Source: a virus. Taken from it: 35,960 nt of DNA. Below the pieces are notes generated by a model. That model did not search any database, had not been told where the DNA came from, and was given only the letters and a program-made list of their open reading frames with translations. Within the stretch, counting starts at the first letter, position 1, and the number at the start of each line of letters is the position of its first letter. Shown piece after piece: positions 1-35,960 of the stretch. Location of the stretch: the IMG/VR virus record IMGVR_UViG_3300009648_000002, positions 1-35,960 of that record. One strand, written 5' to 3'. Both the position numbers and the translations under genes were made by a program.

Positions 1-123
1 AAAGTATTACAACAAACCATACACAAAAAAGGTGCACATCAAGGCCCTTGTGAAGGAAACTATCAAATCAAAGACCCAAGATGGGGATCCTGTGAAAACA
101 CTCAAACTACTACTCGGCGACGA
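1..123. repeat. Terminal direct repeat, identical to 35838-35960 (circular genome overlap or terminal redundancy)
   Basis: The last 123 nt of the window match the first 123 nt base for base by visual alignment. Confidence 0.85.
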
Positions 124-1822
124 AAGAACAGATAAACTACTCAAATCTATTAAATCCTACAAACTAGACCCTGTCATCTCCATACCCTTCCATGGAGACA
201 GCGAAATCTATCTTGACGACAAGGACAACCGGGTGCTGCTCATTAAGACAATCAACATCAAGGGTAAATCAATCACAGAGGAAAGAATAGTCATAGACGC
301 CTACCCTGAAAGAATATCAATCTATGAATCCCCACTCCCAGGCGAAACACGACAAATCAAGATACAATGGATATCACCAACACAACAAAGATTCACGGAA
401 GGCCCAGCACCATTCGAATATCACATTGAAACACTCAAAGAATCAGGGCGTATATTCTATCACAACGTTTGCAGGGATGTCCTGGCCACCATAATAGGGT
501 GGATGGCCTACAAGGGAAACGCAGTGATTGAAAGGGGAGTTGACACACCCGGATTTTACTACAACGAGAACGAGGGAAAGATATACTCAGTCAAATATGA
601 TATCAAAGACGTCACCGCAGAGGATATCAAGGCATGTGCAGATCTACTCTCAAGTCTCTCAGAATACTTTGATGACCCTGTAAAGCTAGCAACAGTCCTG
701 AAATGGTGTATCATAGCACCATTCAATTATGTGCGTAAACAAGTCGGCGCCCCACTATTCCCCTACCTGTACCTCTATGGGGCTTCAGGTTCAGGGAAAA
801 CGAGCGTCGCGAGGATAGGTCAATACGTTTACACTTACCCCACAAGTGAAAACGATGTCGGAGGATCCAGCTTCGACACAGTAGCAAGGGTAGGTCATAG
901 GATCAGCCAATCAACATTCCCTATAATCATTAATGAACCAAAAGCCTGTTTTGATCGTCCCAGCACTGCTGAGATGATCAAGGTGATGGTCGAATCAACG
1001 ATAGGACGCGGGAGACATGAAGGTAAAGTATTCAAAAACATACCCAGCCTCTCACCAGTCATATTCACTTCAAACCATTACCTGCCACCAGATGACGCAT
1101 TACTGCGACGATTAGAGGTTATTAACTTCGTCCAGTCAGAGCGGAAGAATGATGAGGATTCGAAGGAGTTTAACGAGAAATTCAGGATTAACACGCCACA
1201 TAAGAGTCCGCTCATGGTTCTGAATAATCTTGGGGCATTCGCTGCCAGGGAGTTCATCGAGGACGTGGAGCTCTGCACAGATGATTGGAAGGCCGCTGCG
1301 AACAGTATCATCCTGAGATTCTATGCTGACGCTGGCCTGGAGCCTCCTGAGTGGTTGCTTGGCTGGTCAGAGACAGAGAGTCTTGAGGATGTGGACGATG
1401 ATATCAGGGAACAGGTGAGGATCTTCATTATGGAGCAGATCAACAATGAGGTCAGGAAGGCTAAATGGGTTGACAGTGAAGAATATAATGTTCAAAGGGA
1501 TCTTTCAGGGTCTTTCAGGGTCTCTTTCGCTGAGAAGGCTGAGAATGTCCTGTTGAATGGACTTATACCCTATATGGTCTTACATGAGGGGTATAAGGGG
1601 CGGCGTGTTGTATTTACAGGAGGTTTTAAGGATGCTGTGAACAGGGCGCTTGGTCTGTCGTTGACGTTGAAAGGCCTCTCTGACATCCTGGGTGAGGAAT
1701 GGATGTATGGTTCTGTCAAGGTGTCAGGGAGGGTGATGAAGTGTATGCATATCTGTTTTGATGAGTTTGTTAAGTTTGTTGATTTAAGTGAAATCATGTT
1801 AGAAAAAGAGGAGGATTTTTAG
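32..1822 (+). CDS. Replication protein with SF3-helicase-type NTPase domain; true start is at 35698 across the junction (~653 aa in full)
   Basis: Walker A LYLYGASGSGKTS, Walker B-like FPIIINEP and motif C IFTSNHY at SF3-like spacing; frame is open and continuous with the ORF starting at ATG 35698. Confidence 0.6.
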   Translation: MHIKALVKETIKSKTQDGDPVKTLKLLLGDERTDKLLKSIKSYKLDPVISIPFHGDSEIYLDDKDNRVLLIKTINIKGKSITEERIVIDAYPERISIYESPLPGETRQIKIQWISPTQQRFTEGPAPFEYHIETLKESGRIFYHNVCRDVLATIIGWMAYKGNAVIERGVDTPGFYYNENEGKIYSVKYDIKDVTAEDIKACADLLSSLSEYFDDPVKLATVLKWCIIAPFNYVRKQVGAPLFPYLYLYGASGSGKTSVARIGQYVYTYPTSENDVGGSSFDTVARVGHRISQSTFPIIINEPKACFDRPSTAEMIKVMVESTIGRGRHEGKVFKNIPSLSPVIFTSNHYLPPDDALLRRLEVINFVQSERKNDEDSKEFNEKFRINTPHKSPLMVLNNLGAFAAREFIEDVELCTDDWKAAANSIILRFYADAGLEPPEWLLGWSETESLEDVDDDIREQVRIFIMEQINNEVRKAKWVDSEEYNVQRDLSGSFRVSFAEKAENVLLNGLIPYMVLHEGYKGRRVVFTGGFKDAVNRALGLSLTLKGLSDILGEEWMYGSVKVSGRVMKCMHICFDEFVKFVDLSEIMLEKEEDF

Positions 1823-1834
1823 GTGAACCTAAGA

Positions 1835-2119
1835 GGTAACCTGAAGGTAACCCAAAGTAACCTCAACCATGAGGTTACCTTTAGAGGCCTGGAGAGCCTT
1901 TTTTTCAGTAAAAAGGAGTTCTCTGCGATTTCCGAAAAAGGTAACCTGAACCTGAGGGGTGATACCCTATACTCAGAAAAAACTGGTCAAACCCTTAAGT
2001 TACCTTGGTTACCAAGTTACCTTTTATATATGGGTTACCAAAGTTACTTTGGTTACTTTTCCTCAGAATCCTCAGATAACCCGGAAACCCATCAAAACCC
2101 ATCAAAACCCCGGGTTACC
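1835..2119. repeat. Iteron-like array of at least 11 (G)GTWAC(C) motifs, putative replication origin
   Basis: GGTAACC/GGTTACC copies at 1835, 1846, 1857, 1873, 1940, 1999, 2007, 2016, 2033, 2043, 2051 and 2113; also a tandem acccatcaaa x2 at about 2090-2110 and a T7 run at 1899-1905; sits directly downstream of the Rep gene. Confidence 0.5.
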
Positions 2120-2159
2120 TCAACAAGAACAACCAAAACTGAATATAGAGGTTAGATAG

Positions 2160-2453
2160 ATGAGAAATGATAAAAATGAGAGATTGTGGAACTTTAAGGA
2201 ATTAACCCACTACCTCGGCTACTCCATAAAAGTCAAACCCACCCTAGAAAAACTCGCTAAAAAGAAATACAGAGTCAGCCTAGCCGTCCTCGAAGAATTC
2301 CAGCCACACTTCACACCCACCACAGGTGGAATGAGCCAGACAACCATCGAAATAGGAATATACAGGACAAGGACAGAGTCAATCAAAAAGATCAAAGAGA
2401 TAATCGACACAATAACCATAGAAGACCTCCTCATAGGAGGGATGAAGCAGTGA
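2160..2453 (+). CDS. Hypothetical protein (97 aa)
   Basis: ORF with an RBS-like sequence; its stop overlaps the GTG start of the next gene. Confidence 0.45.
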   Translation: MRNDKNERLWNFKELTHYLGYSIKVKPTLEKLAKKKYRVSLAVLEEFQPHFTPTTGGMSQTTIEIGIYRTRTESIKKIKEIIDTITIEDLLIGGMKQ

Positions 2454-3214
2454 AAACCATAAGACTCACAACCGACAACCCAGCAGGCTTGCACAGCATA
2501 ACACACATGCTGACACAGATAAACGTCGACATTGCCACCATCCACGCCACACCAGAGGCCCTGACACTCGAAGGCATGGACGGGTCACACATCATCTACT
2601 ACAACATCAGGATCACACCAGACTTCTTCACAGACTACAAAGTCCCAGAGAACGAGGAACTATCAGTCCCAGTCGAAGAACTCAACAACATCCTCAAACT
2701 CACAGGGAGAAACAACACAATCACAATCACCAACCATACAGATGACGAGGAGAACACCACGTCCCTCATCGTCACCAGGTCCACAGAGAGAGACGAAACA
2801 AGGTTCACAATACTCTGCCCTGACATAGAATACGCCACCCCAACAGTCGACATGGGCACATTCGAATTAAATGCGACGATCACAGTCAACACAGACATGA
2901 TCACGTCATTCTTCAAAGACGCGGCCCTCACATCCTCTGACGCGATCGAGATCAAAGTCGATGAAGACTACCTGTACCTCATGACACCTGAGGATTACAA
3001 TGGATTCCATGTCATGTCCCGGCAGGGGCATGGTGAGAAAGTCTATGGGGAGTACTTAAGCCAATTCACGATAGAGAAACTCAAACCACTTATCCTCGAC
3101 GGATTTGAGACCGTTACAATCCACGTGGACAACGAGAAACCAATTAAATTAGAGTACTCAGACATTGGGGTTAGAGCGAACCTTCTCCTGGCCCCACGGA
3201 TCATAGGAGAATAA
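2450..3214 (+). CDS. pcn: DNA polymerase sliding clamp (PCNA) homolog
   Basis: 254 aa, typical PCNA length; C-terminal RANLLLAPRIIGE matches the archaeal PCNA C-terminus (compare P. furiosus ...RLTFLLAPRVEE); GTG start preceded by ggaggg. Confidence 0.7.
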   Translation: MKTIRLTTDNPAGLHSITHMLTQINVDIATIHATPEALTLEGMDGSHIIYYNIRITPDFFTDYKVPENEELSVPVEELNNILKLTGRNNTITITNHTDDEENTTSLIVTRSTERDETRFTILCPDIEYATPTVDMGTFELNATITVNTDMITSFFKDAALTSSDAIEIKVDEDYLYLMTPEDYNGFHVMSRQGHGEKVYGEYLSQFTIEKLKPLILDGFETVTIHVDNEKPIKLEYSDIGVRANLLLAPRIIGE

Positions 3215-3230
3215 AGGGAAGGGATTTGTC

Positions 3231-3800
3231 GTGACAACAGTCCACATCAACACAAACGTGAAACTAAGACGCAGAAACCTTAAAAACGCCGTCCTATACA
3301 TCGTCGATAAATACGGGGATGAGATAGGCCTCTCAAGTGATGGTGTCTGTGAAAAAATCATCGAGGAGGGTCTGATGCACAGTAGATCCTCCCCGACCAG
3401 GAAGATGGTAGCATACACGCTCTCACAACTGAAACGTGAGGGTATGGTGAGGGTGGATAACACTACGAGGGGTCCGAGATTCACCCTGGAACCACACGTC
3501 AATGTTCAAGTCCATCAAAGCCCCGCGCCCAGGACTATCTGGGCGGAATTATACATGGAAACCATCCAAGCCCTCAAAGTCTCTGACGAACCTCTCACAA
3601 CCCATGAACTCTTCGAAGTCGTGACAGATAACGGTGAATACAAGGGATATCATCTCACTGAAGAGGAGTATGTGACGAGGGTCATATCACCCCTCTCCTG
3701 TCAGGGTTATCTTATGGAGATAGATGAACCTGAGAGGTGCGCCAGGTGTTGGGGATACCGTGAGAATGGATTCAAAACAAGCAATGAGAGGATGAGTTGA
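3231..3800 (+). CDS. Putative DNA-binding protein with two winged-helix-like segments
   Basis: Segments such as MVAYTLSQLKREGMVRV resemble wHTH recognition helix plus wing; GTG start. Confidence 0.4.
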   Translation: MTTVHINTNVKLRRRNLKNAVLYIVDKYGDEIGLSSDGVCEKIIEEGLMHSRSSPTRKMVAYTLSQLKREGMVRVDNTTRGPRFTLEPHVNVQVHQSPAPRTIWAELYMETIQALKVSDEPLTTHELFEVVTDNGEYKGYHLTEEEYVTRVISPLSCQGYLMEIDEPERCARCWGYRENGFKTSNERMS

Positions 3801-4393
3801 CGGTGATGCTCATGAAATCTGTTGAATTCGCGTCTAAAGAATGGTGGGAGCTGAACAAGAGAGAGTCAAAGAAGATCGAGGACTCAATAATCAGGCTGAG
3901 GAAGGAGGGGTATAAATACGATGAAATCTCTGATGCTCTTAAAGTAAGCAGACAGCGTGTATGGAGAACCCTGTCAAGGCAGGGTTTAGTCCATAATTCA
4001 AGAGATATGGAGGAGATCAGGGCGAATGTTCACAGGCTCTACACGTTGGGGTACACTATACCTGAAATCGCTGCGACTGTTAAGATCAGTAAGAGGTGTG
4101 TGCGTCAACTTGTCAATAAAATTGAATACCCGTACAGGTGGCGTGTAAACCAGGAAGGGAGATTCATGAAGGTGGGATGGGAGCATCCCCGCCCCTTCAC
4201 CATCTTTGAGCTCCATAAAGCCTACAAGCTACACGTTGAGGAGGGGTGGAGTATCCTGAAGCTCATGAAGATCCTCGGTGGCGGATACATGACTGTCAGG
4301 AGGTACATACAAGCATATGGTGCAGGGGAACTCGATGAGGTCTGGGAGGCCTATGATAGGTATCATCGGGGCGGTGACGGTGTTCCTGGATGA
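3797..4393 (+). CDS. HTH-domain protein, putative transcription regulator
   Basis: Two HTH-like segments (YDEISDALKVSRQRVWRTL and YTIPEIAATVKISKRCVRQLV); start overlaps the upstream stop. Confidence 0.45.
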   Translation: MTVMLMKSVEFASKEWWELNKRESKKIEDSIIRLRKEGYKYDEISDALKVSRQRVWRTLSRQGLVHNSRDMEEIRANVHRLYTLGYTIPEIAATVKISKRCVRQLVNKIEYPYRWRVNQEGRFMKVGWEHPRPFTIFELHKAYKLHVEEGWSILKLMKILGGGYMTVRRYIQAYGAGELDEVWEAYDRYHRGGDGVPG

Positions 4394-4412
4394 TTAGATG
4401 ATTTTTCATCGT

Positions 4413-4435
4413 TATAGACATATATAGCGAAGTAT
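4413..4435 (+). promoter_or_regulatory. Putative archaeal promoter (TATA-like element plus conserved 14-mer atatagcgaagtat)
   Basis: tatagacatatatagcgaagtat is 19/23 identical to the motif at 10741-10763; both lie 10-14 nt upstream of an operon start codon. Confidence 0.4.
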
Positions 4436-4448
4436 GGGGAGTGGATAT

Positions 4449-4772
4449 ATGATATACATAGTTACACGGCATCAGAGCACTGTTAACTGGATTAAGGCTA
4501 AACTGAATGGTAAAGGCCTTGACCGGGACGTCTTCGTCGCAGGGCATCTCAGTGATCAGATGATCCTGCAGATGAAGAAGGGTGATGCTGTCTACGGCAT
4601 CCTCCCCATCCACCTCATCAAGAGGTTGCTCCGTAAGGGTGTGGATTATTATCATATGGTCCTACCCGATGTCCCTGAGGAATTCAGGGGTAAGGAGTTG
4701 AGTCTTGAGCAGGTGAAAGCGTTTGGAGGTCAAATATGGAAAATTAGGGATATTGATTGTGTTGAAGTATAA
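4449..4772 (+). CDS. Small protein (107 aa), possible Csx16/VVA1548-like CRISPR-associated (ring-nuclease-like) protein; identity uncertain
   Basis: Start at ATG 4449, in frame with the track ORF from 4434; motifs IVTRH and GILPIHL recall Csx16-family proteins from memory only. Confidence 0.35.
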   Translation: MIYIVTRHQSTVNWIKAKLNGKGLDRDVFVAGHLSDQMILQMKKGDAVYGILPIHLIKRLLRKGVDYYHMVLPDVPEEFRGKELSLEQVKAFGGQIWKIRDIDCVEV

Positions 4773-4799
4773 AAAAAGAAAAAATAGGTTATAGGTGGC

Positions 4800-4985
4800 T
4801 CACCGATCCCGAGGAATAACCCTCCACCGGCCCAAGACGAGGGCCTTCTGGAGGGCCGTGAATTCCTCGGGAGTGATGTCATACTCCCTGAGGAACTCAT
4901 CAAGGGACATCTTGTCCACTATTTCGTGTCTGTTCAAGGTCATCCCAAGAATATGGGATAACCTGAACCTTTTCTCTGTACTCAT
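4800..4985 (-). CDS. Hypothetical small protein (61 aa)
   Basis: Minus-strand ORF preceded by gaggtgagatag-ATG, the RBS pattern used elsewhere in this genome. Confidence 0.45.
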   Translation of the reverse strand: MSTEKRFRLSHILGMTLNRHEIVDKMSLDEFLREYDITPEEFTALQKALVLGRWRVIPRDR

Positions 4986-5004
4986 CTATCTCACCTCAAT
5001 AAAA

Positions 5005-5148
5005 CTACACTATCCTCTTCACCCTGATCTCGAGGAGGACAGCTTCATCATCCTTCATGCCGAGTGCTTCCCTGACGGCTATGGGGATTGATATCCTCCC
5101 CTGCCTGTCAGGTTTGGCGGTGAAGGTGAACTCAGTCACCTTCACCAC
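5005..5148 (-). CDS. AbrB/SpoVT (MazE-like) swapped-hairpin domain protein, 47 aa; sub-threshold gene absent from the ORF track
   Basis: Minus-frame translation VVKVTEFTFTAKPDRQGRISIPIAVREALGMKDDEAVLLEIRVKRIV fits the AbrB/MazE core pattern (GRISIP...RE.LG...D); GTG start preceded by a GAGG-like RBS; overlaps the 3' end of the acidic-protein gene. Confidence 0.45.
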   Translation of the reverse strand: MVKVTEFTFTAKPDRQGRISIPIAVREALGMKDDEAVLLEIRVKRIV

Positions 5149-5389
5149 CCCTCTCGTCGATGTATTTCATGACGCGGTCGAAGAGTTCCTCTGCGGTCTG
5201 ACCATCCTCATAGCTGAGCCAGTGGATGGCTACTGAGTCTTCGTCGAGTTCCTCTGGGTAGTAGAAGTCCTCAACGAGTTTGAGGGCATCCTCAAAGGCC
5301 ATCTCAGCTTCCTCGTATTCTTCCAGGATTTCATCTTTGAGTTCATTGGCGAGCTGGATGATCTCCAGCTCCTCTTTTGTTCTTTTCAT
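5132..5389 (-). CDS. Highly acidic small protein (85 aa)
   Basis: About one third of residues are D/E; intact ORF in the minus-strand operon. Confidence 0.5.
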   Translation of the reverse strand: MKRTKEELEIIQLANELKDEILEEYEEAEMAFEDALKLVEDFYYPEELDEDSVAIHWLSYEDGQTAEELFDRVMKYIDERGGEGD

Positions 5390-5391
5390 GA

Positions 5392-5973
5392 CTATTCCTC
5401 CCTCCTTTCAAGTTCTTCTTCGAGGAGGTTAATCGCCTCCTCAACATATTCAGGGTCAGCCCATTTAAGCTGACCCCGTGCTTCGAGCCATCCGCATAGC
5501 TTCCTATACTTCCCCAGGGTGGTGAGCCCTGGGGCGTGGATTATTCTGTCGATTTCGTACCTGAGAACCCCACGATAAAAGTCCTCGATGAAGGCTATTA
5601 CGCCTTCATCAACCGGGCCCTCCACCCTGTACAGTGGCACAACCCTCCCAGTGGACTCGACGTAAGCGATAACTGTGAGGGTTTCATCCCTCCTGCGGTA
5701 CAGGTAGAGGCCCTCCCGGATCCATGTCCCGGTCCAGTGCCACCGTTCTACCTCCGCAGCCACAAGTATCCTACCCAGCCCCATGTAGGGCTGGTAAAAA
5801 TCAACATCATCCTCGGCGGCTATGCCTCCGACCCTTACGATCTCCCACCCCTTGGCGTTGGGGTGGGACTCCCCTGTTATGGCCTGGGCGAGTTTCCCGG
5901 GCCGTACGAGGAACTCGTCCCCATTTCTTTTGAGGAGGGCTCTGCGCACACCCTCCATGACGTCAGTTTTCAC
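5392..5973 (-). CDS. Hypothetical protein (193 aa)
   Basis: Minus-strand ORF in the GC-rich cassette, immediately upstream of the acidic-protein gene on the same strand. Confidence 0.5.
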   Translation of the reverse strand: MKTDVMEGVRRALLKRNGDEFLVRPGKLAQAITGESHPNAKGWEIVRVGGIAAEDDVDFYQPYMGLGRILVAAEVERWHWTGTWIREGLYLYRRRDETLTVIAYVESTGRVVPLYRVEGPVDEGVIAFIEDFYRGVLRYEIDRIIHAPGLTTLGKYRKLCGWLEARGQLKWADPEYVEEAINLLEEELERREE

Positions 5974-6438
5974 TTATTCCACCTCCTTGAGGTCTACGTT
6001 GTAGACCTCTCCAGCCCTGACCCTGTCGGCCAGGGCCTCTACCTGGGTCGCTGGGGCGGCGACCCAGAAGTGTTCCTCGTCGCAGAGCCCACAGGACCCT
6101 GCGACGAGGACGACCTGGACCCCTGCCTGGGCCAGGTCGAATGCTATGCGGTAGAGGTCTACCGCATGCTCCTCGAGGAGGTCTTCGTCCTCCTCCTGGA
6201 AGTCTGAGAGGTCCCAGAGGACCTCCCAGAACTCCTCCCCCTGTGGGTGGAGTATTTCTTCCCCACCCACAATGGAGATCTCTTCGAGGATGGGGAAGGG
6301 GTTCTCCCCATCCTGGTTGTATTCGCTGATGGCCCTTAGGGCCTCCACGGTGTCTCCCATGGAGGCCCTGAGAAGGGCCCCATGCGCGATCTCTACTTCC
6401 GCGCATATTTCCACAATTTCTTTTCGCATATTCACCAT
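5974..6438 (-). CDS. Hypothetical protein (154 aa), first gene of the minus-strand operon
   Basis: Minus-strand ORF directly upstream of the 193-aa gene; a TATA-like sequence lies upstream on the minus strand around 6516-6530. Confidence 0.5.
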   Translation of the reverse strand: MVNMRKEIVEICAEVEIAHGALLRASMGDTVEALRAISEYNQDGENPFPILEEISIVGGEEILHPQGEEFWEVLWDLSDFQEEDEDLLEEHAVDLYRIAFDLAQAGVQVVLVAGSCGLCDEEHFWVAAPATQVEALADRVRAGEVYNVDLKEVE

Positions 6439-6702
6439 CTACCTCACCTCATTTTCTTGTGGGGTTCAGGTGTTTTCACCTGTACCCCGTTGAGTGTATT
6501 CTGTTGGAGGGAGTATATAAATGTTTTCCTCCCTCCACCTATACACTCCATGATATACCTTATTCTGGATACTAATATATATACTTTTCTATTCCTCGTT
6601 TACTTTTAATAGCAGAACAAAAAGAGACTAAAACATGAAACTCAGCACAATGTACGCTAAAGCAACAAAAAAAGAACTAAGACCAGGAAAAGAACAAGGA
6701 AC
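6439..6702. promoter_or_regulatory. Divergent AT-rich intergenic region with TATA-like boxes for the leftward and rightward operons
   Basis: AT-rich with tatataaa and aatatatatac elements between oppositely oriented gene blocks. Confidence 0.4.
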
Positions 6703-7257
6703 GTGCTGCATATGCCACGAACAGACAAGGAAGGACACAAAAAAAGATTAGGTCAAACCTTCACAACAACCGACCAGACAAGCAGGGGAGACGTCATCTG
6801 CCCCTACTGCATGACACTCAAAAAAGACAGCAACAAACTCCGCAGGACAATGTGGATCCTCACAGAAGACAAATTCCACCCATTCAAACGCCCAGAACTC
6901 CCACAGATCCTCAAAGAACCACCAGACAAACCATACTACCTCTACCTGACAAGGACGTACAAGAAGATAGGCTGGATAATCATGGACGGCCTCCTGAACC
7001 AACCCAACCAGAAGATCATCAGATTAGCCTGTGACATGGAAACACATACACTAAGCCGTGAATTAGCAGTCCAGACCATAGAATGGATTAACGAGCTCAG
7101 AGAAAAATACAGAATCAGTAAGACGGAGATGAAGACTGGTGATGTGAACCCAGGGAAACTACAGGACATGACCGTCAGGGAAGCCAGGAACCTGAACATC
7201 ACCCTAAACAAATTGAAGGGTAACCCCACATGGGAGTTACTCATAGACATGGCATAA
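6703..7257 (+). CDS. Hypothetical protein (184 aa)
   Basis: ORF following the divergent promoter region. Confidence 0.45.
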   Translation: MLHMPRTDKEGHKKRLGQTFTTTDQTSRGDVICPYCMTLKKDSNKLRRTMWILTEDKFHPFKRPELPQILKEPPDKPYYLYLTRTYKKIGWIIMDGLLNQPNQKIIRLACDMETHTLSRELAVQTIEWINELREKYRISKTEMKTGDVNPGKLQDMTVREARNLNITLNKLKGNPTWELLIDMA

Positions 7258-7278
7258 TATTAGAGAGGTGAAAAAGGG

Positions 7279-7410
7279 ATGACCCAAAAGAAGAACCCGG
7301 CACCCATCCTCGTCAGGATAGGGGTATGGGTGACCATGATCTGCCTGGGAATAGTACTATTCTTCGTAGTCCTGGGCCTAATATCCGCAATACTTGGAGG
7401 AGGCGTATAG
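7279..7410 (+). CDS. Small hydrophobic (single transmembrane) protein, 43 aa; absent from the ORF track
   Basis: ATG preceded by gaggtgaaaaaggg; translation MTQKKNPAPILVRIGVWVTMICLGIVLFFVVLGLISAILGGGV; fills the gap between flanking genes exactly. Confidence 0.4.
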   Translation: MTQKKNPAPILVRIGVWVTMICLGIVLFFVVLGLISAILGGGV

Positions 7411-7411
7411 G

Positions 7412-7759
7412 ATGACTGATGAGAAGACTGAAAACGCCCTCGCAAAGTGCCTTGCGATGACGTATAGGAACATTGAATGGAAGAAAGTTGGTGTGAAATC
7501 AGCGTACACATACTTCACAGACCGTGTGCGCGCAGCAAGCCGCATGAGCACCATCACATCCTTCCTAGAAGAACTAAACAGGATGTGCGGTGTCAGCTTC
7601 ACCCAGCACAGCCTCAAAGACATAAACACACTCAAAGAGAACGAAGACGAAGCCCTGAACCTACTCAGACATGAGACAAACTACGCAGTCCTACTCGCCC
7701 TGGAAGTTGTTGAGAAACTCAAAATGAAGAAAGCAGAGGATGAAGGTGATGAAGTATGA
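7412..7759 (+). CDS. Small alpha-helical protein (115 aa) immediately upstream of the RAMP gene
   Basis: ATG 7412 preceded by ggaggagg; stop overlaps the RAMP start (ATGA). Confidence 0.45.
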   Translation: MTDEKTENALAKCLAMTYRNIEWKKVGVKSAYTYFTDRVRAASRMSTITSFLEELNRMCGVSFTQHSLKDINTLKENEDEALNLLRHETNYAVLLALEVVEKLKMKKAEDEGDEV

Positions 7760-8601
7760 GGACTGTTAAGTACCCTGGAGTGTTAACTGCCCGGACACCT
7801 ATCCATCACGGCGGCCCTGAAGTCTATGGGACGATAAAACCCATACTCACACTCCCCACACTCATAGAGGATGAGAAGGGGATGAGGGTTGAGGACGTCC
7901 CCTACATCCATGGGAATGCGATCAGGGGGTACCTCCGCCGCCTGGTCATGCAGGACTTCCTGGATCAACTCGATTATGACCTCAAATCAGCGAAGATCTA
8001 CCATTTTCTCTTCACAGGGGGCCTCCTGGAGGCTAACACAAAATCCTCTGGTATGATTGACGTGAAACTCAAATCAGGGATCCGCAAGTACATCCCACCA
8101 GCAAGTCTCTGGGGTTCTGCCCTGGGCAATCAGATGATCCAGGGCAAATTGAAGGTGGACCTTGCAGAACCGATCTGCAAGGAACTTTACTGGCAGCAGA
8201 AACAGTACTGTGACATCGATGGCCCTTCAAGTTATTCCCTGAAGGCGAGGGACTTCGGGACCCGCCTTGATAGTCTCAGGGAGTACAAGGAGGACAGAGA
8301 GGATGGAGAGCAGGCGACGCAGATGAAGTACGAGTTCGAAGTCATCGTGAAGGGTGCGAAGTTCTATCATGAATTCACACTCACAGACACTGACCCTGTT
8401 GAGGAATCATGTTTCATCCGGGCATTGAACCTGTGGAGCGAACGCCCCTACCTCGGGGGGAAGAGCGGTTCAGGGTACGGGAAACTGGATATCCGCTATG
8501 ACTATGACCCTGATGCTGAGGCAACATACCTCTCGTATGTCGAGGAGAAGGCTGACCTGATCAGAGAGTTTCTTGATGAATTACAGGCAAACTGGCGATG
8601 A
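7756..8601 (+). CDS. RAMP-superfamily protein, Cas7-like (type III Csm3/Cmr4/Cmr6-like)
   Basis: Three RAMP hallmarks in canonical order: N-terminal TPIHHGG, central VPYIHGNAIRGYLRR (compare PYIPGSSLKG.LR) and a C-terminal glycine-rich loop YLGGKSGSGYGKL; 281 aa. Confidence 0.55.
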   Translation: MRTVKYPGVLTARTPIHHGGPEVYGTIKPILTLPTLIEDEKGMRVEDVPYIHGNAIRGYLRRLVMQDFLDQLDYDLKSAKIYHFLFTGGLLEANTKSSGMIDVKLKSGIRKYIPPASLWGSALGNQMIQGKLKVDLAEPICKELYWQQKQYCDIDGPSSYSLKARDFGTRLDSLREYKEDREDGEQATQMKYEFEVIVKGAKFYHEFTLTDTDPVEESCFIRALNLWSERPYLGGKSGSGYGKLDIRYDYDPDAEATYLSYVEEKADLIREFLDELQANWR

Positions 8602-9251
8602 TCATGTCTCTTGCTGCCAGGATCCAGGATAAAATCAGCGCCTACCTGAGACGATCTAAACACAGAGTAAAAAAACCACTCCACAAGGCCGACTCGAAGA
8701 CAATACAGGAAGTCTTTGACAGAATCCCTTTCTACACCCTTGCAAGGCACTGGGATGCCTATCACAACCCAGACAGATACACTACAAAAACCCTCTCCCG
8801 GCAGGTGAAGGTACCATACCACACACTCTATAATTGGATCACACGCAAATGCTCCACGAGGGTGGGCTGGTTCTGGAAGGGCTGGATCGTCATAGGGAAC
8901 ACAAAGGACCCCAGGAAACCAGCAATATTCAAGACAAAGACAACAGAAGAGATACTTGAAGATCTGCACACCAACTACATTGAATTACAACCACTCACAA
9001 GCAGGAAGGACTTTGAGGGATGCATAAGGAATTACCTGGAATGTAATGGGCCATCCACAGCCTTAGAACTCTACGAGGAGGTCGTGCTAAACAATTATAA
9101 CGCTAAATTCTCAAAGTCAAGGTACATGAAACGCAACGCATTCACCGCAATCATACGTGGCGTGGATGGCGTGGTGAAGGTAGGGACCAAAAAGGCGAAG
9201 GGCTATAACATGCCAGTCTATGCAGTTGATGAAGGATGTGTAGCAAAATGA
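8598..9251 (+). CDS. Hypothetical protein (217 aa), translationally coupled to the RAMP gene
   Basis: Start overlaps the RAMP stop; weak glycine-containing C-terminal segment; otherwise unrecognised. Confidence 0.45.
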   Translation: MIMSLAARIQDKISAYLRRSKHRVKKPLHKADSKTIQEVFDRIPFYTLARHWDAYHNPDRYTTKTLSRQVKVPYHTLYNWITRKCSTRVGWFWKGWIVIGNTKDPRKPAIFKTKTTEEILEDLHTNYIELQPLTSRKDFEGCIRNYLECNGPSTALELYEEVVLNNYNAKFSKSRYMKRNAFTAIIRGVDGVVKVGTKKAKGYNMPVYAVDEGCVAK

Positions 9252-9658
9252 AGGAAGATAGAGCGAACTCAAAGAACTCAAAGCTAACTGTAGAGTGGAA
9301 CTCAAAGAACTCCGCTAAGGAAGGTGTTAGGTCCTGGAGACTATCACAGTACCGCCGATTCCTTGAATCCGATGCCAAGACAAGCCTCCCTGTCACGAGT
9401 CATGACATCGAGGAAGTGATGTGGATCGTGGAGAGGCTGAAACTCTCAGACCTCCACCGGAGGGCTTCATGGGAGCAGGTGCTCCTTGCACTCACAGTCT
9501 TCATCCTGGAGTCCCGGCTCCCCTACACCATCCGCTTTGAGGATTATCGTATCCTCAAAGAGTATGGGGTGGATGTGGGTCTATACGCGGCGGTCCTGAG
9601 GAACCTCCTCAAGATTTACCGTATGAATATGCCTATACAGGCCTCCTTATCCCGGTAG
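9236..9658 (+). CDS. Hypothetical protein (140 aa)
   Basis: ORF overlapping the end of the previous gene; contains an internal short repeat gaactcaaagaactc x2 at 9265-9312. Confidence 0.4.
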   Translation: MCSKMKEDRANSKNSKLTVEWNSKNSAKEGVRSWRLSQYRRFLESDAKTSLPVTSHDIEEVMWIVERLKLSDLHRRASWEQVLLALTVFILESRLPYTIRFEDYRILKEYGVDVGLYAAVLRNLLKIYRMNMPIQASLSR

Positions 9659-9727
9659 TGGGTGTGTCCCTTGACTGTGTTACGTTATATAGTGAGAGGG
9701 GACTATTCAAGTCCCCTGGTGAAGGTT

Positions 9728-9877
9728 ATGTCTCCTTGTCCACAATGCGGGTCCCAGAGGAGGGATTATGTCCCTGAGGATGGGTACATGGTCTGCAAGG
9801 ACTGTGGCCTTGTCCTCGCCGCTGTGTATCCATACACTGCTGGGTTGAGAATGGATCTACCTGAGGGCCTCCTCTGA
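9728..9877 (+). CDS. Stand-alone TFIIB/TFB-type zinc-ribbon mini-protein (49 aa)
   Basis: MSPCPQCGSQRRDYVPEDGYMVCKDCGLVL matches the TFB N-terminal zinc-ribbon pattern CPxCG-x15-VCxxCGLV; ATG 9728 is in frame within track ORF 9662-9877. Confidence 0.5.
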   Translation: MSPCPQCGSQRRDYVPEDGYMVCKDCGLVLAAVYPYTAGLRMDLPEGLL

Positions 9878-9894
9878 TTCTGTTGGGGTGAGAT

Positions 9895-10173
9895 ATGGTG
9901 AGTGATGATATCCTGGAACATTTAGATGCCTTCAACTCCGCACTCATCGATTTTATGGATCGTTTTGAGTGGGTTGAGCGTGACGCTGTGGAGGTCTGCG
10001 ACATACTCAACTTTGGGGCCCTCATTGTCGGAGTGGCCGTCTGTTTCATCCCTGATGAGTGGGGTGGTGTCTGCATCTACATTGATGAGGATGCTGTTGA
10101 GTACCTCCCACTGATACTCGAGGTCTTCATGAAGAACTATGTGAACTGGGGTCTCAGGGAGCCGCTGATCTAA
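9895..10173 (+). CDS. Hypothetical protein (92 aa)
   Basis: ORF preceded by ggggtgagatatg RBS/start context. Confidence 0.4.
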   Translation: MVSDDILEHLDAFNSALIDFMDRFEWVERDAVEVCDILNFGALIVGVAVCFIPDEWGGVCIYIDEDAVEYLPLILEVFMKNYVNWGLREPLI

Positions 10174-10189
10174 TATTGGGGTGAGATAT

Positions 10190-10408
10190 ATGGGTGTTGA
10201 TCATGGAAAGCTGAGTACATACGTTGTTGGTGTTGTGGTCCTTGTCTATGGGTATCTTCTGAGTAATCCGGCCCTGATTGAGGCCTTCATGGCTAAAATG
10301 GGCCTTGCAGGATATAGTCCGCTTGTGCTCTCGATACTTGCATTCACATATGACTATTTCTTCCCCAGAGAGGAATCCTCAGACATTGGGGGCCAGGATG
10401 AGGCCTGA
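10190..10408 (+). CDS. Small membrane protein with two predicted transmembrane helices
   Basis: ATG 10190 after ggggtgagatat; two hydrophobic stretches (VVGVVVLVYGYLL and SPLVLSILAF). Confidence 0.4.
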   Translation: MGVDHGKLSTYVVGVVVLVYGYLLSNPALIEAFMAKMGLAGYSPLVLSILAFTYDYFFPREESSDIGGQDEA

Positions 10409-10424
10409 TTAAGGGTGGTGATGA

Positions 10425-10733
10425 GTGGGAGCGCATCAAATCCAATGCGATGACATTAAGAACCTTACCAGGGACCTTGCTGAGATTAGGGCAGTCCTCA
10501 GGGAGAAGAATGTTATGAATGGCTTCACAAGGGAGCGTATTGAGGATCTTGAGAAGACTGATGATGAGATCTATGATCGTCTCGATGGACTCCATGATGC
10601 CATTGTCAGTCTCCGTGAGGAGGTCTATGGCCTTAATGTGACTCTTAAATTGTTCTATCGGATAAACGTCGCTGTTATAATCTCTGTTTTCACTACTCTC
10701 GCGGTTTATGGGTTTGAGGTTATCCTGCTTTGA
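10425..10733 (+). CDS. Coiled-coil protein with C-terminal transmembrane anchor
   Basis: Charged helical N-terminus and hydrophobic C-terminus (VAVIISVFTTLAVYGFEVILL); GTG start. Confidence 0.4.
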   Translation: MGAHQIQCDDIKNLTRDLAEIRAVLREKNVMNGFTRERIEDLEKTDDEIYDRLDGLHDAIVSLREEVYGLNVTLKLFYRINVAVIISVFTTLAVYGFEVILL

Positions 10734-10740
10734 ACTTCAT

Positions 10741-10763
10741 TATAGTGTAATATAGCGAAGTAT
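10741..10763 (+). promoter_or_regulatory. Putative promoter, second copy of the conserved motif, upstream of the packaging/morphogenesis operon
   Basis: tatagtgtaatatagcgaagtat, 10 nt upstream of the terminase small subunit start. Confidence 0.4.
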
Positions 10764-10769
10764 ACTGGT

Positions 10770-11294
10770 GTGATGATGAAGGGTGAGGAAGAGAAGCACA
10801 GGGAAGCATACGACCATTACCTCGCCCACATTGAGGCAGGATACACAAAGACGGCGAGCGTCAAAGAAACAGCCAGAAGGATAGGGGTCTCCGAGGCAAC
10901 AGTCTGGAACTGGAAGAGACGCTTCCACTGGGATGAGAAACAGGCGATAGACAGCTACGAGATCAAAGAGACGTTCAAGGAAAGGAATCATGAGATCATC
11001 ATAGACTTCAAGACCAAATACCTCGCATTCCTCAATGACCTCATCGACCAGGCGATAGAGGAATTCCGTGAGGGCCGGGGCGTCGTCATGATACGTGATG
11101 TTGGGGACCTGGAACGAGTGATTAAAGTTGCCCTCCTCCTCCAGGGCGAGGCAACAAGCAGGACTGAGAGCAGCGTCCTGCAAGTGAACCGTGAAAAGAT
11201 AGAAGATTATGAGGAATACTTCAGAGAATTAGAGGAGGAATTTGGGGCGGGGGACGCTGAGGATGAGAATCAAGGTGCGGAGGGGATTTACTGA
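10770..11294 (+). CDS. terS: Putative terminase small subunit (HTH DNA-binding)
   Basis: HTH-like RIGVSEATVWNWKRR; position immediately upstream of and overlapping the large terminase gene. Confidence 0.5.
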   Translation: MMMKGEEEKHREAYDHYLAHIEAGYTKTASVKETARRIGVSEATVWNWKRRFHWDEKQAIDSYEIKETFKERNHEIIIDFKTKYLAFLNDLIDQAIEEFREGRGVVMIRDVGDLERVIKVALLLQGEATSRTESSVLQVNREKIEDYEEYFRELEEEFGAGDAEDENQGAEGIY

Positions 11295-12618
11295 TGCGGA
11301 GAAAGACTTCCTCACTGAGACAGTCCTTAAAAACCCTTACATTCCACATAAACCATTCCTTAAGCAGGCGATATTCCTCACCAGACTCGACAGGGAACTG
11401 CTCTATGGTGGTCAGGCGGGGGGTGGGAAATCTGACGCTCTCCTCATGGCAGCCCTCCAATATGTCATGTACCCGGATTATCATGCACTCTTACTTAGGA
11501 GGACTTACAAGGAATTAGCCCTTCCAGGTGCCCTTATGGATCGTGCGGATGAATGGTTAACACCTACAGATGCTGAGTGGGTCGCGGAGAACAAGACATG
11601 GGAATTCCCATCAGGAGCAACCCTCACCTTCGGTTACCTTGAGCATGAGCGGGATAAACACCGATACCAGTCCTCAGAGTTCCAGTTCATAGGCTTTGAT
11701 GAGCTCACAGAGTTCCAAGAGTCACAGTACACATTCCTATTCAGTAGGAACAGGAAGACAGAGGACAACCCCGTCCCCTTGAGGACAAGGGCTGCGACGA
11801 ACCCTGGAGGCGTGGGCCATGAATGGGTGAAAAGACGATTCATTGAAGGCCCAGCACCATTCCTTCCATCCAGTTACACTGAAAACCCTTACCTTGACGC
11901 ATCATATGAGGAAAGCCTTGATCTCCTCGACCCGATCACCCGACGCCAACTTAAATATGGTGATTGGTCCGCGACGATAGAGGGGAGGATCTTCACTGAG
12001 GATATCCTTGATTACTATGATGAGCCGCCGACACCAGAACAGACACGTCTTGCAGTCAGGTACTGGGACCTTGCAGCCACACCTGACAGGAATGATGACT
12101 CAATAAGTGGCGGTGCGGATTGGACGGTCGGGGCCCTCCTACTCCTTGACGACTCCGGAGGCCTCTACCTTGAGGATATCATCCGATTCAGGCTTTCACC
12201 CGCGGAGGCTGAGGATATGATCATTCAAACGATCCGTAACGACTTTCAAGTTTATAGGGAGAAATACATGGCGCGGGCTGAACTGGAGGGAGGAGCCTCT
12301 GCAAGGTATGTGATGGAATCCCTCCGCAGACGCCTGGCTGGGGTGAACTTTGACGGATCCCCTGTCCAGGGTAAAAGTAAACTAGATAGGGCCAGAGCGT
12401 TGATCCCAGCATTCAGGACATCCCAGTTAAGGCTTAAGAGGGATGCTCCATGGCTCTACACATTCACGAGGGAACTCCTCGCATTCCCATCAACTGGTGT
12501 TCATGATGACCAGGTCGACGCCCTCAGCGGGGCCTACCTCCAGGTCGCTGACTTAACATCAGGGGATCCGTATGGGGCTTCAGGTAGGCGGTATAAAGGT
12601 TATGGGGTGACATATTGA
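11242..12618 (+). CDS. terL: Terminase large subunit
   Basis: Walker A-like LYGGQAGGGKSDALL near the N-terminus; C-terminal nuclease-type motif HDDQVDAL; followed by portal; start may be ATG 11263. Confidence 0.7.
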   Translation: MGRGTLRMRIKVRRGFTDAEKDFLTETVLKNPYIPHKPFLKQAIFLTRLDRELLYGGQAGGGKSDALLMAALQYVMYPDYHALLLRRTYKELALPGALMDRADEWLTPTDAEWVAENKTWEFPSGATLTFGYLEHERDKHRYQSSEFQFIGFDELTEFQESQYTFLFSRNRKTEDNPVPLRTRAATNPGGVGHEWVKRRFIEGPAPFLPSSYTENPYLDASYEESLDLLDPITRRQLKYGDWSATIEGRIFTEDILDYYDEPPTPEQTRLAVRYWDLAATPDRNDDSISGGADWTVGALLLLDDSGGLYLEDIIRFRLSPAEAEDMIIQTIRNDFQVYREKYMARAELEGGASARYVMESLRRRLAGVNFDGSPVQGKSKLDRARALIPAFRTSQLRLKRDAPWLYTFTRELLAFPSTGVHDDQVDALSGAYLQVADLTSGDPYGASGRRYKGYGVTY

Positions 12619-13979
12619 GTTTCATTGAGAGGATAAAATCTATTATCGGGTCTGTGACCAGCAGGGGCTCAAGGGACGCCCCATTACGTGTTAGAGGGTA
12701 CCGTAGGGAGAGGCCCCGACAGGTAGGCTCGGATCTGACTCTTGAACAGATAAAGTATGTGATGAGGGACACCCAGGTAGAGACAGCATACCACCTCTTC
12801 GAGAGCTTCCTCCTATCCAGGCAGATGACCCTCAAAAAGAATCGTCGTGAAGATCGTGGGGATATGGGAGGGGATGTTGAGTCATTCGTTTCAGACATCT
12901 ATGAGAGACTCATCGGATTTGAGAGAAGATTACGCCGTGACATCTACACCGCCATCCTCTACGGCTTCAGCGCCCATGAAATCATCTACACGACGAAGGA
13001 GATAAATGGGAGGATCCTCCTCACCATCGATGACCTGATACCCATCCACCCAGAGACGGTCTACTATGATGATTCATTCATCTTCGATGAGGATACAGGG
13101 GAGTTCCTGGGGTTAAAACAGAACATCCCATACCATCGTCAGGATGAAGAGGATGTCCCTGAGTACATCCCACGGGAGAAACTCCTCTTCTTCAGCTTCA
13201 AATCACATTTCAATGATCCTCGTGGGCGGAGCATCCTTGCAGGGATCTATGACAACGTCCAATTCAAAGAGGACGCGATGCGATGGCTCCTCATATTCTT
13301 GCAGAAACATGAGAACCCCACCCTCGTTGGGAAGGTCTCCAACCCCGCGAATAAGGAAGGCCTCCTGAGGAGTTTGGAGATGATTGATGAGGGCCTCACG
13401 AAGATTACTGTGGGTAAGGATGACAGTGTCGAGCTTGTTGAATCATCAAAGAATGGTGACGCCTTCTTTGAGTTTATCAAGTACAATGATAACGTTATAC
13501 TCCGCCAGTTCCTTATAGGCACCCTCCTGCTCGGTCAATCCGACAAGGCGAGCGGCAGTTATGCGCAGGCCATGACCCAAGAGTCTGTTCTCAGGACAGC
13601 CCTGGAGGGTATACATAAGGACATCGCCGGATCCATTAATGAAGTTATCCTCCGCCTTGTTGAGTACAATTTCGGTGAGGATGCTGTTAAATCTGCTCCG
13701 CTTATAGAGTTTGAGACGTTCACTGATAGACACACGATTGAATTGCTGCAAGCCCTTCAGGGCTATGCGACCGGCCTCCTGATTGACACTGATTCAGAGT
13801 GGTTCAAGAAGCTCATCGAGTACAGTATACAGGACGCTACCGGTGAATCAATCCCATTATCCCCTGAGACCCGCGTAGCACCGGTGAATGACCTGGAGGA
13901 CCTCCCACCTGGCGAGTTACCGGAGATGGAATCACGTCTTGACGATCTACTGAGGCACGTGCAAGGCTCTGGCAGGTGA
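12615..13979 (+). CDS. Portal protein
   Basis: 454-aa protein directly after terL with overlapping start/stop; size and position typical of portal. Confidence 0.6.
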   Translation: MSFIERIKSIIGSVTSRGSRDAPLRVRGYRRERPRQVGSDLTLEQIKYVMRDTQVETAYHLFESFLLSRQMTLKKNRREDRGDMGGDVESFVSDIYERLIGFERRLRRDIYTAILYGFSAHEIIYTTKEINGRILLTIDDLIPIHPETVYYDDSFIFDEDTGEFLGLKQNIPYHRQDEEDVPEYIPREKLLFFSFKSHFNDPRGRSILAGIYDNVQFKEDAMRWLLIFLQKHENPTLVGKVSNPANKEGLLRSLEMIDEGLTKITVGKDDSVELVESSKNGDAFFEFIKYNDNVILRQFLIGTLLLGQSDKASGSYAQAMTQESVLRTALEGIHKDIAGSINEVILRLVEYNFGEDAVKSAPLIEFETFTDRHTIELLQALQGYATGLLIDTDSEWFKKLIEYSIQDATGESIPLSPETRVAPVNDLEDLPPGELPEMESRLDDLLRHVQGSGR

Positions 13980-14710
13980 AAAGCAGGATGGTGAGACGAG
14001 AACTGCTGCATGTCCGTGCAGTGACCGGAGACATGGAGAAAAAACTTAAAAAGGCCTTCAAGGCTGCTGCTGAACGATGGGAGAAAGAATTGAGGAGCTG
14101 CGAAACCGAGGATGAATTCATAGAGAAAGTGTTCAACAAGGCCGTTAACCCAATCTACTCAGTTAAAGGCATTGAAGAAGTTATCAGCGGCGTTGGGAGG
14201 GCCTTCACAGCATATGACATGCCACTCGGTCTGAGGAAGGAGCTCTTCAATGAAGTCCTCAAATCTGATATTTCAGGGTACATGGCGAAGGTGAACCGGG
14301 AGGTTGGCGATGACATCCTCAAGCATATGTCAAGGATGGTCTCTGAGAAGAAACCTTACACTGAGATGATGACAGAACTGCCACGCCGCTACGAATCCCT
14401 CTCCACCTTCAGATCAAGGACTATCGTGAGGACAGAGATGCTCCGAGGAGGGAACATGGTCGAATACCAGCGAGGCCTTGCAGACCCCGCGAACCAGTAC
14501 TACCGCGTCATAAGCCATCCTAACTGCTGCCCAGACTGCGCAGAACTCTACGGGTACGGTGAATCATTCTTCAGAGCCGATGAAGTGGATAAACTCCCAC
14601 CACTCCACCCTAACTGCAGGTGCGTAGTGGACTGGCCAAGTGTCTTCGACCTGCCACCAGAACTCCAGGCGGAGGTCCTTGGCACTGTAAGAGGTGATAC
14701 TATTGTCTGA
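13976..14710 (+). CDS. Head morphogenesis protein, Mu F / SPP1 gp7-like
   Basis: Conserved C-terminal HPNCRC motif (LPPLHPNCRCVVDW) characteristic of the Phage_Mu_F family; follows portal. Confidence 0.65.
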   Translation: MKSRMVRRELLHVRAVTGDMEKKLKKAFKAAAERWEKELRSCETEDEFIEKVFNKAVNPIYSVKGIEEVISGVGRAFTAYDMPLGLRKELFNEVLKSDISGYMAKVNREVGDDILKHMSRMVSEKKPYTEMMTELPRRYESLSTFRSRTIVRTEMLRGGNMVEYQRGLADPANQYYRVISHPNCCPDCAELYGYGESFFRADEVDKLPPLHPNCRCVVDWPSVFDLPPELQAEVLGTVRGDTIV

Positions 14711-15746
14711 AGACGTTAAAGACGAAGAAAGAGTCGAGGAAGAGACACGGGAGCCACAGAGGATGAAAGTTGATGCTGTGATGTGGTCCCCCGGGGTCAT
14801 ATACCCATTCCTGGATGGAACACCAGGGAAAGTCTACGCTGACAAGGAACTCGCAGATGAAGTGTACGAGAAGATACTTGCAAGGGTCCAGGACGGAGGC
14901 CTCCCCATCACCATAGACCACCTGGACCAGGACGACCTGGAGATACTCAAGGAACTCGGGTACGGCGTGGTTGGAAGGGTTACAGGGGTTGAACTCCGCA
15001 ATGGACGAGTACACGCAACAGAGATAACATTTGACGGAGAGGCCATCCCACAACTCCTCAAAGATGGCCTCATGAGGGCCTTCAGTATAGAAGCAGAGGT
15101 TGAAACCGAACCCGTAGAGGATGGGTACCGCATCATAGGCTTCAGGGACGTGACAGGTGTGAGCATAGTGAAAAAACCAGCCTGCCCATCCTGCCTCGTC
15201 TACCGCATCAATGCGTACACATCAAATGATAAGCTGAGAATCCAGATGAAGTTCACACCAGGAGGTGAAACCATGAAGAAAGAGGAGGAATTAACCGGAT
15301 CCACGGTAAAGGCTCAGGAAGAAGTTCCTGAGGAAGATGAAGGAGTTGGGGGCGCTGTAGATGTGCTCCCGGAGCTGATAGATCGCCTCAATGAGGTTAT
15401 AAATGGACTCAGAGGATTGATTGAGGAAATCCAGAACCTTCAACCAATCGATGAAGGGGAAGAAGGAGAGCAACTCACTGAGGGCCTTGCAGATGAGCTT
15501 AAAGAGAAAGCAGCGACGATCAACGCTAAGAAACTCGTTGAGAAATACATTGAGGAAGGTAAAGTGAAACCCGCGGAGACAGAGGCCCACATCAAACTTG
15601 CGATGAAAGCCCCAGCTGAGTACTCTAAGATCATGGATGAAGCACCCCAGGTCATTGAGATGTCAAGGATGTCCAGGAACCCGGCTGATATGAAGGAGAA
15701 AGAGTTCTACACGTATGAAGAATACCGTAAAAGATTCCACAGGTGA
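14694..15746 (+). CDS. Putative capsid scaffolding protein (possibly with prohead protease domain); start may be ATG 14763
   Basis: Position between MuF-like and capsid genes; acidic coiled-coil C-terminal half. Confidence 0.4.
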   Translation: MILLSEDVKDEERVEEETREPQRMKVDAVMWSPGVIYPFLDGTPGKVYADKELADEVYEKILARVQDGGLPITIDHLDQDDLEILKELGYGVVGRVTGVELRNGRVHATEITFDGEAIPQLLKDGLMRAFSIEAEVETEPVEDGYRIIGFRDVTGVSIVKKPACPSCLVYRINAYTSNDKLRIQMKFTPGGETMKKEEELTGSTVKAQEEVPEEDEGVGGAVDVLPELIDRLNEVINGLRGLIEEIQNLQPIDEGEEGEQLTEGLADELKEKAATINAKKLVEKYIEEGKVKPAETEAHIKLAMKAPAEYSKIMDEAPQVIEMSRMSRNPADMKEKEFYTYEEYRKRFHR

Positions 15747-16252
15747 TAAGGATGGTTGTGAAATACAATTATGGTGAAATAGGCCCCGGGGTTGCCATGG
15801 AGCTCAAAGAGGGGAACCTAACAGTCTCAGAGATCAGCACGCCACATGGTACGCAGGTAGGCGCCACATTCCAGTACCCTGCTAAGAAAGGGGATATAGT
15901 GGCCCTTGCAGGAGACCTCCTCGTTGAAAAACTAAGGAGTGGAGTGACAGGGAAACCTATAGGCGTCATTGAGGACGAACCACAATTCCAGGGCCAACCA
16001 CCATCATCCAACGCTACCTACGGGAACTACCCGAACAGGATCGCAGCGGTCAAACTATTCGGTGTTGCTGTGAGGGAAATGGAACTCACGTCATCAAACG
16101 CGGCGATCACTGCAGGGGACTACATCAAAGTCGCCTCTGATGGGCAGACTATAGACAAGTCAACTGACCCTACTGATAAGATAGCCCTTAAATCAGCATC
16201 CGCCAATAGTGGCGCTGAGATACCAGTCCTCGTAGGCTACTACTACAAATAA
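15743..16252 (+). CDS. Hypothetical head protein (169 aa)
   Basis: Position in the head module; overlapping start. Confidence 0.4.
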   Translation: MIRMVVKYNYGEIGPGVAMELKEGNLTVSEISTPHGTQVGATFQYPAKKGDIVALAGDLLVEKLRSGVTGKPIGVIEDEPQFQGQPPSSNATYGNYPNRIAAVKLFGVAVREMELTSSNAAITAGDYIKVASDGQTIDKSTDPTDKIALKSASANSGAEIPVLVGYYYK

Positions 16253-16261
16253 GGTGATAAT

Positions 16262-17179
16262 ATGCCCGCTATAACAACCACAATGCCACCTGAGGCCCTC
16301 CTCAGGAAACATAACCTGGAGTACTATATAACTGAGAAACTCATACCTGAGGTCCCATTCCTCAACATACTCCCAACAGCTGATAACACGACAGGGGAGT
16401 TCACCAGTGTCGTGGAATCTATGAACCCGGTCGCTGATATCAAGGATGGGAAGCAGGGACTTCCTGGCCTTGCTAGTGAGGCCTCAGACCTCACCACGAT
16501 CCAGTTGCAGGCAGGGAAGGTCGTCTCTGGGAACACAGTCTCATATGGTTACAGCCTCGCATACACTGACAAGGACGCTGAGAGAGGCCAGTTCACAGCT
16601 GATATACAGTTAGCGACTCAGAGGATGATCGCAGGCTTCGCATACTTCCTGAACGAGTACATCGCATCAGAACTCGTTAGGACAGCAGGCCTATCCGCCC
16701 CAGATGACCTCAGTGACTGGGCCCTCGATGAATATGATCCCCGCGGAGACCTCCTCAAGATACGTAAGAAATTCAGGGAAGAAACAGGCCTATTCCAGGC
16801 TGATATGGTCCTCCTATCACTTGATCCATACTATAAGATCCAGGAGTACCTCCTAAGCTTCGATAAGGAGGTGGATGAGGAGAACATGTCAGTCGATGGT
16901 ATGATGATCAAGAACGTTGGTGACTCCTTCGATGACACGAAGGACATGATCGTCATGGACTCTAAGGCCCCTCCAGGCATCATAGAGAAGTATGTTAGCC
17001 CAGAATACTCAGCACTATCATCACAGGCCGCCCCAGGAGTCCCACCAGCACTTATCAACATCAACGAGGTTAAAGAGGACACCTACCCACACAGGAACAT
17101 ACTAGAACTCTGGGTTGACATCGGATACAACAGTAGGGAGCCTGGAAGCCTGATGACAGGACAACTCATAAGGTCATAG
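16262..17179 (+). CDS. Putative major capsid protein
   Basis: 305 aa, follows the scaffold candidate; assigned by gene order only. Confidence 0.45.
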   Translation: MPAITTTMPPEALLRKHNLEYYITEKLIPEVPFLNILPTADNTTGEFTSVVESMNPVADIKDGKQGLPGLASEASDLTTIQLQAGKVVSGNTVSYGYSLAYTDKDAERGQFTADIQLATQRMIAGFAYFLNEYIASELVRTAGLSAPDDLSDWALDEYDPRGDLLKIRKKFREETGLFQADMVLLSLDPYYKIQEYLLSFDKEVDEENMSVDGMMIKNVGDSFDDTKDMIVMDSKAPPGIIEKYVSPEYSALSSQAAPGVPPALININEVKEDTYPHRNILELWVDIGYNSREPGSLMTGQLIRS

Positions 17180-17481
17180 TGGTGACGCTAATGGGGTTCA
17201 CAGAACTGATCAGAGGGAAAGGAGGCCCTATCAGGGGCCTCTATGACCTCGTACTCGTCGTGAAGGACAAATCCGTTGAGATAATCGGGCCAAGGACGGG
17301 TACGGGTGAGGAAGAGACAGTGAGCCACACCCTCGGCGCAACTCCTAGTAAGGTTGTTGTTGCCCTGGCATCAGTCCCTGCTGAAGGCGGAGCCTCAGCG
17401 ACGGTAGGAAACAAAACAGCTACTACAGTGAAAGTCACAGTGACTGCATCCGCCAAATACTACGTGATACTGCAGAAATAA
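17179..17481 (+). CDS. Hypothetical head-tail joining region protein (100 aa)
   Basis: Position between capsid and tail genes. Confidence 0.4.
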   Translation: MVTLMGFTELIRGKGGPIRGLYDLVLVVKDKSVEIIGPRTGTGEEETVSHTLGATPSKVVVALASVPAEGGASATVGNKTATTVKVTVTASAKYYVILQK

Positions 17482-17489
17482 CGGTTAAC

Positions 17490-17894
17490 TTGGAGGGTGT
17501 GTGGATGGTTTCAGTTGACACTGAGAAGATCATTGAAATGGTGAGCGTCTACGTGGACACACCATCAGATACCCTTGTTGATGGTGCGGTGGAGAATGCT
17601 ACTCAGACAGCGCTCCAATCACTGCGCACAGCAGGCTACGATGAGACTTCACTCGATGGGTACACTGAGGACACATACAGAGTGGCTATAGAGTTCTATG
17701 CTATAGCTGATCTGATCAGGGCACTCTATAATGCTAATGACTCCTCTGGGGAGGACCAGGTCAGGTATTACATGGAGCGTGGGGATCGTTTGATGCAGGA
17801 ACTGGTCATGGAACTTGACAGGAACTCCTTGGACAGTGAATCCAGTCCAGTGTCAGCCGTTAAGACTGATTACGTCTACAATACAAGGTATTGA
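17490..17894 (+). CDS. Putative head-tail connector/adaptor protein
   Basis: Position only. Confidence 0.35.
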   Translation: MEGVWMVSVDTEKIIEMVSVYVDTPSDTLVDGAVENATQTALQSLRTAGYDETSLDGYTEDTYRVAIEFYAIADLIRALYNANDSSGEDQVRYYMERGDRLMQELVMELDRNSLDSESSPVSAVKTDYVYNTRY

Positions 17895-18346
17895 GTGTGG
17901 GGGTGGATTGTGGGATGGTCTTTGAGATCGAGATAGATCGCAGCGTACTTGATGCCCTTGCAGGGGCCGCGGATAAGGTGAAGGACTACATAATCGCCGG
18001 CCTCGATGATTTCATGAGGAGCCTTGAGTCAGATGCTAAATTCAGCGCTCCGATCAGGACTGGGAATCTCAGGGCGAGTCATGTGATCTATGCTCCTGAT
18101 GAGTTCACCCGTGTCCTGACTGTTGACACGAATCAGGCCCCATACGCGGTGTTTGTACATGAGGGCACAAGTCCTCATGTTATTGAACCTGTCCATGCGA
18201 AGGCCCTGTTCTTTGATGGTCGCTTTGCGAAGAGGGTGCATCATCCTGGGACTCCACCCAACCCCTGGATGAGGGATGTGATTGAGGACGCTGACCCCAC
18301 AAGTCACATAGAGAACTACCTCTCACTCCTCCTAGGAGGTTTATAG
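17891..18346 (+). CDS. Putative head-tail joining protein
   Basis: Position; overlapping start. Confidence 0.35.
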   Translation: MSVGVDCGMVFEIEIDRSVLDALAGAADKVKDYIIAGLDDFMRSLESDAKFSAPIRTGNLRASHVIYAPDEFTRVLTVDTNQAPYAVFVHEGTSPHVIEPVHAKALFFDGRFAKRVHHPGTPPNPWMRDVIEDADPTSHIENYLSLLLGGL

Positions 18347-18347
18347 T

Positions 18348-18779
18348 ATGCCTGATTACTCCTACATCAAGGATATAGGTTCAAACCTTGTTGATCTTCT
18401 TGAATCAACAGGCCTGTTTGATGATGTACGGTTAGGGGTCCCAGAGAAGACTCCGCAGTTTAAGAGAGCTGTTGCAACTGTATACACGACTGAGGGCTCA
18501 TTTGAGAACACTATGGGGTCATATAACATACCAGTAGAGGCTAAGTCAGTTGTATTCGCAGTGTATCGCGGTACAAAGCCAGAGAGTTATGATAGGGCCA
18601 TGGATGACCTTACAACGATCATAGGGAAATTTAACAGTGACAAGGACTGGTATACAGTGAAGGGCGCGACACGCATGACAAGCATAGAATCATATCAGTA
18701 CATACCCCGAGCCGTTGGCCAAGCATTCTACACAACAATAATCTACACCCTCAAACATGACGTTAGACAACCCTACTAA
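18348..18779 (+). CDS. Putative tail completion protein
   Basis: Position only. Confidence 0.35.
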   Translation: MPDYSYIKDIGSNLVDLLESTGLFDDVRLGVPEKTPQFKRAVATVYTTEGSFENTMGSYNIPVEAKSVVFAVYRGTKPESYDRAMDDLTTIIGKFNSDKDWYTVKGATRMTSIESYQYIPRAVGQAFYTTIIYTLKHDVRQPY

Positions 18780-18808
18780 GATTATAAAACATTTTTTGAG
18801 GTGAATAC

Positions 18809-19792
18809 ATGCCACCAGTACGATATTTTGGTTTTAAGAAGGAAACAAGCTTCGGGACTGAGGCAACAGACTCCAAGTATGATATCACGATAGCAGAGTC
18901 AGTCAGCCTTGATGTCCCTGATGACCCTGTGATACCTTTACCCACATTATCCGCGTTCCCGCGCGGACAAATCGCAGGGTACTACGCGAACAAGGGCTCA
19001 TTCGAGTACCCAATAGATATCAAGACGATAGGATACCTCCTCTACTTTGGTATGGGAGGTTATACCTTCACTTCAGGGACACCAAACAACACACACGAAT
19101 TCTATGCCTCCCAATCCAAGACGCTACCATCATTCACGACACGTGTGGGTAAGGACACCTTTGAGCACGTGTTCCTGGGGACTGTTGTGAACAAGATGAA
19201 CGTCTCAGTAGAGGATGAAGTCGCGGTGATGAAGACGGATCTCCTCGCTAAGAAGGATAAGAAGGATAATATAAGGACAACCCTGAATGAGCCGAGCGGG
19301 ATATTCCCAATAGCGTTCTACAAGGTGAACGTATCGATTGGAGGCACTGATGAATCCCCTAAGATCAAGTCCTGGGAGCTTGAATATGATAATGGTATCA
19401 AGGAGGATTCTGGTCGCGGATTCGGATCCAGGTTCCCCTACGCATTCTATACAGGGGATAAGTCCTGTAGCCTCACCCTGAAGATGAAGGACGATGACAG
19501 TTCTATTCTTGAAGCCTTCTGGGGTGACAGTTCAGGTGCTAGTGAAAGCTCACCCGCCACATTCCAGGTTGTCACCACATTCGACGCCGGCTCAGCAGGC
19601 ACTATGACCGTAACATTCCCTAAATGTTACTACAAGAAGATTGACACATCAATTAAGGGTGCTGAGCCCAGGGAACCACAAGTAGAACTCGGATGCCTTG
19701 AAGATGAAGTAACACTCAATGATGGCACCACAAAAGTAACCACACCTTGCTATGTCAAGATAGTGAACTCCGAGACAAGCGTATCAACCTAA
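18809..19792 (+). CDS. Putative major tail protein
   Basis: 327 aa, upstream of the chaperone and tape-measure genes; RBS gaggtga. Confidence 0.45.
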   Translation: MPPVRYFGFKKETSFGTEATDSKYDITIAESVSLDVPDDPVIPLPTLSAFPRGQIAGYYANKGSFEYPIDIKTIGYLLYFGMGGYTFTSGTPNNTHEFYASQSKTLPSFTTRVGKDTFEHVFLGTVVNKMNVSVEDEVAVMKTDLLAKKDKKDNIRTTLNEPSGIFPIAFYKVNVSIGGTDESPKIKSWELEYDNGIKEDSGRGFGSRFPYAFYTGDKSCSLTLKMKDDDSSILEAFWGDSSGASESSPATFQVVTTFDAGSAGTMTVTFPKCYYKKIDTSIKGAEPREPQVELGCLEDEVTLNDGTTKVTTPCYVKIVNSETSVST

Positions 19793-19814
19793 AATGATAT
19801 AGGAGGAATTAGTT

Positions 19815-20258
19815 TTGAGTAAAAACAAGGAGAACATCCAATTATTTGAGGAACTCCTGAAAGGGAGGGAAGGATACGTTGAACACAAGGTTGAGGGTCT
19901 TGAAAGACCAGTGAAACTAAGACCACTTACATGCTCTGAGATACTGGAACTGCAGAAGATAGAGAAAGAGGGGATGAAGGCCACAATCGATATAGAGGGC
20001 CTCATGAATATGTCCCCAGGTGAGCGCAGAGCAGCTGTGAAGGACCAGACACAGAAACTGAAACAAGAACTTGACTTCGCGAAGACACAGGAGGCCAGGG
20101 CCAAGGTGAAAATGACCGCGGTGGCCTACTCCTCAGAGACCCCGATGGAGATAATCCAGAGGCTCCCTCACCGTGTCCTGAATGACCTGTTCATGAAGGT
20201 CATGGAGATCAGTAGCGTTTCAGAGGAAGAACTGGACACACTCAACCAATTTCGCTGA
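19815..20258 (+). CDS. Putative tail assembly chaperone
   Basis: Small acidic helical protein directly upstream of the tape-measure gene. Confidence 0.45.
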   Translation: MSKNKENIQLFEELLKGREGYVEHKVEGLERPVKLRPLTCSEILELQKIEKEGMKATIDIEGLMNMSPGERRAAVKDQTQKLKQELDFAKTQEARAKVKMTAVAYSSETPMEIIQRLPHRVLNDLFMKVMEISSVSEEELDTLNQFR

Positions 20259-20493
20259 AGAAGATGAAGGACGTATCCTTTGGGCTGTACACAACTCAGG
20301 GGCGCGTATATGTGACAGAGCATCAGACCTAACCGAGAAACAAAGAGTCTTCCTAGCCCACGCATACTACCTCGAATTGAGGGAGGAGCGCGAATTCCTC
20401 GCTAAGGCCCTCGGCGCGGAGGTTAGTGATGGGGGTGGAGGAGTCTCAGAGTCTATGAAACGGAAGGCGAGGAGGATGGCCCAACGGGTCTAA
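20194..20493 (+). other. Start-codon-less open frame overlapping the chaperone 3' end in the +1 frame; possible programmed-frameshift extension
   Basis: About 99 sense codons open in the frame at +1 relative to 19815-20258, with no ATG/GTG/TTG start until near its end. Confidence 0.3.
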
Positions 20494-20504
20494 ACCACTC
20501 CTCA

Positions 20505-20513
20505 TTTTTTTTT
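20505..20513 (+). terminator. Oligo-T tract (T9), possible archaeal intrinsic terminator or attenuator
   Basis: ctcatttttttttaggg just before the tape-measure start. Confidence 0.3.
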
Positions 20514-20524
20514 AGGGTGCATGT

Positions 20525-23500
20525 ATGGATGAGATAAGTGTAATTGTAAGACTATTAGACGAGTTCAGTGGGAACCTGTCCTCAATGGTAACAACTGCAG
20601 AGTCAGCCCTTTCAAGCCTCGAGGCCACAGCAAACTCATCATCTTCATCATTATCTAAGATGGGTTCTGCAGCGACAGAGTCAGGTCAGGCGCTGAGTGA
20701 AGCTGCGAAGGGTGCTGAGGAACTTGGGAGCTCCACATCGGCTATAAATTCAGCGCCATTATCTGATGTCTCAGGCGCTGCGAATGAAGCGAGCAATGCG
20801 TTGAATGACACGAGCCAAAGCGCTGAGAATCTCTCCACGAGTCTGACGAATGTGAATGCGAAGGATCTTATCTCAGCATCATCCAGCACCCGTGAACTTG
20901 GCACAGAACTTGATAAAAGTGCTGAAGCGGCTGATAAATTAGCTGATAAAACAAAGGAGGCTAATGAGGAGGTTGAGAAGACCGGTAAGGATACTGTGGG
21001 CCTTGCAGCCATCACGGCGGCCCTGAGCACACTGACTGCTGGGATGGAGATGGCTGCAAGGGAAGCAACTAACCTGAACGCAACATTCCAGAAGATGGGA
21101 TCAGCCAAGATGCCAGAGCCAGAGGTAAGGAGCTTCGTAGCATCTCTCATCAGCGCTAGACTACCACTTGAGGATGTCCTCGCCTACCTGAAGGTTTTGA
21201 AACAGAGCGGACTTCAGAGTGCTGACTCGTTACGTCGTGGTGTGTATGCTCTGAATGACCTCAGCCTTGCTACAGGCGTGAATAGAGATGAAGTTATCAG
21301 GTTTACGAATTCATTGATTGTTATGGGTGTCCGCCTCGATGAGATCCCTAAACATTATAATGCTATCGCATATGCTCAGGCGAACATCGTGGGCGGTTTT
21401 GGTACGTATATCAAGTGGATGGAGAAGTTTGACGCGTCATTTAAGGAGTTAGGGCTCACAGTGGATCAGACTGTTGTCCTCATCGCTGCAGCGACGAAGA
21501 AGTTTGGTGGTGGTCGTGCAGCGTACACTGGTATGAGCCGGGCGCTCAAGGAGTGTAATGGAGATCTCTCAGTCCTCGAACAAAAGTTAGGCTTGCAGCC
21601 AGGGCTCCTCAGCCGAGCATCCGCGATGACATCAAAGTACTCTGGGAGTATCGAAAAGAAATCAAAGATAATGAAAGAGAATGTCACGATATATGAGCGC
21701 CTCCAGGAGGGTGTGGAGAAGCTCCGTATTCAGTTCAGCTGGCTAATCGCCCCGATCCTAAGTGTAGGGGGCCTGATTGGGGGTCTTGTGAGTACATATA
21801 TGGCCTATCAGACGTACCAGTCAGCTGTTGCTACTGCAGCGAACACTCAGACACTCGCAGAGATTGCGAAGGCAAAGGCACTCTTCACATCCACCGTGGC
21901 GACAGAGGCCCAGGCTGGTGCTGAGACAACAAAGACAGCAGCAACTGTAACATCCACTCTTGCGACTGTGAGGAACACTGTCGCGAACCAGGCCCTCATA
22001 TTATCTACGTATGGTTCAGCCGCGGCCTTGCAGACTGCGGTGGGGGCTGCGATGGCCCACGCGGGTGCTGTGGCGGTCGACACGGAGGCCCAGAATATGG
22101 GTATCCTTGCATCCCTCAGGTACACTGCGGCGCTGGCCTGGCAGCGGATCGTCACGGCTGCGACGACCGCCTACACGTATGCCCTCGCGGCGGCTCAGTG
22201 GGTCTGGAACGCGGCCCTCGCAGCCTCCCCGATCACATGGATCGTCTTAGCTGTGGCTGCTCTTGCAGCAGCCCTTGTGTATCTCTACTATAATTATCAG
22301 CCAGTTACGGATGCTGTGAACAAGTTTGCAGAAGGTCTTAAGTGGGTTGGTAGTGTTATCTATGGGTACCTCCTTGGAGCGTTTAATGCGCTGAAGGGTG
22401 CTCTCTCTGGGGTTGGTTCAGCGATTCAGGGGGCTCTTGGCGGTGCGTTGAACTGGATTATGGGTGGTCTCAAGCAATTAGCTGGTTTCATCTATTACGT
22501 CTTCTTCTCGTTCAAGTTCGTGGATGATATGGCCTCCAGGTTCGGTTTCCTGGGCCTGGCGATATCATTCGCCATCAATCCAATCAGGACAGTCATTGAA
22601 TACGTGAAACAACTGAAGATAGCCTGGGATTCATGGAGCAAGACCAGTGAGGCCCAGAGGGTCTTCGCCGAGCTGGGAGCGGCGTTCAATGAGCTGAAGG
22701 CTGCGTTCGGTGAGGTCTGGGCCGCCTTGCAACCGGTCTTCAAGGCACTCGGGGAAGCGTTCAATGAACTCAAGAACGCGTTGTTCCCGGTCCAGGAGAC
22801 CAGCAGGGCTGTGCAGTCCACTGGTAAGAGCGCCTCCTCCGCGTCCGGCCCGATACAGGTCTTCGTGGAGATCATCCGGGCCTTCGCATGGATCCTCACG
22901 AACGTGGTGGTCCCAGCCATCAGGATACTGGCGGAGTGGATCCATTACCTCGTCCCTGTCTTCCAGGCCATTGGATTCGCCATATCCGCAGTGATACAGG
23001 TGATGGTGTTCATCGGGCAGGTGGTCTGGAACGTGATCACATTCCTCACGAAATTCGGTCAGGCCCTCCAGATGCTGATTAGTGGCCATATCACCTTCTC
23101 CCAGTTCATGAGCGTAGTCTGGAACCTGTTCAAGGCCACGGTTGGCCGGATACTCCTCGAGGTGGTCCTCGCAGTGGGCAGGTTCGGGGCACAGTTGATC
23201 GGGAAAGCTGTGGCAGCGGCTTTAGGATTCGTTAACTCATTCCTATCATTCATAAGGAGCCTACCTGGACGTCTCTGGATTATGCTCCTCATCGTAGTGC
23301 AGAGGATCATCGCATGGGCAAACAAGCTCAGGGAGATGGCCCGTCAGGCTGCCTCTAACTTTGTCTCAAAATTTATTGGAGGAATCACTGGACTCCCTGG
23401 ACGTGTGGGTAAGGTGATGTGGGATGTGGTGAACGCGATTAAGAACAAAGTGAATGACGCCTATAACGCGGCGAAACAGTTCGGTCAGAACGTGTGGAAC

Positions 23501-24937
23501 GGTATCAAGAGTGCGCTGCACATTAAGAGTCCGAGTATCATCTATAAACAGATAGAAGCCGACACAGCCCTCGTGAATCAGCGTTTCAGGAGCATGGCCA
23601 GCTCTGCAAGGGCTGCTGCAAGCACGTACGCGAAAGGGATACGTGAGGGTATGGATATTGCAGGGACAAATGTGCCTATAGACTCCACCCTGAAATCTTC
23701 ACCTGTTGCGGGTGCTGTGGATGAAACAAGGAAGGCAATCACTGACATGCATGGTGTCACAAGGACAGGACTCACTAACATCGTGAATACATGGAGTGGC
23801 ATCGAGGAAACAACACAGAAGACGCGTGACTCCTATAATGCTTCAGTGGATATCACACGAAACGCTATGACCACAATGAGCACCACGACAAAGACCACAA
23901 TGACCCACATCAAGACAGGGTTCAACTCAATGAAAACTGAAGTAATCTCCGCCGCCAGCCGCACAAAGACAGGAGTCACCGGGCACCTGAACACACTCTC
24001 AACCAACATCCGCAGATTCTACAACCTCGTCATGAACCCAGGGGCCGGTGGCCCCGCAGGAGGGCCCTCAAGAAGGGTGTTCACAACTCCCAGCATCCCC
24101 AAGCTTGGATGGGGAGGCCCGCCACGAGCCATGACACCCACACCACCCCTAACAGGCCCCGAAGCCTATACTGCAAGGGGAGCGCGCCGCCTCCAAAAAA
24201 TCGCTGAGGAATACTACAAGATGCTATCCTGCCCATCATGCTATGGGGCTGGCTGGGATTACTCAACGAGGATGACAGGATGGGTGAACCGGACAGTTGA
24301 CAGGTACCGTGTAGGTTGGCTCCCAGGGATCACCCTGAAAGCCGGGGATTTCTCAACGTATCCTCCACGAGGACTTGCAGGGAACCTTGCAAGGTTCATC
24401 CCATTCATTTCAAGCGTGATAGGGCGAACACATTACAGGTTCTATTATGGTGATAGTGGCCTGTCACCGGCCGAACTCCTCAGGGTAGGCTCATTTAACT
24501 GTTATGATGGGGCCCGCCTTGTTGTCGCCTTCGCCAGGGCCTTCGGGCTCCCTGCAAGTATCCGTTGCGGCTTGAGCTGGGGAGGTATACCCCATTGCGC
24601 AGCAAATGTCGCGGGGATGTGGTTTGACACAACCGCCTTCCAGCAAGGATATGGCTGGACAAGTCCCCGGGTAACAGGGTATGGCGGCCCAACAAGCCCA
24701 GATATAGGTGTGGGCCCTGCAAGGATTGAGCACCATGCAGGGGACGTCCACATCAACGTCGAAGTCAATGGGGCCGCGGGATTGGATGAGAAGGAACTCG
24801 CGAAGAGGATAATGGAGGCGGTCACGGATAACAGGACAATCAAACGCCTCACAAGCCACCCCGTCTTCCTCCGCAGATTCGATGAGGAGTACGGGAGGTA
24901 CGCTGTGAATGATGCGAGGAGGACTGGTAGCAGATGA
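20525..24937 (+). CDS. Tail tape measure protein with C-terminal Pei-like cysteine peptidase domain
   Basis: 1470 aa; serine/alanine-rich helical N-terminus, central hydrophobic segments, position after the chaperone. Confidence 0.8.
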   Translation: MDEISVIVRLLDEFSGNLSSMVTTAESALSSLEATANSSSSSLSKMGSAATESGQALSEAAKGAEELGSSTSAINSAPLSDVSGAANEASNALNDTSQSAENLSTSLTNVNAKDLISASSSTRELGTELDKSAEAADKLADKTKEANEEVEKTGKDTVGLAAITAALSTLTAGMEMAAREATNLNATFQKMGSAKMPEPEVRSFVASLISARLPLEDVLAYLKVLKQSGLQSADSLRRGVYALNDLSLATGVNRDEVIRFTNSLIVMGVRLDEIPKHYNAIAYAQANIVGGFGTYIKWMEKFDASFKELGLTVDQTVVLIAAATKKFGGGRAAYTGMSRALKECNGDLSVLEQKLGLQPGLLSRASAMTSKYSGSIEKKSKIMKENVTIYERLQEGVEKLRIQFSWLIAPILSVGGLIGGLVSTYMAYQTYQSAVATAANTQTLAEIAKAKALFTSTVATEAQAGAETTKTAATVTSTLATVRNTVANQALILSTYGSAAALQTAVGAAMAHAGAVAVDTEAQNMGILASLRYTAALAWQRIVTAATTAYTYALAAAQWVWNAALAASPITWIVLAVAALAAALVYLYYNYQPVTDAVNKFAEGLKWVGSVIYGYLLGAFNALKGALSGVGSAIQGALGGALNWIMGGLKQLAGFIYYVFFSFKFVDDMASRFGFLGLAISFAINPIRTVIEYVKQLKIAWDSWSKTSEAQRVFAELGAAFNELKAAFGEVWAALQPVFKALGEAFNELKNALFPVQETSRAVQSTGKSASSASGPIQVFVEIIRAFAWILTNVVVPAIRILAEWIHYLVPVFQAIGFAISAVIQVMVFIGQVVWNVITFLTKFGQALQMLISGHITFSQFMSVVWNLFKATVGRILLEVVLAVGRFGAQLIGKAVAAALGFVNSFLSFIRSLPGRLWIMLLIVVQRIIAWANKLREMARQAASNFVSKFIGGITGLPGRVGKVMWDVVNAIKNKVNDAYNAAKQFGQNVWNGIKSALHIKSPSIIYKQIEADTALVNQRFRSMASSARAAASTYAKGIREGMDIAGTNVPIDSTLKSSPVAGAVDETRKAITDMHGVTRTGLTNIVNTWSGIEETTQKTRDSYNASVDITRNAMTTMSTTTKTTMTHIKTGFNSMKTEVISAASRTKTGVTGHLNTLSTNIRRFYNLVMNPGAGGPAGGPSRRVFTTPSIPKLGWGGPPRAMTPTPPLTGPEAYTARGARRLQKIAEEYYKMLSCPSCYGAGWDYSTRMTGWVNRTVDRYRVGWLPGITLKAGDFSTYPPRGLAGNLARFIPFISSVIGRTHYRFYYGDSGLSPAELLRVGSFNCYDGARLVVAFARAFGLPASIRCGLSWGGIPHCAANVAGMWFDTTAFQQGYGWTSPRVTGYGGPTSPDIGVGPARIEHHAGDVHINVEVNGAAGLDEKELAKRIMEAVTDNRTIKRLTSHPVFLRRFDEEYGRYAVNDARRTGSR
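24431..24730 (+). other. Transglutaminase-fold Cys-His-Asp peptidase domain, pseudomurein endoisopeptidase (Pei)-like, within the tape measure
   Basis: SFNCYDGARLVVAFARAFGLPASIRCG...GGIPHCAANVAGMWFDTT shows ordered Cys/His/Asp in a G.CyD.A...A.GiPaR context. Confidence 0.55.
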
Positions 24938-25134
24938 CGGATAAGATAGTGCTCGGATTCGAGGCCTTCAGGGCGAATGGGAGCAGAGTAGTCTCAAGGA
25001 TCGAAACAAGCCTCTATAACCCTTACACTGAGGGAGTAACCTACGGTGTCAGCGTCCCAGCGATGAAGGTCTCAGGGGAGGATGATCTCTGGGTGCAGGA
25101 CGTCGGAGGATTCAGGGTTAGGGTGGTGATCTGA
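24934..25134 (+). CDS. Small tail-associated protein (66 aa)
   Basis: Coupled ORF between the tape-measure and large tail protein genes. Confidence 0.4.
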   Translation: MTDKIVLGFEAFRANGSRVVSRIETSLYNPYTEGVTYGVSVPAMKVSGEDDLWVQDVGGFRVRVVI

Positions 25135-27902
25135 TGCCAACAGCTCGACTTTATGGTTCCTCGTTCACGTATCAGAGGGTGGAGAAGAACCAGTACGGGA
25201 CCTATACGGAGACAGTCTGGAATAATACGGGGAACCTGAAGTATGATGATGGGAAGTACGCTAAGACATCCCTCATAGCCTCAAAGTCAGGGACGGCCTC
25301 CAAGCCGGGCCGTTTAATAGCTAAGGGATTTTCAGGGTCAATCCCTGACAATTCTAAGATTAATAGTGTCACTGTGGAGTGGGAGGAGTACATACGTAAC
25401 CCTAATGGCGGGACAACGGGCGTCCCGAACATCCCAGCAAGGTACGTCTGCCTCTATTATGGTTCTTCCTGTTATTCATCCACTAAGACTGTATCATCAG
25501 CAGTCCCCACCTCAGCGACGAAGAGGACCCTGACATGGTCCTCTGGTGAGTTGCCCTCAGGATTCTCCAAGTCTACTCTGACATCATCATCATTCGGGGC
25601 CTACCTGAACCCTGCGAGGAATACGACGTACAATCCTGGGTACATGTACGTTGATCACATCCAGTTGATCGCTGATTACACCACACCCACTTATTCTGTG
25701 AGTATCACGCGTACGGGTGGGGATAAGCCCAGGGACACTGTAACGTACACTTTCACGCTCACTAATACGAACAACACGCCTCACACTGTCCCGGTTGCCT
25801 GCACCATCACTCTCCCATCTGATTTCACCGTAACTGAGGCCAGCGGGGATGGGACATACACTGCAGGGTCATGGTCTGCCCAGGTCAAATCCACGTACAC
25901 AGCTGTCCTCACAGTGAAAGGGTACTACACGGGCCCCGGATCCAAGCAGGTCTCCTTCCAGGAGTCTGTGACGGGCCAGTCCACGACGAACACATTCACA
26001 GTCACTAATCCGGCCTGCGGGATTGTCCAGGTCGACTACTCCCACATACCCAAGGGAGTCCAGACCCAGCTCACCTACACCGCCACAGACCTCGGAACAT
26101 CCTCAACGACGGTATCGATACCATTCCCGGCCTGGATCACCGTCAACGGGTACAGTGGGGATGGGTCATATTCGAATGGGGTCTGGACCATCCCCAGCGG
26201 AGGCTCCGCACCCCGGACAGCCACCATCACCCTCACAGTCACCGCATCACAGGATGGCGTCTATATGCAGCAGATCAAGGACGCCACCCAGACCCTCCAC
26301 AGCCTCAGGTGCCTCATCACCCGCACAGACCTCCCAGATCCGCCGATCTATCAGGTCAGATTCCCATCTGATCGCCTCAGGGATCTGCCATGGGGTCAAC
26401 GCCCACTGTACCTCCTCTTCCCCGTCCAAGTGGTGAAGAAGAAGACAGAATGGCTCTACAGTAGCCATCAGCTCGAATACAGTGTCGTCGCTGATGGCCA
26501 AGTGATCTCCAGGTTCACCCCCCCGACGGGGCAGCCATCCCTGATCACCGCGAGACTCCCTGACACCCAGGTCACGGACCTCCGGGTCTACCTCCACATG
26601 GCCAATGGCATGGAGCAGGACTTCCAGTACCTCATCGCAGATCCTGTTATCTCAGAATCCCCGGTCTACAGTGGAGGGGGTGGGGAATGGCGGAGCCTGG
26701 TCCTGGATGACTACGTAGCGGTCCTGGAGCCACATGGATCCATCGGGCCCCTGGAACTCCTACCAGTGGAGCCGGACCTCCCGGACGGGGCGATCATAAC
26801 AGGGTTCAGGGTTTCATACACCCTCAACACCACGACCCTTGCAGGTGACGGGTCACAGGGCGACGCGGATGTAGCCTTGACGCTACGTATACACGCAGAG
26901 GATGCTGTCTATGGTGAGAAACGACTCATACAGTCAACTGGCTGCTATGAGGAGGGCTGGCGCTATGATAAGTGGGGCCTCGTGGAGGCGGCCACAGGGA
27001 AGCTCCCTGAGACTGAGGATCCCTCCACTGGGGCGGCCCTATTCACGTCTGGGTGGCTCGATGAGGTGTACGTCTCCTTCATCTTCGAGAACCCCACAGA
27101 CAGTGAGGTGGTCGTTGAGGTCAGGGATGTGGCCCTGGAGATCTATTACAGCCTTGATGATGACCTGGGACATGCAGTGTACTTTAATGGTGTCCCCTCA
27201 ACGAGTTTCGGGGCCGTGCTCCTGAATGAATCGGAGTTGCAGTTCGGTGGGAAGCTTAAACTGGACCTGGTGGATTTAACGGGCTGGAATGAGAATTATA
27301 TTAAATCCGTGAAGATTGAGCCCATCTCCTTCAAACTCAAATTCTACATTGGCGGTGAGAATATAGAGGAGGCGACGAGGATGGTCCGCGAATTCCTATC
27401 CCTTATCACCCCAGATATCAACATGTACGGCCTGCCCGAGCCGATGGCCCTCACCATGAGTTGGGATGACACAACATACTACTATGTCCTCCAGGATGAA
27501 ATCGATGTGAAGAACCACGTCTCCGGATATGAGGTCACAGTACCCGTCACAGTCCCCTCTGGGCATGGGTATGGCCCCATGGTGAAGATGCCGGCCTCAG
27601 GGACCCATAAGAGCCTTATACCGCCCCGCCCAATCGTCTACGTCGATGTGAATGAGGATGTGGAGAGCGTCACAGTCTCTGAGAGGGTCACCCGGGCCAC
27701 CCTAACCCTGAACACCCCTATAACCGCCCCTAAGACCCTGATAATTGACTCAGAGGATCGGAGGGTGACGGATACTGATGGGGAGGAATACACTGGAAGA
27801 CTATCACTGAACTCCGAATTCTTCACCCTCCAACGCAGATACGACTTCACAGCCTCAGAGGGTGCGACGGTACGGATGATTATACTGAGGGAGGCGAGGT
27901 AA
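25134..27902 (+). CDS. Large tail/baseplate protein (922 aa)
   Basis: Position after the tape measure; Thr/Ser-rich beta-type sequence. Confidence 0.5.
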   Translation: MPTARLYGSSFTYQRVEKNQYGTYTETVWNNTGNLKYDDGKYAKTSLIASKSGTASKPGRLIAKGFSGSIPDNSKINSVTVEWEEYIRNPNGGTTGVPNIPARYVCLYYGSSCYSSTKTVSSAVPTSATKRTLTWSSGELPSGFSKSTLTSSSFGAYLNPARNTTYNPGYMYVDHIQLIADYTTPTYSVSITRTGGDKPRDTVTYTFTLTNTNNTPHTVPVACTITLPSDFTVTEASGDGTYTAGSWSAQVKSTYTAVLTVKGYYTGPGSKQVSFQESVTGQSTTNTFTVTNPACGIVQVDYSHIPKGVQTQLTYTATDLGTSSTTVSIPFPAWITVNGYSGDGSYSNGVWTIPSGGSAPRTATITLTVTASQDGVYMQQIKDATQTLHSLRCLITRTDLPDPPIYQVRFPSDRLRDLPWGQRPLYLLFPVQVVKKKTEWLYSSHQLEYSVVADGQVISRFTPPTGQPSLITARLPDTQVTDLRVYLHMANGMEQDFQYLIADPVISESPVYSGGGGEWRSLVLDDYVAVLEPHGSIGPLELLPVEPDLPDGAIITGFRVSYTLNTTTLAGDGSQGDADVALTLRIHAEDAVYGEKRLIQSTGCYEEGWRYDKWGLVEAATGKLPETEDPSTGAALFTSGWLDEVYVSFIFENPTDSEVVVEVRDVALEIYYSLDDDLGHAVYFNGVPSTSFGAVLLNESELQFGGKLKLDLVDLTGWNENYIKSVKIEPISFKLKFYIGGENIEEATRMVREFLSLITPDINMYGLPEPMALTMSWDDTTYYYVLQDEIDVKNHVSGYEVTVPVTVPSGHGYGPMVKMPASGTHKSLIPPRPIVYVDVNEDVESVTVSERVTRATLTLNTPITAPKTLIIDSEDRRVTDTDGEEYTGRLSLNSEFFTLQRRYDFTASEGATVRMIILREAR

Positions 27903-27903
27903 T

Positions 27904-29721
27904 ATGCGGTTCAAGGTCGGCCCGCTCCTCATACTGAACCCTGATGAAACCCCTCTCGTCTACCTTGACAGTGACGCCGTCCAGGTCACAGAGAAAGTCA
28001 CATTCAACTCTTTCAGGGAGCTACGGGTCAACCATCCTCTCATCCACGATGATGGGAGGGATTACAGCAGGTACATCCGCCCCGGGATGAAGATGTTCTG
28101 GTATACCACCACTGAGGGCGACTCCTGCCTCTACGTCATCGACGGGGCTGTTAAGTACGAGTATGACGCTAACACCGTGGATTTCACGGCCCATGAGGCC
28201 GCCGCCGAGTTGCAGGACCTCCCACCAGTCTGGGTGGATCCTGTGGTCGCTGACAACTTCCAGGACGCCCGGATAGGCCAGCAGTGGACGACCACGACGA
28301 ACGGGGGGCAGATCACTGAGGGCAAGGGGTACCTGCAGCTCTACGCCTCGAAGGGTACACAGATCGTCTGGGGCGGCGCCTCCACGTATAGGTCGCCCTG
28401 CATCGCCCACACACCCCTACTTGAGGGGAATAGCTTCACATTGATCACCAGGATCATCCCCATGCCCCCCTTGAAGAATGAAGCTCCATTCGGCCTCGCC
28501 ATCACCAACAACAACTTCGAGGCATTCTATAGGATCGGCAGGCATTGGAGCAGTGACGGGAAGCACTATGTGAGGACAGACTACCGTAACCCCGGCGGTA
28601 CCGAGACCCAAGTCCAGTCTGATGAGTATAAGGACCTCTCTGTGATGGCGGCGACATGGTTCATGCTCGAAGTGGACGCTGATGGGAAAGCCACAACCTC
28701 ATGGAGCCCTGATGGTGTCTCATGGACAAGTCACACGACAACACAGTTAACCTGGACTCCTACCCGGGCGGGGGTCTTCATCAGGAACTGGAGCCCTAAC
28801 TACAACCCCGTGAAGGCCAGGGCAACGACTTTCAAGTACATCCCCTGGAGGGGGCGACTCGTCGATGTGACTGACGAGTACCTCACCAACCTGACCGGGG
28901 GCAGGTTCACCGCCACAGGGACGCCCAGCGGCCTCCAGGCACGTCTCGGCGGCCTCCAGGACCCCTACAGTATCATCATGAAGGTCTGCGAGGATAACGG
29001 CCTCCAGGCCTCTTTCAGGTACAGGTATGACGCGGATGATGGTGGGATAAAGCGTGAACTCCTCCTCACCTCGGTGGATGATACTGTGAGGGGTGTGCTC
29101 CGCCTCGGTGAGGACATCGCCGGCCTGGAGGTGACCATCGATGAGTCCAGTGTTGCATCCGCCGCCGCGCCCAGGTTAACGGCCCTGAATGATGCCGAGA
29201 AACTGATCCCTGTCCTGCAGGAGTACCGTGAACTCCAGGTCACCAGGGGTGCGGGTATACCCTCGCAGGTCTACACGGACTCCCAGAACCGGCAGGTCTA
29301 CGGGCCTAATGTCTCCGCGCCCTATGGGAAGACAGGGGGTGTGTACGTTGTCGTTGCAGAGGACTCTGACGCCGAATACAGGAGGATAATAACCCCTGGG
29401 GTCCCAGATGAGGGCCGGGTCGTCTACGTGGACGTGTCCCAGGCAGATCACCCTTTGAACCTGTACTGGGACTTGGCAGGGAAGCTGGACGAGGCAAGGA
29501 CACGGAAGATCACTCTCACCTTTGATTACATGGAGAAAAGCCCTGATGCGGCGGAGTTCAGGTACAGGGTAGGGGACCTCCTCAGGATCATCCTCCCAGG
29601 TGAGGATGAGGCGGCGGAGTTCAGGGTCCAAACGACGGAGAAGAACCCCTACGAGCCCGCTGCCTTGAAGATGGAGCTCGGCGAGGAACCCATCAAATTC
29701 ACAAGGATAGGAGGTAGATAA
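27904..29721 (+). CDS. Tail/baseplate protein (605 aa)
   Basis: Position in the tail module. Confidence 0.5.
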   Translation: MRFKVGPLLILNPDETPLVYLDSDAVQVTEKVTFNSFRELRVNHPLIHDDGRDYSRYIRPGMKMFWYTTTEGDSCLYVIDGAVKYEYDANTVDFTAHEAAAELQDLPPVWVDPVVADNFQDARIGQQWTTTTNGGQITEGKGYLQLYASKGTQIVWGGASTYRSPCIAHTPLLEGNSFTLITRIIPMPPLKNEAPFGLAITNNNFEAFYRIGRHWSSDGKHYVRTDYRNPGGTETQVQSDEYKDLSVMAATWFMLEVDADGKATTSWSPDGVSWTSHTTTQLTWTPTRAGVFIRNWSPNYNPVKARATTFKYIPWRGRLVDVTDEYLTNLTGGRFTATGTPSGLQARLGGLQDPYSIIMKVCEDNGLQASFRYRYDADDGGIKRELLLTSVDDTVRGVLRLGEDIAGLEVTIDESSVASAAAPRLTALNDAEKLIPVLQEYRELQVTRGAGIPSQVYTDSQNRQVYGPNVSAPYGKTGGVYVVVAEDSDAEYRRIITPGVPDEGRVVYVDVSQADHPLNLYWDLAGKLDEARTRKITLTFDYMEKSPDAAEFRYRVGDLLRIILPGEDEAAEFRVQTTEKNPYEPAALKMELGEEPIKFTRIGGR

Positions 29722-29723
29722 CC

Positions 29724-29909
29724 ATGAACATTGAACCCTTAAGGGTTGAGGAATCCGAATACAATGGCGTGAAAACACGCATATACATATACAGGGACAC
29801 CATCATCGAAATATCAGGCGTCGAGGACCTCTCAGATGAGGAGATACAGGGGAGGCTTGAGGAGGCCTTCAACCAGTTAAAGGCCGCTGAGGCGCCCCCT
29901 GAAGGTTAA
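29724..29909 (+). CDS. Small hypothetical protein (61 aa)
   Basis: Tightly spaced ORF in the tail module. Confidence 0.35.
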   Translation: MNIEPLRVEESEYNGVKTRIYIYRDTIIEISGVEDLSDEEIQGRLEEAFNQLKAAEAPPEG

Positions 29910-29929
29910 TATGTGTGAGGTGATAGGGT

Positions 29930-31654
29930 ATGGCATCATACACCGCGACACAGGACGGGCTATGGAGCCAGGCCAGCACATGGGGTGGGTCCGGTGTCCC
30001 GGGGAACGGTGACACCGTAACCATCCCAGCTGGGCGGACGGTGACCTTCGACGTCGACCAGTCCAGCTTCGCATCAGGACTGGCCGGTTTAACAGTGGAT
30101 GGGGTCTTATCATGGAAGACTGACACCGTAACGTACCTCAAGATGGCCACTGATATCAATATTGGTGGTACGGGCACCCTACAGGTTGGCAGACCAGATA
30201 ATCGGATCCAGAGGCCCGCGCAGGGGTCACAGGTCAGGGCAACGATAAAACTGCAAGGATCCAACAGCAAAATCACAACCCCGAACATCTATGCCTATGG
30301 ATGGGATGAACGCCTGAACAGGACCACGCTCGCAGCCAACGCCTCAGCCGGGGCCACACAGGTCGTACTCTCCGAGGATATGAACCTGCAGGCCGGGGAC
30401 CAGATCCTCATCGGGGCAGGGACTGTGAACGACTATATGACGGAGTCTGCGAAGGGAGTGTACACCGTGTCCAGCTATGACCAGTCTACGAGGACTGTGA
30501 CCCTCACCGGGGCCCTGGGCCATGGACGGCTGGCAGGAGACTACGTAGGAGTATATAACAGGACAATATTCTTCGATACAGTAAGAAATTCGTCCTTTGA
30601 ATCGTATAATCCTGGTTATTATCGTTTTGAAGGCGTGACAATCAGGAGCAGTATCGGGTGGACATCCACACTTAATATGCCTTTGGCTGACGGAGTCCTT
30701 GCAGATAAATGCACATTCATCCCTTCAGGAACCTTCACAGGGACGTATGGGGGGCAATATGGTTCTCCTTATATTGTCCAGAACAGCACATTTTATAACA
30801 CGAGCGTGTCTTGGTCGCAGAATACAACGTTCAAGGACTGTGTCTTCATTCAAAGAGAATTAAAGGACTATGGGTTCATAACTTATCCTGCTGGGGCTCT
30901 ATTTGATGGCTGTTGGTTCCAGAACGCCCATGCAGTCGTATATAGATACCCTGATTTGGGTTGGGGGTTCAGTCAGCACAAGGGCTGCAAGGCCCGTAAC
31001 CTTCAAAGTGGAGCATACGGATCCTTCTCGCATCCTGTAACATGTTATAATATGGACTTCGGCGGATACACGCCAGTTAATAGGCTGTATTATCATCATA
31101 GGCTCTATGATTGCCTTGCACCCACCATCAGCATCGATTATGGGGCGGCTACACTGGAGGGTGCCCTGGAGTCCTTCAACCACAACCAGGTCCCCGGAGA
31201 CTACCGCCTCTACCAGTACGGAGGCGTCACACTCAAAGTCACAGACATCCCCGCACCAGGACGCACGTACAGCCATAAAACAAACCTCACATCCACTTAC
31301 AGCCCCGCGGTGGTGGGCCGGCCCCTCGGTGTCCTGGATCCCGGCGAGACCCTGGTCCTGACGGCGTGGATACGGAAGGATAAGACGTCAGCAGAGATGC
31401 CATACACCCCCCGCGTCCAAGTCCTACAGGGTGACAACTGGATCCATAAGCGGGACACCGATGTCCTGAAGGAGACCCTCATGGACCCCTCCAAAGTGAA
31501 TGAGTGGGACAAGGTCGTGTTGAAGTACCGTAACAAGGAGTCATACCCTGTACGGGTTTCGGGGCGTGTGAAGATGATGGGGTCCTCGGGGAATGTGTGG
31601 CATGTCCTCGGTGATGATGTCTCCGAGCGCGGTAAACTCGTATTCATCAAATAG
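29930..31654 (+). CDS. Putative tail fibre / receptor-binding protein
   Basis: 574 aa, glycine/threonine-rich beta-type sequence; last large gene of the tail module. Confidence 0.45.
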   Translation: MASYTATQDGLWSQASTWGGSGVPGNGDTVTIPAGRTVTFDVDQSSFASGLAGLTVDGVLSWKTDTVTYLKMATDINIGGTGTLQVGRPDNRIQRPAQGSQVRATIKLQGSNSKITTPNIYAYGWDERLNRTTLAANASAGATQVVLSEDMNLQAGDQILIGAGTVNDYMTESAKGVYTVSSYDQSTRTVTLTGALGHGRLAGDYVGVYNRTIFFDTVRNSSFESYNPGYYRFEGVTIRSSIGWTSTLNMPLADGVLADKCTFIPSGTFTGTYGGQYGSPYIVQNSTFYNTSVSWSQNTTFKDCVFIQRELKDYGFITYPAGALFDGCWFQNAHAVVYRYPDLGWGFSQHKGCKARNLQSGAYGSFSHPVTCYNMDFGGYTPVNRLYYHHRLYDCLAPTISIDYGAATLEGALESFNHNQVPGDYRLYQYGGVTLKVTDIPAPGRTYSHKTNLTSTYSPAVVGRPLGVLDPGETLVLTAWIRKDKTSAEMPYTPRVQVLQGDNWIHKRDTDVLKETLMDPSKVNEWDKVVLKYRNKESYPVRVSGRVKMMGSSGNVWHVLGDDVSERGKLVFIK

Positions 31655-31668
31655 GAGGCTGAATAGAG

Positions 31669-32052
31669 TTGATTGACGAAAAATATGATAGGATAAACAA
31701 GATAGCTGAATTCATCGATGGGTTGCAGGAGCAACTCGTTAAAGATGAAACATCATGGATATGGGTTGATATTGAGAAGGCAGTTCTCTACCAACTTGAT
31801 TACATGGAAATCGATAATATCCTCCGGCGTCTTGAAGAAGAAGCTCCATTGTTCTGGGATGGGACTATCCACCGATTGTGGTTCATCCACGCCGCGAACA
31901 GGGTCATAGATTATGCATACTTCCACGCAGACCTTGATGACATCGACATGATCCTCACATCATTGACTAACACGACGATGGAGATCCTGACAAGGAGCCT
32001 CAGGGAGGCCCCAGAGGATGTACTCTCTGAGTATGAAGTATGCATTGAATGA
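31669..32052 (+). CDS. Hypothetical protein (127 aa)
   Basis: ORF downstream of the tail fibre gene. Confidence 0.4.
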   Translation: MIDEKYDRINKIAEFIDGLQEQLVKDETSWIWVDIEKAVLYQLDYMEIDNILRRLEEEAPLFWDGTIHRLWFIHAANRVIDYAYFHADLDDIDMILTSLTNTTMEILTRSLREAPEDVLSEYEVCIE

Positions 32053-32070
32053 AGAATTTTGGGGTGAGAT

Positions 32071-32805
32071 ATGATGAAGAAGGAGTACAGGTTAGATGAA
32101 TTCCTGGATATGAAGCGTCGCTGGGAGGCCTTCAGAATCCAGAAGGGCAGAAAACCTAACTACGTGACTGATAAGGCGGGTGAAAAGATCCCAAGAGACG
32201 TGTTTAATGATATGCTACTAAGATATGAACGCTTCGTTGCACTCAACCATAGAGATCCAGCCCTCATCAAAGTGAAGGGTAATACTGCTGATGACGGGTG
32301 GGTTACCACTGGGTATTTCCAGCAGGACTATCAGGACACGGATCACACCTGCGGCCCCAGCAGCCTCCAGATGGCTCTCTCTGCCCTTGAGTGCAAGATA
32401 TCGGAGTCGGAGTTAACAAAGGCGGCTGGGACAACATTGAAGGGAACAGACCATAAAGGTATGTTGAAGGCTATCACTTATGCAGCGAATAAGTGTAAAA
32501 AGAAACTTAAAGCCGAATTTAAAAAATTCAAGGCAATAGGATGGGATTCGATCATTAAACACGTTGAGGGTGGCGGGGAAGTCATAATACACCTTGTCAC
32601 CCGGCCAGGCCTTGACACGGATGTGAATGGTCGAGTGGTCTGGCGTGGAGCATTCGGTCACTATGTCTACCTCGTCGGCGTGAACAGGAAGAAGGGAGTG
32701 GTGAGGATAGCTGACCCAACGAAGGGGATTCGAGAGTTCACTCAAGGACAAGTAGTTCAGGCGATAAATAACCTGTCACAACCCAGCATACTCCTAATAA
32801 AGTAG
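32071..32805 (+). CDS. Papain-like (C39-like) cysteine peptidase, candidate cell-wall peptidase/lysin
   Basis: Q...DHTCGPSSLQMALSAL (Gln, then Cys in a CG.xSL context) with downstream GHYVYLVG...RIADPTKG (His, Asp), as in the peptidase C39 arrangement. Confidence 0.5.
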   Translation: MMKKEYRLDEFLDMKRRWEAFRIQKGRKPNYVTDKAGEKIPRDVFNDMLLRYERFVALNHRDPALIKVKGNTADDGWVTTGYFQQDYQDTDHTCGPSSLQMALSALECKISESELTKAAGTTLKGTDHKGMLKAITYAANKCKKKLKAEFKKFKAIGWDSIIKHVEGGGEVIIHLVTRPGLDTDVNGRVVWRGAFGHYVYLVGVNRKKGVVRIADPTKGIREFTQGQVVQAINNLSQPSILLIK

Positions 32806-32820
32806 TGGAGGCGGGTCTTA

Positions 32821-33594
32821 TTGGTAGATCAGTATGAACTCCACCATAAACGACGCCTTCATATCATACCACTCGGGGATCTTCATGTAGGGGCGAGGAA
32901 TTGCAATTATGACTATATTGAGTACGCGATTAGGACGATTAATCAATTGAAGGGCCCTAAACGTGTGTATATGATGGGCGACCTCCTGGAGACTGCTGAT
33001 AAACGTGTTGGTGGCAGTGTCTTTGAGCAGGACATGAGCCTCGATGATCAGGTATGCTTTATCAGGGATCTTTTGAAGCCAATAAGTGATGATATTGTTT
33101 TCTTCTGCAGGGGAAACCATGAGGAGCGCCTTATTAGGATGTATGACCTTGACCTGACCCGGCTGCTTGCTGAGGACTTTGGGGTGGGGTATGGGTATCA
33201 GTGCCATGACGAATTCCTTGTAAATGGTCGTCAGTTTAAGGTGATGGCGTATCATGGAAAGGGGAGTAGCAGGTCACCCTACCTCGCGTATGGGAAGGTG
33301 GTGAGGGAGCTTGGGAATTTTAAGGCTGACCTGTATCTTTACGGGCACCTCCATATGGCTGGGGCGTACAGGGAGTTCTATTGGAGTCCTGAGGGTGTCT
33401 CTCAGAGGGTTTATGTCCTGTCAGGTCATTTCATGAAGTACTGGTCAGGTTATGCTGAGGCTGGTGCCCTCACATATAGTCCAGAAGGGTTTGGTGTGTG
33501 TAACCTGAACAAGGACTGCTTTATCTCATATAACCCGTTCCATATACATGAAAGGAGGCCTGATCTATTAGTTTGTGGTGATGGTGTAGGATAA
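32821..33594 (+). CDS. Calcineurin-like metallophosphatase
   Basis: Ordered motifs GDLHVG, MMGDLLE, GNHEE and GHLH match the metallophosphoesterase signature; probable TTG start. Confidence 0.6.
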   Translation: MVDQYELHHKRRLHIIPLGDLHVGARNCNYDYIEYAIRTINQLKGPKRVYMMGDLLETADKRVGGSVFEQDMSLDDQVCFIRDLLKPISDDIVFFCRGNHEERLIRMYDLDLTRLLAEDFGVGYGYQCHDEFLVNGRQFKVMAYHGKGSSRSPYLAYGKVVRELGNFKADLYLYGHLHMAGAYREFYWSPEGVSQRVYVLSGHFMKYWSGYAEAGALTYSPEGFGVCNLNKDCFISYNPFHIHERRPDLLVCGDGVG

Positions 33595-33908
33595 TGATGA
33601 ATCGCTTCATGCAATTGAGAGGTAAACTGGACATCCCCTCATTAGATGAGATCACTGTAAGGTTTGAGAGAAAAAGATGCTTCCTCCCCACCGCCTACTG
33701 TTACCCTGAGATGAAGGTGATAGTCATCGAAGGGAACCCTGCAAGCCTGGAGAGGTATGGGCTCGCTGAACTCATCTGTCATGAATTGTCAGAATACGAA
33801 TACTATCATCAAAACAATAGCGAAAGCATGCATAATGACGATTTCAGATTGATAGAGTCAAAGTACAGGGAGATCATAGAGGAAATAATCAGAGAAGAAC
33901 ATGAATGA
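33594..33908 (+). CDS. Hypothetical protein (104 aa)
   Basis: ORF overlapping the phosphatase stop. Confidence 0.4.
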   Translation: MMNRFMQLRGKLDIPSLDEITVRFERKRCFLPTAYCYPEMKVIVIEGNPASLERYGLAELICHELSEYEYYHQNNSESMHNDDFRLIESKYREIIEEIIREEHE

Positions 33909-33972
33909 ACGTACATGACAATCAGATAGGTAATATTAAATATCTAAAAAATGTAATGATGATGTATGACCC

Positions 33973-34014
33973 GGGGGCCACTCTATTTTTCCTACCCCCC
34001 TCAAAGAGGCCCCC
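33973..34014. terminator. GC-stem inverted repeat with T-run between convergent genes, possible bidirectional terminator
   Basis: gggggcc at 33973-33979 pairs with ggccccc at 34008-34014; internal T5 run. Confidence 0.3.
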
Positions 34015-34023
34015 AGATCATTC

Positions 34024-34797
34024 TCATTCTATCATATTCAAGAGTTTCTCACGGTATTCAGCACTCAGATTTCTCTTCATGATCACCTCCCTTATATTCT
34101 CACGAGTGATGGGAAGATCTTGCTTCTCAAGTATCTCGATCACTCCAAGAAGGGCGGGAGTCTTCTTCAACTCCTCTATCTCCTCATCAGAGAGTTCATC
34201 CTCAACGATCTCTGGAACGACCTGTGCGTCTACAGCGTCAGGCTCTCTCTTTGTCTTCGCGTTACGCTTCGTCTCAGAGTTACGCGTATTCCTCAGGATG
34301 TCAGTCTCCTCTGCAGGTGTAGGTGCATACCCTGCAAGGCTAACGATCCACCCTAGAGGCATCCTGAGGGCCTTGCTCACAGCCCTCGTCTCAGCCATTG
34401 ATTGAATAGCATATTCATCCCGCCCATACCAGTTCTTTTCGTAGCTACTGCAGATCATCTCCGCAGCACCTATCACTGTCCCATCAGAGCGTCTTGCAGT
34501 GGCCCTGGCCCTGTATATTATTTCGGGCTTTTTACGGCCACTATGAGGCTCCCTCTCAAGCCTCTCGGTCTCCTCAATGACTGAATAGACCCCGACAAGG
34601 AATCCAAGGGTTGTCCATCCCTCTACAGTGACATATTTTTTCCCTTTTATGTCCACGTAGAGGTTCGCGCCCTCTATTATATCTGTGAGTGTCCTGGATA
34701 TCTTCGTCGCGGTGTTAACCATCATCTCAGGTGATTCGAAGGCGAACAGGTTGGTGGTTCTTGGTTTCTCTGGCAGGTTGGGTTGGTTTGTCATCAT
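34024..34797 (-). CDS. Hypothetical protein (257 aa)
   Basis: Minus-strand ORF with RBS ggagggaataa-ATG; no catalytic motif recognised. Confidence 0.5.
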   Translation of the reverse strand: MMTNQPNLPEKPRTTNLFAFESPEMMVNTATKISRTLTDIIEGANLYVDIKGKKYVTVEGWTTLGFLVGVYSVIEETERLEREPHSGRKKPEIIYRARATARRSDGTVIGAAEMICSSYEKNWYGRDEYAIQSMAETRAVSKALRMPLGWIVSLAGYAPTPAEETDILRNTRNSETKRNAKTKREPDAVDAQVVPEIVEDELSDEEIEELKKTPALLGVIEILEKQDLPITRENIREVIMKRNLSAEYREKLLNMIE

Positions 34798-35013
34798 TTA
34801 TTCCTCCCTTATCATTGAAGGAGTCTTAGCATTTTTATCCTGCAGTCGGAGGATGTGAGAGATGATCCTGTGCGGGTCCATTTCAACCCACTCAACCCAT
34901 TCTCTTTCACCATCATAAATCCCTTCATGGAATTTGGCTACAATCCGGCCATCCTGAACTTTGAGTGAGACCTTGTCTCCCCATTCTAAACCGAATTTGA
35001 TAGTTGCCATCAT
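34798..35013 (-). CDS. Hypothetical small protein (71 aa)
   Basis: Minus-strand ORF whose start overlaps the upstream small gene stop (ATGA). Confidence 0.45.
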   Translation of the reverse strand: MMATIKFGLEWGDKVSLKVQDGRIVAKFHEGIYDGEREWVEWVEMDPHRIISHILRLQDKNAKTPSMIREE

Positions 35014-35150
35014 GGGACCACCCCTGATGTGCCCTCAATCTGGATGATGAAGAGGGCTGCCATCATCATCACAACTAGTAGTATTGTGATGATGTTAGTT
35101 GCTTGGACGTCACATTTGCACATGTAGGCTGTGTTTTTCTCCAATCTCAT
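35010..35150 (-). CDS. Small membrane protein (46 aa); absent from the ORF track
   Basis: ATG at 35150 preceded by gtgaggtgagatag; translation MRLEKNTAYMCKCDVQATNIITILLVVMMMAALFIIQIEGTSGVVP has a hydrophobic core. Confidence 0.35.
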   Translation of the reverse strand: MRLEKNTAYMCKCDVQATNIITILLVVMMMAALFIIQIEGTSGVVP

Positions 35151-35297
35151 CTATCTCACCTCACATATAGCCCATCTCTTCGTTTTGGGCTCTGTTAATA
35201 AGATTGGGGTAAACATATATAAACATAGGGAATATTGCACACATTTATATGCATCACTGTCATAGTCGATACTAGAACTGTTCAGGAGGTGAATTTA
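35151..35297. promoter_or_regulatory. Divergent promoter region with TATA-like boxes
   Basis: catatataaac and catttatatgc elements between the minus-strand operon start and the plus-strand RHH gene. Confidence 0.35.
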
Positions 35298-35501
35298 GTG
35301 AGAAAAGGGAATATGATCCGAATAACGTCGAGTGTCAGTGTCCTGCCAAGCCAATACTCAAAACTAAAAGCAGTTTTAGAGTCGGCGCAGAATGACTATG
35401 GCGTCACGATATCTATCCAGGAACTCCTCAGGGATGGCCTGGATAGCATCCTCAACGACATGGATGTAGAGAAATATCTAAAGAATAAGGGATTGATATG
35501 A
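35298..35501 (+). CDS. Putative ribbon-helix-helix (CopG/Arc-like) DNA-binding protein
   Basis: GTG 35298 six nt after aggaggtga; N-terminal beta-strand-like RITSSVSVLP followed by helices; the track start at 35235 would lie inside the promoter. Confidence 0.4.
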   Translation: MRKGNMIRITSSVSVLPSQYSKLKAVLESAQNDYGVTISIQELLRDGLDSILNDMDVEKYLKNKGLI

Positions 35502-35697
35502 CGGAGGAACATGAAATATGAATGAAGAAGAATTAGTATGGGGTGAGATAGATGAGTAGGATTACAGAAAAAACTGAGTTCCCACCCACCCTCAGTACTA
35601 CATTAGTTTTACGTCGTATAAATGTTTTCATCACCCCAACAAGTCATGTAAACAAAAAACAATGTAATGTACATGATAAAAGTTGGGGTGTAAATAT

Positions 35698-35960
35698 ATG
35701 AACTTCAAAGAAGCCCTGAAGGACAACTACTTCTCATCAGGACTAGACACAGAGGACTTCATCATCGCAGTCACACAACTCGCGCGCGACCATAACATCC
35801 CAGAAACAGACATAACCAATGCCTTAATACCCATAAAAAAGTATTACAACAAACCATACACAAAAAAGGTGCACATCAAGGCCCTTGTGAAGGAAACTAT
35901 CAAATCAAAGACCCAAGATGGGGATCCTGTGAAAACACTCAAACTACTACTCGGCGACGA
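35698..35960 (+). CDS. 5' part of the Rep gene, continuing in frame across the repeat into 1-1822
   Basis: ATG 35698 preceded by ggggtg; open frame reads MNFKEALKDNYF... through the terminal repeat with no stop. Confidence 0.5.
   Translation, partial: MNFKEALKDNYFSSGLDTEDFIIAVTQLARDHNIPETDITNALIPIKKYYNKPYTKKVHIKALVKETIKSKTQDGDPVKTLKLLLGD

Follow-up and report, generated by a model that had tools for sequence, protein, structure and literature searches.

A probable replication module in a tailed virus of methanogens: a Cch/SaPI-Rep-like protein, a downstream repeat field and a divergent PCNA

Genes and features at the locus

The window, i.e., the whole stretch of viral DNA that was analyzed (35,960 nucleotides), contains the gene rep, a non-coding field of short repeats directly after it, a small gene (ORF97) and a gene for a PCNA (Table 1). 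An exact direct repeat of 123 nt, found by script, lies at both ends (1-123 and 35838-35960) and leaves a unit of 35,837 bp; judging from its sequence, the window appears to be a circular or terminally redundant unit, and because of this the rep coding sequence is read as resuming at window position 1. The open reading frame of Rep at 32-1822 (plus strand) does exist, but it is open to the left edge of the window, which cuts off its start. The true coding sequence is join(35698..35837, 1..1822), which encodes 653 aa, in agreement with the 653-657 aa of its homologues, and the N-terminal translation (MNFKEALKDNYF...) agrees with the N-terminus of P0002 (92% identical). True homologues of Rep are Drs3 ORF11 (AXN53392.1; 33% identity), gene 13 of Caudoviricetes sp. 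vir080 (37%) and the "primase/DNA polymerase" of HAV2 (31%).

The virus is probably tailed, infecting pseudomurein-walled methanogens (Methanobacteriales), and kin of Methanobacterium virus Drs3. Two clues point to the host: one gene of the genome resembles those for pseudomurein endoisopeptidases (C39 and PMBR domains), and records of Methanobacterium and Methanobrevibacter contain relatives of Rep. The GC skew of the genome, from which the location of the origin was to be derived, tracks gene orientation and gives no origin signal.

Table 1. Coordinates of the features of the locus (positions in the window)
Feature	Position	Strand	Remarks
rep, 5' part (first 46 codons plus 2 nt)	35698..35837	+	ATG at 35698; continues at position 1
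rep, remainder	1..1822	+	AAA+ initiator-helicase candidate; 653 aa in all
Rep Walker A, GASGSGKTS	779-805	+	residues 307-315 (full-length numbering)
Rep Walker B, PIIINEP	920-940	+	IIINE at residues 355-359
Rep predicted beta-hairpin	about 1001-1045	+	model residues 334-348; between Walker B and sensor 1
Rep motif C/sensor 1, VIFTSN	1058-1075	+	residues 400-405
Rep arginine pair in ALLRRL	1097-1114	+	RR at residues 416-417
Rep predicted C-terminal winged-helix-like domain	about 1526-1819	+	residues about 556-653; from secondary-structure order only
Repeat field, putative origin	1823..2159		non-coding; GC 0.41 versus 0.50 for the genome; directly after rep
Left array	1823..1881		degenerate copy GGTGAACC at 1823, plus array copies
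A-centred copies of left array	1835, 1846, 1856		three copies, 10-11 nt period
Inverted T-centred copy of left array	1873		one copy
T7 tract inside inverted repeat CCTTTTTTTCAGTAAAAAGG	1897..1916		from sequence and inverted-repeat list
Lone central copy, GGTAACC	1940..1946		solitary
Right array	1998..2057		two T-centred triplets, 8-9 nt period: 1998, 2007, 2015 and 2033, 2042, 2051
AT-rich spacer CTTTTATATAT	2021-2031		separates right triplets; TATA-like; AT-richest spot of the region
Tandem AAACCCATCA x2.6	2085-2110		followed by distal repeat copy at 2113-2119
ORF97, small protein	2160..2453	+	stop overlaps PCNA start by 4 nt
PCNA, highly divergent, 254 aa	2450..3214	+	no polymerase or clamp loader encoded alongside
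Terminal copy of window 1-123	35838..35960		assembly overlap or terminal redundancy

The divergent PCNA

The PCNA homolog claimed in the original prediction is borne out by sequence profiles and by its modelled fold. Pfam PCNA_N matches the protein at 2.9e-9, over the gathering score, while PCNA_C alone gives no match; residues 12-251 are covered by full-length matches to sliding-clamp models of NCBIfam (3.6e-20, under the curated equivalog cut-offs), and in a sequence search of the PDB, PCNAs align to residues 25-251 at 1.6e-10. The AF2 model (pLDDT 93, pTM 0.88), by which the predicted sliding-clamp fold was checked, has the complete fold, with two beta-alpha-beta-beta-beta domains of the same topology and a connecting loop. 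Among the top Foldseek matches listed from the PDB, all are PCNAs (query-normalized TM 0.79-0.87, target-normalized up to 0.89); versus archaeal PCNAs the model reaches a TM of about 0.85-0.89, and the rmsd of the Foldseek matches is about 2.1-4.1 Å. Profile matches and predicted structure show that this protein is a PCNA in identity and fold. The C-terminal LLAPRI (residues 246-251) is conserved, as had been proposed: in an alignment of 50 sequences P249 is invariant, and A248 and R250 are kept in at least 90%. A search of 1.8 billion representatives gave 227 matches at E<=1e-3, the best of which, other than the protein itself, is 32% identical, and tblastn versus 50,697 phage records gave no match. 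The protein forms a small clade of its own with three close relatives, the rest being at or below about 32% identity.

To describe the module as self-contained goes too far. Neither a polymerase nor a primase or clamp loader was recognized in the virus genome, PCNA is absent at all the more distant loci of the Rep family, and mosaic identities indicate that it recombines independently of the rep-repeat block. Given its absence in distant relatives and its independent recombination, PCNA is not an obligate partner of Rep, and on sequence it appears restricted to the sub-lineage of the window. ORF97, by the same mosaic identities, moves together with the rep-repeat block in recombinants; it has no family match in Pfam, PHROG or NCBIfam, and in distant relatives the DNA that follows the repeat field was found to encode no homologue of it.

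It is plausible that the viral PCNA would recruit the PolB/PolD of the host. A protein that is very divergent and dispensable in relatives could also serve in host takeover or as a decoy, for example by joining the PCNA of the host in rings that are mixed or inactive, or by sequestering PIP-box proteins. This would fit with channel helices that are poor in basic residues, the four together having 5 Lys/Arg versus 8.8 +/- 1.6 (range 4-12) in the nearest relatives and helix alphaA1 having none, and what viral PCNAs that stand alone do is recognized in the literature as an open question (PMC4889955). Nonetheless, we regard this explanation as unlikely, given that the model has the whole clamp fold at high confidence and that the C-terminal LAPRI is conserved, that one of the nearest relatives is even lower in basic channel-helix residues (the minimum of 4), and that the position of the gene in an early block of replication genes suits a role in the replisome. 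Furthermore, 86 of the 147 substitutions that separate the gene from a 78%-identical homologue lie at third codon positions, and this concentration indicates purifying selection.

The repeat field and the Rep protein

The dense cluster of GGTWACC motifs predicted after rep was confirmed, with 7 of the 10 copies in the window lying within 1835-2119. For the looser motif RGTWACY, 12 of the 19 copies in the genome fall within the 337 nt of 1823-2159, where 0.07 are expected (Poisson about 1e-23), and any other stretch of 337 nt holds at most 2. The AT-richest segment of 30 nt starts at 2021 and is 73% AT; it contains an AT spacer of only 11 nt, and no pronounced AT-rich unwinding element stands out. 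From its sequence, the T7 tract is possibly the oligo-T terminator of the rep transcript, and comparable T-runs also follow rep in the related records L002 and L003. When the window is compared with L019, the repeat region has 40 substitutions, only 2 of which are within the 84 nt of the repeats (binomial P = 0.001). All 12 repeat copies hold their position, while the tandem at 2085-2110 is not kept in L019. It is the spacers that change among close relatives, the repeats being conserved.

Ten relatives with 31-50% Rep identity were examined for repeats (L002, L003, L004, L006, L011, L012, L013, L014, which is HAV2, L023, which is Drs3, and L025). In all ten, a gap of 175-625 nt with clustered repeats follows immediately after the rep stop; the copies of L003 were seen by eye only, the automatic 8-mer pick having taken an AT-rich word in L002 and L003, and the L002 record stops 262 nt past rep. 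The offsets are essentially equal in eight of them (about 10-50, about 115, about 175-193 and about 211-229 nt). A single central copy about 97-121 nt after the rep stop is also found in L006, L011, L012, L013, and Drs3, and the right-hand arrangement of 3+3 copies in these five and in L004. For vir080, a gap of 343 nt following gene 13 is known from the annotation alone. The motif differs by Rep clade, being a GTWAC variant in most relatives, GGTAGCCA in L012, GGTTGAY in L013 and Drs3, and TTCTTACA in HAV2; this class follows the overall Rep phylogeny, in which the part of the C-terminal domain cannot be singled out. The genes 3' of the gap vary among the relatives and are not conserved, which means that the repeats go with rep. 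In L018 the repeat field is kept, but the place of rep is taken by a SWIM protein and by another protein with a P-loop and a winged helix; either the field works with another protein, or this low-coverage contig is a recent recombinant or chimera. The repeats are non-random, non-coding, conserved in position and lineage-specific in sequence.

These comparative data support an iteron origin as the best reading of the field, in line with the original prediction of an iteron field beside rep. A field that sits between two co-oriented transcription units may also be thought of as a transcriptional control region, containing operators and the promoter of the ORF97-PCNA operon and beyond, or as a site of Rep autoregulation. 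ORF97, the ORF at 3231-3800 and the triple-HTH protein at 3797-4393 would be candidate binders in that case, and several HTH proteins are indeed encoded just downstream. The TATA-like TTTTATATAT between the right-hand triplets, the oligo-T tract after rep, and the persistence of the field in L018, which has no window-type Rep, would all be compatible with such a role. However, what is conserved in the relatives is the adjacency of rep and repeats and their layout, and not ORF97 or the HTH genes. Drs3 and L004 have a spacer that does not resemble a TATA box, the repeat sequence shifts with the Rep clade, and a two-armed layout of 12 copies is typical of an initiator loading site, which makes a control region a quite unlikely explanation. 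Control-region and origin functions could coexist in the repeat field.

Rep had been described as having SF3-type motifs A, B, and C, and these are present: its compact core of about 100 aa has the SF3-type order of Walker A, Walker B, motif C (hhhTSN) and then an Arg finger, and the Walker A Lys, the Walker B Glu, the Asn of motif C (sensor 1) and both Arg are invariant in an alignment of 47 homologues. By fold, the SF3 class itself is tentative: the structures nearest to Rep are the staphylococcal self-loading initiator-helicases Cch and SaPIbov1 Rep, and MCMs and classic SF3 helicases come after them. The ATPase/helicase similarity expected from profile searches did not materialize. The window Rep has no match in Pfam, PHROG or NCBIfam, nor to D5_N, DUF5906, Pox_D5, Primase_C and similar SF3/D5-type profiles, and PDB sequence searches with Rep and with its family profile alike gave nothing beyond the P-loop, the family profile finding no Cch or Rep structure. 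DUF5906, a D5-type helicase domain, is weakly matched by 9 of the 47 relatives (best 9e-5), and Pfam DUF927 or Primase_Cterm/D5_N are absent from Rep and from all 47 at E<=0.01.

The AF2 model of Rep (pLDDT 86) starts with a beta-rich N-terminal domain, continues with an AAA+ core in which a beta-hairpin precedes the sensor, and ends in a winged-helix-like domain, and this three-part architecture agrees with the solved structures of Cch and SaPI Rep. Foldseek ranks Cch first (5dgk; 1e-11, a match along the whole length of the model), and then PriRep1, poxvirus E5/D5, the SaPI5 primase-helicase, MCM, and LTag. Some of the relatives have N-terminal fusions to Prim-Pol, RepB_primase or DnaG zinc-ribbon domains. 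It is the structure prediction, the fold search and these primase-fused relatives, and not the profiles, that sustain the helicase reading. The model shows an AAA+ protein with a helicase-like fold and conserved catalytic residues, which suggests that Rep has helicase activity; a search for a PIP box in Rep found none. Rep might instead act only as an initiator or recruiter like Cdc6/Orc1, or as another AAA+ machine, that marks the viral DNA and brings in the MCM of the host. This is very unlikely considering that the best whole-length fold matches are the proven helicases Cch, SaPIbov1 Rep, and PriRep1 (PMC9371898), that a beta-hairpin is predicted between Walker B and sensor 1, and that in relatives the protein is fused to a primase domain, with which replicative helicases usually work.

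Proposed replication mechanism and comparison with known systems

That 1823-2155 is a coding sequence, ORF110, with the repeats as its by-product, is extremely improbable: in all close relatives a frame of 110-115 aa right after the rep stop is uninterrupted and annotated by gene callers, with GAGGAGG 8 nt upstream of its GTG start, but versus L019 it has 3 synonymous and 24 non-synonymous codon changes spread flatly over the codon positions (17/11/12), in contrast with 23/13 and 27 of 44 changes at position 3 for the flanking rep, its stop position is not conserved, its predicted peptide is of low complexity and mirrors the repeats, and more distant relatives have no ORF here.

We consider it likely that the locus is a genome-replication module composed of a Cch/SaPI-Rep-like Rep, an iteron origin downstream of its gene, and a lineage-specific PCNA. 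By analogy with the systems compared below, Rep would bind the iterons and the field would function as origin. The proposed origin would be the 337-nt non-coding stretch with about a dozen iterons of 7-8 nt (RGTWACY) in a fixed layout, in which 3-4 left copies with a period of 10-11 nt are followed by one inverted copy, the lone central copy, and 3+3 right copies that are in the opposite orientation, with a period of 8-9 nt and an AT-rich spacer in between. The C-terminal domains of Rep would read the iterons, and Rep would assemble, probably as two hexamers, melt the DNA and act as a 3'-5' replicative helicase. Given that none of their counterparts was recognized in the virus, host primase, PolB/PolD, and RFC are assumed to perform the remaining steps of replication. 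As an addition specific to this lineage, the viral PCNA would presumably be loaded by the RFC of the host and serve as a clamp or hub for the PIP-box enzymes of the host on viral DNA.

A more far-reaching reading, which we put forward tentatively and which is doubtful when all its parts are taken jointly, is that of a deeply conserved and previously unrecognized class of origins in methanogen tailed viruses and HAV2, combined with a two-hexamer loading platform and a charge-depleted orphan PCNA hub. The class would comprise Drs3-like Methanobavirales, gut Methanobrevibacter viruses, and the hyperthermophilic HAV2. With about 12 iterons, every C-terminal domain in a pair of Rep hexamers would have a site of its own, with self-loading as proposed by analogy with Cch. 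In the sub-lineage of the window, the PCNA would be a hub specific to the virus and not a generic clamp, either coupling to Rep or capturing the PolB/PolD of the host selectively.

The module is a sound and fairly ordinary kind of viral replication module, previously unannotated in this group of methanogen viruses. Its relevance lies in the fact that replication origins and initiators are almost undefined in archaeal tailed viruses. Genetic tools for Methanobacteriales are few; if the reading is correct, the compact rep plus origin cassette of about 2.3 kb would supply vectors for them with a defined replicon, whose iteron code is clear, can be tested and varies from lineage to lineage. It would also extend to Archaea the design of a self-loading initiator-helicase with downstream iterons, so far studied in staphylococcal islands. 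The divergent stand-alone PCNA bears on the question of why viruses that lack a polymerase carry a clamp (PMC4889955).

In SaPI and SCCmec it was found experimentally that the C-terminal winged helix reads iterons, which lie directly 3' of rep in oppositely oriented sets (PMC9371898, PMC7581432). The window shares with them the position of the iterons immediately downstream of rep and the opposite orientation of the sets. It has no detectable sequence similarity to the SaPI module of S. aureus, which consists of Rep or Pri-Rep and an origin (8tch, SaPIbov1 Rep; 7pds, Rep1; 7ola, PriRep5). SaPIs are satellites in bacteria, whereas the window is a complete tailed virus with an archaeal host. Its iterons have 7-8 nt versus 5-6 nt in SaPI, and its fixed layout of 3-4+1 / 1 / 3+3 is without the clear central AT-rich block of the SaPI type. 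A PCNA gene accompanies the module, unlike in SaPI. Cch (5dgk, DUF927, "MCM-like") and Cch2 of SCCmec are bacterial, and the window Rep and its relatives are without Pfam DUF927; a proven origin of its own is not described for SCCmec Cch in the SaPI/SCCmec literature cited here. The comparison also included SV40 LTag, papillomavirus E1, and the D5-like SF3 primase-helicases (vaccinia D5/MPXV E5, phage NrS-1 and ASFV C962R; Pfam D5_N-DUF5906-Pox_D5).

Among archaeal viruses, Drs3 and HAV2 have a repeat field after the homologous gene, as in the window, with different iteron sequences. In Drs3 and vir080, the two nearest viruses in the databases, the homologue is annotated as hypothetical, and Drs3, vir080, and HAV2 all have no origin annotation and no PCNA of the window type. 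Stand-alone PCNAs occur in haloarchaeal tailed viruses and in T. kodakarensis, where PCNA2/TK0582 lies in an integrated element. Like that of the window, stand-alone viral and proviral PCNAs have no cognate polymerase or clamp loader in the genome (PMC4889955), and what sets the window PCNA apart from the other viral ones is that it forms its own small clade with few basic residues in the channel helices.

The predicted initiator gene and its genome

The first 123 nt of the window are copied exactly at 35838-35960 and, given that the two ends are identical, the genome is a single 35,837-bp unit, circular or terminally redundant. A PCNA from the same 90% cluster is also found on independent contigs of 35,978 and 35,991 nt. 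The frame of rep stays open up to the left window edge, and homologues of the encoded protein measure 650-690 aa. The start of the described module at position 1 is an artefact of the window cut, since the coding sequence begins with an ATG at 35698 and crosses the junction to 1822, giving a protein of 653 aa.

The motifs on which Rep had been recognised are present in ORF 32-1822 (GASGSGKTS, PIIINEP, VIFTSN, and ALLRRL), and an alignment of 47 sequences shows that the Walker A lysine, the Walker B glutamate, the motif C asparagine, and both arginines are invariant. The expected similarity to ATPases or helicases was not recovered by profile searches, given that Pfam, PHROGs, NCBIfam, phmmer against the PDB, and the family profile against the PDB returned nothing beyond the P-loop, but it was recovered by structure prediction and fold search. 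In the AF2 model (pLDDT 86), a beta-rich N-terminal domain is followed by an alpha/beta ATPase core with a beta-hairpin between Walker B and sensor 1, then by a helical region and a C-terminal helix-helix-hairpin unit of the kind seen in winged helices. The best Foldseek match is the SCCmec helicase Cch (1e-11, whole chain), followed by SaPI PriRep1, monkeypox E5 and vaccinia D5, the SaPI5 primase-helicase, MCM, RuvB, and SV40 LTag. Cch and Rep2 have been placed with the MCM-like SF6, and Rep1 and PriRep5 with SF3 (Qiao et al., PMC9371898). The TSN motif C of the window Rep is SF3-like, and Pfam DUF5906, the helicase domain of D5 and NrS-1, matches weakly in 9 of the 47 Rep relatives. N-terminal Prim-Pol (n = 11), RepB primase (n = 3), and DnaG zinc ribbon (n = 2) domains are found in relatives, primase domains being the usual company of replicative helicases. 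Given the fold matches, the SF3-like motif C, the weak DUF5906 matches, and the primase-fused relatives, Rep is called a predicted AAA+ initiator-helicase of the Cch/SaPI-Rep kind, which may be of either the SF3 or the MCM-like class.

The genome encodes the small and large terminase subunits and a Mu-type portal, and the size and position of a 1470-aa ORF suggest that it is the tape-measure protein. The candidate lysis enzyme, which is pseudomurein-endoisopeptidase-like, combines peptidase C39 domains with a pseudomurein-binding repeat, which points to a Methanobacteriales host. Homologues of Rep are found in Methanobacterium virus Drs3, in the human-gut Methanobacteriales virus vir080, and in Methanobacterium and Methanobrevibacter records. 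From the structural genes, the pseudomurein enzyme, and the hosts of the Rep homologues, the source is concluded to be a tailed virus, related to Methanobavirales, that infects a methanogen with a pseudomurein wall. No nucleotide similarity of the window to 50,697 phage records was found, and a scan of genome contigs gave matches only in one Methanobacterium sp. chromosome and one mis-binned contig.

Coordinates of the features, with the layout of the repeats in eight loci of Rep relatives
Feature	Window position	Distance from rep stop in the eight loci (nt)	Arrangement or match
rep	join(35698..35837, 1..1822), +
Left copies	1835, 1846, 1856; degenerate copy 1823	~+10 to +40	Eight loci: 2-4 copies, one orientation, 10-11 nt or ~20 nt apart
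Inverted copy	1873	~+50
Lone copy	1940	~+100 to +120
Two triplets	1998/2007/2015 and 2033/2042/2051	~+150 to +195 and ~+196 to +230	Eight loci: opposite orientation, 8-9 nt period, short AT-rich spacer between; window: flanking CTTTTATATAT
Extra copy	2113
ORF97	2160-2453, +
PCNA	2450-3214, +
189-aa ORF	3231-3800
Triple-HTH protein	3797-4393		Resembles CRISPR-repeat-binding Cbp1, 1.4e-11
Csx16 (Cas_VVA1548)	4434-4772		4e-29
Csf1/Cas8u-like	6703-7257		Weak, 3.5e-4
Type IV Csf2/Cas7-like	7756-8601		NCBIfam 2e-14; Pfam RAMPs 4e-8
ORF with PIP-box-like motif	8598-9251
Candidate lysis enzyme	32071-32805

The repeat field and its counterparts in relatives

The cluster of GGTWACC motifs reported downstream of rep is confirmed, with 7 of the 10 window copies lying within 1835-2119. 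For the looser form RGTWACY, 12 of the 19 copies in the window fall in the 337 nt that separate rep from the next gene, where 0.07 would be expected, and no other 337-nt stretch of the window holds more than two. No marked AT-rich unwinding block was seen in the field.

The strongest new evidence on this field comes from comparing the sequences of ten loci that encode Rep relatives of 31-50% identity, including Drs3, HAV2, and PrimPol-fused forms. In all ten, short repeats cluster in a gap of 175-625 nt that follows the rep stop, and in eight the layout measured from the rep stop is nearly superimposable; the window field matches this common layout exactly. For the loci L002 and L003, the automatic 8-mer pick took an AT-rich word instead; the L002 contig stops 262 nt past rep, and the copies in L003 were recognised by eye only. 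The motif itself varies by Rep clade, being a GTWAC variant in most loci, GGTAGCCA in L012, and GGTTGAY in both L013 and Drs3, which share 67-71% Rep identity. The Drs3 field (6702-6959) holds 12 GGTTGAY copies in a 4+1 / 1 / 3+3 layout and the HAV2 field (2731-3355) holds 8 copies of TTCTTACA; these iteron fields lie directly after the Rep homologues and are unannotated in the published genomes. Given that the genes past the gap are unrelated between lineages, the repeat field goes with rep. The motif class follows the whole Rep phylogeny and, for this reason, the C-terminal domain is not separable as the determinant of the motif.

Among close relatives, the length of the field is constant at 337 nt. 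Between the window and L019, a close-relative contig, 2 of 40 substitutions fall within the 84 nt of repeats (P = 0.001), and both turn a degenerate copy into a consensus copy.

The field may also have a regulatory role, possibly alongside that of an origin, because it contains a TATA-like spacer and an oligo-T tract, which fit such a role and suggest that the terminator of rep and the next promoter lie within it. A known RNA in the field was considered, but no Rfam family and no tRNA were found in the whole window; the single-strand fold z-score of -3.15 reflects the inverted repeat copies. The 110-115-aa ORF that gene callers place in the field (ORF110) was rejected as a gene on its substitution pattern, which is without a coding signature: of its changes against L019, 3 are synonymous and 24 non-synonymous, their profile over the codon positions is flat, and its stop is not conserved; in the adjacent rep segment, 23 are synonymous and 13 non-synonymous, with a third-position excess.

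GC skew, proposed as a check on origin location, shows no extremum at 1.8-2.1 kb and is uninformative because the cumulative skew tracks gene orientation, rising from ~7 kb to 33.5 kb and falling over the minus-strand genes and the PCNA gene.

PCNA, recombination, and neighbouring genes

The identification of the 254-aa ORF as a PCNA stands: profiles match, the C-terminus reads LLAPRI, a clamp fold is modelled by AF2 (pLDDT 93, pTM 0.88), and the top PDB fold matches listed are all PCNAs, with TM-scores of ~0.8-0.9. The protein is unusually divergent. A word-indexed search of 5.8 billion proteins gave one distant relative besides three close ones, exhaustive HMMER searching of 1.8 billion representatives gave only 227 matches at E<=1e-3, the best outside its own cluster being 32% identical, and tblastn against 50,697 phage records gave nothing. 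The four channel-lining helices (residues 9-24, 73-88, 146-160, and 206-216) hold 5 Lys/Arg in total, with zero in the first, versus 8.8 +/- 1.6 in the nearest relatives. Compared with a 78%-identical homologue, 86 of 147 substitutions are in the third codon position, a bias that shows purifying selection on the gene.

What viral PCNAs that stand alone do is treated in the literature as an open question (PMC4889955). From what PCNAs generally do, it may reasonably be inferred that this one would bring the host PolB/PolD to the viral DNA. A motif scan of Rep found no PIP-box. The ORF at 8598-9251 has a PIP-box-like QDKISAYL near its N-terminus (residues 10-17), the only terminal PIP-like motif in the genome, where the scan gave two internal matches besides; this protein is a possible PCNA client. 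Directly 3' of the PCNA gene, the 189-aa ORF has by eye two winged-helix-like units and no family matches, and it is kept beside PCNA in four close-relative contigs (L017, L019, L020, and L022).

The module had been described as self-contained, which it is not: no polymerase, primase, or clamp loader was found when the remaining early genes were scanned with Pfam, PHROG, and NCBIfam, the window Rep is without the primase domain that some relatives carry, and the PCNA gene is separately exchangeable. When PCNA and its neighbours were searched for in related Rep loci by tblastn, blastp, and HMM, PCNA was found in the closest contigs only, and in none of the distant loci, Drs3 and vir080 included. 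Identity profiles place recombination break-points at the ORF97/PCNA boundary. In L017, rep, the field, and ORF97 are 98-100% identical to the window and PCNA 81%, while in L019 the corresponding values are 85-88% and 99.5%. Across window positions 1445-3214, comparison with L017, L019, L021, and L022 shows a mosaic with jumps between ~81-88% and 98-100% identity, which lie within the repeat field and where ORF97 meets PCNA; therefore, frequent recombination shuffles the rep-ori block and the PCNA block. Given its confinement to immediate relatives and the break-points at its boundary, PCNA is an accessory gene.

In the related contig L018, most of rep is replaced (1-1842) by two other genes, one encoding another P-loop ATPase, whose C-terminal tail is winged-helix-like, and one encoding a SWIM zinc-finger protein of 83 aa. 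This contig, of low coverage (2.6), keeps the final 43 codons of rep, all of the repeat field, and PCNA. This could be a recent recombinant with a non-homologous initiator replacement or an assembly chimera, or another protein could be able to use the field.

The early region also contains Cas-like genes (6703-9658 plus 3797-4772), with no CRISPR array found within 4700-11300. The Cas_VVA1548 gene is present in Drs3 too. The Cas-like genes may form a type IV-like module that lacks an array, or else an anti-CRISPR set.

Relation to known origin designs

The three items observed originally, rep, repeats, and PCNA, are all borne out, and the interpretation built on them holds in part. On the best reading, this archaeal tailed virus has a SaPI-like rep and iteron origin, joined by an orphan PCNA specific to its lineage. 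In the literature, no description was found of the Rep family, its origin, or PCNA in Methanobavirales. With this reading, methanogen viruses gain an annotation for a protein family and for an origin architecture that had both stood as 'hypothetical', along with a compact replicon that can be tested.

The design of rep with an iteron origin is known in kind. In SaPIs, it has been experimentally established that the iterons lie directly downstream of rep in oppositely directed sets and that a self-loading helicase reads them through its C-terminal winged helix, and the same design has been proposed for SCCmec (PMC9371898, PMC7581432). The window has this same arrangement, with rep followed by a downstream field of putative iterons in opposed sets.

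Follow-up and report, generated by a model that had tools for sequence, protein, structure and literature searches.

In phage P4, the alpha protein reads short repeated octamers at the origin. It is a primase-helicase with a C-terminal winged-helix origin-binding domain (PMC4234260). SaPI origins have 6–12 penta- or hexanucleotide iterons immediately 3′ of rep, which are read by the winged-helix C-terminal domain (CTD) of Rep; iteron sequences vary from island to island, each set fitting its own Rep (PMC9371898). [quoted passage not shown] The t26-22p and pORA1-pTIK4 RepA proteins have been proposed to be a new Rep/helicase beside a repeat-rich putative origin (Soler et al., Badel et al.; PMC2926602, PMC6972569). 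These origins were predicted from GC skew and dot plots, the terminal domains having no detectable similarity; iterons, plan and reading domain were not defined, and the predicted origin of pT26-2 lies upstream of rep (PMC2926602, PMC6972569).

The stretch of DNA analysed here (the window, 35,960 nt in all) assembles into a circle of 35,837 bp, its ends overlapping by 123 nt. It most likely comes from a tailed virus of methanogenic archaea and carries a GTWAC cluster that is most likely the replication origin of that virus. To our knowledge, and in the papers found, none of the tailed viruses of methanogens has a defined replication origin. GTWAC cores occur 12 times in 1835–2119 (at 1836, 1847, 1857, 1874, 1941, 1999, 2008, 2016, 2034, 2043, 2052 and 2114), compared to 0.28 expected from their density outside this interval (0.98 per kb; Poisson P = 4e-16), and the runner-up 285-bp window genome-wide has four. 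The sequence-only reading, which had counted at least 11 copies in ~285 bp, far above chance, was right in this, and the motif is not equally frequent elsewhere: the window has 10 copies of the longer GGTWACC, compared to an average of 3.2 per genome in 100 shuffles, and seven of the 10 are in the array (1835, 1846, 1873, 1940, 2007, 2033 and 2113). Since the central base is A or T, each site is polar, and the array sites are oriented, asymmetric pentamers rather than the palindromes they had been called. Their order is GTAAC three times, GTTAC, GTAAC, GTTAC six times and one extra GTTAC, with spacings of 11, 10, 17, 67, 58, 9, 8, 18, 9 and 9 nt up to the extra site. Sites described as closely spaced pairs are indeed close, but form two triplets (9, 8 and 9, 9 nt from start to start), which are the only 8/9-bp-periodic 5-mer triples genome-wide. 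The array is composed of the following parts.

1835–1879, unstranded: module A, three direct GTAAC sites (1836, 1847, 1857) and an inverted GTTAC (1874).
1883–1907, plus strand: GC stem (GGCC..GGCC-like) and T7, a terminator-like scan match at 1883–1901 followed by a T-run.
1940–1946, unstranded: single iteron GGTAACC (core at 1941), with the polarity of the module A direct sites.
1947–1997, unstranded: spacer with conserved blocks in an anchored comparison of 30 loci.
1998–2021, unstranded: triplet B1, AGTTACC, GGTTACC and AGTTACC (cores at 1999, 2008 and 2016; steps of 9 and 8 nt).
2021–2032, plus strand: A/T-rich gap CTTTTATATATG, which contains TTTATATA and is the least stable duplex of the array.
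2033–2057, unstranded: triplet B2, GGTTACC, AGTTACT and GGTTACT (cores at 2034, 2043 and 2052; steps of 9 and 9 nt).
2087–2106, plus strand: tandem ACCCATCAAA, two copies, with ACCCACAAAAAAGATGTTAA in its place in relatives L003 and L028.
2113–2119, unstranded: extra iteron GGTTACC, 62 nt past B2, retained in L003 and L028.

Module A begins 13 nt past the rep stop codon, with steps of 11 and 10 nt between its direct sites and 17 nt to the inverted one. The 67-nt spacer that follows houses the stem and T7, which likely terminate rep transcripts, and also a semi-conserved GGAG block; oligo-T tracts are found at a comparable place in relatives. The single iteron lies 67 nt past the inverted site and 58 nt ahead of the first triplet. 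In the spacer next to it, the conserved blocks are, in order, CTG(G) right after the single site, a G+C-rich patch, CCCTATAC and an A-run, and the AT content drops to 0.42–0.52, compared to a background of 0.65. Triplet B1 is opposite in polarity to module A, and B2 starts 18 nt past the last B1 core. The nearest-neighbour stability of the 14-mer at the gap between them is −12.5 (genome mean −18.2, sd 2.0), which ranks 53rd of 35,823. The extra iteron at 2113 is outside the general plan of relatives. The adjacent tandem ACCCATCAAA pointed out by the sequence-only reading does exist, but is probably an incidental duplication, since L003 and L028, the nearest relatives, both lack it. Repeats of ACCCATCAAA and of TCCTCAGAA, each in tandem, had been considered as array elements and were discarded, as they are not kept in the closest relatives.

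The layout of the array is common to dozens of related archaeal viruses and plasmids, and is annotated in none of the four public records checked. The plan of three direct sites plus one inverted, one single site, and three plus three sites recurs within 1–2 nt in ~30 non-redundant relatives, directly after the rep stop codon and with Rep identities of just 33–50%; the cultured Methanobacterium virus Drs3 is among those sharing it, while HAV2 and plasmid pORA1 have looser versions. Spacings in relatives are 11, 9–10, 16–17, 67–70, 57–59, 8, 8, 18, 8 and 8 nt, and in Drs3, whose core is quite different (TCAACC), 11, 11, 10, 14, 69, 56, 9, 9, 18, 9 and 9 nt. Every GTWAC-type relative has two triplets at an 8–9-bp period, the commonest step between triplets being 18 nt. 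All 30 loci compared have the single site and the triplets in opposite polarity, and in 24 of 24 the inverted site of module A has the polarity of the triplets and the direct sites the opposite one. Because this polarity is invariant while the central base varies (A in 17 loci, T in 15), the centre appears to be read and the sites to be asymmetric; 'global flips' of site orientation between genomes, which we considered, are better described as central-base changes in a constant polarity frame.

Where DNA past the rep stop codon was available, 15 of the first 19 viral loci have 7–12 GTWAC within 400 nt of it, compared to 0.7–2.4 per kb elsewhere, and of the 85 loci scored, 54 have GTAAC as their most enriched 5-mer. 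An IMG/VR search for the 3+gap+3 pattern yielded 17 matches that all lie 150–255 nt from a Rep gene, one further match on the contig carrying the L005 Rep, and 23 others, 20 of them uninterrupted tandem octamer satellites. The flank covered in relatives was 3–4 kb, and one locus, L021, has Rep and no array within 4 kb.

ORFs 1823–2155 and 1959–2159, which overlie the array, had been called probable artefacts of the repeats, and their non-coding substitution pattern and lack of any family or distant homologue agree with this. We see only the slightest chance that the region encodes a real protein in which the repeats are a repetitive peptide. An open frame +0 is common to the window, L003 and L028, but this is uninformative because there are no indels among the three sequences. 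Differences from L028 at first, second and third codon positions number 12, 11 and 8 in the array (2 synonymous, 18 non-synonymous), compared to 33, 13 and 152 in rep (137 synonymous, 38 non-synonymous): ORF 1823–2155 evolves unlike a gene. It had no match in the family search and none by tblastn past near-identical genomes, even where the neighbouring orf97 was detectable, and the sites are present in both orientations. Moreover, the 60 core nucleotides are untouched by the 38 (L003) or 31 (L028) substitutions (P = 0.0005 and 0.002, respectively), and the array cores are under purifying selection. Comparison with related genomes thus reveals a conserved motif plan and no conserved protein coding.

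The protein encoded beside the array was analysed together with its relatives, and two features of its gene are referred to below.

35698–35837 then 1–1822, plus strand: rep, encoding 653 aa, with its 3′ part at 1–1822.
1496–1819, plus strand: Rep C-terminal domain, about aa 546–653, winged-helix-like, with elements in the order H-bb-H-H-bb.

Rep has the Walker A motif GASGSGKT and 58 homologues. Searches against Pfam, NCBIfam, PHROG and PDB sequences returned nothing beyond the P-loop, and the first 6 kb of the window had no DNA similarity to deposited phages. In tblastn, Rep matched proteins of Drs3 (33%, E 6e-84), HAV2 (31%, E 3e-69) and pORA1 (31% over 74% of the query, E 1e-48) and t26-22p of pT26-2 (E 3e-17), and its homology to the t26-22p/pORA1 RepA helicase family takes in both the P-loop core and the C-terminal region. 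PrimPol-fused members occur in the Rep family, whose public labels are 'hypothetical protein' (Drs3, vir080) or 'primase/DNA polymerase' (HAV2, pORA1). The AF2 model (pLDDT 85) matched Cch (5dgk, E 5e-10), PriRep1 (7pds), poxvirus D5/E5, NrS-1 and SaPI5 (7ola) in Foldseek, all with probability 1.00, and so, judged by fold alone, the predicted protein folds like a D5/Cch-like self-loading initiator-helicase. For the CTD, the best structural match was a wHTH bound to oriT and the second-best SaPIbov Rep. Its candidate recognition helix is LKGLSDIL and its wing hairpin SVKVSG-RVMKCMHI, and the residue that co-varies with the iteron is Lys620 (nt 1718–1720).

Other Rep clades have, at the same place, other cores, including GTAAT, GTCAC, GTTAA, GTAAG, GCTAC, GACAC and TCAACC. 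Six core-sequence switches are nested inside GTAAC clades, each switch lineage sitting among GTAAC relatives. Five of these alter the outer G:C pair, and four of the five lose a Lys/Arg in the CTD beta-hairpin: this wing position is Lys or Arg in 39 of 39 GTAAC-type Reps, and L, F, N or Q in four of the five outer-pair-switch lineages (Fisher P = 4e-5). In one pair, L017 and L065, the Reps are ~98% identical and the 58-nt spacer is identical, but all compared iterons differ (GTAAT versus GTAAC); within its folded portion, the CTD differs solely by IL versus LK, in the wing strand, and three more differences are at the very end of the C-terminal tail. The covariation falls short of a clean code: L034 retains Arg but has K changed to M one strand further on, and Arg is likewise retained at the wing position by the GTAAG clade despite its core switch. 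These patterns suggest that Rep probably reads the array sites with its CTD.

The core switches also bear on an alternative that the sequence-only reading had allowed, a cluster of host restriction sites, which would then have no structural role. GGTNACC and GTNAC correspond to BstEII-type and MaeIII-type specificities, but the core becomes GTAAT, GTTAA, TCAACC and others while site number, polarity and spacing stay; since the motif changes between relatives and the geometry does not, a restriction-site cluster does not fit, and we give it practically no credence. The same reading had allowed a packaging site, which would be a pac/cos element recognised by the terminase. Small terminase subunits do bind short repeats, and the window has the 123-nt terminal overlap, but such an overlap stems from assembling a circular or permuted genome. 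However, TerS and TerL are encoded at 10770–12618, the array sequence co-varies with Rep, and the array follows rep in other kinds of element too (pORA1, HAV2). With the terminase genes ~9 kb off and the array behind rep in all contexts, packaging does not fit, and we regard it as highly improbable.

A protein other than Rep could bind the repeats, their linkage to rep being merely positional; candidates would be the three-HTH Cbp1-like protein encoded at 3797–4393, a host factor, a partition protein or an integrase recognising arm sites. The three-HTH protein, 1.7 kb downstream, could in principle match the site triplets, and in L031, of the L002/L029/L030 lineage, ~650 nt of foreign DNA separate rep from the array (ARAGORN detected no tRNA at the junction). 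Nevertheless, the three-HTH protein, orf189 and PCNA are present only in the two closest relatives and the array in >50 lineages; the three-HTH protein was accordingly rejected as the triplet reader, not being conserved alongside the array. Moreover, iteron changes follow changes in the Rep CTD, including in the ~98% identical pair, and a Pfam scan of the 27 ORFs revealed no integrase domain. On the 3–4 kb of flank covered in relatives, binding by a protein other than Rep, which could be encoded farther away, is very unlikely in our estimation, and Rep remains the favoured reader.

The gap between the triplets and the genes downstream raise the question of transcription.

2160–2453, plus strand: orf97, the ORF downstream of the array.
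2450–3214, plus strand: PCNA homologue (PCNA_N match, E 3e-9).

The sequence TTTATATA, at 2023, which we take to be the archaeal TATA-box consensus, is present three times genome-wide, and its other two copies head minus-strand operons. The A/T gap at 2021–2032 is a candidate promoter, with the orf97-PCNA genes as its likely targets, as well as a candidate first-melting site, and B2 would fall between the TATA box and the transcription start, expected near 2050–2056. Given this consensus TATA box between the triplets, the array probably doubles as an operator in this lineage. It might even be a transcriptional operator/promoter and nothing else, with Rep or another regulator binding the repeats so as to end rep transcription and switch downstream genes on or off, and with replication starting elsewhere. 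Iteron-plasmid initiators often also repress transcription, and such a role would accord with the position of the TATA box exactly between the triplets, with the terminator-like stem and T7 at 1883–1907, and with the next gene in most relatives, which starts, ribosome-binding site included, ~20–30 nt past the second triplet. However, conservation does not extend to the TATA box: in many relatives the triplets are separated by gaps such as aaaaaacaagcaa. The downstream gene varies too, while array and Rep stay paired: relatives mostly share these two and not the downstream genes, which are common only to L003, L028 and (orf97 only) L030, whereas the array is common to all. A fixed 230-bp geometry of 12 sites and two convergent junctions goes far beyond the needs of an operator, and the partner protein is a helicase. 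Furthermore, in the distant relatives L075, L079, L082, L089, HAV2 and pORA1 the tandem iterons lie beside long, very AT-rich tracts, with no gene start adjoining them. We consider it unlikely, therefore, that the array serves transcription only.

We also looked for other origin signals. No long AT-rich unwinding element is present in this clade (AT 0.7–0.8, compared to a background of 0.65), the A/T gap between the triplets being only ~11 bp. Cumulative GC skew was rejected as an origin marker: its minimum (~6.5 kb) and maximum (~33.5 kb) coincide with flips in gene orientation, and hence it reflects the coding strand and not replication. In the intergenic region at 6.44–6.70 kb, promoters diverge and an inverted repeat surrounds a TATA box, but iterons are absent. 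A conserved hairpin after the single site (GGGG/CCCC, GGTG/CACC; GGGT/ACCC in the window) was likewise rejected, as RNAalifold gave no consensus pairs and the best local stems average 3.5 bp, compared to 3.26 in shuffles. Single-strand folding of the whole region is strong (z −4.1), the source being the inverted iteron copies, and the search for known RNA families gave one sub-threshold chance match only.

Altogether, the origin of replication and Rep-binding sites proposed by the sequence-only reading are the best-supported explanation, by comparative inference: position, site number, polarity and spacing are kept beside a Rep family at 33–50% identity, the core switches with Rep clade and CTD residues, and the predicted Rep fold is that of self-loading initiator-helicases. 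We hold it to be likely that the array provides the adjacent rep with its cognate iterons and, most probably, with its origin of replication. From these comparisons we infer that Rep binds and melts the DNA here, that rings assemble, that replication starts at this place and that the array acts as an operator, which could be combined as follows. Rep would be a self-loading helicase whose CTD binds each asymmetric pentamer, read in this virus as 5′-GTAAC-3′, with one subunit per site. The 12 sites (three direct, one inverted, one single, and three plus three of opposite polarity) would set Rep subunits in a fixed geometry, and the triplets would bracket the least stable 11-bp A/T tract, where helicase rings could assemble, melt the DNA and start replication, before the viral PCNA and host enzymes take over. 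Because this tract doubles as a consensus TATA box, transcription of orf97-PCNA in this lineage should also depend on where Rep is bound.

A further, more tentative proposal, towards which we are almost evenly disposed though leaning slightly against, is that methanogen viruses have a distinct origin design: a rigid 3+1 / 1 / 3+3 frame in which the 5-bp core is an evolvable address, retargeted by one or two changes in the wing. Tailed viruses sharing it would be the Drs3-like Anaerodiviridae and the Methanobrevibacter viruses of human gut and rumen, and hyperthermophile elements such as HAV2 and pORA1 would have looser forms; specificity groups would be set apart by which base (A, T, C or G) is at the centre and by the outer pair, and the L017/L065 pair would exemplify the retargeting of an initiator. 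We found no description of this origin design in the papers found. If it is correct, core switching would create mutually orthogonal replicons among co-infecting viruses, and would provide ready-made and tunable origin/initiator pairs for methanogen genetic tools. The origin reading itself, if right, would allow an origin and initiator to be assigned to many methanogen viruses of gut, rumen and digester, and to some hyperthermophile plasmids and viruses. It would also provide a compact protein-DNA recognition rule, testable in cultured Drs3/Methanobacterium formicicum, and candidate rep-plus-origin cassettes for Methanobacteriales shuttle vectors, which are few.

How does this locus compare with known systems? 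With classical iteron plasmids (RepA/pi/TrfA) and Orc1/Cdc6-ORB origins it shares repeated initiator sites, an easily melted tract and a nearby initiator gene. However, classical iterons are 17–22 bp long and in helical phase, compared to 5 bp at an 8–9-bp period here, and classical initiators are WH1-WH2 or Orc1/Cdc6 proteins that load a separate helicase, whereas here the initiator would be the helicase itself. Rep has a D5/Cch-like predicted fold and no Pfam or NCBIfam match to Orc1/Cdc6 or others, and we take the pentamer to be unlike ORB. The pRN1 element is likewise archaeal, with a Rep that has a helicase core and a C-terminal winged helix, and PrimPol-fused relatives are found here; but the present locus has iterons and no significant conserved hairpin of the pRN1 stem-loop type. 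The t26-22p/pORA1-pTIK4 RepA proteins of Thermococcales and Sulfolobus plasmids belong, by tblastn, to the same protein family as Rep. Phage P4 has in common a helicase and short repeated sites, its C-terminal winged-helix domain having a candidate counterpart in the winged-helix-like CTD here, and differs in its bacterial-type primase, separated ori and crr, other repeat and lack of a 3+1 / 1 / 3+3 plan.

The closest known system is the SaPI origin with its Rep/PriRep self-loading helicases. The likeness lies in a helicase-initiator of SF3/MCM-like fold (here from the predicted fold alone), in the number, size and place of the iterons (here 12 pentamers from 13 nt past the stop codon, and alike in ~30 relatives), in the A/T-rich stretch among them and in an iteron type matched to Rep. 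The differences are the archaeal host, the tailed virus, the absence of detectable sequence similarity, and the layout. In SaPIs an AT-rich centre splits the iterons evenly, and on either side two or more of them point in opposite directions; here, the triplets flanking the ~11-bp A/T gap have the same polarity, the opposing sites form a separate module 58–130 nt upstream, and the steps of 67–70 and 57–59 nt are rigidly conserved. If our reading is correct, the SaPI/P4 type of self-loading helicase origin reaches into archaea, with another site layout.

The gap that follows the gene for Rep, a D5/Cch-like helicase, holds an array of GTWAC pentamers (W = A or T) with the arrangement below.

Features of the array and its flanking genes in the window
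35698..35837 + 1..1822: rep, across the circular junction; 653 aa, Walker A GASGSGKT
Between the rep stop codon and the orf97 start at 2160: gap holding the array, 337 nt
1836, 1847, 1857: GTAAC (top strand, 5' to 3'), module A direct sites
1874: GTTAC (top strand), module A inverted site
1941: GTAAC (top strand), single site
1999, 2008, 2016: GTTAC (top strand), first triplet
2034, 2043, 2052: GTTAC (top strand), second triplet
2114: GTTAC (top strand), extra site after the triplets
From 2160: orf97, the next gene after the array, followed by a PCNA homologue

Twelve GTWAC cores lie in 1835-2119, where the rate outside this region predicts 0.28 (Poisson 4e-16); any other 285-bp window has at most 4. 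Of the 10 GGTWACC sites in the genome, 7 also fall in 1835-2119, confirming the dense cluster noted in the sequence-only reading. The sites are not the palindromes they had been taken for; A or T occupies the centre of each. The two triplets are the sole 5-mer triples with 8/9-bp periodicity genome-wide. An adjacent tandem, ACCCATCAAA x2, also pointed out in that reading, is present at 2087-2106 (plus strand) and missing from the two closest relatives.

Since no indels separate the window from the related loci L003 and L028, the open frame +0 across the array in all three is uninformative. Compared to L028, differences by codon position are 33/13/152 in rep (137 synonymous and 38 non-synonymous codons), a coding-sequence signature, versus 12/11/8 in the array (2 and 18), which by this pattern reads as non-coding. 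The array ORF had no family match and no tblastn match beyond near-identical genomes, which supports the suspicion that the ORFs called here are artefacts. None of the 38 (L003, P 0.0005) or 31 (L028, P 0.002) substitutions falls in the 60 core nucleotides, which argues for selection on the pentamers themselves.

The window is a circular assembly (35,837 bp, terminal overlap of 123 nt) encoding small and large terminases, a Mu-like portal, a tail tube, a tape-measure-sized ORF and a pseudomurein-binding C39 peptidase, and hence is a siphovirus-like virus whose host is a methanogen with a pseudomurein wall (Methanobacteriales). The peptidase (32071-32805), with its pseudomurein-binding repeat, is a PeiW/PeiP-like endoisopeptidase, pointing to the same host order, and a genome of 50% G+C would fit Methanothermobacter or Methanobacterium better than Methanobrevibacter. 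Two CRISPR-associated-type genes (4434-4772 and 7756-8601), whose products fall in the Cas_VVA1548 family (E 4e-29) and the RAMP superfamily (E 4e-8), may represent counter-defence or a co-opted cas module.

A large protein set included 58 Rep homologues, several from uncultured Methanobrevibacter and some fused with PrimPol or zf-CHC2 primase domains, and we fetched 99 related loci, with flanks limited to 3-4 kb. Of the first 19 viral loci that extend downstream of rep, 15 have 7-12 GTWAC within 400 nt past the rep stop, versus 0.7-2.4 per kb elsewhere, and in an unbiased 5-mer enrichment GTAAC ranked top in 54 of 85 scored loci. The layout is near-invariant across 33 non-redundant regions, and Drs3, a cultured Methanobacterium virus (MH674343) whose Rep is 33% identical to that of the window and labelled 'hypothetical protein', has iterons with a very different core in the same frame (4+1 / 1 / 3+3, at 3200-3450 of the fetched locus L100, 3' of ORF11).

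Start-to-start steps (nt) between successive sites
Relatives: 11, 9-10, 16-17 (inverted site), 67-70, 57-59, 8, 8, about 18, 8, 8
Window: 11, 10, 17, 67, 58, 9, 8, 18, 9, 9
Drs3 (core TCAACC/GGTTGA): 11, 11, 10, 14, 69, 56, 9, 9, 18, 9, 9

As a cultured virus with this frame, Drs3 is an experimental system ready to hand. No origin was annotated at the array position in the four public records checked, that of Drs3 included. The lineage-specific ACCCATCAAA tandem (window 2087-2110) looks like the Drs3 iteron CATCAACCC lengthened by two A's, which may be coincidence or a relic of another iteron type. In HAV2 and the Sulfolobus plasmid pORA1, a Rep of the same family is followed by repeats of their own (TTCTTAC and GCTACAA) and a very AT-rich tract. 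The spacer between the single site and the first triplet (window 1947-1997) keeps several blocks in about 25 relatives: GTWAC-TTTTCTGG, then a patch rich in G+C, then CCCTATAC with an A-run about 25-35 nt ahead of the first triplet; and a GGAG block lies about 12 nt past module A; a hairpin reading of these blocks was not supported, and GC skew was uninformative on origin position. In L031, from a lineage with about 50% Rep identity, an insert of ~650 nt (4394-5070) separates the GTAAC array from a point 80 nt past the rep stop; these nucleotides include a stretch resembling a tRNA 3' end, with no tRNA called by ARAGORN, and may be an insertion or recombination scar. In L021 (Rep 33% identical), a small Cys-rich gene (CYYSSG..C.H..YCIFN) that comes after the array in other relatives directly follows Rep, from 5605 onward, and no iteron array was found within 4 kb.

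Site polarity is constant in the 32 GTWAC-type regions: the single site (30/30) and the module A direct sites (24/24) oppose the triplets, the module A inverted site matches them (24/24), and the two triplets agree with each other (32/32). On the top strand, 15 regions have T and 17 have A as the central base of the triplets, most simply read as a constant polarity frame with the central base as a specificity position. Taken in module A direct orientation, the window unit is GTAAC, that of L005 GTTAC, that of L052 GTCAC and that of L082/L089 GTGAC; the outer base is altered in L017, L034, L037 and L071 (GTAAT) and L038 (GTTAA), and other clades have cores altered further (GTAAG, GCTAC, GACAC). 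For each of six switch lineages the nearest Rep relative (61-98% identity) is GTAAC-type, and the switches are therefore independent events.

Only Rep is common to all loci compared within the 3-4 kb flanks; the 3xHTH protein, orf189 and PCNA occur in L003 and L028 only, and orf97 also in L030. The 3xHTH (Cbp1-like) protein was rejected as triplet reader, being absent from the flanks of most relatives. This 198-aa protein (3797-4393) has three tandem HTH_23-like repeats, its top NCBIfam match being the CRISPR repeat-binding protein Cbp1 (E 1e-11, under the curated cut-off). Two rumen-type viral contigs, L017 (GTAAT, 5560-5860) and L065 (GTAAC, 2452-2750), encode Reps of about 98% identity and have the same 58-nt spacer, yet differ by the same single base at every compared iteron. 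Their sole amino-acid differences in the folded part of the C-terminal domain (CTD) are PILING versus PLKING, with three more at the extreme C-terminal tail, and the pair reads as a natural retargeting of initiator and origin. At this wing position, which in the window is Lys620 (nt 1718-1720), all 39 GTAAC-type Reps have Lys/Arg. Of five lineages whose outer G:C pair is altered, four instead have Leu, Phe, Asn or Gln there (Fisher 4e-5 for the residue-iteron association, kinship among Reps ignored); the remaining one, L034, shows a Lys to Met change in the adjacent strand, at a position that has gone from Arg to Trp in L052 (GTCAC). The correlation is not a clean code. In AF2 models the co-varying residues sit in a beta-hairpin after a helix-turn-helix, the winged-helix assignment of the CTD being a modest one. 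Fold matches to modelled full-length Rep (pLDDT 85) include SCCmec Cch helicase, PriRep1, poxvirus D5/E5, NrS-1 and the SaPI5 primase-helicase. The conserved frame beside Rep, the cores that switch with CTD residues and the helicase fold together support the proposed origin with Rep-binding sites.

By analogy with SaPI Reps, each pentamer would take one Rep subunit. Between the two triplets lies CTTTTATATATG, the array's least stable duplex, which would be a natural candidate for first melting and ring assembly; the oppositely oriented module A and single site could set direction or load a second ring. With the 8-9 bp period, each site is turned about the helix axis by some 275-310 degrees relative to the one before, near the 300 degrees expected of six-fold symmetry, as a geometric observation only. 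The array probably has a second role. The genome has three copies of TTTATATA, the archaeal TATA consensus, two heading minus-strand operons at 6521 and 35223 and one lying between the triplets at 2023. Since triplet-bound Rep would sit over the BRE side as well as the start expected near 2050-2056, the array in the window lineage probably doubles as a gate for the orf97-PCNA genes; the TATA-like gap is not general, many relatives having none. The divergent promoter region at 6440-6700, between a minus-strand block ending at 6438 and plus-strand genes from 6703, has the inverted repeat TGGAGGGAG / CTCCCTCCA (6505-6537) flanking a consensus TATA box, the least stable DNA of the genome (6568-6585) and no iterons, and looks like an operator or switch.

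An IMG/VR query for three GTAAC at 8-bp period, a gap and three more returned 41 stretches: 17 have a Rep gene 150-255 nt away, one is the L005 contig, which ends before its rep, and 20 are uninterrupted tandem octamer satellites, many in giant-virus bins. The other three (L137, L138, L144) share a closely similar array of 7 irregularly spaced GTTAC units (gttaccatgttacactgttacatgagttacaatgttacaat...), lack a Rep homologue in the fetched DNA, and may belong to a different replicon using a similar core.

In SaPI Reps, a C-terminal winged helix reads 6-12 penta-/hexanucleotide iterons immediately 3' of rep (PMC9371898), and by analogy the window system would work like the SaPI and P4-alpha origins, although SaPI iterons are opposed across a central AT-rich region and those of the window are not. 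The array has the same position relative to rep as the pRN1 origin (PMC4234260), but not its stem-loop. The window Rep is a member of the t26-22p/pORA1 RepA family, proposed as a new helicase adjoining repeat-rich putative origins, with terminal domains whose nature was given as unknown (PMC2926602, PMC6972569). We found no prior description of the iterons, their frame or the reading domain in the literature searched.

Follow-up and report, generated by a model that had tools for sequence, protein, structure and literature searches.

Accessory genes of Acinetobacter plasmids are carried in pdif modules, in which genes of variable content lie between Xer-type sites and can form site-gene-site-gene arrays, the sites alternating in orientation and being XerC/XerD hetero-sites. 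Phage P1 relies on its lox site for circularising its terminally redundant DNA and for the resolution of prophage dimers. Integrase-less elements that use the host Xer machinery (IMEX), of which CTXphi is an example, are bacterial in all the cases known to us, and we know of no tailed virus among them. In the dif-like sites of these elements one arm is often close to the consensus and the other degenerate (PMC5357621, PMC3091885), and dif sites themselves are made up of two 11-nt inverted repeats and a 6-nt spacer (PMC8371274). In archaea, the ChIP-validated dif site of T. kodakarensis lies between convergent genes, T. acidophilum has two XerA sites, and the most conserved feature of the sites described is TAA-N6-8-TTA at the arm/spacer junctions (PMC11840125). 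Here we compare with these systems a short element found in a virus of methanogenic archaea which, as judged from its sequence, is a host-type 12-6-12 palindrome carried twice by a virus that lacks an integrase.

The virus genome and its two sites

The window, by which we mean the whole stretch of DNA analysed (35,960 nt), is a complete, circularly closed virus genome whose first 123 nt are repeated at its end. Its proteins are identical to those of NCBI contig JAKOPW010000170.1 (35,844 bp) and of several other contigs of 20-50 kb. Because the large terminase is 49-50% identical to TerL of the Methanothermobacter viruses psiM2 and psiM100, and because the lysis gene has a weak pseudomurein-binding repeat alongside its peptidase C39 domain, the predicted host is a member of the Methanobacteriales, and the G+C content of 50% suggests Methanothermobacter as the genus. 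Both psiM2 and psiM100 package headfuls from a pac site, which gives terminally redundant DNA, and since they are the closest characterised TerL relatives of the window virus, the latter probably does so too. Nearly all of the genes are tightly packed on the plus strand, and intergenic DNA amounts to about 1.9 kb (5.3%). No tyrosine recombinase was detected in the window or its relatives, either with Pfam (no Phage_integrase match) or with an iterated profile seeded with the psiM2 integrase.

The preliminary description of this genome had drawn attention to two 23-mers, TATAGACATATATAGCGAAGTAT at 4413-4435 and TATAGTGTAATATAGCGAAGTAT at 10741-10763, and had proposed them as a virus-specific promoter or regulator-binding element at the heads of two operons. 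Both are present as described, being identical at 19 of 23 positions, sharing the 14-mer ATATAGCGAAGTAT, and ending 14 nt before the ATG at 4449 and 10 nt before the ATG at 10773. The gene that follows the first copy does encode a Cas_VVA1548/Csx16 protein (Pfam 3.5e-29), and the small terminase gene does lie 3' of the second. The description of these positions as operon heads fails for the first, where Csx16 is a single gene followed by a convergent minus-strand operon (4800-6438).

Opposite-strand matches to a relaxed pattern, taken together with the close relatives of the virus, revealed an imperfect palindrome of 30 bp, of which each motif copy forms the right two-thirds. It consists of two 12-bp inverted arms and a 6-bp spacer, and all four mismatches between the 23-mers are confined to this spacer. 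Site 1 (4405-4434) reads TTCATCGTTATA-GACATA-TATAGCGAAGTA and site 2 (10733-10762) reads AACTTCATTATA-GTGTAA-TATAGCGAAGTA. The sites and their surroundings are as follows, strand being given for genes and for signals read on one strand.

3797 to 4393, plus strand: gene upstream of site 1, encoding a protein with three HTH_23 domains
4402 to 4406, plus strand: run of five T just before site 1, resembling an archaeal oligo-T terminator
4405 to 4416: left arm of site 1, TTCATCGTTATA, matching the host-type consensus TACTTCGTTATA at 10 of 12 positions; identical in the relatives L200, L203, L204 and L207
4417 to 4422: spacer of site 1, GACATA (TAAACA in close relatives), holding the mismatches to site 2
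4423 to 4434: right arm of site 1, TATAGCGAAGTA, matching TATAACGAAGTA at 11 of 12 positions; core of the shared 14-mer
4435 to 10732: segment between the sites, with Csx16, a minus-strand operon, a divergent promoter region, type IV-B-like Cas genes, a TFB zinc-ribbon ORF and small genes
4436 to 4444, plus strand: Shine-Dalgarno-like sequence GGGGAGTGG between site 1 and the ATG at 4449
4449 to 4772, plus strand: Cas_VVA1548 (Csx16-like) gene downstream of site 1
10425 to 10733, plus strand: gene of 102 codons for amino acids (102-aa product), ending at site 2
10733 to 10744: left arm of site 2, AACTTCATTATA, 10 of 12 positions; the upstream stop codon ends on its first base
10745 to 10750: spacer of site 2, GTGTAA (TCCTGA in the relative IMGVR_UViG_3300031260_000108)
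10751 to 10762: right arm of site 2, TATAGCGAAGTA, 11 of 12 positions
10767 to 10773: Shine-Dalgarno-like counterpart at site 2, GGTGTGA
10773 to 11294, plus strand: gene for the small terminase subunit, downstream of site 2

An exhaustive motif scan of the window found exactly these two sites, which are in direct orientation, lie 6.3 kb apart and have different spacers. The partial copies that had been reported near 35164 and 2146 have only 7-8 nt in common with the motif, no more than chance would give. Taken singly, a site ranks in the top 0.16% of 26-mers for dyad symmetry, which is not decisive alone. A Shine-Dalgarno-like sequence accompanies all viral or cassette copies of the site, and the run of five T before site 1 may act as a terminator for the gene upstream. 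The product of that gene, the protein with three HTH_23 domains, is an unlikely common binder of the sites, because the other site-bearing viruses lack a homologue of it. Readings of the element as a pac site, an origin or a CRISPR repeat were dropped, there being only two copies and no array, with the iteron-like repeats of the window located elsewhere, at about 1.8-2.1 kb and away from both sites.

The site in other viruses and in Methanobacteriales chromosomes

Both sites are kept in the close relatives of the virus (L200, L203, L204, L207, L216 and L221; 83-98% nucleotide identity). Site 1 of these relatives reads TTCATCGTTATA-TAAACA-TATAACGAAGGG, which is a better palindrome (10/11), and it stands before a different first gene, the BLAST homology to the window ending at the site. 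Site 2 in one relative, IMGVR_UViG_3300031260_000108, reads AACTTCATTATA-TCCTGA-TATAGCGAAGTA, so that compared with the window the arms are identical at 24/24 positions, the spacer at 2/6 and the flanks at 106/120 (88%), a spacer change in excess of that in the flanks (binomial P about 0.002). The bracketed segment measures 6.3, 9.5 or 11.0 kb among the relatives, and the remainder of the genome, its backbone, stays at 29.4-29.5 kb when the window is compared with L204. Related genomes, in which the preliminary description had expected to find the motif again, thus give a divided answer: close relatives retain it, even before a different gene, and distant ones do not, the site being absent from the TerL-relative loci L120-L199 (TerL at most 57% identical; psiM2 and psiM100 included). 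It was also not found in vir323, and the upstream regions of 20 terS genes contain no common upstream element.

Beyond this lineage, copies of the site precede TerL in L214, a lysis gene in L225 and small cassette genes in L312. The last of these, a Methanobacterium contig, has a site-gene-site-gene arrangement in which each site stands 12-13 nt before a Shine-Dalgarno sequence and ATG, in the manner of gene cassettes. When the 49 ORFs of the window were compared with the site-bearing viruses L212, L214, L217 and L225, only structural, terminase and lysis genes were found in common, which suggests that the protein binding the site would be encoded by the host.

A pattern built from three viral variants only, TCNTTATANNNNNATATANCGAAG, was scanned against 185,579 prokaryotic species, each represented by one genome. 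At least about 43 Methanobacteriales loci are among the 120 matches listed, in Methanobacterium, Methanobrevibacter, Methanosphaera and Methanobinarius and in Methanobacteriaceae MAGs, and the element can therefore no longer be called virus-specific, as had been claimed. The consensus of these sites is TACTTCGTTATA-N6-TATAACGAAGTA, and the G variant at right-arm position 5 of the window sites also occurs in 6/41 host sites. At the 8 arm positions left free by the pattern, the Methanobacteriales matches agree with the palindromic consensus at 6.0/8 on average, matches in other taxa at 2.5/8 and the viral sites at 5/8, the viral figure including the trailing GTA of the 23-mer. Most matches in other, bacterial taxa are not sites and represent a glycosyltransferase-2 coding motif, IIPAYNEE. 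Three complete chromosomes have a single strict match each, and a few MAGs have 2-3, counts made with a search pattern that misses about half of the possible spacers; in 278 kb of DNA flanking the host sites there are hardly any further strong sites.

The chromosomal copies have no recurrent neighbour gene (109 Pfam families, ordinary cellular genes, by neighbour-ORF clustering), and no integrase is among their neighbours. The nearest genes converge at 7 of 24 host sites, diverge at 4 and run in tandem at 13, as expected for random placement. The distance from site to gene start ranges from 15 to more than 1000 nt, and at one site convergent genes end 15 and 122 nt away. A promoter could not lie in such a gap, which argues against a promoter family for the host sites, and the promoter part of the preliminary description finds no support here. 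The flanks of the host sites are T-rich on the left and A-rich on the right, as would be the case for oligo-T stops facing both ways. A 28-bp core that includes the spacer GGCTCA is identical in four Methanobacterium genomes with unrelated flanks, and across the host sites there are 33 different spacers. Local GC skew, taken as an indicator of the replication terminus, is positive around 7 sites and negative around 8. Two host loci have a tRNA-Lys 120-210 nt from the site. The arm sequences gave no relevant match in the searchable literature, in which this Methanobacteriales palindrome family appears to be undescribed.

Likeness to recombination sites and competing explanations

The core sites of tyrosine recombinases have inverted arms of 11-13 bp around a spacer of 6-8 bp, with arms conserved in sequence and spacers free to differ between sites. 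The sites described here have a 12-6-12 build and the same distribution of conservation, with continuous half-sites of 12 bp that lie 18 bp apart in a total of 30 bp. Given this build, the lack of an integrase in the virus and the finding that close relatives have the same arms around different spacers, and given also that the arms are order-wide, that the spacers are conserved within lineages yet variable between sites and that position is indifferent to transcription, we propose that these are candidate Xer/dif- or lox-type tyrosine-recombinase core sites, a reading which we hold with slightly less than even confidence.

The resemblance to dif/Xer extends to inverted arms of about 11-12 bp, a 6-bp spacer, an intergenic position that is sometimes between convergent genes, AT-rich flanks, conservation across the host lineage and rarity within each genome (PMC8371274, PMC11840125, PMC2958812). 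Unlike dif, the site here is on a virus and in two copies, and it lacks TAA-N6-8-TTA (the T. kodakarensis dif is TTTTGATATAATGTACCTTATATGACAA). The absence of this archaeal hallmark, where the arm/spacer junctions read TTATA-N6-TATAA instead, counts against the recombinase reading, and because of it the site cannot be filed as a canonical archaeal dif. A second likeness is to loxP/Cre of P1, loxP being a phage-borne palindromic recombinase site whose arm, ATAACTTCGTATA, shares ACTTCGT-ATA with TACTTCGTTATA (PMC4938658). However, loxP is built 13-8-13 and P1 encodes Cre, whereas the window has no detectable recombinase, and we treat the resemblance in sequence as a lead and not as a test.

Among the IMEX, CTXphi, VGJphi and TLCphi and the Microviridae proviruses are likewise viruses without an integrase that have dif-like sites, and they depend on host XerCD (PMC5357621, PMC3091885). 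The window virus, which also lacks an integrase of its own, differs from them in having two direct sites 6.3 kb apart with different spacers and in that no integrated copy was found. All of about 12 contigs of its lineage are in the free form, with both sites intact and viral DNA on each side, and none contains an integrated copy flanked by a host site and a hybrid site; a scan of GTDB genomes with TerS, a small sampling, gave no provirus. With the pdif modules, the locus has in common the variable gene content between the window sites and the site-gene-site-gene order in L312. Its sites are not of the alternating-orientation, XerC/XerD hetero-site kind, and mobilisation is putative here. Other observations that weigh against the recombinase reading are that some genomes have 2-3 sites, that the viral copies are always just upstream of a gene, with several right-arm TATA spacings that would also fit a promoter, and that one of the other site-bearing viruses, L225, carries its own integrase.

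The similarity of the two 23-mers alone is not above background. The window contains 12 direct 24-mer pairs at 20/24 identity or better, the motif pair included (shuffle mean 2.1), 36 kb of sequence should contain an exact 14-mer repeat by chance, the figure of 0 of 100 shuffles for the 23-mer pair is post hoc, and a scan of IMG/VR with the 14-mer gave random single matches only. A chance resemblance between two AT-rich intergenic stretches is nonetheless effectively refuted, since both window sites match the external 24-position arm consensus at 21/24 (0 matches in 5 shuffles of 1.2 Mb, 6 Mb in total), the element is kept in relatives amid diverged flanks and the pattern is strongly enriched in the host order. 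It is also unusual that both copies are intergenic (5% of the genome), on the same strand, just before start codons and matched by an external family. We consider it highly improbable that the palindromes work as an RNA or DNA hairpin, that is, as a terminator, an mRNA processing site or a stability element between transcription units. Archaeal termination needs oligo-T and not hairpins. The palindromes can fold, into hairpins that are only weak (-7.7 to -8.6 kcal/mol at 37 C; z-scores -1.8 to -4.0), T7 runs follow the site in L217 and L212, and host copies are often at gene 3' ends. Yet deviations in the arms are uncompensated, with pairs -3/24 and -4/25 varying independently, and symmetry ends at 12 bp, pairing beyond this being at or below shuffle expectation, so that the arms are better explained as sequence read on duplex DNA. 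It is likewise sequence and not structure that is conserved across genera, the stems are AU-rich and would be weak for a probably thermophilic host, each genome has only 1-3 copies, and Rfam and tRNA scans of the host loci found nothing at the sites, including no structured RNA family.

A plain virus-specific BRE/TATA promoter giving short-leader or leaderless transcripts seems very unlikely to us. Canonical TTTATATA boxes are found elsewhere in the window, at 6514-6521 and 35244-35251 and outside both sites, and no purine-rich BRE is present at the sites, though they have TATA-like pentamers in a geometry fitting starts at or near the ATGs. These pentamers belong to the conserved arm consensus TTATA/TATAA; candidate TATA cores vary between close relatives, and it is the outer arm bases CTTCG/CGAAG that are fixed. 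The presence of the element in host chromosomes, its absence from L120-L199 and from the 20 terS upstream regions, and the variable distances to gene starts at host sites, 7/24 of which are between convergent genes, are all difficult to reconcile with such a promoter. On the other side, TATA-like sequences are enriched in intergenic DNA (12/52 matches to TATA[TAG][AT] fall within 5.3% of the window), TATAG[CT]G is present in three promoter-like gaps, and the geometry would predict starts 0-9 nt before the ATGs. What stands of the earlier proposal is a conserved element of protein-binding type 10-14 nt before two start codons, and this could also be an operator overlapping a promoter, at which a dimeric transcription factor of host or virus would switch the Csx16 unit and the terS-led late operon, the TATA of the arm serving as the TATA box. 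Each of the two sites occupies a short gap between modules, immediately ahead of a gene; relatives with a different first gene still have the element at the head of the unit; and the copies in other viruses likewise precede TerL, lysis and cassette genes. In four viral copies the spacing between the right-arm TATA and the start codon is 26, 22, 25 and 28 nt, near the archaeal TATA-to-start distance; one TATA box is reported to be centred 27 nt upstream of a mapped start, and archaeal repressors commonly overlap the TATA box or start site (PMC3729527). There is also some likeness to BRE/TATA promoters with the MsvR box TTCGN7-9CGAA, in the TATA-like cores, the outer TTCG...CGAA dyads and the position of the viral copies just upstream of genes (PMC3729527). 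The MsvR box itself is ruled out by its spacing, TTCG and CGAA being 16 nt apart here as opposed to 7-9, and the host copies, unlike such promoters, are untied to gene starts. We regard the operator as unlikely, given that the host copies have no recurrent target gene and are in 7/24 cases between convergent genes, that the Shine-Dalgarno sequence between the site and every start codon would be lost from transcripts starting about 26 nt after either TATA, and that no viral regulator is found together with the site. For transcription factors, moreover, half-sites that are continuous over 12 bp and 18 bp apart would be unusual, and the spacer is conserved in species whose flanks are unrelated but has been replaced between viruses that are closely related.

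Possible uses of the sites

If the sites are tyrosine-recombinase core sites, as we propose, then the 30-bp palindrome would be bound, as duplex DNA, by a conserved dimeric protein of the host, with one recombinase monomer on each arm and strand exchange across the spacer. We infer both the binder and any recombination from the observed palindrome, its family and contexts, the pattern of arms and spacers and the absence of an integrase. Having no recombinase of its own, the virus would use a host enzyme, XerA or similar. Three uses can be envisaged. The sites may serve to resolve or circularise the replicating, terminally redundant genome, as do plasmid cer and P1 lox; they may allow the virus to integrate, as IMEX elements do, where the host has a matching site; or they may permit exchange of the bracketed accessory segment, in the manner of pdif modules. 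The differing spacers of sites 1 and 2 would keep them from recombining with each other. The fuller proposal, that a tailed archaeal virus without an integrase recruits a tyrosine recombinase of its host through two lox/dif-like sites, between which lies a swappable module with Csx16, type IV-B-like and TFB zinc-ribbon genes, is put forward as a possibility that we ourselves find somewhat doubtful.

Were this proposal to hold, bacterial IMEX elements or pdif modules would have a counterpart for the first time in archaea, and for the first time in a tailed virus, which would also be the first indication that archaeal tailed viruses can manage without an integrase by means of host Xer-type machinery, as CTXphi does. 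The palindrome TACTTCGTTATA-N6-TATAACGAAGTA would then represent a previously undescribed family of recombination sites in Methanobacteriales chromosomes, and a candidate chromosomal recombination site for this order that is distinct from dif of the Thermococcales type. Such sites might also provide a route by which defence and counter-defence cassettes, such as type IV-B Cas and Csx16, are exchanged between viruses, and genetic work on Methanothermobacter and Methanobacterium would profit from a short lox-like site that the host recognises. If the element is instead an operator, it would point to a conserved DNA-binding protein of the host by which several unrelated methanogen viruses control their late genes.

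The candidate recombination-site palindrome in other viral and host-order contigs

The 30-bp palindrome, a candidate Xer/dif- or lox-type recombination site, is present as one copy each in four further IMG/VR viral contigs. Two of these (L217 and L225) have structural or lysis genes in common with the window virus, and L225 also encodes an integrase like that of the Methanothermobacter virus psiM2, 2.9 kb from the palindrome.

Palindrome copies in other viral contigs
L214, 5124-5153: before TerL
L225, 2868-2897: a pseudomurein endopeptidase gene begins 16 nt after the site
L217, 5051-5080: inside a structural gene array, with a T7 run after the site
L212, 3459-3488: inside a structural gene array, with a T7 run after the site

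Among contigs of the host order, Methanobacteriales, copies are locally paired in two. The order in L312 (1-345) is site, 86-aa gene, site and next gene, with 12-13 nt separating each site from the start codon, whilst in L276 (518-2256) a DUF3800 gene lies between two sites 1.7 kb apart; this paired arrangement is cassette-like. In two Methanobacterium MAGs (L236, 3943-4252; L294, 3926-4139), the palindrome follows a tRNA-Lys(CTT) gene, at a distance of 120-210 nt on its 3' side. In a Methanobacteriaceae MAG contig (CAVZIM010000006.1; L290, 1768-3612), a gene for a protein homologous to the virus's small terminase (33% identity, E 6.5e-22) adjoins a Cdc6/Orc1 gene, and the palindrome lies 98 nt downstream. 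This locus could represent an integrated element or a satellite, with the site as its boundary.

Type IV-B-like Cas genes and Csx16

CRISPR-Cas effector genes resembling those of type IV-B occupy about 6635-9251 on the plus strand of the window and 4286-8350 in the close relatives L203 and L204, with no accompanying array.

4449-4772, plus strand: Csx16-like gene
7756-8601, plus strand: RAMP/Csf2-like gene

The relatives add Csf1 (a weak match), Csf3, an N6/N4 methyltransferase and a PAPS-reductase/CysH-like gene, and the segment holding the methyltransferase and CysH genes is missing from the window. The Csf1-like gene of L204 (207 aa) begins at an ATG equivalent to window position 6635, and in the window this ATG lies in a different reading frame from the Csf1-like ORF (181-184 aa; start 6703/6712), a mismatch that could reflect a frameshift or the use of a different start.

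Replication module and candidate origin

A 653-aa ORF heads the replication module, which also includes a PCNA-like gene (2450-3214). The ORF starts at ATG 35698 and spans the circular junction (35698-35960 joined to 1-1822; 123-nt terminal repeat); earlier limits of 32..1822 are superseded, the NCBI contig gene call having confirmed this start. Its product has no match in Pfam. Tandem and iteron-like repeats (AGGGTCTTTC, AGGTAACCTAA, GGTTACC and AAACCCATCA) occur at 1496-1523, 1821-1863 and about 2000-2110, surrounding an AT-rich TTTTATATAT stretch. Together these features, within or adjoining ORF 1823-2155, form a candidate replication origin.

Control regions, translation starts and a TFB-like zinc ribbon

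The divergent region 6439-6702, likely an early or lysogeny-type switch, contains three elements:

6521-6514, minus strand: perfect TTTATATA box
6573-6585, plus strand: TAATATATATAC box
6462-6487: palindrome GGGTTCAGGTGTTTTCACCTGTACCC

The intergenic gap that closes the late gene region (33909-34023) is probably a bidirectional stop region separating convergent units, and holds a GGGGGCC...GGCCCCC dyad as well as the following palindrome:

33922-33947: AT-rich palindrome TCAGATAGGTAATATTAAATATCTAA

A conserved translation-start block, TTGGGGTGAGATA(T/G)ATG, is found at many gene starts on either strand, and it contributed to identifying 4800-4985 as a minus-strand gene.

9883, 10176, 32059 and 33179, plus strand: start block
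4998-4970, 35163-35135 and 6451-6423, minus strand: start block

One further ORF is absent from the gene calls:

9728-9877, plus strand: 49-aa ORF, protein MSPCPQCGSQRRDYVPEDGYMVCKDCGLVLAAVYPYTAGLRMDLPEGLL

Its Zn_Ribbon_TF match in Pfam (31.5 bits against a cut-off of 29) identifies the predicted product as a stand-alone TFIIB/TFB zinc ribbon. The sequence ahead of it includes a TATA-like element (CGTTATATAG), a hairpin formed by GGGGACT/AGTCCCC and a Shine-Dalgarno sequence, and the relative L221 carries the same ORF at 100% identity. The virus could use this protein to modulate transcription initiation in its host.

Follow-up and report, generated by a model that had tools for sequence, protein, structure and literature searches.

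A lineage-specific minus-strand operon with a candidate AbrB-type regulator, set between Csx16 and a decaying type IV-B CRISPR-Cas module in a Methanothermobacter-like virus

Aca-controlled anti-CRISPR (acr-aca) operons and the early genes of Sulfolobales viruses (PMC11065993) have a layout in common: small, fast-evolving and often acidic orphans precede a small conserved DNA-binding protein, a strong core promoter is overlapped or bracketed by inverted repeats, and the unit lies in a variable region beside counter-defence genes. The anti-defence genes of archaeal viruses share strong BRE/TATA elements, some of them accompanied by inverted repeats that have been taken as repressor sites (PMC11065993); this parallel comes from viruses of Sulfolobales and not of methanogens. 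The layout recurs at the locus described here, where small payload genes, a small regulator of DNA-binding type, a strong promoter and a putative inverted-repeat operator stand together and the neighbouring counter-defence gene encodes a Csx16 ring nuclease; the likeness is one of architecture. The candidate regulator, however, would be an AbrB-type swapped-hairpin protein rather than an HTH/wHTH protein as in Aca1-13 and Aca8, the payload has no homology to any known Acr, two of its proteins, with 193 aa and 204-245 aa, are rather large, and the predicted host is a methanogen and not a bacterium or a member of the Sulfolobales.

Type IV-B CRISPR-Cas in archaeal viruses has previously been reported only for viruses of Bathyarchaeia (PMC10848311), and the Csx16 family has been shown to be a cA4 ring nuclease (PMC12409355). 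As in the virus-borne type IV-B modules of Fuxiviridae (PMC10848311), relatives of the virus studied here have csf1-cas11-csf2-csf3 with a cysH-like PAPS reductase gene and no adaptation genes. They differ from Fuxiviridae in that the host lineage appears to be Methanothermobacter-like and not Bathyarchaeia, and in that one relative (L022) has an N6/N4 DNA methyltransferase gene between csf3 and cysH; furthermore, a search of the window for CRISPR arrays and mini-arrays found none; the module is decaying there, and in another relative (L021) it has been deleted.

The window, by which we mean the whole 35,960-nt stretch of viral DNA analyzed, begins and ends with the same sequence (1-123 = 35838-35960), which implies that the genome is complete and either circular or circularly permuted. 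Its large terminase is 49% identical to that of psiM100/psiM2, and the virus is assigned to the Methanothermobacter-type (Methanobavirales-like) tailed viruses. Rfam and tRNA scans found no RNA genes, and one Methanothermobacter repeat sequence that was looked for is absent. The five-gene cassette and its flanking signals are listed in Table 1; with a probability of about one half, we read the cassette as a lineage-specific, self-contained and autoregulated accessory operon that possibly serves anti-defence.

Table 1. Features of the cassette and its flanking signals (positions in the window).
Feature	Position	Strand	Description
Cassette promoter/operator (putative)	6492-6548	minus	BRE and TATA bracketed by inverted repeats
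5' leader hairpin	6461-6488	minus	GGGGUACAGGUG-AAAA-CACCUGAACCCC
Gene 1	5974-6438	minus	154 aa, acidic orphan
Gene 2	5392-5973	minus	193 aa, orphan
Gene 3	5132-5389	minus	85 aa, super-acidic orphan
Gene 4	5005-5148	minus	44-47 aa, predicted AbrB/SpoVT/MazE-type
Gene 5	4800-4985	minus	61 aa, small basic conserved protein
Oligo-T tract	4771-4784	minus	TTTTTTCTTTTTTT, directly after gene 5, read from the sequence

All five minus-strand ORFs were also called by an independent gene caller on the identical public contig, and comparison with three relatives gave dN/dS values of 0.13-0.55, that is, purifying selection; the five genes are real. They are packed as a single operon, with start and stop codons of genes 1-4, as read from the sequence, 0-2 nt apart or overlapping and a 19-nt gap between genes 4 and 5. 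The original prediction had five genes running opposite to nearly all others; the five and their common orientation stand, but the genome holds a second minus-strand module of three genes at 34024-35150. The same prediction dismissed many antisense ORFs in this region as spurious. Two long overlapping ORFs, 5536-6207 on the plus strand and 5963-6406 in another minus-strand frame, give off-frame products rich in Pro, Arg and Gly, which is consistent with their being spurious.

The cassette had also been described as GC-rich and horizontally acquired. Its GC content is 55.3%, against 50.4% for the genome and 45.8% and 48.1% for the two flanks. GC richness holds for 5392-6438 (57.9%; 60-nt lines of 0.55-0.70), to which the excess is confined, but not for the three small genes (about 50%; 50.6% for 4800-5400), and 13% of equal-sized segments of the genome reach or exceed the GC content of the cassette, all of them within the tail genes (20.5-31.7 kb, 54.5%). 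Codon-usage distance reaches the upper end of the range, where the tail gene at 27904-29721 equals it, and single genes, those for PCNA and csf1 among them, deviate more than the cassette does; a foreign origin gains no support from codon usage, in which the cassette is no clear outlier. Horizontal acquisition is not borne out, as the cassette sits at this locus in each of the four known relatives (L002, L015, L021 and L022) and its deviation in GC and codon usage is mild and limited to two genes.

Upstream of gene 1, a perfect 9-bp inverted repeat (TGGAGGGAG / CTCCCTCCA; 6505-6513 / 6529-6537) encloses a minus-strand BRE plus TATA (GGAAAACATTTATATA, 6512-6527), and an outer 8-bp inverted repeat (6492-6499 / 6541-6548) flanks the whole. 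Only three perfect TTTATATA boxes occur in the 36 kb, one of them within GGAAAACATTTATATA, and the inner repeat pair has a single occurrence in the genome, where 0.01 would be expected by chance; an element related to this promoter is found at 35615-35638. The assignment of this region as the putative cassette promoter rests on the archaeal promoter consensus; a bacterial promoter and terminator scan was also run and is uninformative for an archaeal virus. The promoter site is conserved in L002, L015 and L022, and the intergenic region is almost unchanged in three relatives, in which the flanking genes diverge; L021 has the same TATA between the arms of another repeat (GGTGCGGTAC..GTACTGCACC). 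The leader hairpin, which follows the predicted start site and precedes the Shine-Dalgarno sequence, has a fold of -20.5 kcal/mol (z -3.7); its stem is retained with different bases in L015 and is absent in L021. At the far end of the operon, the oligo-T tract, probably an archaeal terminator, runs up to the stop codon of Csx16, whose gene is convergent with the cassette.

The prediction of an AbrB/SpoVT-type gene within the cassette has held up. The 47-aa product of gene 4 matches Pfam MazE_antitoxin PF04014 (E 4.9e-4, 20.4 bits, under the gathering cut-off of 24.7) and TIGR01439 (E 1.1e-4, 21.8 bits, under the cut-off of 28.3), and searching with a profile built from three orthologues finds the swapped-hairpin protein 2GLW (E 2.9e-9) and the AbrB N-domains 1Z0R, 2K1N and 1YFB (E 0.013-0.017); the family match is thus below the curated cut-offs, yet it agrees across four independent resources. 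The L021 orthologue has a weak precomputed match to PF04014. Alignment with the N-domain of Bacillus subtilis AbrB (1Z0R/1YFB) and with Pyrococcus horikoshii PhS018 (2GLW) covers the loop-hinge motif GRISIP...ALG; G17, I21 and P22 are invariant, position 18 is R or K, A28-L29-G30 follows, and the length of 44-47 aa fits the family, gene callers favouring the 44-aa form that starts at 5139. Gene 4 is thus predicted to encode an AbrB/SpoVT/MazE-type swapped-hairpin half-barrel without a C-terminal extension, and likely a transcription regulator; its length corresponds to one half-barrel, which implies a homodimer. It differs from known AbrB-type proteins in being encoded by a virus, in scoring under the Pfam/TIGRFAM cut-offs and in having no C-terminal oligomerisation or toxin-binding domain, and its DNA binding is putative. 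AbrB-type proteins often bind DNA without a strict palindrome. In L021, gene 4 carries Q16R, R18K and S20Q around the conserved Gly and the repeat also differs, with the bracketing architecture retained; this co-variation of repeat and regulator is seen in one divergent genome, L021.

The best Pfam and PHROG labels of the 47-aa protein are antitoxin families, as would be expected of a type II toxin-antitoxin or abortive-infection module with the AbrB-like protein as a MazE/VapB-type antitoxin. Gene 4 nevertheless ends after the DNA-binding half-barrel and has no C-terminal tail to bind a toxin, searches of Pfam, PADLOC, PHROGs and NCBIfam matched no neighbouring gene to a toxin or defence model, those for MazF, PIN and Doc included, and the downstream 61-aa protein has no toxin features, which makes such a module highly improbable.

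Gene 3, whose stop codon overlaps the start of gene 4, encodes an 85-aa protein that is as acidic as had been claimed: 29 of its 85 residues (34%) are D or E, the net charge is -21 and the pI is 4.05, which makes it the most acidic protein of the genome (runner-up, 23% D+E). Charge alone is weak evidence, because Methanothermobacter-type proteins are generally acidic. In being small, one-third acidic, predicted helical and of pI about 4, the protein is like the Ocr/ArdA/AcrIIA4-type mimics, and the original prediction had suggested DNA mimicry. The cassette could on these grounds be a dedicated anti-CRISPR or anti-restriction operon, in which the 85-aa protein, and perhaps gene 1, would be a DNA mimic that inhibits the host's restriction or CRISPR effectors and the AbrB-like protein an Aca-type repressor: size and charge are within the range of known mimics, the gene lies directly upstream of and overlaps that of a small protein of DNA-binding type, Csx16 and a type IV-B module are nearby, and PADLOC returns a weak match to the C-terminal part of its DarG model (E 3.7e-4, 18 bits). 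The DarG match, however, did not recur in the PDB search and may be an effect of composition, and the matches to the PADLOC models of Cas11b (E 0.018) and Cas10 (E 0.054) are likewise weak. Against solved structures, including all deposited mimics, the 85-aa protein gave no sequence match at E<=5, and it belongs to no family in PHROG (anti-restriction and Acr families included), Pfam or NCBIfam. Its AlphaFold model is three-helical and not disordered but of low confidence (pLDDT 66.5, pTM 0.33); a Foldseek search of the PDB with this model gave no fold match, Ocr/ArdA-like or other (best E 3.2, unrelated), and the model is too poor for a reading of the charge pattern. The gene is also dispensable, as it is missing from L021, which retains the other cassette genes; it is an optional part of the cassette. 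Mimicry of the Ocr/ArdA type therefore finds no support in sequence, fold or family, and a dedicated operon of this kind is quite unlikely. Both structure models are of low confidence, and the fold evidence is absent rather than negative.

The overlap of the acidic gene with the start of the AbrB-like gene suggests coupled, stoichiometric synthesis, and this bears on a further possibility, that the cassette works, like a lysogeny-maintenance operon, as a regulatory switch or an immunity module, transcribed against the lytic genes and with small DNA binders that repress lytic or early promoters. The orientation opposite to almost all other genes, the divergent promoter and the presence of two small conserved candidate DNA binders would fit such a switch. 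So would the precedent of AbbA, the antirepressor of B. subtilis AbrB, which is a small acidic DNA mimic; the 85-aa protein could act as an anti-repressor in the manner of AbbA and titrate the AbrB-like protein with which it is co-translated. On the other hand, no integrase or known repressor family appeared in the search, which covered precomputed Pfam matches for 14-35 kb of the contig and our own scans of some ORFs, and archaeal integrases can be divergent. A switch could reside equally well at 35.2-35.7 kb, in a separate divergent-promoter region that has small genes of its own, the inverted repeat is single in the genome, so that no regulon is visible, and the two larger orphans have no role in the model. 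We consider a switch unlikely.

The product of gene 1 (net charge -28; dN/dS 0.43-0.46) has no Pfam, PHROG, PADLOC or NCBIfam family. Its homologues are 204-245 aa long, and the copy in the window is a truncated allele that has lost 75 codons of the C-terminal domain in frame between CCTCAAGG microhomologies; two C-terminal alleles plus one deletion are found among the genomes. Gene 2 encodes the most widely conserved protein of the cassette (50% identity in L021), and gene 5, which may be a second regulator, is 75-95% identical across relatives with dN/dS of 0.13-0.27. L025 was rejected as a further relative of the 61-aa protein, its match being only a motif within a 3107-aa protein.

The 85-, 193- and 154-aa proteins are orphans confined to this virus lineage. 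Word-indexed searches of 5.8 billion sequences gave 2-5 clusters for each, all from the same lineage, and a HMMER profile search of 1.84 billion representatives added one further match, a compositional one; JGI metagenomes contain one near-identical locus and IMG/VR one close relative, and no homologues of the three were found in the GTDB genomes scanned or in GenBank phages. In psiM100 and PhiF3, no analogous cassette was found, the genes upstream of the terminase all being on one strand. The cassette lies in an indel hotspot, or deletion-prone region, where relatives carry an extra 45-aa acidic ORF and paralogous acidic genes of 144 and 362 aa; no other paralogy was detected among the acidic proteins. 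Variability of this kind is typical of accessory or arms-race loci.

On one side the cassette is flanked by the convergent viral Csx16 gene (Pfam 4e-29), and on the other it shares a 196-bp intergenic region with csf1 of the type IV-B Csf1-Cas11-Cas7 module. In the window, csf1 is frameshifted (at about 6670), csf3, the methyltransferase gene and cysH are missing, and further putative decay events map to 4767-4819, 5985-5992 and 8643-8646; in L021, the whole module is lost, about 25 codons of csf1 remain, and the cassette is retained. The type IV-B module is decaying in the window, and the genomes catch successive stages of that decay. It could be proposed that the cassette serves the module as an accessory or regulatory unit, co-regulated from the shared intergenic region, since the two TATA boxes stand back to back about 55 bp apart as inverted repeats of one another, relatives with both units show hardly any change in the intergenic region, and the cassette adjoins csf1 in four genome variants (window, L002, L015 and L022). 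The cassette does not consistently co-occur with csf1-cas11-csf2-csf3-cysH, however: it outlasts the module in L021 and its decay in the window, nine other type IV-B viral contigs have none of the five proteins nor a comparable divergent cassette, and no cassette protein passes E 0.01 against any PADLOC Cas model. A partnership is very unlikely and is already largely refuted by L021.

The reading of the cassette as an autoregulated accessory operon may be put as follows. The strong consensus BRE/TATA promoter would drive the five tightly packed genes; the AbrB-type protein would dimerise into a swapped-hairpin barrel and, possibly together with the 61-aa protein, bind the inverted repeat around the BRE/TATA, which would block TBP/TFB and so shut off or tune its own operon. 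The csf1 promoter, which stands back to back at a distance of about 55 bp, might be influenced by the same binding. The payload would consist of the acidic and orphan proteins encoded upstream, which would act most plausibly on host or competitor factors in anti-defence or takeover, a role proposed by analogy with Aca-controlled anti-CRISPR operons and with the strongly promoted early genes of Sulfolobales viruses. In this we infer the partner bound by the repeat, the timing of expression and the anti-defence activity. The repeat could instead bind the 61-aa protein or a host factor. The original description of the cassette as counter-defence-like stays plausible on account of the Csx16 and type IV-B flanks, the indel hotspot and the BRE/TATA promoter with its inverted repeats, but the payload proteins match no known anti-defence, Acr or DNA-mimic family in Pfam, PHROG, PADLOC, NCBIfam or the PDB.

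A bolder version, which we hold only tentatively and consider rather doubtful, is that methanogen viruses would here yield their first described acr-aca-like anti-defence operon, with a new, AbrB-fold class of Aca that occludes an operator-bracketed BRE/TATA and with up to three unrelated acidic inhibitors. These inhibitors, namely the 85-aa protein, the acidic domain encoded by gene 1 and the 45-aa protein of the relatives, would be directed at type I-B or type III CRISPR-Cas of Methanothermobacter or at restriction systems, and the operon would work side by side with the viral Csx16 ring nuclease next to it. In a sub-variant, the 85-aa protein would be an AbbA-like DNA mimic titrating the co-translated AbrB-like repressor.

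Operons of orphan genes with a small regulator of AbrB or RHH type occur commonly among archaeal viruses, and if its genes are merely orphan early genes the cassette is ordinary. We know of no Acr for Methanothermobacter. If the autoregulated-operon reading is true, the cassette would offer a compact example of transcription control in methanogen viruses, a minimal AbrB-type repressor on a TATA-bracketing operator, and a short list of candidate anti-defence proteins for Methanothermobacter, for which genetic tools now exist (PMC8609365). The cassette is ordinary to moderately interesting, and its chief interest is its position between Csx16 and a decaying type IV-B module; the neighbourhood, a small virus lineage with both a Csx16 cA4 ring nuclease and type IV-B, may matter more than the cassette itself.

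The virus carries an exact 123-bp terminal repeat (bases 1-123 are copied at 35838-35960), so the window is a complete genome of ~35.8 kb, circular or circularly permuted; an identical contig is present in the public MAG GCA_029778645.1 (L001). The large terminase shares 49% identity with its counterparts in psiM100 and psiM2, two Methanothermobacter viruses, and 45% with the PhiF3 enzyme; together with GGTGA-type ribosome-binding sites and ~50% GC it points to a Methanothermobacter-like member of the Methanobacteriales as host. No integrase family was seen in precomputed Pfam matches or in profile scans of the ORFs scanned. The virus also encodes a PCNA-like sliding clamp and a large protein that may act in replication.

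Features of the virus genome and of the related virus L022
Feature	Coordinates or position	Strand	Description
Large protein	32-1822	+	no family match; 596 aa as in-window ORF, 653 aa in L001 gene call
PCNA-like sliding clamp	2450-3214	+	PF00705 in precomputed matches
Csx16	4434-4772	+	stand-alone, virus-encoded
Oligo-T tract, 14 nt	3' of gene 5		abuts stop codon of convergent Csx16 gene
Gene 5	4800-4985	-	61 aa
Gene 4	5005-5148	-	AbrB-like
Gene 3	5132-5389	-	85 aa, acidic
Gene 2	5392-5973	-	193 aa
Gene 1	5974-6438	-	154 aa
Putative cassette promoter	upstream of cassette	-	GGAAAACATTTATATA, textbook purine-rich BRE and TATA
Perfect 9-bp inverted repeat	brackets cassette promoter		TGGAGGGAG / CTCCCTCCA
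Outer 8-bp repeat	flanks the 9-bp inverted repeat
Type IV-B module	6635-9251	+	decayed copy on methanogen virus
116-aa ORF	9726-10076	-	pI 10.9; 98% conserved in relative
Large terminase	11242-12618
Second minus-strand module	34024-35150	-	three genes: 46 aa, 71 aa, 257 aa
Perfect TTTATATA box	35216-35223		upstream of second minus-strand module
Complete type IV-B locus	L022 5740-9804		csf1, 43-aa ORF, cas11, csf2, csf3 in order
Continuation of L022 locus	after csf3		N6/N4 methyltransferase, cysH-like PAPS reductase, 61-aa ORF, 271-aa ORF

The five co-oriented minus-strand ORFs of the original prediction are borne out by an independent gene caller (on the identical public contig), and dN/dS values of 0.13-0.55 for every one of them, against three relatives (L002, L015, L021), mark them as real genes. 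Genes 1-4 are packed end to end or overlap (TAAGTG, a 2-nt gap and an 8-17-nt overlap); gene 5 starts 19 nt after gene 4 and has its own ribosome-binding site, GAGGTGA. The genome holds only three perfect TTTATATA boxes, one inside the cassette promoter and another serving the second minus-strand module. The inverted repeat pair around the promoter is unique in the genome (chance expectation 0.01), and the cassette leader contains a stable hairpin (z -3.7). The TATA box of csf1 lies ~55 bp from that of the cassette in opposite orientation, and the region between the two units hardly varies among L002, L015, and L022. In L021 the same TATA box is bracketed by a different repeat, GGTGCGGTAC..GTACTGCACC, and the AbrB-like protein carries Q16R, R18K, and S20Q beside the conserved Gly in its PDRQGRISIP segment, which in this one genome is suggestive of regulator-operator co-variation.

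The existence of a hidden AbrB-like gene was confirmed. Gene 4 (47 aa, or 44 aa with the start at 5139 chosen by gene callers) matches Pfam MazE_antitoxin (E 4.9e-4) and TIGR01439 AbrB (E 1.1e-4), both under curated cut-offs, as well as an antitoxin PHROG; a profile of three orthologues matches 2GLW (E 2.9e-9), the P. horikoshii single-chain swapped-hairpin barrel, and AbrB N-domains (E 0.013). A toxin-antitoxin module, which the antitoxin families might bring to mind, is most improbable and largely contradicted, since the protein is a single bare half-barrel with no C-terminal tail and no toxin-like neighbour was found with Pfam, PADLOC, or NCBIfam; for the same reasons its sequence fits a transcription factor better than an antitoxin. 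The best-supported reading, with a confidence of about 0.5, is that the cassette is an autoregulated accessory operon, in which the AbrB-like protein would occupy the repeat flanking the TATA box, perhaps together with the 61-aa product of gene 5, and the upstream orphan proteins would be the payload.

The cassette is not the sole minus-strand unit. The second module encodes a 46-aa hydrophobic protein that is probably membrane-spanning, and an element at 35615-35638, 86% identical to the cassette BRE/TATA region, faces a divergent 88-aa gene; 34024-35150 (-) together with 35200-35640 may be the virus's real regulatory switch. That the cassette itself is a switch or immunity module, in which the acidic protein might act as an AbbA-like anti-repressor, is a tentative possibility. 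The further minus-strand ORF of 116 aa lies across two plus-strand genes (91 and 72 aa) that the gene caller favours; it is probably spurious.

Among the candidate payload proteins, the 85-aa product of gene 3 is as acidic as predicted (34% D+E, net charge -21), and no other protein of the genome is as acidic. It has only two homologous clusters among 5.8 billion clustered sequences and matched no Pfam, PHROG, or NCBIfam family and no solved structure in a PDB sequence search. In the libraries nothing scores below E 0.001 except PADLOC's DarG model, matched weakly over its C-terminal part (E 3.7e-4, 18 bits); this match and another from PADLOC to Cas11b (E 0.018) were not reproduced against PDB sequences and are probably compositional, though unexplained. 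The low-confidence AlphaFold model (pLDDT 66.5) has three helices (5-43, 50-58, 66-80), and Foldseek searches with it gave no matches and no Ocr/ArdA-like fold. The proposal that this protein is a DNA mimic thus found no positive support and is unlikely. The family to which gene 1 belongs consists of proteins of 204-245 aa; their N-terminal domain is acidic, whereas the C-terminal domain varies, with two alleles (~46% identical) among relatives; relative to P0006/L022, the window copy has lost 75 C-terminal-domain codons in frame between CCTCAAGG microhomologies, 5985-5992 (-). Gene 5 is highly conserved (75-95% identity) and matched no family.

The cassette had also been described as GC-rich and horizontally acquired. 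Its GC content is 55.3% (genome 50.4%, flanks 45.8 and 48.1%), with the excess confined to the two promoter-proximal genes (57.9% over 5392-6438 vs. 50.6% over 4800-5400), and 13% of windows of cassette size, all in tail genes, are at least as GC-rich. First codon positions account for some of the excess (GC1 0.64-0.72), since the proteins are rich in Glu, Asp, Gly, Ala, and Val. Codon-usage distance between the cassette and the remaining genome reaches the upper end of the range, level with the tail gene 27904-29721 and exceeded by individual genes like PCNA and csf1. GC richness is thus confirmed only in part, and base composition and codon usage give no clear sign of foreign origin.

The suggestion of counter-defence fared better in its context, through two neighbours that had been missed. 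Csx16 (Pfam Cas_VVA1548, 4e-29; PADLOC Csx16, 5e-34) belongs to a family whose members were shown to be cA4-specific ring nucleases and which has turned up in just two phage genomes (PMC12409355); the viral copy is plausibly an anti-type-III-CRISPR enzyme. Between Csx16 and gene 5 (window 4767-4819), relatives carry ~1.75 kb extra (L004 5082-6835; L015 4006-5714) encoding a pair of strongly acidic paralogues (144/138 and 362/359 aa) and, 3' of the 61-aa gene, an acidic ORF of 45 aa; the window has none of these. On the other side is the type IV-B module. Its csf1 is frameshifted by 1 nt near 6670 in the window, and a ~2.5-kb deletion at 8643-8646 took out csf3 along with the genes for the N6/N4 methyltransferase and the cysH-like protein, so that the N-terminal remnant of Csf3 now runs into the 271-aa gene as a 217-aa ORF (8598-9251); the window yielded no CRISPR array. 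At L021 1140-1660 only the csf1 promoter and first ~25 codons are left beside the retained cassette, the rest of the type IV-B module being deleted, which shows that the lineage has lost the module repeatedly and independently. The cassette is very unlikely to be a type IV-B accessory despite its position: L021 keeps it without the module, and its proteins and any comparable divergent unit are absent from nine other type IV-B-bearing viral contigs, which largely contradicts such a role. Because deletions and insertions differ between the window and relatives across 4.4-9.3 kb, this region is an indel hotspot, in keeping with accessory functions that the virus can dispense with.

The anti-defence reading of the cassette is circumstantial, drawing on the neighbourhood, the regional variability, the acidity of three products, and a promoter architecture matching that of Sulfolobales virus anti-defence genes (PMC11065993). 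Archaeal viruses commonly have orphan early operons and small regulators of the AbrB or RHH type; the cassette is new only in the combination of orphan proteins that this methanogen virus carries. Its significance comes mostly from the surrounding Csx16 and type IV-B genes and from a testable operator-regulator pair, rather than from the GC and DNA-mimic arguments.

Follow-up and report, generated by a model that had tools for sequence, protein, structure and literature searches.

Csf2 in a psiM2-like virus genome as the probable remains of a recently wrecked type IV-B cassette

Type IV-B is the one widespread CRISPR–Cas subtype with a function that stays obscure (PMC7038947). In the type IV-B complex from Mycobacterium (PMC7937560), Csf2 and Cas11 form a filament on heterogeneous RNA, and Csf1 and Csf3 could not be resolved. 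Roles in crRNA neutralization and roles linked to cysH have been proposed for the subtype (PMC7038947), and counter-defence against host CRISPR is a hypothesis already in print (PMC7937560; 10.1101/2023.08.02.551345; PMC7038947). Possible counter-defence is also the reading given in two reports on archaeal tailed viruses, the Bathyarchaeia ‘Fuxiviridae’ (PMC10848311) and a Methanoperedens virus (10.1101/2023.08.02.551345). Here we analyse a viral stretch of 35,960 nucleotides (IMG/VR record IMGVR_UViG_3300009648_000002; hereafter, the window), and conclude, with a probability of roughly 85%, that one of its genes encodes Csf2, the Cas7-family subunit of a type IV-B cassette, and that this cassette has recently been wrecked in this psiM2-like virus.

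An earlier note, made from the letters of the DNA, had described the product of this gene as a type III-like RAMP (Cas7-family) protein with three RAMP hallmarks. All three are present in the order it gave: TPIHHGG (residues 14–20), VPYIHGNAIRGYLRR (48–62) and YLGGKSGSGYGKL (232–244). They form the most conserved columns in an alignment of the 33-member family, which places invariant residues within the glycine-rich loop (GGKSGSGYG). At 34.3 bits (E = 4.4e-8), the match to the Pfam RAMP profile PF03787 clears the cut-off of 22.1. The RAMP/Cas7 part of the description therefore stands, whereas the type III-like part does not: the PADLOC typeIV_Cas7 model (Csf2_0_IV) matches residues 1–280 with 231 bits (E = 7.7e-69), compared with 37 bits (1.4e-9) for the best PADLOC Csm3 model. 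A further Csm3 model reaches 28.7 bits (1.2e-6; cut-off of 90) and Cmr4 only 0.068; the NCBIfam Csf2 equivalog TIGR03115 gives 53.6 bits, under its trusted cut-off of 130. Type III membership was rejected, as the Csm3, Cmr4, Cmr6 and Cmr1 models match weakly and no Cas10 was found.

Structure prediction ranks Csf2 first as well. The AF2 model (pLDDT of 79) matches Cas7-family chains at a probability of 1.0 and is nearest to type IV-A Csf2 (Foldseek E = 3e-12, TM of about 0.6); the match to type IV-B Csf2 (7jhy) is 3.5e-9, and Csm3 chains rank lower (E about 1e-8). The family profile matches 7jhy Csf2 at 2.8e-10, and the top sequence match of the family in the PDB is entry 11fs, labelled ‘Cas7c’. 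The earlier note had offered to give up its reading if no RAMP profile matched and the fold lacked an RRM-like core; a significant profile match and a predicted Cas7-family fold were obtained instead. Among the acidic residues between positions 15 and 54, no Asp or Glu is invariant in the 33 homologues, the most conserved being E22 (30/33) and E46 (29/33). D33 of StCsm3 falls opposite the near-invariant L31 of Csf2 in a weak HMM alignment in which the loop is not reliably covered, and the sequence alignments to Csm3 and to 7JHY Csf2 both cover the catalytic-Asp loop unreliably.

The four open reading frames (ORFs) described by the earlier note (7412–7759; 7756–8601, 281 aa; 8598–9251, 217 aa; and 9236/9248–9658, 140/136 aa) are all present, with ATGA overlaps at 7756–7759, 8598–8601 and 9248–9251. 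The unit begins before the first of these coordinates, with csf1 (6635–7257) and a 43-aa ORF (7279–7410) upstream (Table 1). A nested inverted repeat ahead of csf1 may be the promoter or operator of the cassette. The 3′ ORF of csf1 matches the PADLOC typeIV_Cas8 model Csf1_0_IV (3.2e-22), and the 43-aa ORF has the same DNA in all close siblings. The Cas11-like small subunit that the note had thought possible upstream of the RAMP gene is confirmed by PADLOC typeIV_Cas11 (1.1e-23, profile positions 5–112 of 114). Its single-sequence AF2 model (pLDDT of 71) has five helices and found no significant fold match in the PDB; it is the HMM match and the gene position that support the assignment. The gene is thus neither solitary nor an orphan, as had been claimed: a frameshifted csf1 and cas11 adjoin it, csf3 persists as a stub of 16 codons, and further upstream there is a Csx16 gene. 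The two downstream proteins listed as members of the same operon are, rather than new partners, a deletion chimera of Csf3 with a 271-aa protein and a homologue of ORF6 of psiM2/psiM100.

Table 1 Features of the cassette and its surroundings in the window
Feature	Position	Strand	Details
Csx16 gene (predicted ring nuclease)	4434–4772		2.5 kb upstream; Pfam and PADLOC
Nested inverted repeat (GAGTGTAT...TGGAGGGAG-TATATAAATGTTTTC-CTCCCTCCA...ATACACTC) around a TATA-like box	6492–6548	.	Intergenic; csf1 on one side, a divergent minus-strand gene on the other
csf1 5′ fragment	6635–6751	+	38 codons (MKLSTMYAKATKKELRPGKEQGTCCICHEQTRKDTKKD, then stop); first conserved Cys pair
csf1 3′ ORF (type IV Cas8-like large subunit)	6703–7257	+	Product of 184 aa (start at GTG 6703) or 181 aa (start at ATG 6712)
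Hydrophobic 43-aa ORF	7279–7410	+	One predicted membrane helix; follows csf1 and precedes cas11
cas11 (type IV small subunit)	7412–7759	+	115 aa from ATG, all-helical, intact; frame open from TTG 7394
csf2	7756–8601	+	281 aa, intact; type IV Cas7 RAMP backbone subunit; protein raised by the earlier note
csf3 (type IV Cas5) remnant	8598–8645	+	First 16 codons alone (MIMSLAARIQDKISAY)
Deletion junction, TACC microhomology	8643–8646	.	2,480 bp of sibling sequence gone
C-terminal part (residues 68–271) of sibling 271-aa protein	8646–9251	+	In-frame fusion to csf3 start
psiM2/psiM100 ORF6 homologue (phrog_30657)	9248–9658	+	Virus backbone gene, 3′ of cassette and outside it

The window carries a 123-bp terminal direct repeat and is therefore a complete circular assembly, the approximately 35.8-kb genome of a psiM2-like (Methanobavirales-like) tailed virus. 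Its terminase and ORF6 are similar to those of psiM100. The lysin has a pseudomurein-binding repeat, and the predicted host is a pseudomurein-walled methanogen. The hosts of these psiM2-like viruses are likely to be Methanothermobacter or closely related archaea, which can be grown in culture. The upstream Csx16 gene is matched over its full length (Pfam PF09652, Cas_VVA1548, 4.1e-29 and 101 bits, cut-off of 25; PADLOC 4.9e-34), and its product is predicted to be a cA4 ring nuclease.

Related loci show what the cassette looks like when complete. Their sources are IMG/VR viral contigs and metagenome-assembled genomes of Methanobacteriaceae, Methanobacterium and Methanobrevibacter; a single close homologue carries the label Methanothermobacter. 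Csf1, Csf2, Csf3 and CysH are kept in all of the approximately 30 related loci; the last two are missing only in the genome studied here. In close siblings the order is csf1, the 43-aa ORF, cas11, csf2, csf3, a methyltransferase gene and a cysH-like gene. There, Csf1 is an unsplit protein of 207 aa (PADLOC 4.3e-29), Csf3 has 249 aa (PADLOC typeIV_Cas5, 1.1e-46), the methyltransferase is of the N6/N4 type and the last gene encodes a PAPS-reductase/CysH-like protein (9.4e-16). In six of the related viral loci the cysH-like gene also has a Cas6 gene next to it, and no array turned up within some 8 kb; neither the window nor its closest siblings have Cas6. The distribution shows that the cassette is a recurrent accessory module of Methanobacteriales tailed viruses.

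Reading the junction and the fused ORF base by base against these siblings defines the damage. Within the missing 2,480 bp lay everything in csf3 after codon 16, the N6/N4 DNA methyltransferase gene, the gene for the cysH-like PAPS reductase, an ORF of 61 aa and codons 1–67 of the gene for the 271-aa protein. What remains of csf3 has the same sequence as the start of the 249-aa Csf3 in sibling L004, and the 217-aa ORF joins these 16 residues to the C-terminal part of the 271-aa protein, the ribbon–helix–helix N terminus of which (a weak match) has been lost. In csf1, a 1-bp deletion relative to intact siblings lies after about position 6729, outside any homopolymer run. It splits the conserved four-Cys motif, so that the 3′ ORF keeps the second CxxC without the first; the first Cys pair is conserved in 15–16 of the 16 family members. 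The csf1 gene of the window is thus probably a pseudogene. Exactly this chimera is encoded by 6 contigs and exactly this 181-aa Csf1 product by 7, all of 20–50 kb; these may be from related samples or re-assemblies of the same data, and need not be independent.

With intact Csf1 absent, Csf3 reduced to 16 codons and cysH gone, cas11 and csf2 alone are intact, and the cassette in this genome is most likely non-functional. At most, an RNA-coating Cas11–Csf2 filament would be left. The virus would be viable without the rest of the cassette. The DNA of csf2 is identical in siblings L004–L008 and one base different in L023, and this identity to intact siblings makes dN/dS uninformative about continued selection; cas11 differs from its sibling counterparts by five synonymous and no non-synonymous changes. 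From an intact cas11 and an unchanged csf2, continued selection and a very recent deletion cannot be distinguished.

The earlier note had also described a viral element without a CRISPR array, and this is borne out across the whole circular genome. Searches for tandem and direct repeats, and a custom scan for repeats of at least 20 nt spaced 45–110 bp apart that also covered all related loci, found no CRISPR array or mini-array in the window, and the custom scan was negative for those loci as well. An array search with a Methanothermobacter-type repeat gave no match, nor did an Rfam scan of the window. As the window is a complete circular assembly, ‘no array’ applies to the whole virus genome. 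Pfam and PADLOC searches of the early region, cassette neighbourhood, lysis region and several late or large ORFs showed no DinG/RecD helicase, no Cas10-like HD subunit and no adaptation genes, and precomputed Pfam matches for the called genes of sibling contigs likewise include no helicase, HD or adaptation domains. No nuclease partner was found among the early-region, lysis-region and other large ORFs scanned, and the ORFs scanned contain no other cas or defence gene besides Csx16. A 653-aa protein of the replication region has no detectable domains. Given the deletion of its own cysH, the window locus is assigned to subtype IV-B by descent from its siblings.

In the intact cassette, Csf2 would polymerize on RNA together with a minor filament of Cas11, by analogy with the Mycobacterium type IV-B complex, and the Csf filament may act with the CysH-like enzyme. 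A non-adaptive role seems to fit, with counter-defence or competition between mobile elements the most plausible. In the present genome, a microhomology-mediated deletion has taken csf3 from codon 17 onwards together with the methyltransferase and cysH, and the 1-bp deletion parts the Cys pairs of csf1, leaving what appears to be a recent wreck.

The surviving genes could instead be a streamlined module, in which cas11 and csf2 are kept as a useful two-protein, RNA-coating filament, for instance one that soaks up host crRNAs or further small RNAs. In the type IV-B complex of known structure, Csf2 and Cas11 were the only subunits visible (PMC7937560), the two genes here are intact and translationally coupled and differ from those of siblings at synonymous sites only, and the variant with the deletion, recovered on several contigs, forms a complete circular genome. 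However, all of the roughly 30 other related loci retain Csf1, Csf3 and CysH, which argues that selection maintains the full set; the csf2 DNA is 100% the same as that of the three intact siblings examined and one base from that of a fourth, which leaves no time for decay and makes intactness uninformative; and the frameshift and the scar-like chimera resemble decay rather than design. We consider streamlining unlikely. The bolder form of the idea, that the surviving Cas11–Csf2 pair has been selected as a self-sufficient minimal sponge that coats RNA and acts in concert with Csx16 against host type III systems, strikes us as quite unlikely; were it true, the lineage would demonstrate, as an experiment of nature, that type IV-B can do without Csf1, Csf3 and CysH in its core activity. 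We also doubt that the intact relatives depend on guides, borrowing host crRNAs for use against competing viruses or the host, a function that the window variant would then have lost. The Cas6 genes found beside the cysH-like gene in six array-less loci, and a mini-array in a Fuxivirus type IV-B locus (PMC10848311), are in keeping with such borrowing. Yet the Mycobacterium complex was not enriched in crRNA even with a co-resident array and with Cas6 supplied (PMC7937560), type IV-B is negatively correlated with other CRISPR systems in host genomes (PMC7038947), and Cas6 is missing from the window and its closest siblings, all of which makes guide borrowing rather improbable.

The suggestion that a solitary type III-like Cas7 inserts into, or poisons, host Csm/Cmr effector complexes draws on the relatedness of the Csf2 fold to Csm3 (E about 1e-8) and on the viral Csx16, the presence of which implies that host type III signalling exerts pressure on the virus. 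Sequence and fold nevertheless put the protein in type IV, and the Cas11 that accompanies it, joined in the ancestral state by Csf1 and Csf3, indicates that it builds a complex of its own; neither a Cas10, Csm or Cmr partner nor any sign of subunit mimicry was found, and we regard this reading as very improbable. That the deletion and the frameshift stem from faulty assembly or sequencing, with an intact type IV-B cassette in the actual virus, seems to us extremely unlikely. The assemblies are metagenomic, and intact variants with an identical csf2 co-exist with the damaged one in public data; however, 4 bp of microhomology are too short to mislead an assembler, the fusion is clean and in frame, the same chimera and truncated Csf1 recur across the contigs counted above, and the indel avoids homopolymers. 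The recent wreck of a type IV-B cassette is the reading that we retain.

As type IV-B on archaeal viruses has already been published, the locus extends a known kind of system to a further group of viruses without adding a mechanism, and the ‘orphan RAMP’ of the window is a leftover of that system rather than something new. Our literature search returned no report of type IV-B for Methanobacteriales viruses; a prior mention in the methanogen-virus compendium (Nat Microbiol 2023) is possible. The presence of near-isogenic intact and truncated variants in public data, together with hosts that are probably cultivable, would make it feasible to compare intact with deleted cassettes directly in a natural virus–host pair, and the co-occurrence of Csx16, along with array-less Cas6 genes beside the cassette elsewhere, points to interplay with host CRISPR.

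Comparison with described systems places the locus as follows. The type III subunits Csm3 and Cmr4 share the RAMP/RRM fold and glycine-rich loop, and the Csf2–Cas11 double filament is like the Csm backbone, whereas their HMMs match weakly here (1e-6 to 0.07, under the cut-offs) and the window has no Cas10. The best structural matches to the window protein are type IV-A Csf2 proteins (from the complexes of P. oleovorans, K. pneumoniae and others; PDB 8RC3, 8RC2 and 7XG1); type IV-A has DinG, Cas6/Csf5 and an array, none of which occurs here, and lacks Cas11. Intact siblings have the same set as the type IV-B locus of the Mycobacterium sp. JS623 megaplasmid (PDB 7JHY; PMC7937560), namely csf1, cas11, csf2, csf3 and an adjacent cysH-like gene, and are likewise without an array, Cas1/2/4 or DinG. 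They differ in that the carrier is an archaeal tailed virus rather than an actinobacterial plasmid, Csf2 has 281 aa rather than 300, and the 43-aa membrane ORF separates csf1 from cas11, just as the methyltransferase separates csf3 from cysH. The Fuxiviridae (PMC10848311) and the Methanoperedens virus (10.1101/2023.08.02.551345) likewise join a type IV-B module to a cysH-like gene on archaeal tailed viruses; here, in contrast, the host belongs to the Methanobacteriales, Csx16 co-occurs, the window copy is truncated and the mini-array of the Fuxivirus has no counterpart. In bacteria, orf40–43 of the actinobacterial Skermania phage SPI1 (KR011061), annotated as hypothetical and with a Csf2 only 25% identical to that of the window, follow the same order of csf1, cas11, csf2 and csf3 (PADLOC 2e-28, 6e-15, 1e-66 and 2e-36), and place the same four genes in a cultured phage.

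The protein encoded at csf2 belongs to the RAMP (Cas7) family, as the earlier note proposed, and to type IV (Csf2) rather than type III. It matches the Pfam RAMPs model (PF03787; E = 4.4e-8, 34.3 bits) above the curated cut-off of 22.1, and the PADLOC typeIV_Cas7 model Csf2_0_IV over residues 1–280 (7.7e-69, 231 bits), compared with 1.4e-9 and 37 bits for the best Csm3 model and 0.018 and 13 bits for Cmr4; the PADLOC models carry no curated cut-off. The NCBIfam Csf2 (2e-14, 53.6 bits) and Csm3 (1.2e-6, 28.7 bits) models both score below their curated cut-offs of 130 and 90. We predicted the structure with AlphaFold2 from a 33-sequence family alignment (pLDDT 79, pTM 0.78), and Foldseek ranked type IV-A Csf2 chains first (8rc3, 7xg1; E = 3e-12, TM about 0.6), followed by type IV-B Csf2 (7jhy; 3.5e-9) and then Csm3 (6o7e; 6e-9). 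A family profile search found the 7jhy Csf2 at 2.8e-10 and Csm3 chains at 1e-4 to 3e-7; its top match, nearly full length, was a chain named 'Cas7c' (PDB 11fs, also 11hc and 11hd; 5e-24), which is thus the nearest solved sequence relative of the family, ahead of the Csf2 in 7JHY. Together, the profile and fold matches assign the protein to type IV, and a Csm3 or Cmr4 identity was rejected because type IV models and folds score better.

The three RAMP motifs occur in the order originally described, at residues 14–20, 48–62 and 232–244, and coincide with the best-conserved columns of the 33-sequence alignment. No acidic position within residues 15–54 is invariant, the best kept being E22 (30/33) and E46 (29/33), and D33 of StCsm3 falls, in a weak alignment, opposite the near-invariant Leu31. 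The alignment leans towards absence of a Csm3-type catalytic acidic residue.

The four open reading frames and their coupling also stand as described, with ATGA overlaps between successive genes at 7756–7759, 8598–8601 and 9248–9251. The tentative suggestion that the small upstream protein is Cas11-like is confirmed by its profile match (see table), and csf2 is no orphan: cas11 and a frameshifted csf1 flank it and the start of csf3 remains. The two genes downstream, previously considered proteins of unknown function in the same operon, are a deletion scar joining Csf3 to another protein and a homologue of ORF6 of Methanothermobacter phage psiM100. The product of the latter (9248–9658) is 44–46% identical to psiM100 ORF6 and its psiM2 counterpart, and ORF6 likewise precedes the terminase genes in psiM100; judged by this similarity, it is a virus backbone gene and not a Cas partner. 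The small hydrophobic ORF within the cassette is identical at the DNA level in all close siblings, and cassettes elsewhere in the family likewise contain small ORFs, of 63 aa in L011 and 54 aa in L015. Between csf1 and the divergent gene upstream of it (6492–6548), nested perfect inverted repeats with arms of 8 and 9 nt flank a TATATAAA box, which may represent an archaeal promoter with an operator.

Features of the type IV-B region and selected viral genes in the window
Feature	Position	Strand	Details
Csx16/Cas_VVA1548	4434-4772	+	full-length; Pfam 4.1e-29, PADLOC 4.9e-34
csf1 3' ORF	6703-7257	+	type IV Cas8-like large subunit; 3.2e-22; outside the region described in the earlier note
Hydrophobic ORF	7279-7410	+	43 aa; between csf1 and cas11; one predicted membrane helix
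cas11	7412-7759	+	ORF open from TTG 7394; PADLOC typeIV_Cas11 1.1e-23, whole profile
csf2	7756-8601	+	281 aa
Chimeric ORF	8598-9251	+	217 aa
ORF6 homologue	9236/9248-9658	+	phrog_30657 match
TFIIB-type zinc-ribbon protein	9662-9877	+	71 aa; Pfam Zn_Ribbon_TF 2.7e-7, Rrn7 zinc finger 2e-7
Lysin	32071-32805	+	pseudomurein-binding repeat and C39-like cysteine peptidase

The exact Csf2 protein is present on 22 of the contigs examined, and also on L023, an IMG/VR viral contig. In the close siblings with an intact cassette (L004–L008 and L023), csf2 is followed in order by genes for Csf3/Cas5 (249 aa; PADLOC 1.1e-46), an N6/N4 DNA methyltransferase (216 aa), a PAPS-reductase/CysH-like protein (235 aa; Pfam 9.4e-16), a 61-aa ORF and a 271-aa protein that weakly matches a ribbon-helix-helix domain. 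Aligned base by base with L004, the window is short of 2,480 bp (8410–10889 of L004), with a 4-bp TACC microhomology at the junction (window 8643–8646). The resulting chimera joins residues 1–16 of Csf3 (MIMSLAARIQDKISAY) in frame to residues 68–271 of the 271-aa protein. Because csf3 follows csf2 in 30/30 other related loci, the state of the window is derived, by deletion here and not by insertion elsewhere.

A second lesion affects csf1. Sibling Csf1 proteins have 207 aa and start at an ATG equivalent to window position 6635; in the window, a 1-bp deletion after about 6729, outside any homopolymer run, stops the first frame after 38 codons (…GTCCICHEQTRKDTKKD*), and the remainder is an ORF of 181/184 aa in another frame. 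The frameshift parts two cysteine pairs that are conserved in a 16-protein family alignment (C(C)xC in 15–16/16, CxxC in 16/16), and thereby breaks a four-cysteine motif that is a putative metal-binding site. The exact chimera occurs on 6 contigs and the exact 181-aa Csf1 on 7, each contig being 20–50 kb long and the samples possibly not independent; the lesions are therefore features of a lineage rather than isolated assembly errors. Ahead of the indel, a 95-nt stretch of csf1 (6635–6729) carries 12 differences from intact siblings, compared with 8/528 past the indel (Fisher P = 4e-6), 3/195 in the upstream intergenic region and 0/846 in csf2; one possibility is that a short tract was exchanged by recombination here, with the indel as its boundary.

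Elsewhere the cassette is nearly identical to intact siblings. The 846 nt of csf2 show no differences from L004–L006 and one from L023; the 43-aa ORF shows none, cas11 has 5 synonymous and no non-synonymous differences, and csf1 past the frameshift has 4–5 synonymous and 3 non-synonymous. The large terminase gene is 88–89% identical to those of the same siblings (pS about 0.4). In 400-nt windows over 2400–16000 compared with L004 and L023, identities of 99–100% alternate with 74–90%; the cassette (6800–9200) lies within a near-identical block and the terminase and portal genes are at about 88%. The viruses are thus finely mosaic, with the cassette in a recently shared block, a pattern that indicates frequent recombination among co-circulating viruses. 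The near-identity of the block implies that the lesions are very recent, so that intact cas11 and csf2 are uninformative about continuing selection.

The viral context is borne out by several genes. The large terminase gene has 68% DNA identity with that of psiM100 over 273 nt (50% at the protein level), and the window carries psiM100 ORF6 and ORF16 homologues, small and large terminase, Mu-like portal and Mu-F genes, as well as PCNA. The N terminus of the lysin is 52% identical to psiM100 PeiW; its pseudomurein-binding repeat scores 20.4 bits in Pfam, below the cut-off of 24.9. Terminase and ORF similarity together with the lysin point to a tailed virus infecting a member of the Methanobacteriales, methanogens with a pseudomurein wall. 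The zinc-ribbon protein may imitate host TFB or compete with it. The psiM2 and psiM100 genomes have no Csf2 match, making the cassette accessory. Positions 1–123 are repeated exactly at 35838–35960, and JAKOPW010000170.1 (GCA_029778645.1) is a circular permutation of the window, identical over the stretches compared; the window is a complete circular genome of about 35,837 bp. The earlier observation that there is no CRISPR array therefore holds for the whole element: neither an array nor a mini-array was detected with Tandem Repeats Finder, by searching for direct repeats, or in a custom scan for repeats of at least 20 nt spaced 45–110 bp apart. No tRNAs or Rfam matches were found in the window.

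We identified 176 Csf2 homologues, most at 51–58% identity; named ones carry Methanobrevibacter, Methanobacterium or Methanothermobacter labels, save one labelled Synergistaceae. The 30 fetched loci derive from Methanobacteriaceae metagenome-assembled genomes (MAGs), IMG/VR viral contigs and metagenomes, with a few from MAGs labelled Patescibacteria or Synergistaceae, which are probably mis-binned viral contigs; among these, L017 (JAQVJW010000022, Patescibacteria) and L018 (JBFXIQ010000101, Synergistaceae) have a Csf2 58% identical to that of the window. Csf1, Csf2, Csf3 and the CysH-like gene occur in 30/30 loci and Cas11 is detectable in 29/30; only the window genome is missing Csf3 and CysH. 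None of the 30 has a CRISPR array within about 8 kb of the cassette. In L015/L016, L022, L025 and L027, from lineages that include a Methanobrevibacter MAG contig, the cassette is followed, downstream of csf3, by a 430-aa PAPS-reductase+DUF3440 protein and a second PAPS-reductase-family gene, separated in L015/L016 by genes for an acetyltransferase and a ParB_N protein; these may be pairs similar to the IbrA/IbrB type. A Cas6 gene (Pfam Cas6_I-A and Cas_Cas6_C) adjoins the CysH-like gene in six loci, again with no array within about 8 kb (L014, at 10753–11466, L020, L024, L028, L029 and L034). Cas6 is rare in type IV-B, with 12 instances in a 2019 survey (PMC7038947), and finding it beside an array-less cassette is unusual for this subtype, which may point to host pre-crRNA being processed.

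A 2024 review enters the target, cofactor and function of type IV-B as unknown; two proposals have been made, host crRNA neutralization and cysH-linked nucleic-acid modification (PMC7937560, PMC7038947, bioRxiv 10.1101/2023.08.02.551345). The window also encodes Csx16, by experiment a cA4-specific ring nuclease, found in 2/28,114 phage genomes (PMC12409355); by analogy, the viral enzyme would probably act against host type III CRISPR systems by degrading their second messenger. In L011–L013, whose Csf2 is labelled Methanothermobacter, the cassette is preceded by a Csx16 gene at a distance of a few hundred bases. The ring nuclease alongside and Cas6 in other lineages support counter-defence or competition between mobile elements as the most likely role of intact viral cassettes.

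For the damaged cassette of the window, we favour loss of function, at a probability of roughly 55–60%. The main alternative, which we consider unlikely, is that the Cas11–Csf2 pair keeps an RNA-coating activity. The type IV-B complex from Mycobacterium forms on heterogeneous RNAs 55–60 nt long as a filament of Csf2 wound together with Cas11; its structure did not resolve Csf1 or Csf3, and the complex showed no enrichment of crRNAs (PMC7937560). In the window, both cas11 and csf2 are intact, which, given the recency of the lesions, speaks neither for nor against retained activity. Under loss of function or otherwise, the window provides a natural, recently truncated type IV-B variant with nearly isogenic intact relatives.

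Type IV-B systems are established on plasmids, prophages and some phages (PMC7038947), and on archaeal viruses of Methanoperedens (2023 preprint, bioRxiv 10.1101/2023.08.02.551345) and of Bathyarchaeia ('Fuxiviridae', 2024; PMC10848311); the literature searched, one key compendium lying outside that search, held no report for Methanobacteriales viruses. The csf1–cas11–csf2–csf3 order is shared with a cultured actinophage, Skermania phage SPI1 (KR011061), in which orf40–43 (2840–5772 of the fetched locus), all annotated as hypothetical proteins, are Csf1, Cas11, Csf2 and Csf3 (PADLOC 2e-28 to 1e-66).

Follow-up and report, generated by a model that had tools for sequence, protein, structure and literature searches.

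The G/GT frameshift of tail assembly chaperone genes is widespread among long-tailed phages, and it usually goes in the −1 direction (Levin 1993; Xu, Hendrix and Duda 2004, both as cited in PMC5009743). Shifts of other kinds also occur in tailed phages: gpGT of phage Mu arises through a −2 shift, and structural genes of Listeria phage PSA and Bacillus phage SPP1 use +1 shifts (as cited in PMC3498833). In Archaea, according to reviews, −1 frameshifting (fucA) is the only type to have been shown experimentally, a +1 event being 'apparent' in HSTV-2 (PMC8211752). The HSTV-2 shift has been described as 'very likely +1', and haloarchaeal siphoviruses use −1 heptamers (PMC5009743, PMC8211752).

Among the +1 candidates, those of the HF1 group of haloarchaeal myoviruses—HF1, HF2, Serpecor1, and Hardycor2—are the closest to the locus described here. 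In these viruses, a +1 shift has been predicted between two chaperone CDS at TTT-CGC (Dyall-Smith et al. 2020, PMC7230728). This hexamer is part of 15 bp that are perfectly conserved close to the stop of the first CDS, and the influenza and amalgavirus sites are cited alongside it (PMC7230728). At the influenza A PA-X site, UCC_UUU_CGU, slippage in the P site has been shown, with an efficiency of ~1% and with no need for a stimulatory structure (Firth et al. 2012, PMC3498833). A single tRNA-Phe, with a higher affinity for UUC, reads the phenylalanine codons, and 'PA-X-like' sites are found in amalgaviruses, fijiviruses, and chronic bee paralysis virus (PMC3498833).

With regard to methanogen viruses, a −1 shift has been described in the capsid gene of the MSTV1-like viruses, which include vir075, and none in their chaperone gene (PMC11375127). 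No report of a chaperone +1 shift in methanogen viruses was found in the searchable literature. The stretch of DNA analysed here (35,960 nucleotides of the IMG/VR virus record IMGVR_UViG_3300009648_000002, hereafter the window) very probably encodes, as judged from its sequence and that of its relatives, two forms of the tail assembly chaperone of a head-tailed methanogen virus, produced through a +1 frameshift. The TTT_C device is the same as that of the HF1 group, in a different group of archaeal viruses; it extends a known phenomenon and changes no concept.

Gene neighbourhood and layout of the two frames

The + strand of the window holds a complete head-tail virus morphogenesis module, which includes the following features:

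11242–12618, + strand: terminase
12615–13979, + strand: Mu-type portal
16262–17179, + strand: capsid protein
18809–19792, + strand: tail tube (major tail) protein gene, directly 5′ of the chaperone gene (Pfam PF18906 Phage_tube_2, E=2.1e-12; PHROG phrog_290 tail, E=1.8e-14)
19801–19806, + strand: AGGAGG, Shine-Dalgarno-like, 8 nt 5′ of the chaperone TTG start
19815–20258, + strand: tail assembly chaperone gene, 'G' part, zero frame, 147 codons, 17.0 kDa, with a TTG start and the stop TGA at 20256–20258
20197–20249, + strand: upstream stretch of the +1 open frame, inside the chaperone gene and overlapping it
20247–20258, + strand: proposed +1 shift site CAA_TTT_CGC_TGA, where TTT (20250–20252) in the P site would give way to TTC (20251–20253), with CGC (20253–20255) in the A site
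20254–20493, + strand: 'T'-like extension, in the +1 frame after the putative slip, 79 codons (AEEDEGRILW...AQRV) and the TAA at 20491–20493
20505–20513, + strand: T9 run, in the 31 nt that separate the extension stop from the tape measure start
20514–20519, + strand: AGGGTG, Shine-Dalgarno-like, 5 nt 5′ of the tape measure ATG (20525), kept in close relatives
20525–24937, + strand: tape measure gene, 1470 aa (PHROG families such as phrog_1272 and phrog_58 at ~1e-16; PF10145 and PF01841)

The order of tube gene, chaperone gene, +1 ORF (to 20493), and tape measure gene is the same in all the relatives examined. The tape measure protein holds a transglutaminase-like domain at its C-terminus, a region that is 66% identical to its counterpart in Methanobacterium virus PhiF3.

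To judge by its position, with the tube gene on one side and the tape measure gene on the other, the first ORF is probably a tail assembly chaperone. The family matches of the window protein itself are weak and fall below the cut-off (phrog_1442 TAC, E=0.053; PF06896, E=0.026); in alignment A6, phrog_344 ('tail assembly chaperone') is hit by 21 of the 24 members (best E=5.2e-9), and the vir075 homologue is annotated as such. An AlphaFold model reached usable confidence in the G part only. In BFVD, its weak-scoring fold matches include the Drs3 protein and a number of annotated chaperones, such as that of Mycobacterium phage Madruga (E=0.014, TM about 0.3), and a fold search against the PDB returned only noise.

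At the DNA level, megablast of positions 16000–25000 against phage records gave no match, and the relatives were found by protein searches only. The chaperone is 34% identical at the protein level to ORF20 of PhiF3; with PhiF3 as the intermediate, the matches extend to Methanobacterium virus Drs3 and Methanobrevibacter gottschalkii virus vir075. Another 26 cluster representatives came from a profile search, including one in the chromosome of Methanobacterium formicicum (CP006933) and one in a scaffold of an uncultured Methanobrevibacter. Metagenome contigs (IMG/VR, Logan, ENA, and JGI) are either near-identical or 55–83% related to the window, and the metagenome scan brought in new members only from clades already sampled. 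Genome-contig scans with poorly conserved peptide patterns, taken from the tube alignment and the tape measure C-terminus, gave no match, and the tape measure C-terminus, used as a query against viral contigs, returned a near-identical contig and nothing else. No tRNA genes were found in the window. Because of the protein-level matches to PhiF3, Drs3, and vir075, together with the related contigs, the window is assigned to the methanogen siphovirus group that includes Anaerodiviridae, as a virus or provirus.

In the +1 frame, a TGA at 20194–20196 is followed by a stop-free stretch from 20197 to 20490, closed by the TAA at 20491–20493, and over this same stretch the zero and −1 frames contain six and five stops, respectively. 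An earlier, sequence-only reading of the window had pointed to an open +1 frame of about 99 codons running past the chaperone and overlapping its last ~20 codons, which agrees well with the 98 sense codons and the 62-nt overlap found here. The span it gave to this feature (20194–20524) does start with the TGA but extends too far, as the frame ends at 20493 and 20524 immediately precedes the tape measure ATG. Likewise, it had seen no start codon until near the end of the frame; none occurs before a TTG at 20377, although this first ATG/GTG/TTG is codon 61 of 98 and hence only two-thirds along.

The upstream part of the open stretch, 20197–20249, is probably open by chance and untranslated in the +1 frame, since in PhiF3, Drs3, L016, L017, L034, and L036 a +1 stop closes this frame two codons before the TTT of the proposed site. 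For the same reason, only the last 9 nt of the 62-nt overlap matter.

The T9 run, which the same reading had recorded, is indeed present at 20505–20513. As a shift signal it was rejected, given its position 3′ of the extension stop and its absence from half of the lineages: roughly half of the related lineages have a run of T5–T9, and PhiF3, L014, L016, L029, and L036 lack one. The run may be an archaeal oligo-T terminator or attenuator.

Coding nature of the extension and start codons in its frame

The +1 frame is considered open beyond chance because of the purifying selection observed in that frame among relatives, and not because of its length. Eight pairs of relatives were compared for the section of the extension 3′ of the chaperone stop. 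The pN/pS of this section is 0.16–0.47 in the +1 frame, versus 1.0–2.3 in the other two frames, and the +1 frame is free of stops in all eight pairs, versus 4–10 stops in the other two. Read in the +1 frame, the pairs differ at 19–51 third codon positions versus 5–27 second positions (7/5/19 and 17/10/41 differences at positions 1/2/3 in two of the pairs). These pN/pS values match those of the chaperone gene itself. Conceptual fusions from seven lineages align across the junction with 24–46% identity, and their invariant residues include L29, R36, P37, L38, S133, and F146 in the G part and G152, G162, L172, T173, Q176, and E190 in the T part, the latter being common to the window, PhiF3, Drs3, and vir075. 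The +1-frame extension thus codes for a protein that is under purifying selection.

It is hardly credible, in the light of these comparisons, that the +1 frame is a chance feature or the decayed remnant of a gene in a non-coding spacer, from which no product is made. In favour of such a remnant, the T part, which is short (49–79 aa across relatives), matched no PHROG or Pfam family and was modelled at a pLDDT below 50, although from an alignment that covered the G part only. However, the selection is specific to the +1 frame in all eight comparisons, the extension protein is kept, with its invariant residues, down to 24–30% identity, and an indel that separates the window from L002 is 6 nt long, a multiple of three. 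The divergence of the relatives also rules out that they are assembly duplicates of one sequence.

No start codon conserved across relatives was found in the extension frame. After the shift site, the earliest ATG, GTG, or TTG is found at codon +42 in the window, L004, and L009, at +39 in L034 and L036, at +19 in PhiF3, and at +45 of 50 in Drs3. Initiation at +19 to +45 would be too late to include the N-terminal half of the T part, which is conserved (DEG...W/L...G...DLTxxQ).

These data bear on the possibility that the extension is a separate small gene, translated by non-canonical initiation or by termination–reinitiation after the chaperone stop, with no fusion. Frameshift-independent production of this kind has been proposed for T4-like chaperones (as cited in PMC10274946), and a few relatives do offer possible in-frame starts near the site: an ATG at −9 codons in L002 and L010, and a GTG at +1, right after the TTC, in L016, L017, and L020. 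Gene callers even place an 86–87-aa gene here in L002, L003, and L005, starting from an ATG or TTG inside the overlap. Nevertheless, these starts are not conserved, the window codons at the same positions being AGG and TGG, and no ATG, GTG, or TTG precedes the late codons given above in the window, L004, L009, PhiF3, Drs3, L034, and L036. A separate gene would also leave unexplained both the strictness of the TTT_C and the fact that conservation in the +1 frame starts right after it, and we regard it as unlikely.

The TTT_C motif before the chaperone stop

The related set comprises 26 loci of roughly 14 lineages, including PhiF3, Drs3, vir075, and the M. formicicum CP006933 provirus. In all 26, the extension stands in the +1 frame relative to the chaperone, so that the overlapping frame is conserved as the sequence-only reading supposed it should be if a shift took place. 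An in-frame TTT followed by C is also found in 26 of 26 loci, 1–5 codons before the chaperone stop, and TTTC is the sole invariant 4-nt block in an ungapped alignment of 10 lineages. That reading had looked to the overlap for a slippery heptamer; no −1 slippery heptamer was found in the site region, and the conserved in-frame TTT_C is what the overlap holds instead. Representative sites, split into zero-frame codons, are as follows:

Window: CAA_TTT_CGC_TGA
L010: CAA_TTT_CGT_TAA
L014: GAA_TTT_CGC_TGA
L016: CGA_TTT_CGT_GAG_AAG_TGA
PhiF3: CAA_TTT_CAT_CCG_GAG_CGA_TGA
Drs3: AAA_TTT_CCT_GAA_GAC_GGA_TGA
vir075: GAC_TTT_CCT_GAA_AAC_AGC_TGA
L031 and L038: GAC_TTT_CTT_GAA...
L020, a more distant relative: TAT_TTT_CGT...

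The codons that flank the motif are variable. The one that follows it is CGC, CGT, CAT, CCT, or CTT among the 26 loci: CGC in the window and L014, CGT in L010, L016, and L020, CAT in PhiF3, and CCT or CTT in the clade of Drs3, vir075, and M. formicicum. Because of these last two cases, a CGN codon is not required in the methanogen-virus group. The preceding codon can be CAA, GAA, CGA, AAA, GAC, AAC, ACC, or TAT, and is TCC only in L032 and L033. After the phenylalanine, the +1 frame always encodes A, V, I, or L, whereas the zero frame encodes R, H, P, or L; where relatives alternate between CCT and CTT (Pro and Leu) after TTT, the corresponding +1 codons, CTG and TTG, are both Leu, and the change is silent in that frame.

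The position of the motif delimits the event. In the window clade, the zero-frame stop comes one codon after TTT, directly following the CGY codon, as it also does in its two closest clades; in PhiF3, Drs3, vir075, and L016, it comes 2–4 codons beyond TTT. As the +1 frame opens just before the motif in several relatives and the zero frame ends just after it in the window clade, the shift, if the event is homologous among the relatives, would be confined to some four codons centred on TTT_C.

Of the two Phe codons, TTT is the less frequent in the window (21%), yet it is always used at the site. Across the 36 genes of the window, TTT followed by C is otherwise found at only 5 of 79 TTT codons, versus 18.6% expected (binomial p=0.0017; Fisher test against TTC, p=0.0016), and the only in-frame TTT_CGN is that at 20250. 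This depletion of TTT_C elsewhere fits selection against an error-prone sequence. A pause site at a rare codon had also been named by the sequence-only reading as something to look for. CGC and CGT are each used 7.0 times per 1000 codons in the window, versus 25 per 1000 for AGG; they are thus infrequent, although there are rarer codons. It is doubtful that a 'hungry codon' pause is at work, since the A-site codon is not consistently rare and relatives use CAT, CCT, or CTT in its place.

No stable or conserved RNA structure was found 3′ of the site (z-score +0.61; consensus fold without predicted pairs), and no Rfam family matched. An upstream Shine-Dalgarno stimulator like that of prfB was considered and rejected, as the GAGGA-like strings are Glu/Asp codons and stand at a variable distance of 17–30 nt from TTT.

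The same frame could be reached by other kinds of recoding, namely, a −2 shift, a +1 shift at the stop codon itself (the type of prfB and Listeria phage PSA), or slippage during transcription. The −2 shift, which the sequence-only reading had named as an alternative and which Mu uses for gpGT (as cited in PMC3498833), ends in the same frame as a +1 shift. It would yield ...NQFRAEEDEGR at the junction, as opposed to ...NQFAEEDEGR from the +1 shift. It would require tRNA-Phe to re-pair on AAU and tRNA-Arg on UUC; such re-pairing two bases upstream is impossible at any conserved position, and no conserved repetitive run surrounds the site, where TTTC stands as the sole invariant block. A shift at the stop might be favoured by the adjacency of the stop to the CGY codon in the window and its two closest clades, but the re-pairing from CGC to GCU is impossible, and in PhiF3, Drs3, vir075, and L016 the stop is too far from TTT for this adjacency to hold. 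Transcriptional slippage, in turn, finds no homopolymer of at least five bases between 20150 and 20300. Recoding by any of these routes is therefore very unlikely.

Proposed mechanism and comparison with described shift sites

According to the +1 model, most ribosomes would translate 19815–20258 and end at the TGA, giving a G-like protein of 147 aa. A minority would shift while tRNA-Phe is on UUU (20250–20252) in the P site and CGC is still undecoded; tRNA-Phe would then move one base forward onto UUC (20251–20253), with which its GAA anticodon pairs better than with UUU. By analogy with influenza PA-X, this P-site slip of tRNA-Phe from UUU to UUC is the most likely mechanism. Translation would resume in the +1 frame at GCU (20254) and end at the TAA (20491–20493), and the predicted product is a fusion of 225 aa and 25.7 kDa (...LDTLNQF/AEEDEGRILW...), made at a low level and analogous to lambda gpGT. 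Both the shift at TTT_C and its low efficiency are inferred. If lambda is a valid guide, the G part shared by both forms would attach to the tape measure protein, while the T part would bring in the tube protein, with the low frequency of the shift setting the G:GT ratio.

The predicted +1 junction peptides are ...LDTLNQFAEEDEGR for the window and ...SELDQFIR for PhiF3. The +1 reading further predicts the junction peptide ...VNVEESELDQFIR for PhiF3 and ...VMEISSVSEEELDTLNQFAEEDEGR for the virus of the window, and the predicted junction sequence of Drs3 is ...EIEKFLK.

A G/GT-type frameshift in the +1 direction, as first suggested from the letters of the window, is thus supported by comparative genomics, through synteny, selection, the lack of a start codon, and TTT_C. 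Such an event was expected to be unusual, and it is indeed rare, although precedents have been proposed in HSTV-2 and the HF1-group haloviruses (PMC5009743, PMC7230728).

Like the HF1 group, the window belongs to an archaeal tailed virus in which the tube and tape measure genes flank two chaperone ORFs, of which the second is in the +1 frame, and has TTT_CGC very near the stop of the first ORF in place of a conventional slippery heptamer; in both cases, the shift is a prediction. Unlike in the HF1 group, the host is a methanogen of the Methanobacteriales type and not a halophile, and the tail is of the siphovirus type, with no sheath gene, as opposed to the myovirus tail of HF1 and its relatives; the two were compared by site and layout. 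In addition, the conserved element across the ~14 methanogen-virus lineages is TTT_C with a variable next codon, and not TTT_CGN. To judge from these sequences, a CGN codon may be dispensable in the next position, which bears on how PA-X-like sites work.

The locus also resembles lambda gpG/gpGT in its gene position, in the overlapping second frame without a start of its own, and in the short and C-terminally extended products predicted to share an N-terminal part, with a presumed role in tail assembly around the tape measure. However, lambda and most phages shift by −1 on an X_XXY_YYZ heptamer, whereas no such heptamer is found in the region of the proposed site, where the shift would be +1. 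More distant relatives by their tube family (L021–L023) do carry a canonical −1 heptamer, C_CCT_TTA, at the chaperone stop, and therefore both shift solutions exist around one type of tail module.

With the PA-X site, the window shares UUU_C in the zero-frame phase, a CGN codon (CGC) in the A site, the lack of an evident 3′ stimulatory structure, and, as the expected mechanism, the re-pairing of tRNA-Phe from UUU to UUC in the P site with an efficiency of about 1%. Contrary to PA-X, which is found in eukaryotic RNA viruses and read by eukaryotic ribosomes, the UCC codon of the E site is not conserved, the window having CAA. The resemblance is only mechanistic and implies no homology.

Like Mu gpGT, PSA, and SPP1, the window would represent recoding other than −1, into the same relative frame, in the structural or assembly genes of a tailed virus. 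Unlike in Mu, the sequence needed for re-pairing two bases back is neither present nor conserved in the window group. Listeria phage PSA shifts at a proline codon next to the stop, and this feature is likewise neither present nor conserved here.

A broader proposal, which can be put forward only tentatively, is that UUU_C is a general +1 shift site on archaeal ribosomes, acting without a stimulator and used both by the HF1-group myoviruses of Halobacteria and by siphoviruses of Methanobacteriales to set the G:GT ratio of their chaperones. If so, the scarcity of TTT_C elsewhere among the viral TTT codons (5 of 79) would be a sign that the sequence is truly shift-prone in the host, and the shift might depend on the modification state of the archaeal tRNA-Phe. 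The first +1 programmed frameshift in Archaea would then be open to direct experimental proof, since PhiF3 and Drs3 are cultured isolates. Conserved in some 14 lineages, of which three are viruses in culture or proviruses whose hosts are in culture, the site offers a concrete and narrow target for testing archaeal +1 frameshifting.

The GenBank records of PhiF3, Drs3, and vir075 all lack an annotation of the T part or of a frameshift, and automated gene callers leave the T part out or give it a non-conserved start within the overlap. Recognition of TTT_C lets the fused chaperone product be annotated across the methanogen-virus group.

TTT_C sites and frame arrangements in distant relatives

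The proposed +1 shift site of the tail chaperone gene is a TTT codon followed by C (TTT_C). Across all 36 plus-strand genes of the window, an in-frame TTT precedes a C in 5 of 79 cases, far more rarely than the 18.6% expected; for TTC followed by C, the count is 62 of 296. The other four in-frame TTT_C cases, at 8005, 8569, 12244, and 34070, are never followed by CG after the TTT (0/4).

Frame arrangements of the chaperone region in distant loci:
L019, 5212-5309: IMG/VR contig, +1 arrangement
L020, 1690-1724: IMG/VR contig, +1 arrangement
L021, 5570-5600: chaperone extension in the -1 frame
L023, 5571-5601: chaperone extension in the -1 frame

The site in L020 reads TAT_TTT_CGT, while that in L019 is TTT_TTT_CTT (a T6 run and then C), with an overlap of 98 nt. 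Both may reflect either a broader use of TTT_C sites or convergence. The distant relatives L021 and L023 (tail tube protein 26-27% identical) hold a canonical C_CCT_TTA heptamer immediately 5' of the chaperone stop. Their -1 extension represents an instructive contrast inside one tail module type.

The tape measure gene and its upstream T-run

In about half of the lineages, a run of five to nine T residues separates the stop of the extension from the tape measure start:
Window, 20494-20524: T-run region from the extension stop to the tape measure start
L026, 2087-2201: the same region
L027, 2384-2455: the same region
L031, L032, L034, and L038: T-run region 3' of the extension stop

The run is T9 in the window and L031, T8 in L008 and the methanogen viruses Drs3 and vir075, and T5 in L003; its length is variable, even among near-identical contigs, and an A-run follows it in vir075, L031, and L038. 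Because archaeal transcription termination occurs at T-tracts, this run could act as a putative oligo-T terminator or attenuator, reducing tape measure expression.

The C-terminal end of the tape measure protein shares 66% identity with that of the methanogen virus PhiF3, and holds the following domain:
24400-24700 (residues about 1290-1400): PF01841 domain (E=0.0012), a transglutaminase-like cysteine protease core

This core resembles pseudomurein endoisopeptidases, a likeness that would fit a wall-piercing role and a Methanobacteriales host.

The capsid gene 3' end and the minus-strand stretch

The capsid gene (16262-17179) adjoins a further reading frame:
17179-17481: 100-codon ORF with a GTG start, without a Pfam match

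In MSTV1-like methanogen viruses, a -1 shift appends an Ig-like domain to the capsid protein (PMC11375127); therefore, a second recoding event at 17137-17481 is worth checking. The ORF lies in the -1 frame relative to the capsid gene, and this frame is open from 17137. No slippery heptamer was seen by eye within 17137-17481, and the GTG overlaps the capsid stop as TAGTG; an own start looks more likely than recoding.

Long ORFs occupy the minus strand in only one stretch of the window (5392-6438), around which the AT skew becomes negative (4001-6000). This stretch probably forms a regulatory or lysogeny module with divergent transcription.

Follow-up and report, generated by a model that had tools for sequence, protein, structure and literature searches.

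The window analysed here is the whole 35,960-nt stretch of the IMG/VR virus record IMGVR_UViG_3300009648_000002, and its tail genes follow the order tail tube, chaperone-sized ORF, tape measure and Dit-like. The tail tube protein gene (18809..19792, + strand; Phage_tube_2, E 2e-12) and a chaperone-sized ORF (19815..20258) precede a 1470-aa gene (20525..24937, +) taken from the ORF list. Downstream of it lie the genes for a 922-aa Dit-like distal tail protein of the tail-tip module (25134..27902, +; SPP1_Dit and Sipho_tail) and for a 605-aa Tal-like tail-tip protein (27904..29721, +; a weak Prophage_tail match and a ConA-like domain). The 1470-aa product is a siphovirus tape measure protein (TMP) by gene position, by matches to 12 PHROG tape-measure families (E from 1e-16 to 1e-3) and weakly to PhageMin_Tail, and by its hydrophobic segments. 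These comprise a transmembrane-like segment at residues 563-591 (22211..22297, +; maximum 2.28 in a Kyte-Doolittle 19-residue window) and a second at residues 806-841 (22940..23047, +; Kyte-Doolittle maximum 2.23); TMPs that become inserted in the host membrane typically have such transmembrane-like segments. The gene is syntenic with the TMP genes of PhiF3, Drs3, vir075, vir249 and MSTV1. Its precomputed Pfam entry is empty, NCBIfam holds no model for its C-terminal domain, and in GenBank the orthologues go by "hypothetical protein", "prominin" or simply TMP, the vir249 and vir075 genes being labelled no more than "tail tape measure protein".

As read from the sequence, a Gly/Pro-rich linker at about residues 1171-1220 (24035..24184, +; NPGAGGPAGGP...GWGGPPRAMTPTPPLTGPE), modelled with pLDDT <50, joins the TMP body to a C-terminal module. 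The N-terminal part of this module, GWDYS ... PPRGLAGNL (24251..24394, +), is invariant in the five closest relatives and modelled poorly up to residue 1271. It leads into a predicted Pei-related, transglutaminase-fold cysteine peptidase core at about residues 1280-1390 (24362..24694, +). Within the core, the predicted nucleophile is Cys1326 of an N-C-x-D motif (codon TGT, 24500..24502, +), which aligns with the Cys of the Pei NCTD motif; the predicted general base is His1357 (CAT, 24593..24595, +), aligned with the histidine of Pei W-Y-G-H; and the predicted third triad residue is Asp1368 (GAC, 24626..24628, +), placed by the model in the strand after the His strand. A variable tail, delimited from alignments (residues 1401-1470; 24725..24934, +), carries an R-x-x-G family motif at its end. 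Among strains at least 94% identical, 20 of 70 sites vary in this tail vs 6 of 111 in the core.

The original prediction had reported ordered Cys-His-Asp motifs near the TMP C-terminus at 24431..24730, an interval that corresponds to TMP residues 1303-1402. Their positions were confirmed, with FNCYDG starting at residue 1324, GIPHCAA at 1354 and WFDTT at 1366, and the Cys codon had been given exactly. Cys, His and Asp are each kept in all 158 homologues covering those columns, which reach down to about 25% identity. The best Pfam match of the C-terminal 270 aa is Transglut_core (PF01841, E=1.4e-4), which together with the invariant triad places the arrangement beyond chance. The window scored 22.6 bits against this model, 0.4 bits below its gathering score of 23. 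Among relatives, vir075 reached 25.5 bits, above the gathering score, PhiF3, vir249 and P0005 scored 18.6-19.4 bits, and the Drs3 and MSTV1 TMPs gave no Transglut_core match in the same Pfam scan.

In the structural model, whose overall pLDDT is only 60.8, a helix at fragment residues 126-139 begins at the Cys, the His lies in the strand at 155-162, and the Asp lies at or after the strand at 165-167, the next one after the His strand. This modelled arrangement, with Cys at a helix N-terminus and His and Asp on the following beta-strands, is that of a papain-like core. All of the top fold matches were transglutaminase-like, and the domain is modelled with the three-dimensional fold of the PeiW/PeiP catalytic domain. 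It has both fold and triad in common with the prokaryotic transglutaminase-like cysteine proteases (LapG, 4fgo; a Cytophaga protein, 3isr; TgpA, 6g49).

Sequence comparison leads to the same enzymes, PeiW of prophage psiM100 and PeiP of phage psiM2 (MEROPS C71, PF12386; structures 8jx4 and 8z4f). When a profile of the TMP-domain family was searched against all PDB sequences, the only significant matches were PeiP (4.5e-4) and PeiW (5.6e-4). The family profile was needed for this, as a single-sequence phmmer search of PDB sequences with the C-terminal 270 aa returned spurious antibody matches only. With deeper alignments, the hhalign probability of the TMP domain against Pei (C71) rose from 76% to 89% and then to 95.6%. 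The TMP-domain HMM matches 14 of 19 Pei sequences, and the reciprocal 19-sequence Pei HMM matches 23 of 159 TMP-domain family members at E<1e-3, giving the window TMP 5.7 bits. PF12386 itself was not matched by the window TMP at E<=1 in the Pfam scan, and vir075 scored 12.9 bits against its gathering score of 22. Similarity to transglutaminase-fold peptidases, on which the original prediction had staked itself, was therefore found by both profile and fold searches. The Pei-like reading holds for fold and homology on the strength of the PDB profile search, the hhalign probability of 95.6% and Transglut_core; of the HMM and structure search that had been proposed, the transglutaminase-like/Pei fold and the profile similarity were recovered and the C71 HMM threshold was missed.

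The motifs Y-x-F-Y-Y-G, F-N-C-Y-D and W-G-G-I-P-H align to Pei YxYYYND, NCTD and WYGH, with the Asp region lying outside the profile alignments. Because the hhalign alignments to Pei end about 10 residues past the His, the Asp region and the Pei C-terminal RPLG..C segment appear not to be shared. The SATKTG-RPLG-x-CC segment and the VKC cysteine, both invariant in the Pei alignment, are missing from the TMP family, in which TTAFQxGYGWTSP stands in their place. The spacing from His to Asp is 11 residues in the TMP domain vs 17-24 in Pei, and identity to PeiW/PeiP is about 15-20%. Whereas Pei is a soluble endolysin of 220-305 aa, the TMP domain is the C-terminus of a 1470-aa structural protein and has a presumed role in entry rather than in exit. 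The Pfam scan found no pseudomurein-binding repeats (PMBR, PF09373) in the 1470-aa TMP; these are not universal in Pei homologues (PMC2989375), as in P0172 and P0177, which are examples without them. On profile evidence, the TMP domain is best placed as a homologue of PeiW/PeiP that falls outside C71 by HMM thresholds and forms a distinct sister family.

Exhaustive HMMER searching found the domain in at least 278 clusters at 50% identity, where a word-indexed protein search had given 5 and then 12 relatives. The 158 proteins examined are nearly all 1000-4300 aa long with the domain at the extreme C-terminus, and in them it ends no more than 75 residues from the C-terminus (median 10). Judged from these sequences, the family is confined to the C-terminal ends of tape measure proteins. 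In searches of 50,697 phage genomes the domain turned up in just five viruses, all with Methanobacteriales hosts, and three divergent queries recover the same five. Proviral copies were found in Methanobrevibacter contigs by a genome contig scan that used one degenerate peptide pattern and yielded 4 loci, and is not a census. These results support confinement to Methanobacteriales viruses and proviruses, with hosts known for a minority of the 278 clusters. The viruses psiM2, psiM100 and PhiF1 also infect Methanobacteriales, but the searches of the 50,697 genomes found no copy of the domain in them, which shows that it can be dispensed with. A cryptic copy in the psiM2 TMP was considered and rejected, as a direct test gave no match.

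A Methanobacteriales-type host, implied by the original prediction, is supported for the window by this distribution, by a PeiR-like lysin with a weak PMBR, and by a PhiF3-like tail module, the one from the Methanothermobacter virus PhiF3 being the closest found. As far as computation reaches, all three parts of that prediction stand. A Megablast search with 24 kb of the window gave no match among the 50,697 phage genomes; no deposited genome is closely related to this virus. We also rejected the view that the whole virus is PhiF3/Drs3-like (Anaerodiviridae): its portal resembles the Mu-like portals found in Bacillus phages, with no match to a methanogen virus at E<=1e-10, and what the virus has in common with PhiF3 and Drs3 is thus the tail module only.

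The PeiR-like lysin is an endolysin candidate with a weak pseudomurein-binding repeat and a Peptidase_C39 domain by Pfam (32071..32805, +). PhiF3 likewise encodes a separate exit lysin, and MSTV1 also has a C71 endolysin, PeiR-like and PeiW-like endolysins being distinguished as classes (PMC11375127); with such lysins present in all three, the TMP domain is not the endolysin. PeiR-like endolysins, which combine Peptidase_C39 with PMBR and include that of phi-mru of Methanobrevibacter ruminantium, resemble the TMP domain in being cysteine peptidases of viruses of pseudomurein-walled methanogens. They differ from it in belonging to another papain-like family, in being encoded by a separate gene and in having no detectable similarity to it. 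We rejected the possibility that the virus carries a second copy of its endolysin on the TMP, the hhalign probability of the TMP domain against the C39 protein being 0.2%.

In siphoviruses such as lambda, T5 and HK97 the TMP C-terminus is located at the tail tip and the TMP is the first component to leave the tail once the receptor is bound, and a domain in this position would be delivered directly onto the pseudomurein sacculus. Since the nearest known relatives of the domain cut the methanogen pseudomurein wall, the virus probably carries its own wall-opening tool. The most likely function, by analogy, is that of a virion-borne pseudomurein isopeptidase at the tail tip, opening the wall locally at entry. 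The C-terminal ~190 residues, past the linker, would form an active Cys-His-Asp peptidase of transglutaminase fold and would cut peptide cross-links locally, most likely the isopeptide bond as Pei does. The local opening would let the hydrophobic TMP segments reach the membrane and DNA pass, and lysis at exit would fall to the unrelated PeiR-like enzyme. We consider this whole explanation, with an active Pei-homologous TMP peptidase for entry and a PeiR-like enzyme for exit, to be probably correct. Homology, triad conservation, fixed C-terminal position and restriction to pseudomurein-host viruses were observed, and the fold was modelled; that the domain is catalytically active, attacks pseudomurein and does so at entry we infer.

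Four other explanations were weighed. A protease of tail maturation, cutting the TMP or other tail proteins and not the host wall, would equally have a cysteine peptidase fold with an intact triad, and the flexible Gly/Pro linker before the domain could be its cleavage site. Processing of TMPs is known in some phages, with lambda gpH trimmed C-terminally. We nevertheless regard this as unlikely, because wall hydrolases are its nearest relatives in both sequence and structure, tail modules related to this one are assembled elsewhere in the absence of the domain, and so generic a function does not explain confinement to pseudomurein-host viruses across 50,697 genomes. It is very improbable that the domain is instead a transglutaminase or transpeptidase, forming a covalent isopeptide link, for example between tail tip and pseudomurein or among cross-linked tail proteins, with no hydrolysis. 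One triad serves both chemistries, Transglut_core is the best Pfam match, and true transglutaminases (4xz7, TgpA, TG2/3 and factor XIII) are among the fold matches, but hydrolytic enzymes, namely Pei and proteases such as LapG, rank top by structure and by sequence, and most prokaryotic transglutaminase-like proteins are regarded as proteases (PMC10318531).

We give an equally small chance to a peptidase for another target, such as S-layer or surface glycoproteins or a defence protein, in place of pseudomurein. Substrate is not predictable from fold, and the Asp-side half and the flanking GWDYS/PPRGLAGNL region differ from Pei; against this, the Y-x-F-Y-Y and N-C-x-D motifs around the active site are common to Pei, and the phyletic restriction tracks pseudomurein-containing hosts. 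A non-catalytic structural plug or binding domain, or a chance motif match, as the marginal single-sequence scores of the window (22.6 bits for Transglut_core, spurious phmmer matches in PDB) might suggest, is largely refuted by a triad kept in every one of 158 sequences, whose identity falls as low as about 25%, and by the convergence of independent sequence and structure searches on one enzyme family.

A virion-borne pseudomurein isopeptidase would bear on several questions. Many bacteriophages carry a wall-opening tool into infection, and to our knowledge the way in which tailed archaeal viruses cross the envelope is largely unknown. If active, the domain would provide a concrete, testable entry mechanism for viruses of the Methanobacteriales, the order that dominates methanogen communities in the human gut, the rumen and digesters. 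PeiW/PeiP and PeiR are, as far as we know, the sole tools for lysing pseudomurein cells; pseudomurein-lytic enzymes serve in permeabilisation for FISH and are proposed as anti-methanogen agents. An active TMP domain would add beside them a third, large and diverse candidate family. The domain also serves as a host marker, since a TMP that ends in it predicts a pseudomurein-walled host, and standard pipelines miss it. A 2024 review of archaeal virus entry and egress presents pseudomurein enzymes for exit only (PMC10791045), and we found no virion-borne pseudomurein hydrolase in the literature searched, which did not cover Medvedeva et al. 2023 (doi 10.1038/s41564-023-01485-w). The broader claim, that this is the first virion-associated cell-wall enzyme of an archaeal virus and the founder of a large unannotated family of pseudomurein-active enzymes, separate from PeiW/PeiP and PeiR and comprising at least 278 clusters, we rate as unlikely. 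In its most far-reaching form, which we rate just as low, the domain would have transglutaminase-type chemistry and a bond specificity other than that of Pei; it would then cut another pseudomurein linkage or join the tail tip covalently to the wall through an acyl or isopeptide link, and its sequence diversity would contribute to host range among the Methanobacteriales.

Besides the Pei enzymes, the closest known systems include proteins of bacteriophages. TMP-borne wall hydrolases are known in T5, TM4 and phiIPLA35, whose lysin domains are brought in at the tail tip as the genome is injected (PMC6116005). Like T5 Pb2 and the TMPs of mycobacteriophage TM4 and S. aureus phiIPLA35, the window TMP carries a predicted wall-degrading domain in the tape measure of a long non-contractile tail, with hydrophobic TMP segments and a separate exit endolysin. 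The fusion is seen in the ORF itself and in 158 homologues, and with activity predicted the protein falls into the class of virion-associated lysins on a TMP, of the T5 Pb2 and TM4 type. The bacteriophage domains act on murein as muramidases, lytic transglycosylases or metallopeptidases, whereas that of the window is a predicted Pei-related cysteine peptidase of an archaeal virus with a pseudomurein-walled host. Activity of this domain would mean that a "lysin on the tape measure" has arisen against pseudomurein and not against murein alone, and would make the window TMP the archaeal equivalent of the muralytic T5 and TM4 TMPs.

The single long ORF at 20525..24937 (+) encodes the 1470-aa tape measure protein (TMP), identified as such by matches to twelve PHROG families of tape measures and a weak one to PhageMin_Tail. 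It is preceded by a tail tube gene (18809..19792, +; Phage_tube_2, E 2e-12), with a chaperone-sized ORF (19815..20258) between the two, and followed by a Dit-like gene (25134..27902, +; SPP1_Dit, Sipho_tail), with a 605-aa Tal-like gene also downstream. Within the TMP, two transmembrane-like hydrophobic segments (residues 563-591 and 806-841) lie in the body, which a Gly/Pro-rich stretch at about residues 1171-1220 divides from the C-terminal module. The original prediction placed three motifs forming an ordered Cys-His-Asp arrangement on this C-terminus, in an interval (24431..24730) corresponding to residues 1303-1402, and we found all of them in place: FNCYDG (residue 1324), GIPHCAA (1354) and WFDTT (1366). 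The triad codons are TGT for Cys, exactly at the predicted 24500-24502, CAT for His1357 (24593-24595) and GAC for Asp1368 (24626-24628). The arrangement is more than chance, given that Pfam Transglut_core matches the last 270 residues at E 1.4e-4 (22.6 bits against a gathering score of 23; residues 1305-1378) and that, when 158 retrieved proteins were aligned with the window domain, Cys, His and Asp were each present in 158/158 sequences spanning their columns, at identities to the window down to ~25%. N1325, Y1304, Y1307, W1352 and T1370 are almost as conserved in this alignment. Separate scans of seven relatives matched Transglut_core in four (E<=0.003), and vir075, a virus of Methanobrevibacter gottschalkii, exceeds the gathering score (25.5 bits) and also matches C71 faintly (E 0.095).

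Searched exhaustively with HMMER, 1.84 billion representative proteins yielded 278 clusters with the domain at E<=1e-3, a number that falls to 167 when the cut-off is tightened to E<=1e-10. Every protein examined has the domain end within 75 residues of its C-terminus (median 10), for a median protein length of ~1450 aa and a maximum of 4289 aa. Among 13 strain variants of the window TMP (94-99.9% identical), 6 of 111 core sites and 20 of the last 70 vary. Almost all family members share a conserved R-x-x-G-[VIL]-COOH terminus, which may act at the tail tip as a signal for docking or processing; the window TMP has RRTGSR (24890..24934). The 922-aa Dit-like protein is unusually long, with Dit signatures confined to its last 200 residues and a weak ASH/Ig-like match in a long N-terminal extension, and could represent an 'evolved Dit' bearing carbohydrate-binding inserts; a 574-aa G8-domain protein (29930..31654, +), 3' of the tail-tip genes, might serve to bind a receptor or glycans.

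To place the domain, we modelled it with AlphaFold2 (template-free, from a 13-sequence alignment), obtaining a mean pLDDT of 60.8, with 71-90 in the core (fragment residues 80-180). A helix starts at the Cys, the second of the two next strands bears the His and the Asp comes right after the third strand, a modelled order that is the papain/transglutaminase arrangement. Foldseek matches in the PDB were 3isr (4e-4), transglutaminase 4xz7 and the pseudomurein endoisopeptidases (Pei) PeiP of phage psiM2 (7e-3) and PeiW of prophage psiM100 (3e-2), while in a viral structure library the orthologous PhiF3 and Drs3 TMPs came first, then PeiP, with no bacteriophage TMP among the matches. When a 9-sequence family profile was searched against 177,635 PDB sequences with hmmsearch, only PeiP (4.5e-4) and PeiW (5.6e-4) were significant. 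We gathered 24 C71 proteins and aligned 16 with the catalytic domains of PeiP, PeiW and PhiF1 (19 in total). Profile-profile probability rose with deeper alignments, from 76% with three Pei sequences to 89.4% with 19, and the 159-sequence TMP-domain alignment brought it to 95.6% (E 1.3e-8). The aligned signatures set Y-x-[FY]-Y-Y-[NG] of the TMP domain opposite KYKYYYND of Pei, N-C-x-D opposite the nucleophile-bearing NCTD, and W-x-G-x-x-H opposite WYGH. Reciprocally, the TMP-domain HMM matches 14/19 Pei sequences (2e-6 to 9e-3) and the Pei HMM 23/159 TMP domains at E<1e-3. We consider a transglutaminase-type fold with homology to Pei nearly certain.

The predicted Pei-like identity holds as homology to PeiP and PeiW but not as membership of C71, the nearest known relative, whose thresholds the domain does not reach. 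We call it a homologue and not a member because it scores only 5.7 bits against our own Pei HMM, its last 270 residues give no Peptidase_C71 (PF12386) match in the Pfam scan, and the profile alignments end about ten residues past the His. Moreover, the invariant VKC cysteine and the C-terminal SATKTG-RPLG-CC segment of Pei have no counterpart, the Pfam scan found no pseudomurein-binding repeats (PMBR) in the TMP, and 11 residues separate His from Asp, compared with 17-24 in Pei. A classification of papain-like enzymes puts C71 in the transglutaminase-like group (PMC10318531), and we treat the TMP domain as its sister family there.

A tblastn search of 50,697 phage genomes with the window domain found seven records representing five viruses: PhiF3 of Methanothermobacter (64% identity), Drs3 of Methanobacterium formicicum, vir075, vir249 of a Methanobacteriales host and MSTV1 of Methanobrevibacter smithii; the match always falls at the TMP gene's 3' end. 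Two divergent family members as queries returned the identical seven records, with no match in bacteriophages or haloarchaeal viruses. The domain is absent from psiM2, psiM100 and PhiF1, though their hosts belong to the same order. Scanning 185,579 species genomes for a sequence pattern gave three Methanobrevibacter contigs, two of which were checked and have the domain terminating ORFs of 1435 and 1453 aa (one contig is 171 kb), and a fourth locus (L006) on a 5.6-kb contig binned as a Synergistaceae bacterium. A retrieved TMP fragment with the domain (P0001) lies on a 19.6-kb contig of an NCBI MAG labeled 'Bacteroidales bacterium'. Both fragments are most likely mis-binned viral contigs rather than signs of bacterial hosts. 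The Methanobacteriales host originally proposed is well supported by this distribution and by PhiF3 having the closest tail module; the latter, with ~50% GC, makes Methanothermobacter or Methanobacterium plausible as the genus.

The same viruses also carry a separate exit lysin. In the window the candidate (32071..32805, +; Peptidase_C39, E 2e-11, and weak PMBR), with a calcineurin-like metallophosphoesterase gene immediately 3' (32821..33594, +), is assigned by its domain matches to the PeiR-like class, not C71. The MSTV1 paper holds PeiR-like endolysins apart from PeiW-like C71 ones, and MSTV1 has a C71 endolysin besides its TMP domain (PMC11375127). PhiF3 ORF27, labeled 'similar to PeiW' in GenBank, is C39-type like the window lysin, and its similarity to PeiP is confined to the PMBR region. 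Comparison of the TMP domain with the window's C39 lysin showed no relation; the domain is not a copy of that enzyme. In PhiF1, the C71 Pei-like ORF48 (L012, MK994522 48149..48817) overlaps by 10 nt the end of the directly adjoining 1165-aa ORF47, a large gene with no assigned function, a layout that may be intermediate between free and fused Pei.

Contigs of 35,867-35,978 bp from several ENA and SRA samples (L013-L015) carry the same TMP and begin at differing points, so the window probably represents an entire genome of ~36 kb with circular permutation. Its portal (12615..13979, +; Portal_Mu, E 7e-39) has its best phage matches in Bacillus pumilus and B. licheniformis phages (~25% identity) and none in methanogen viruses at E<=1e-10, and what the genome has in common with PhiF3 and Drs3 is limited to the tail and lysis module; by these matches the genome is a mosaic of a bacterial-phage-like (Mu-like) head module and a PhiF3/Drs3-like tail module. 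The window has no detected tRNA genes and a PCNA-like sliding clamp gene (2450..3214, +; PCNA_N, E 3e-9). Two Cas-like genes in the early region, for a 112-aa Csx16/Cas_VVA1548 protein (4434..4772, +; Pfam E 4e-29; TIGR02620 58 bits, over cut-off) and a 281-aa RAMP/Cas7-like protein (7756..8601, +; PF03787 E 4e-8; Csf2/Csm3 weak, under cut-off), could represent either an anti-CRISPR decoy of the virus or what is left of a type III/IV module.

The TMP C-terminus is located at the tip in lambda, T5 and SPP1-type tails. Here a conserved Pei-related peptidase domain with an intact triad is fixed at that end, and all viruses that have it among the 50,697 phage genomes infect pseudomurein-walled hosts. 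A non-catalytic role is one alternative; we judge catalytic competence very probable. The domain might instead act on another envelope target, or be a true transglutaminase with cross-linking activity, and the identity of its nearest relatives opposes both. The phyletic restriction, among these alternatives, speaks most directly against an assembly or self-processing protease. We favor pseudomurein cleavage at entry, which is likely by analogy. Bacteriophage TMPs occupy the tail lumen and are ejected upon receptor binding (PMC6116005). Upon adsorption, the C-terminal domain would contact the pseudomurein sacculus and locally hydrolyse cross-link peptide bonds, most likely an isopeptide bond, the kind that Pei cuts (PMC2989375), and should require reducing conditions as Pei does; the hydrophobic TMP segments would next reach and insert into the membrane for DNA passage.

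Orthologues are annotated as 'hypothetical protein', 'prominin' or TMP, and PHROG 38386, which contains the domain, as 'unknown function'. In the literature searched we found no combination of tape measure, pseudomurein and transglutaminase (an earlier mention is possible in Medvedeva et al. 2023), and papers naming both tape measure and pseudomurein draw no link between them. A 2024 review of archaeal virus entry and egress treats Pei as an exit enzyme only (PMC10791045), and a 2025 survey of viral lytic proteins leaves out virion-associated lysins and names Pei only as an endolysin. Wall-degrading domains are known on the TMPs of T5, TM4 and phiIPLA35 (PMC6116005); relative to the literature searched, what is new is that a lysin on a TMP and the Pei enzyme lineage, each known by itself, meet in a setting for which their combination had not been reported.
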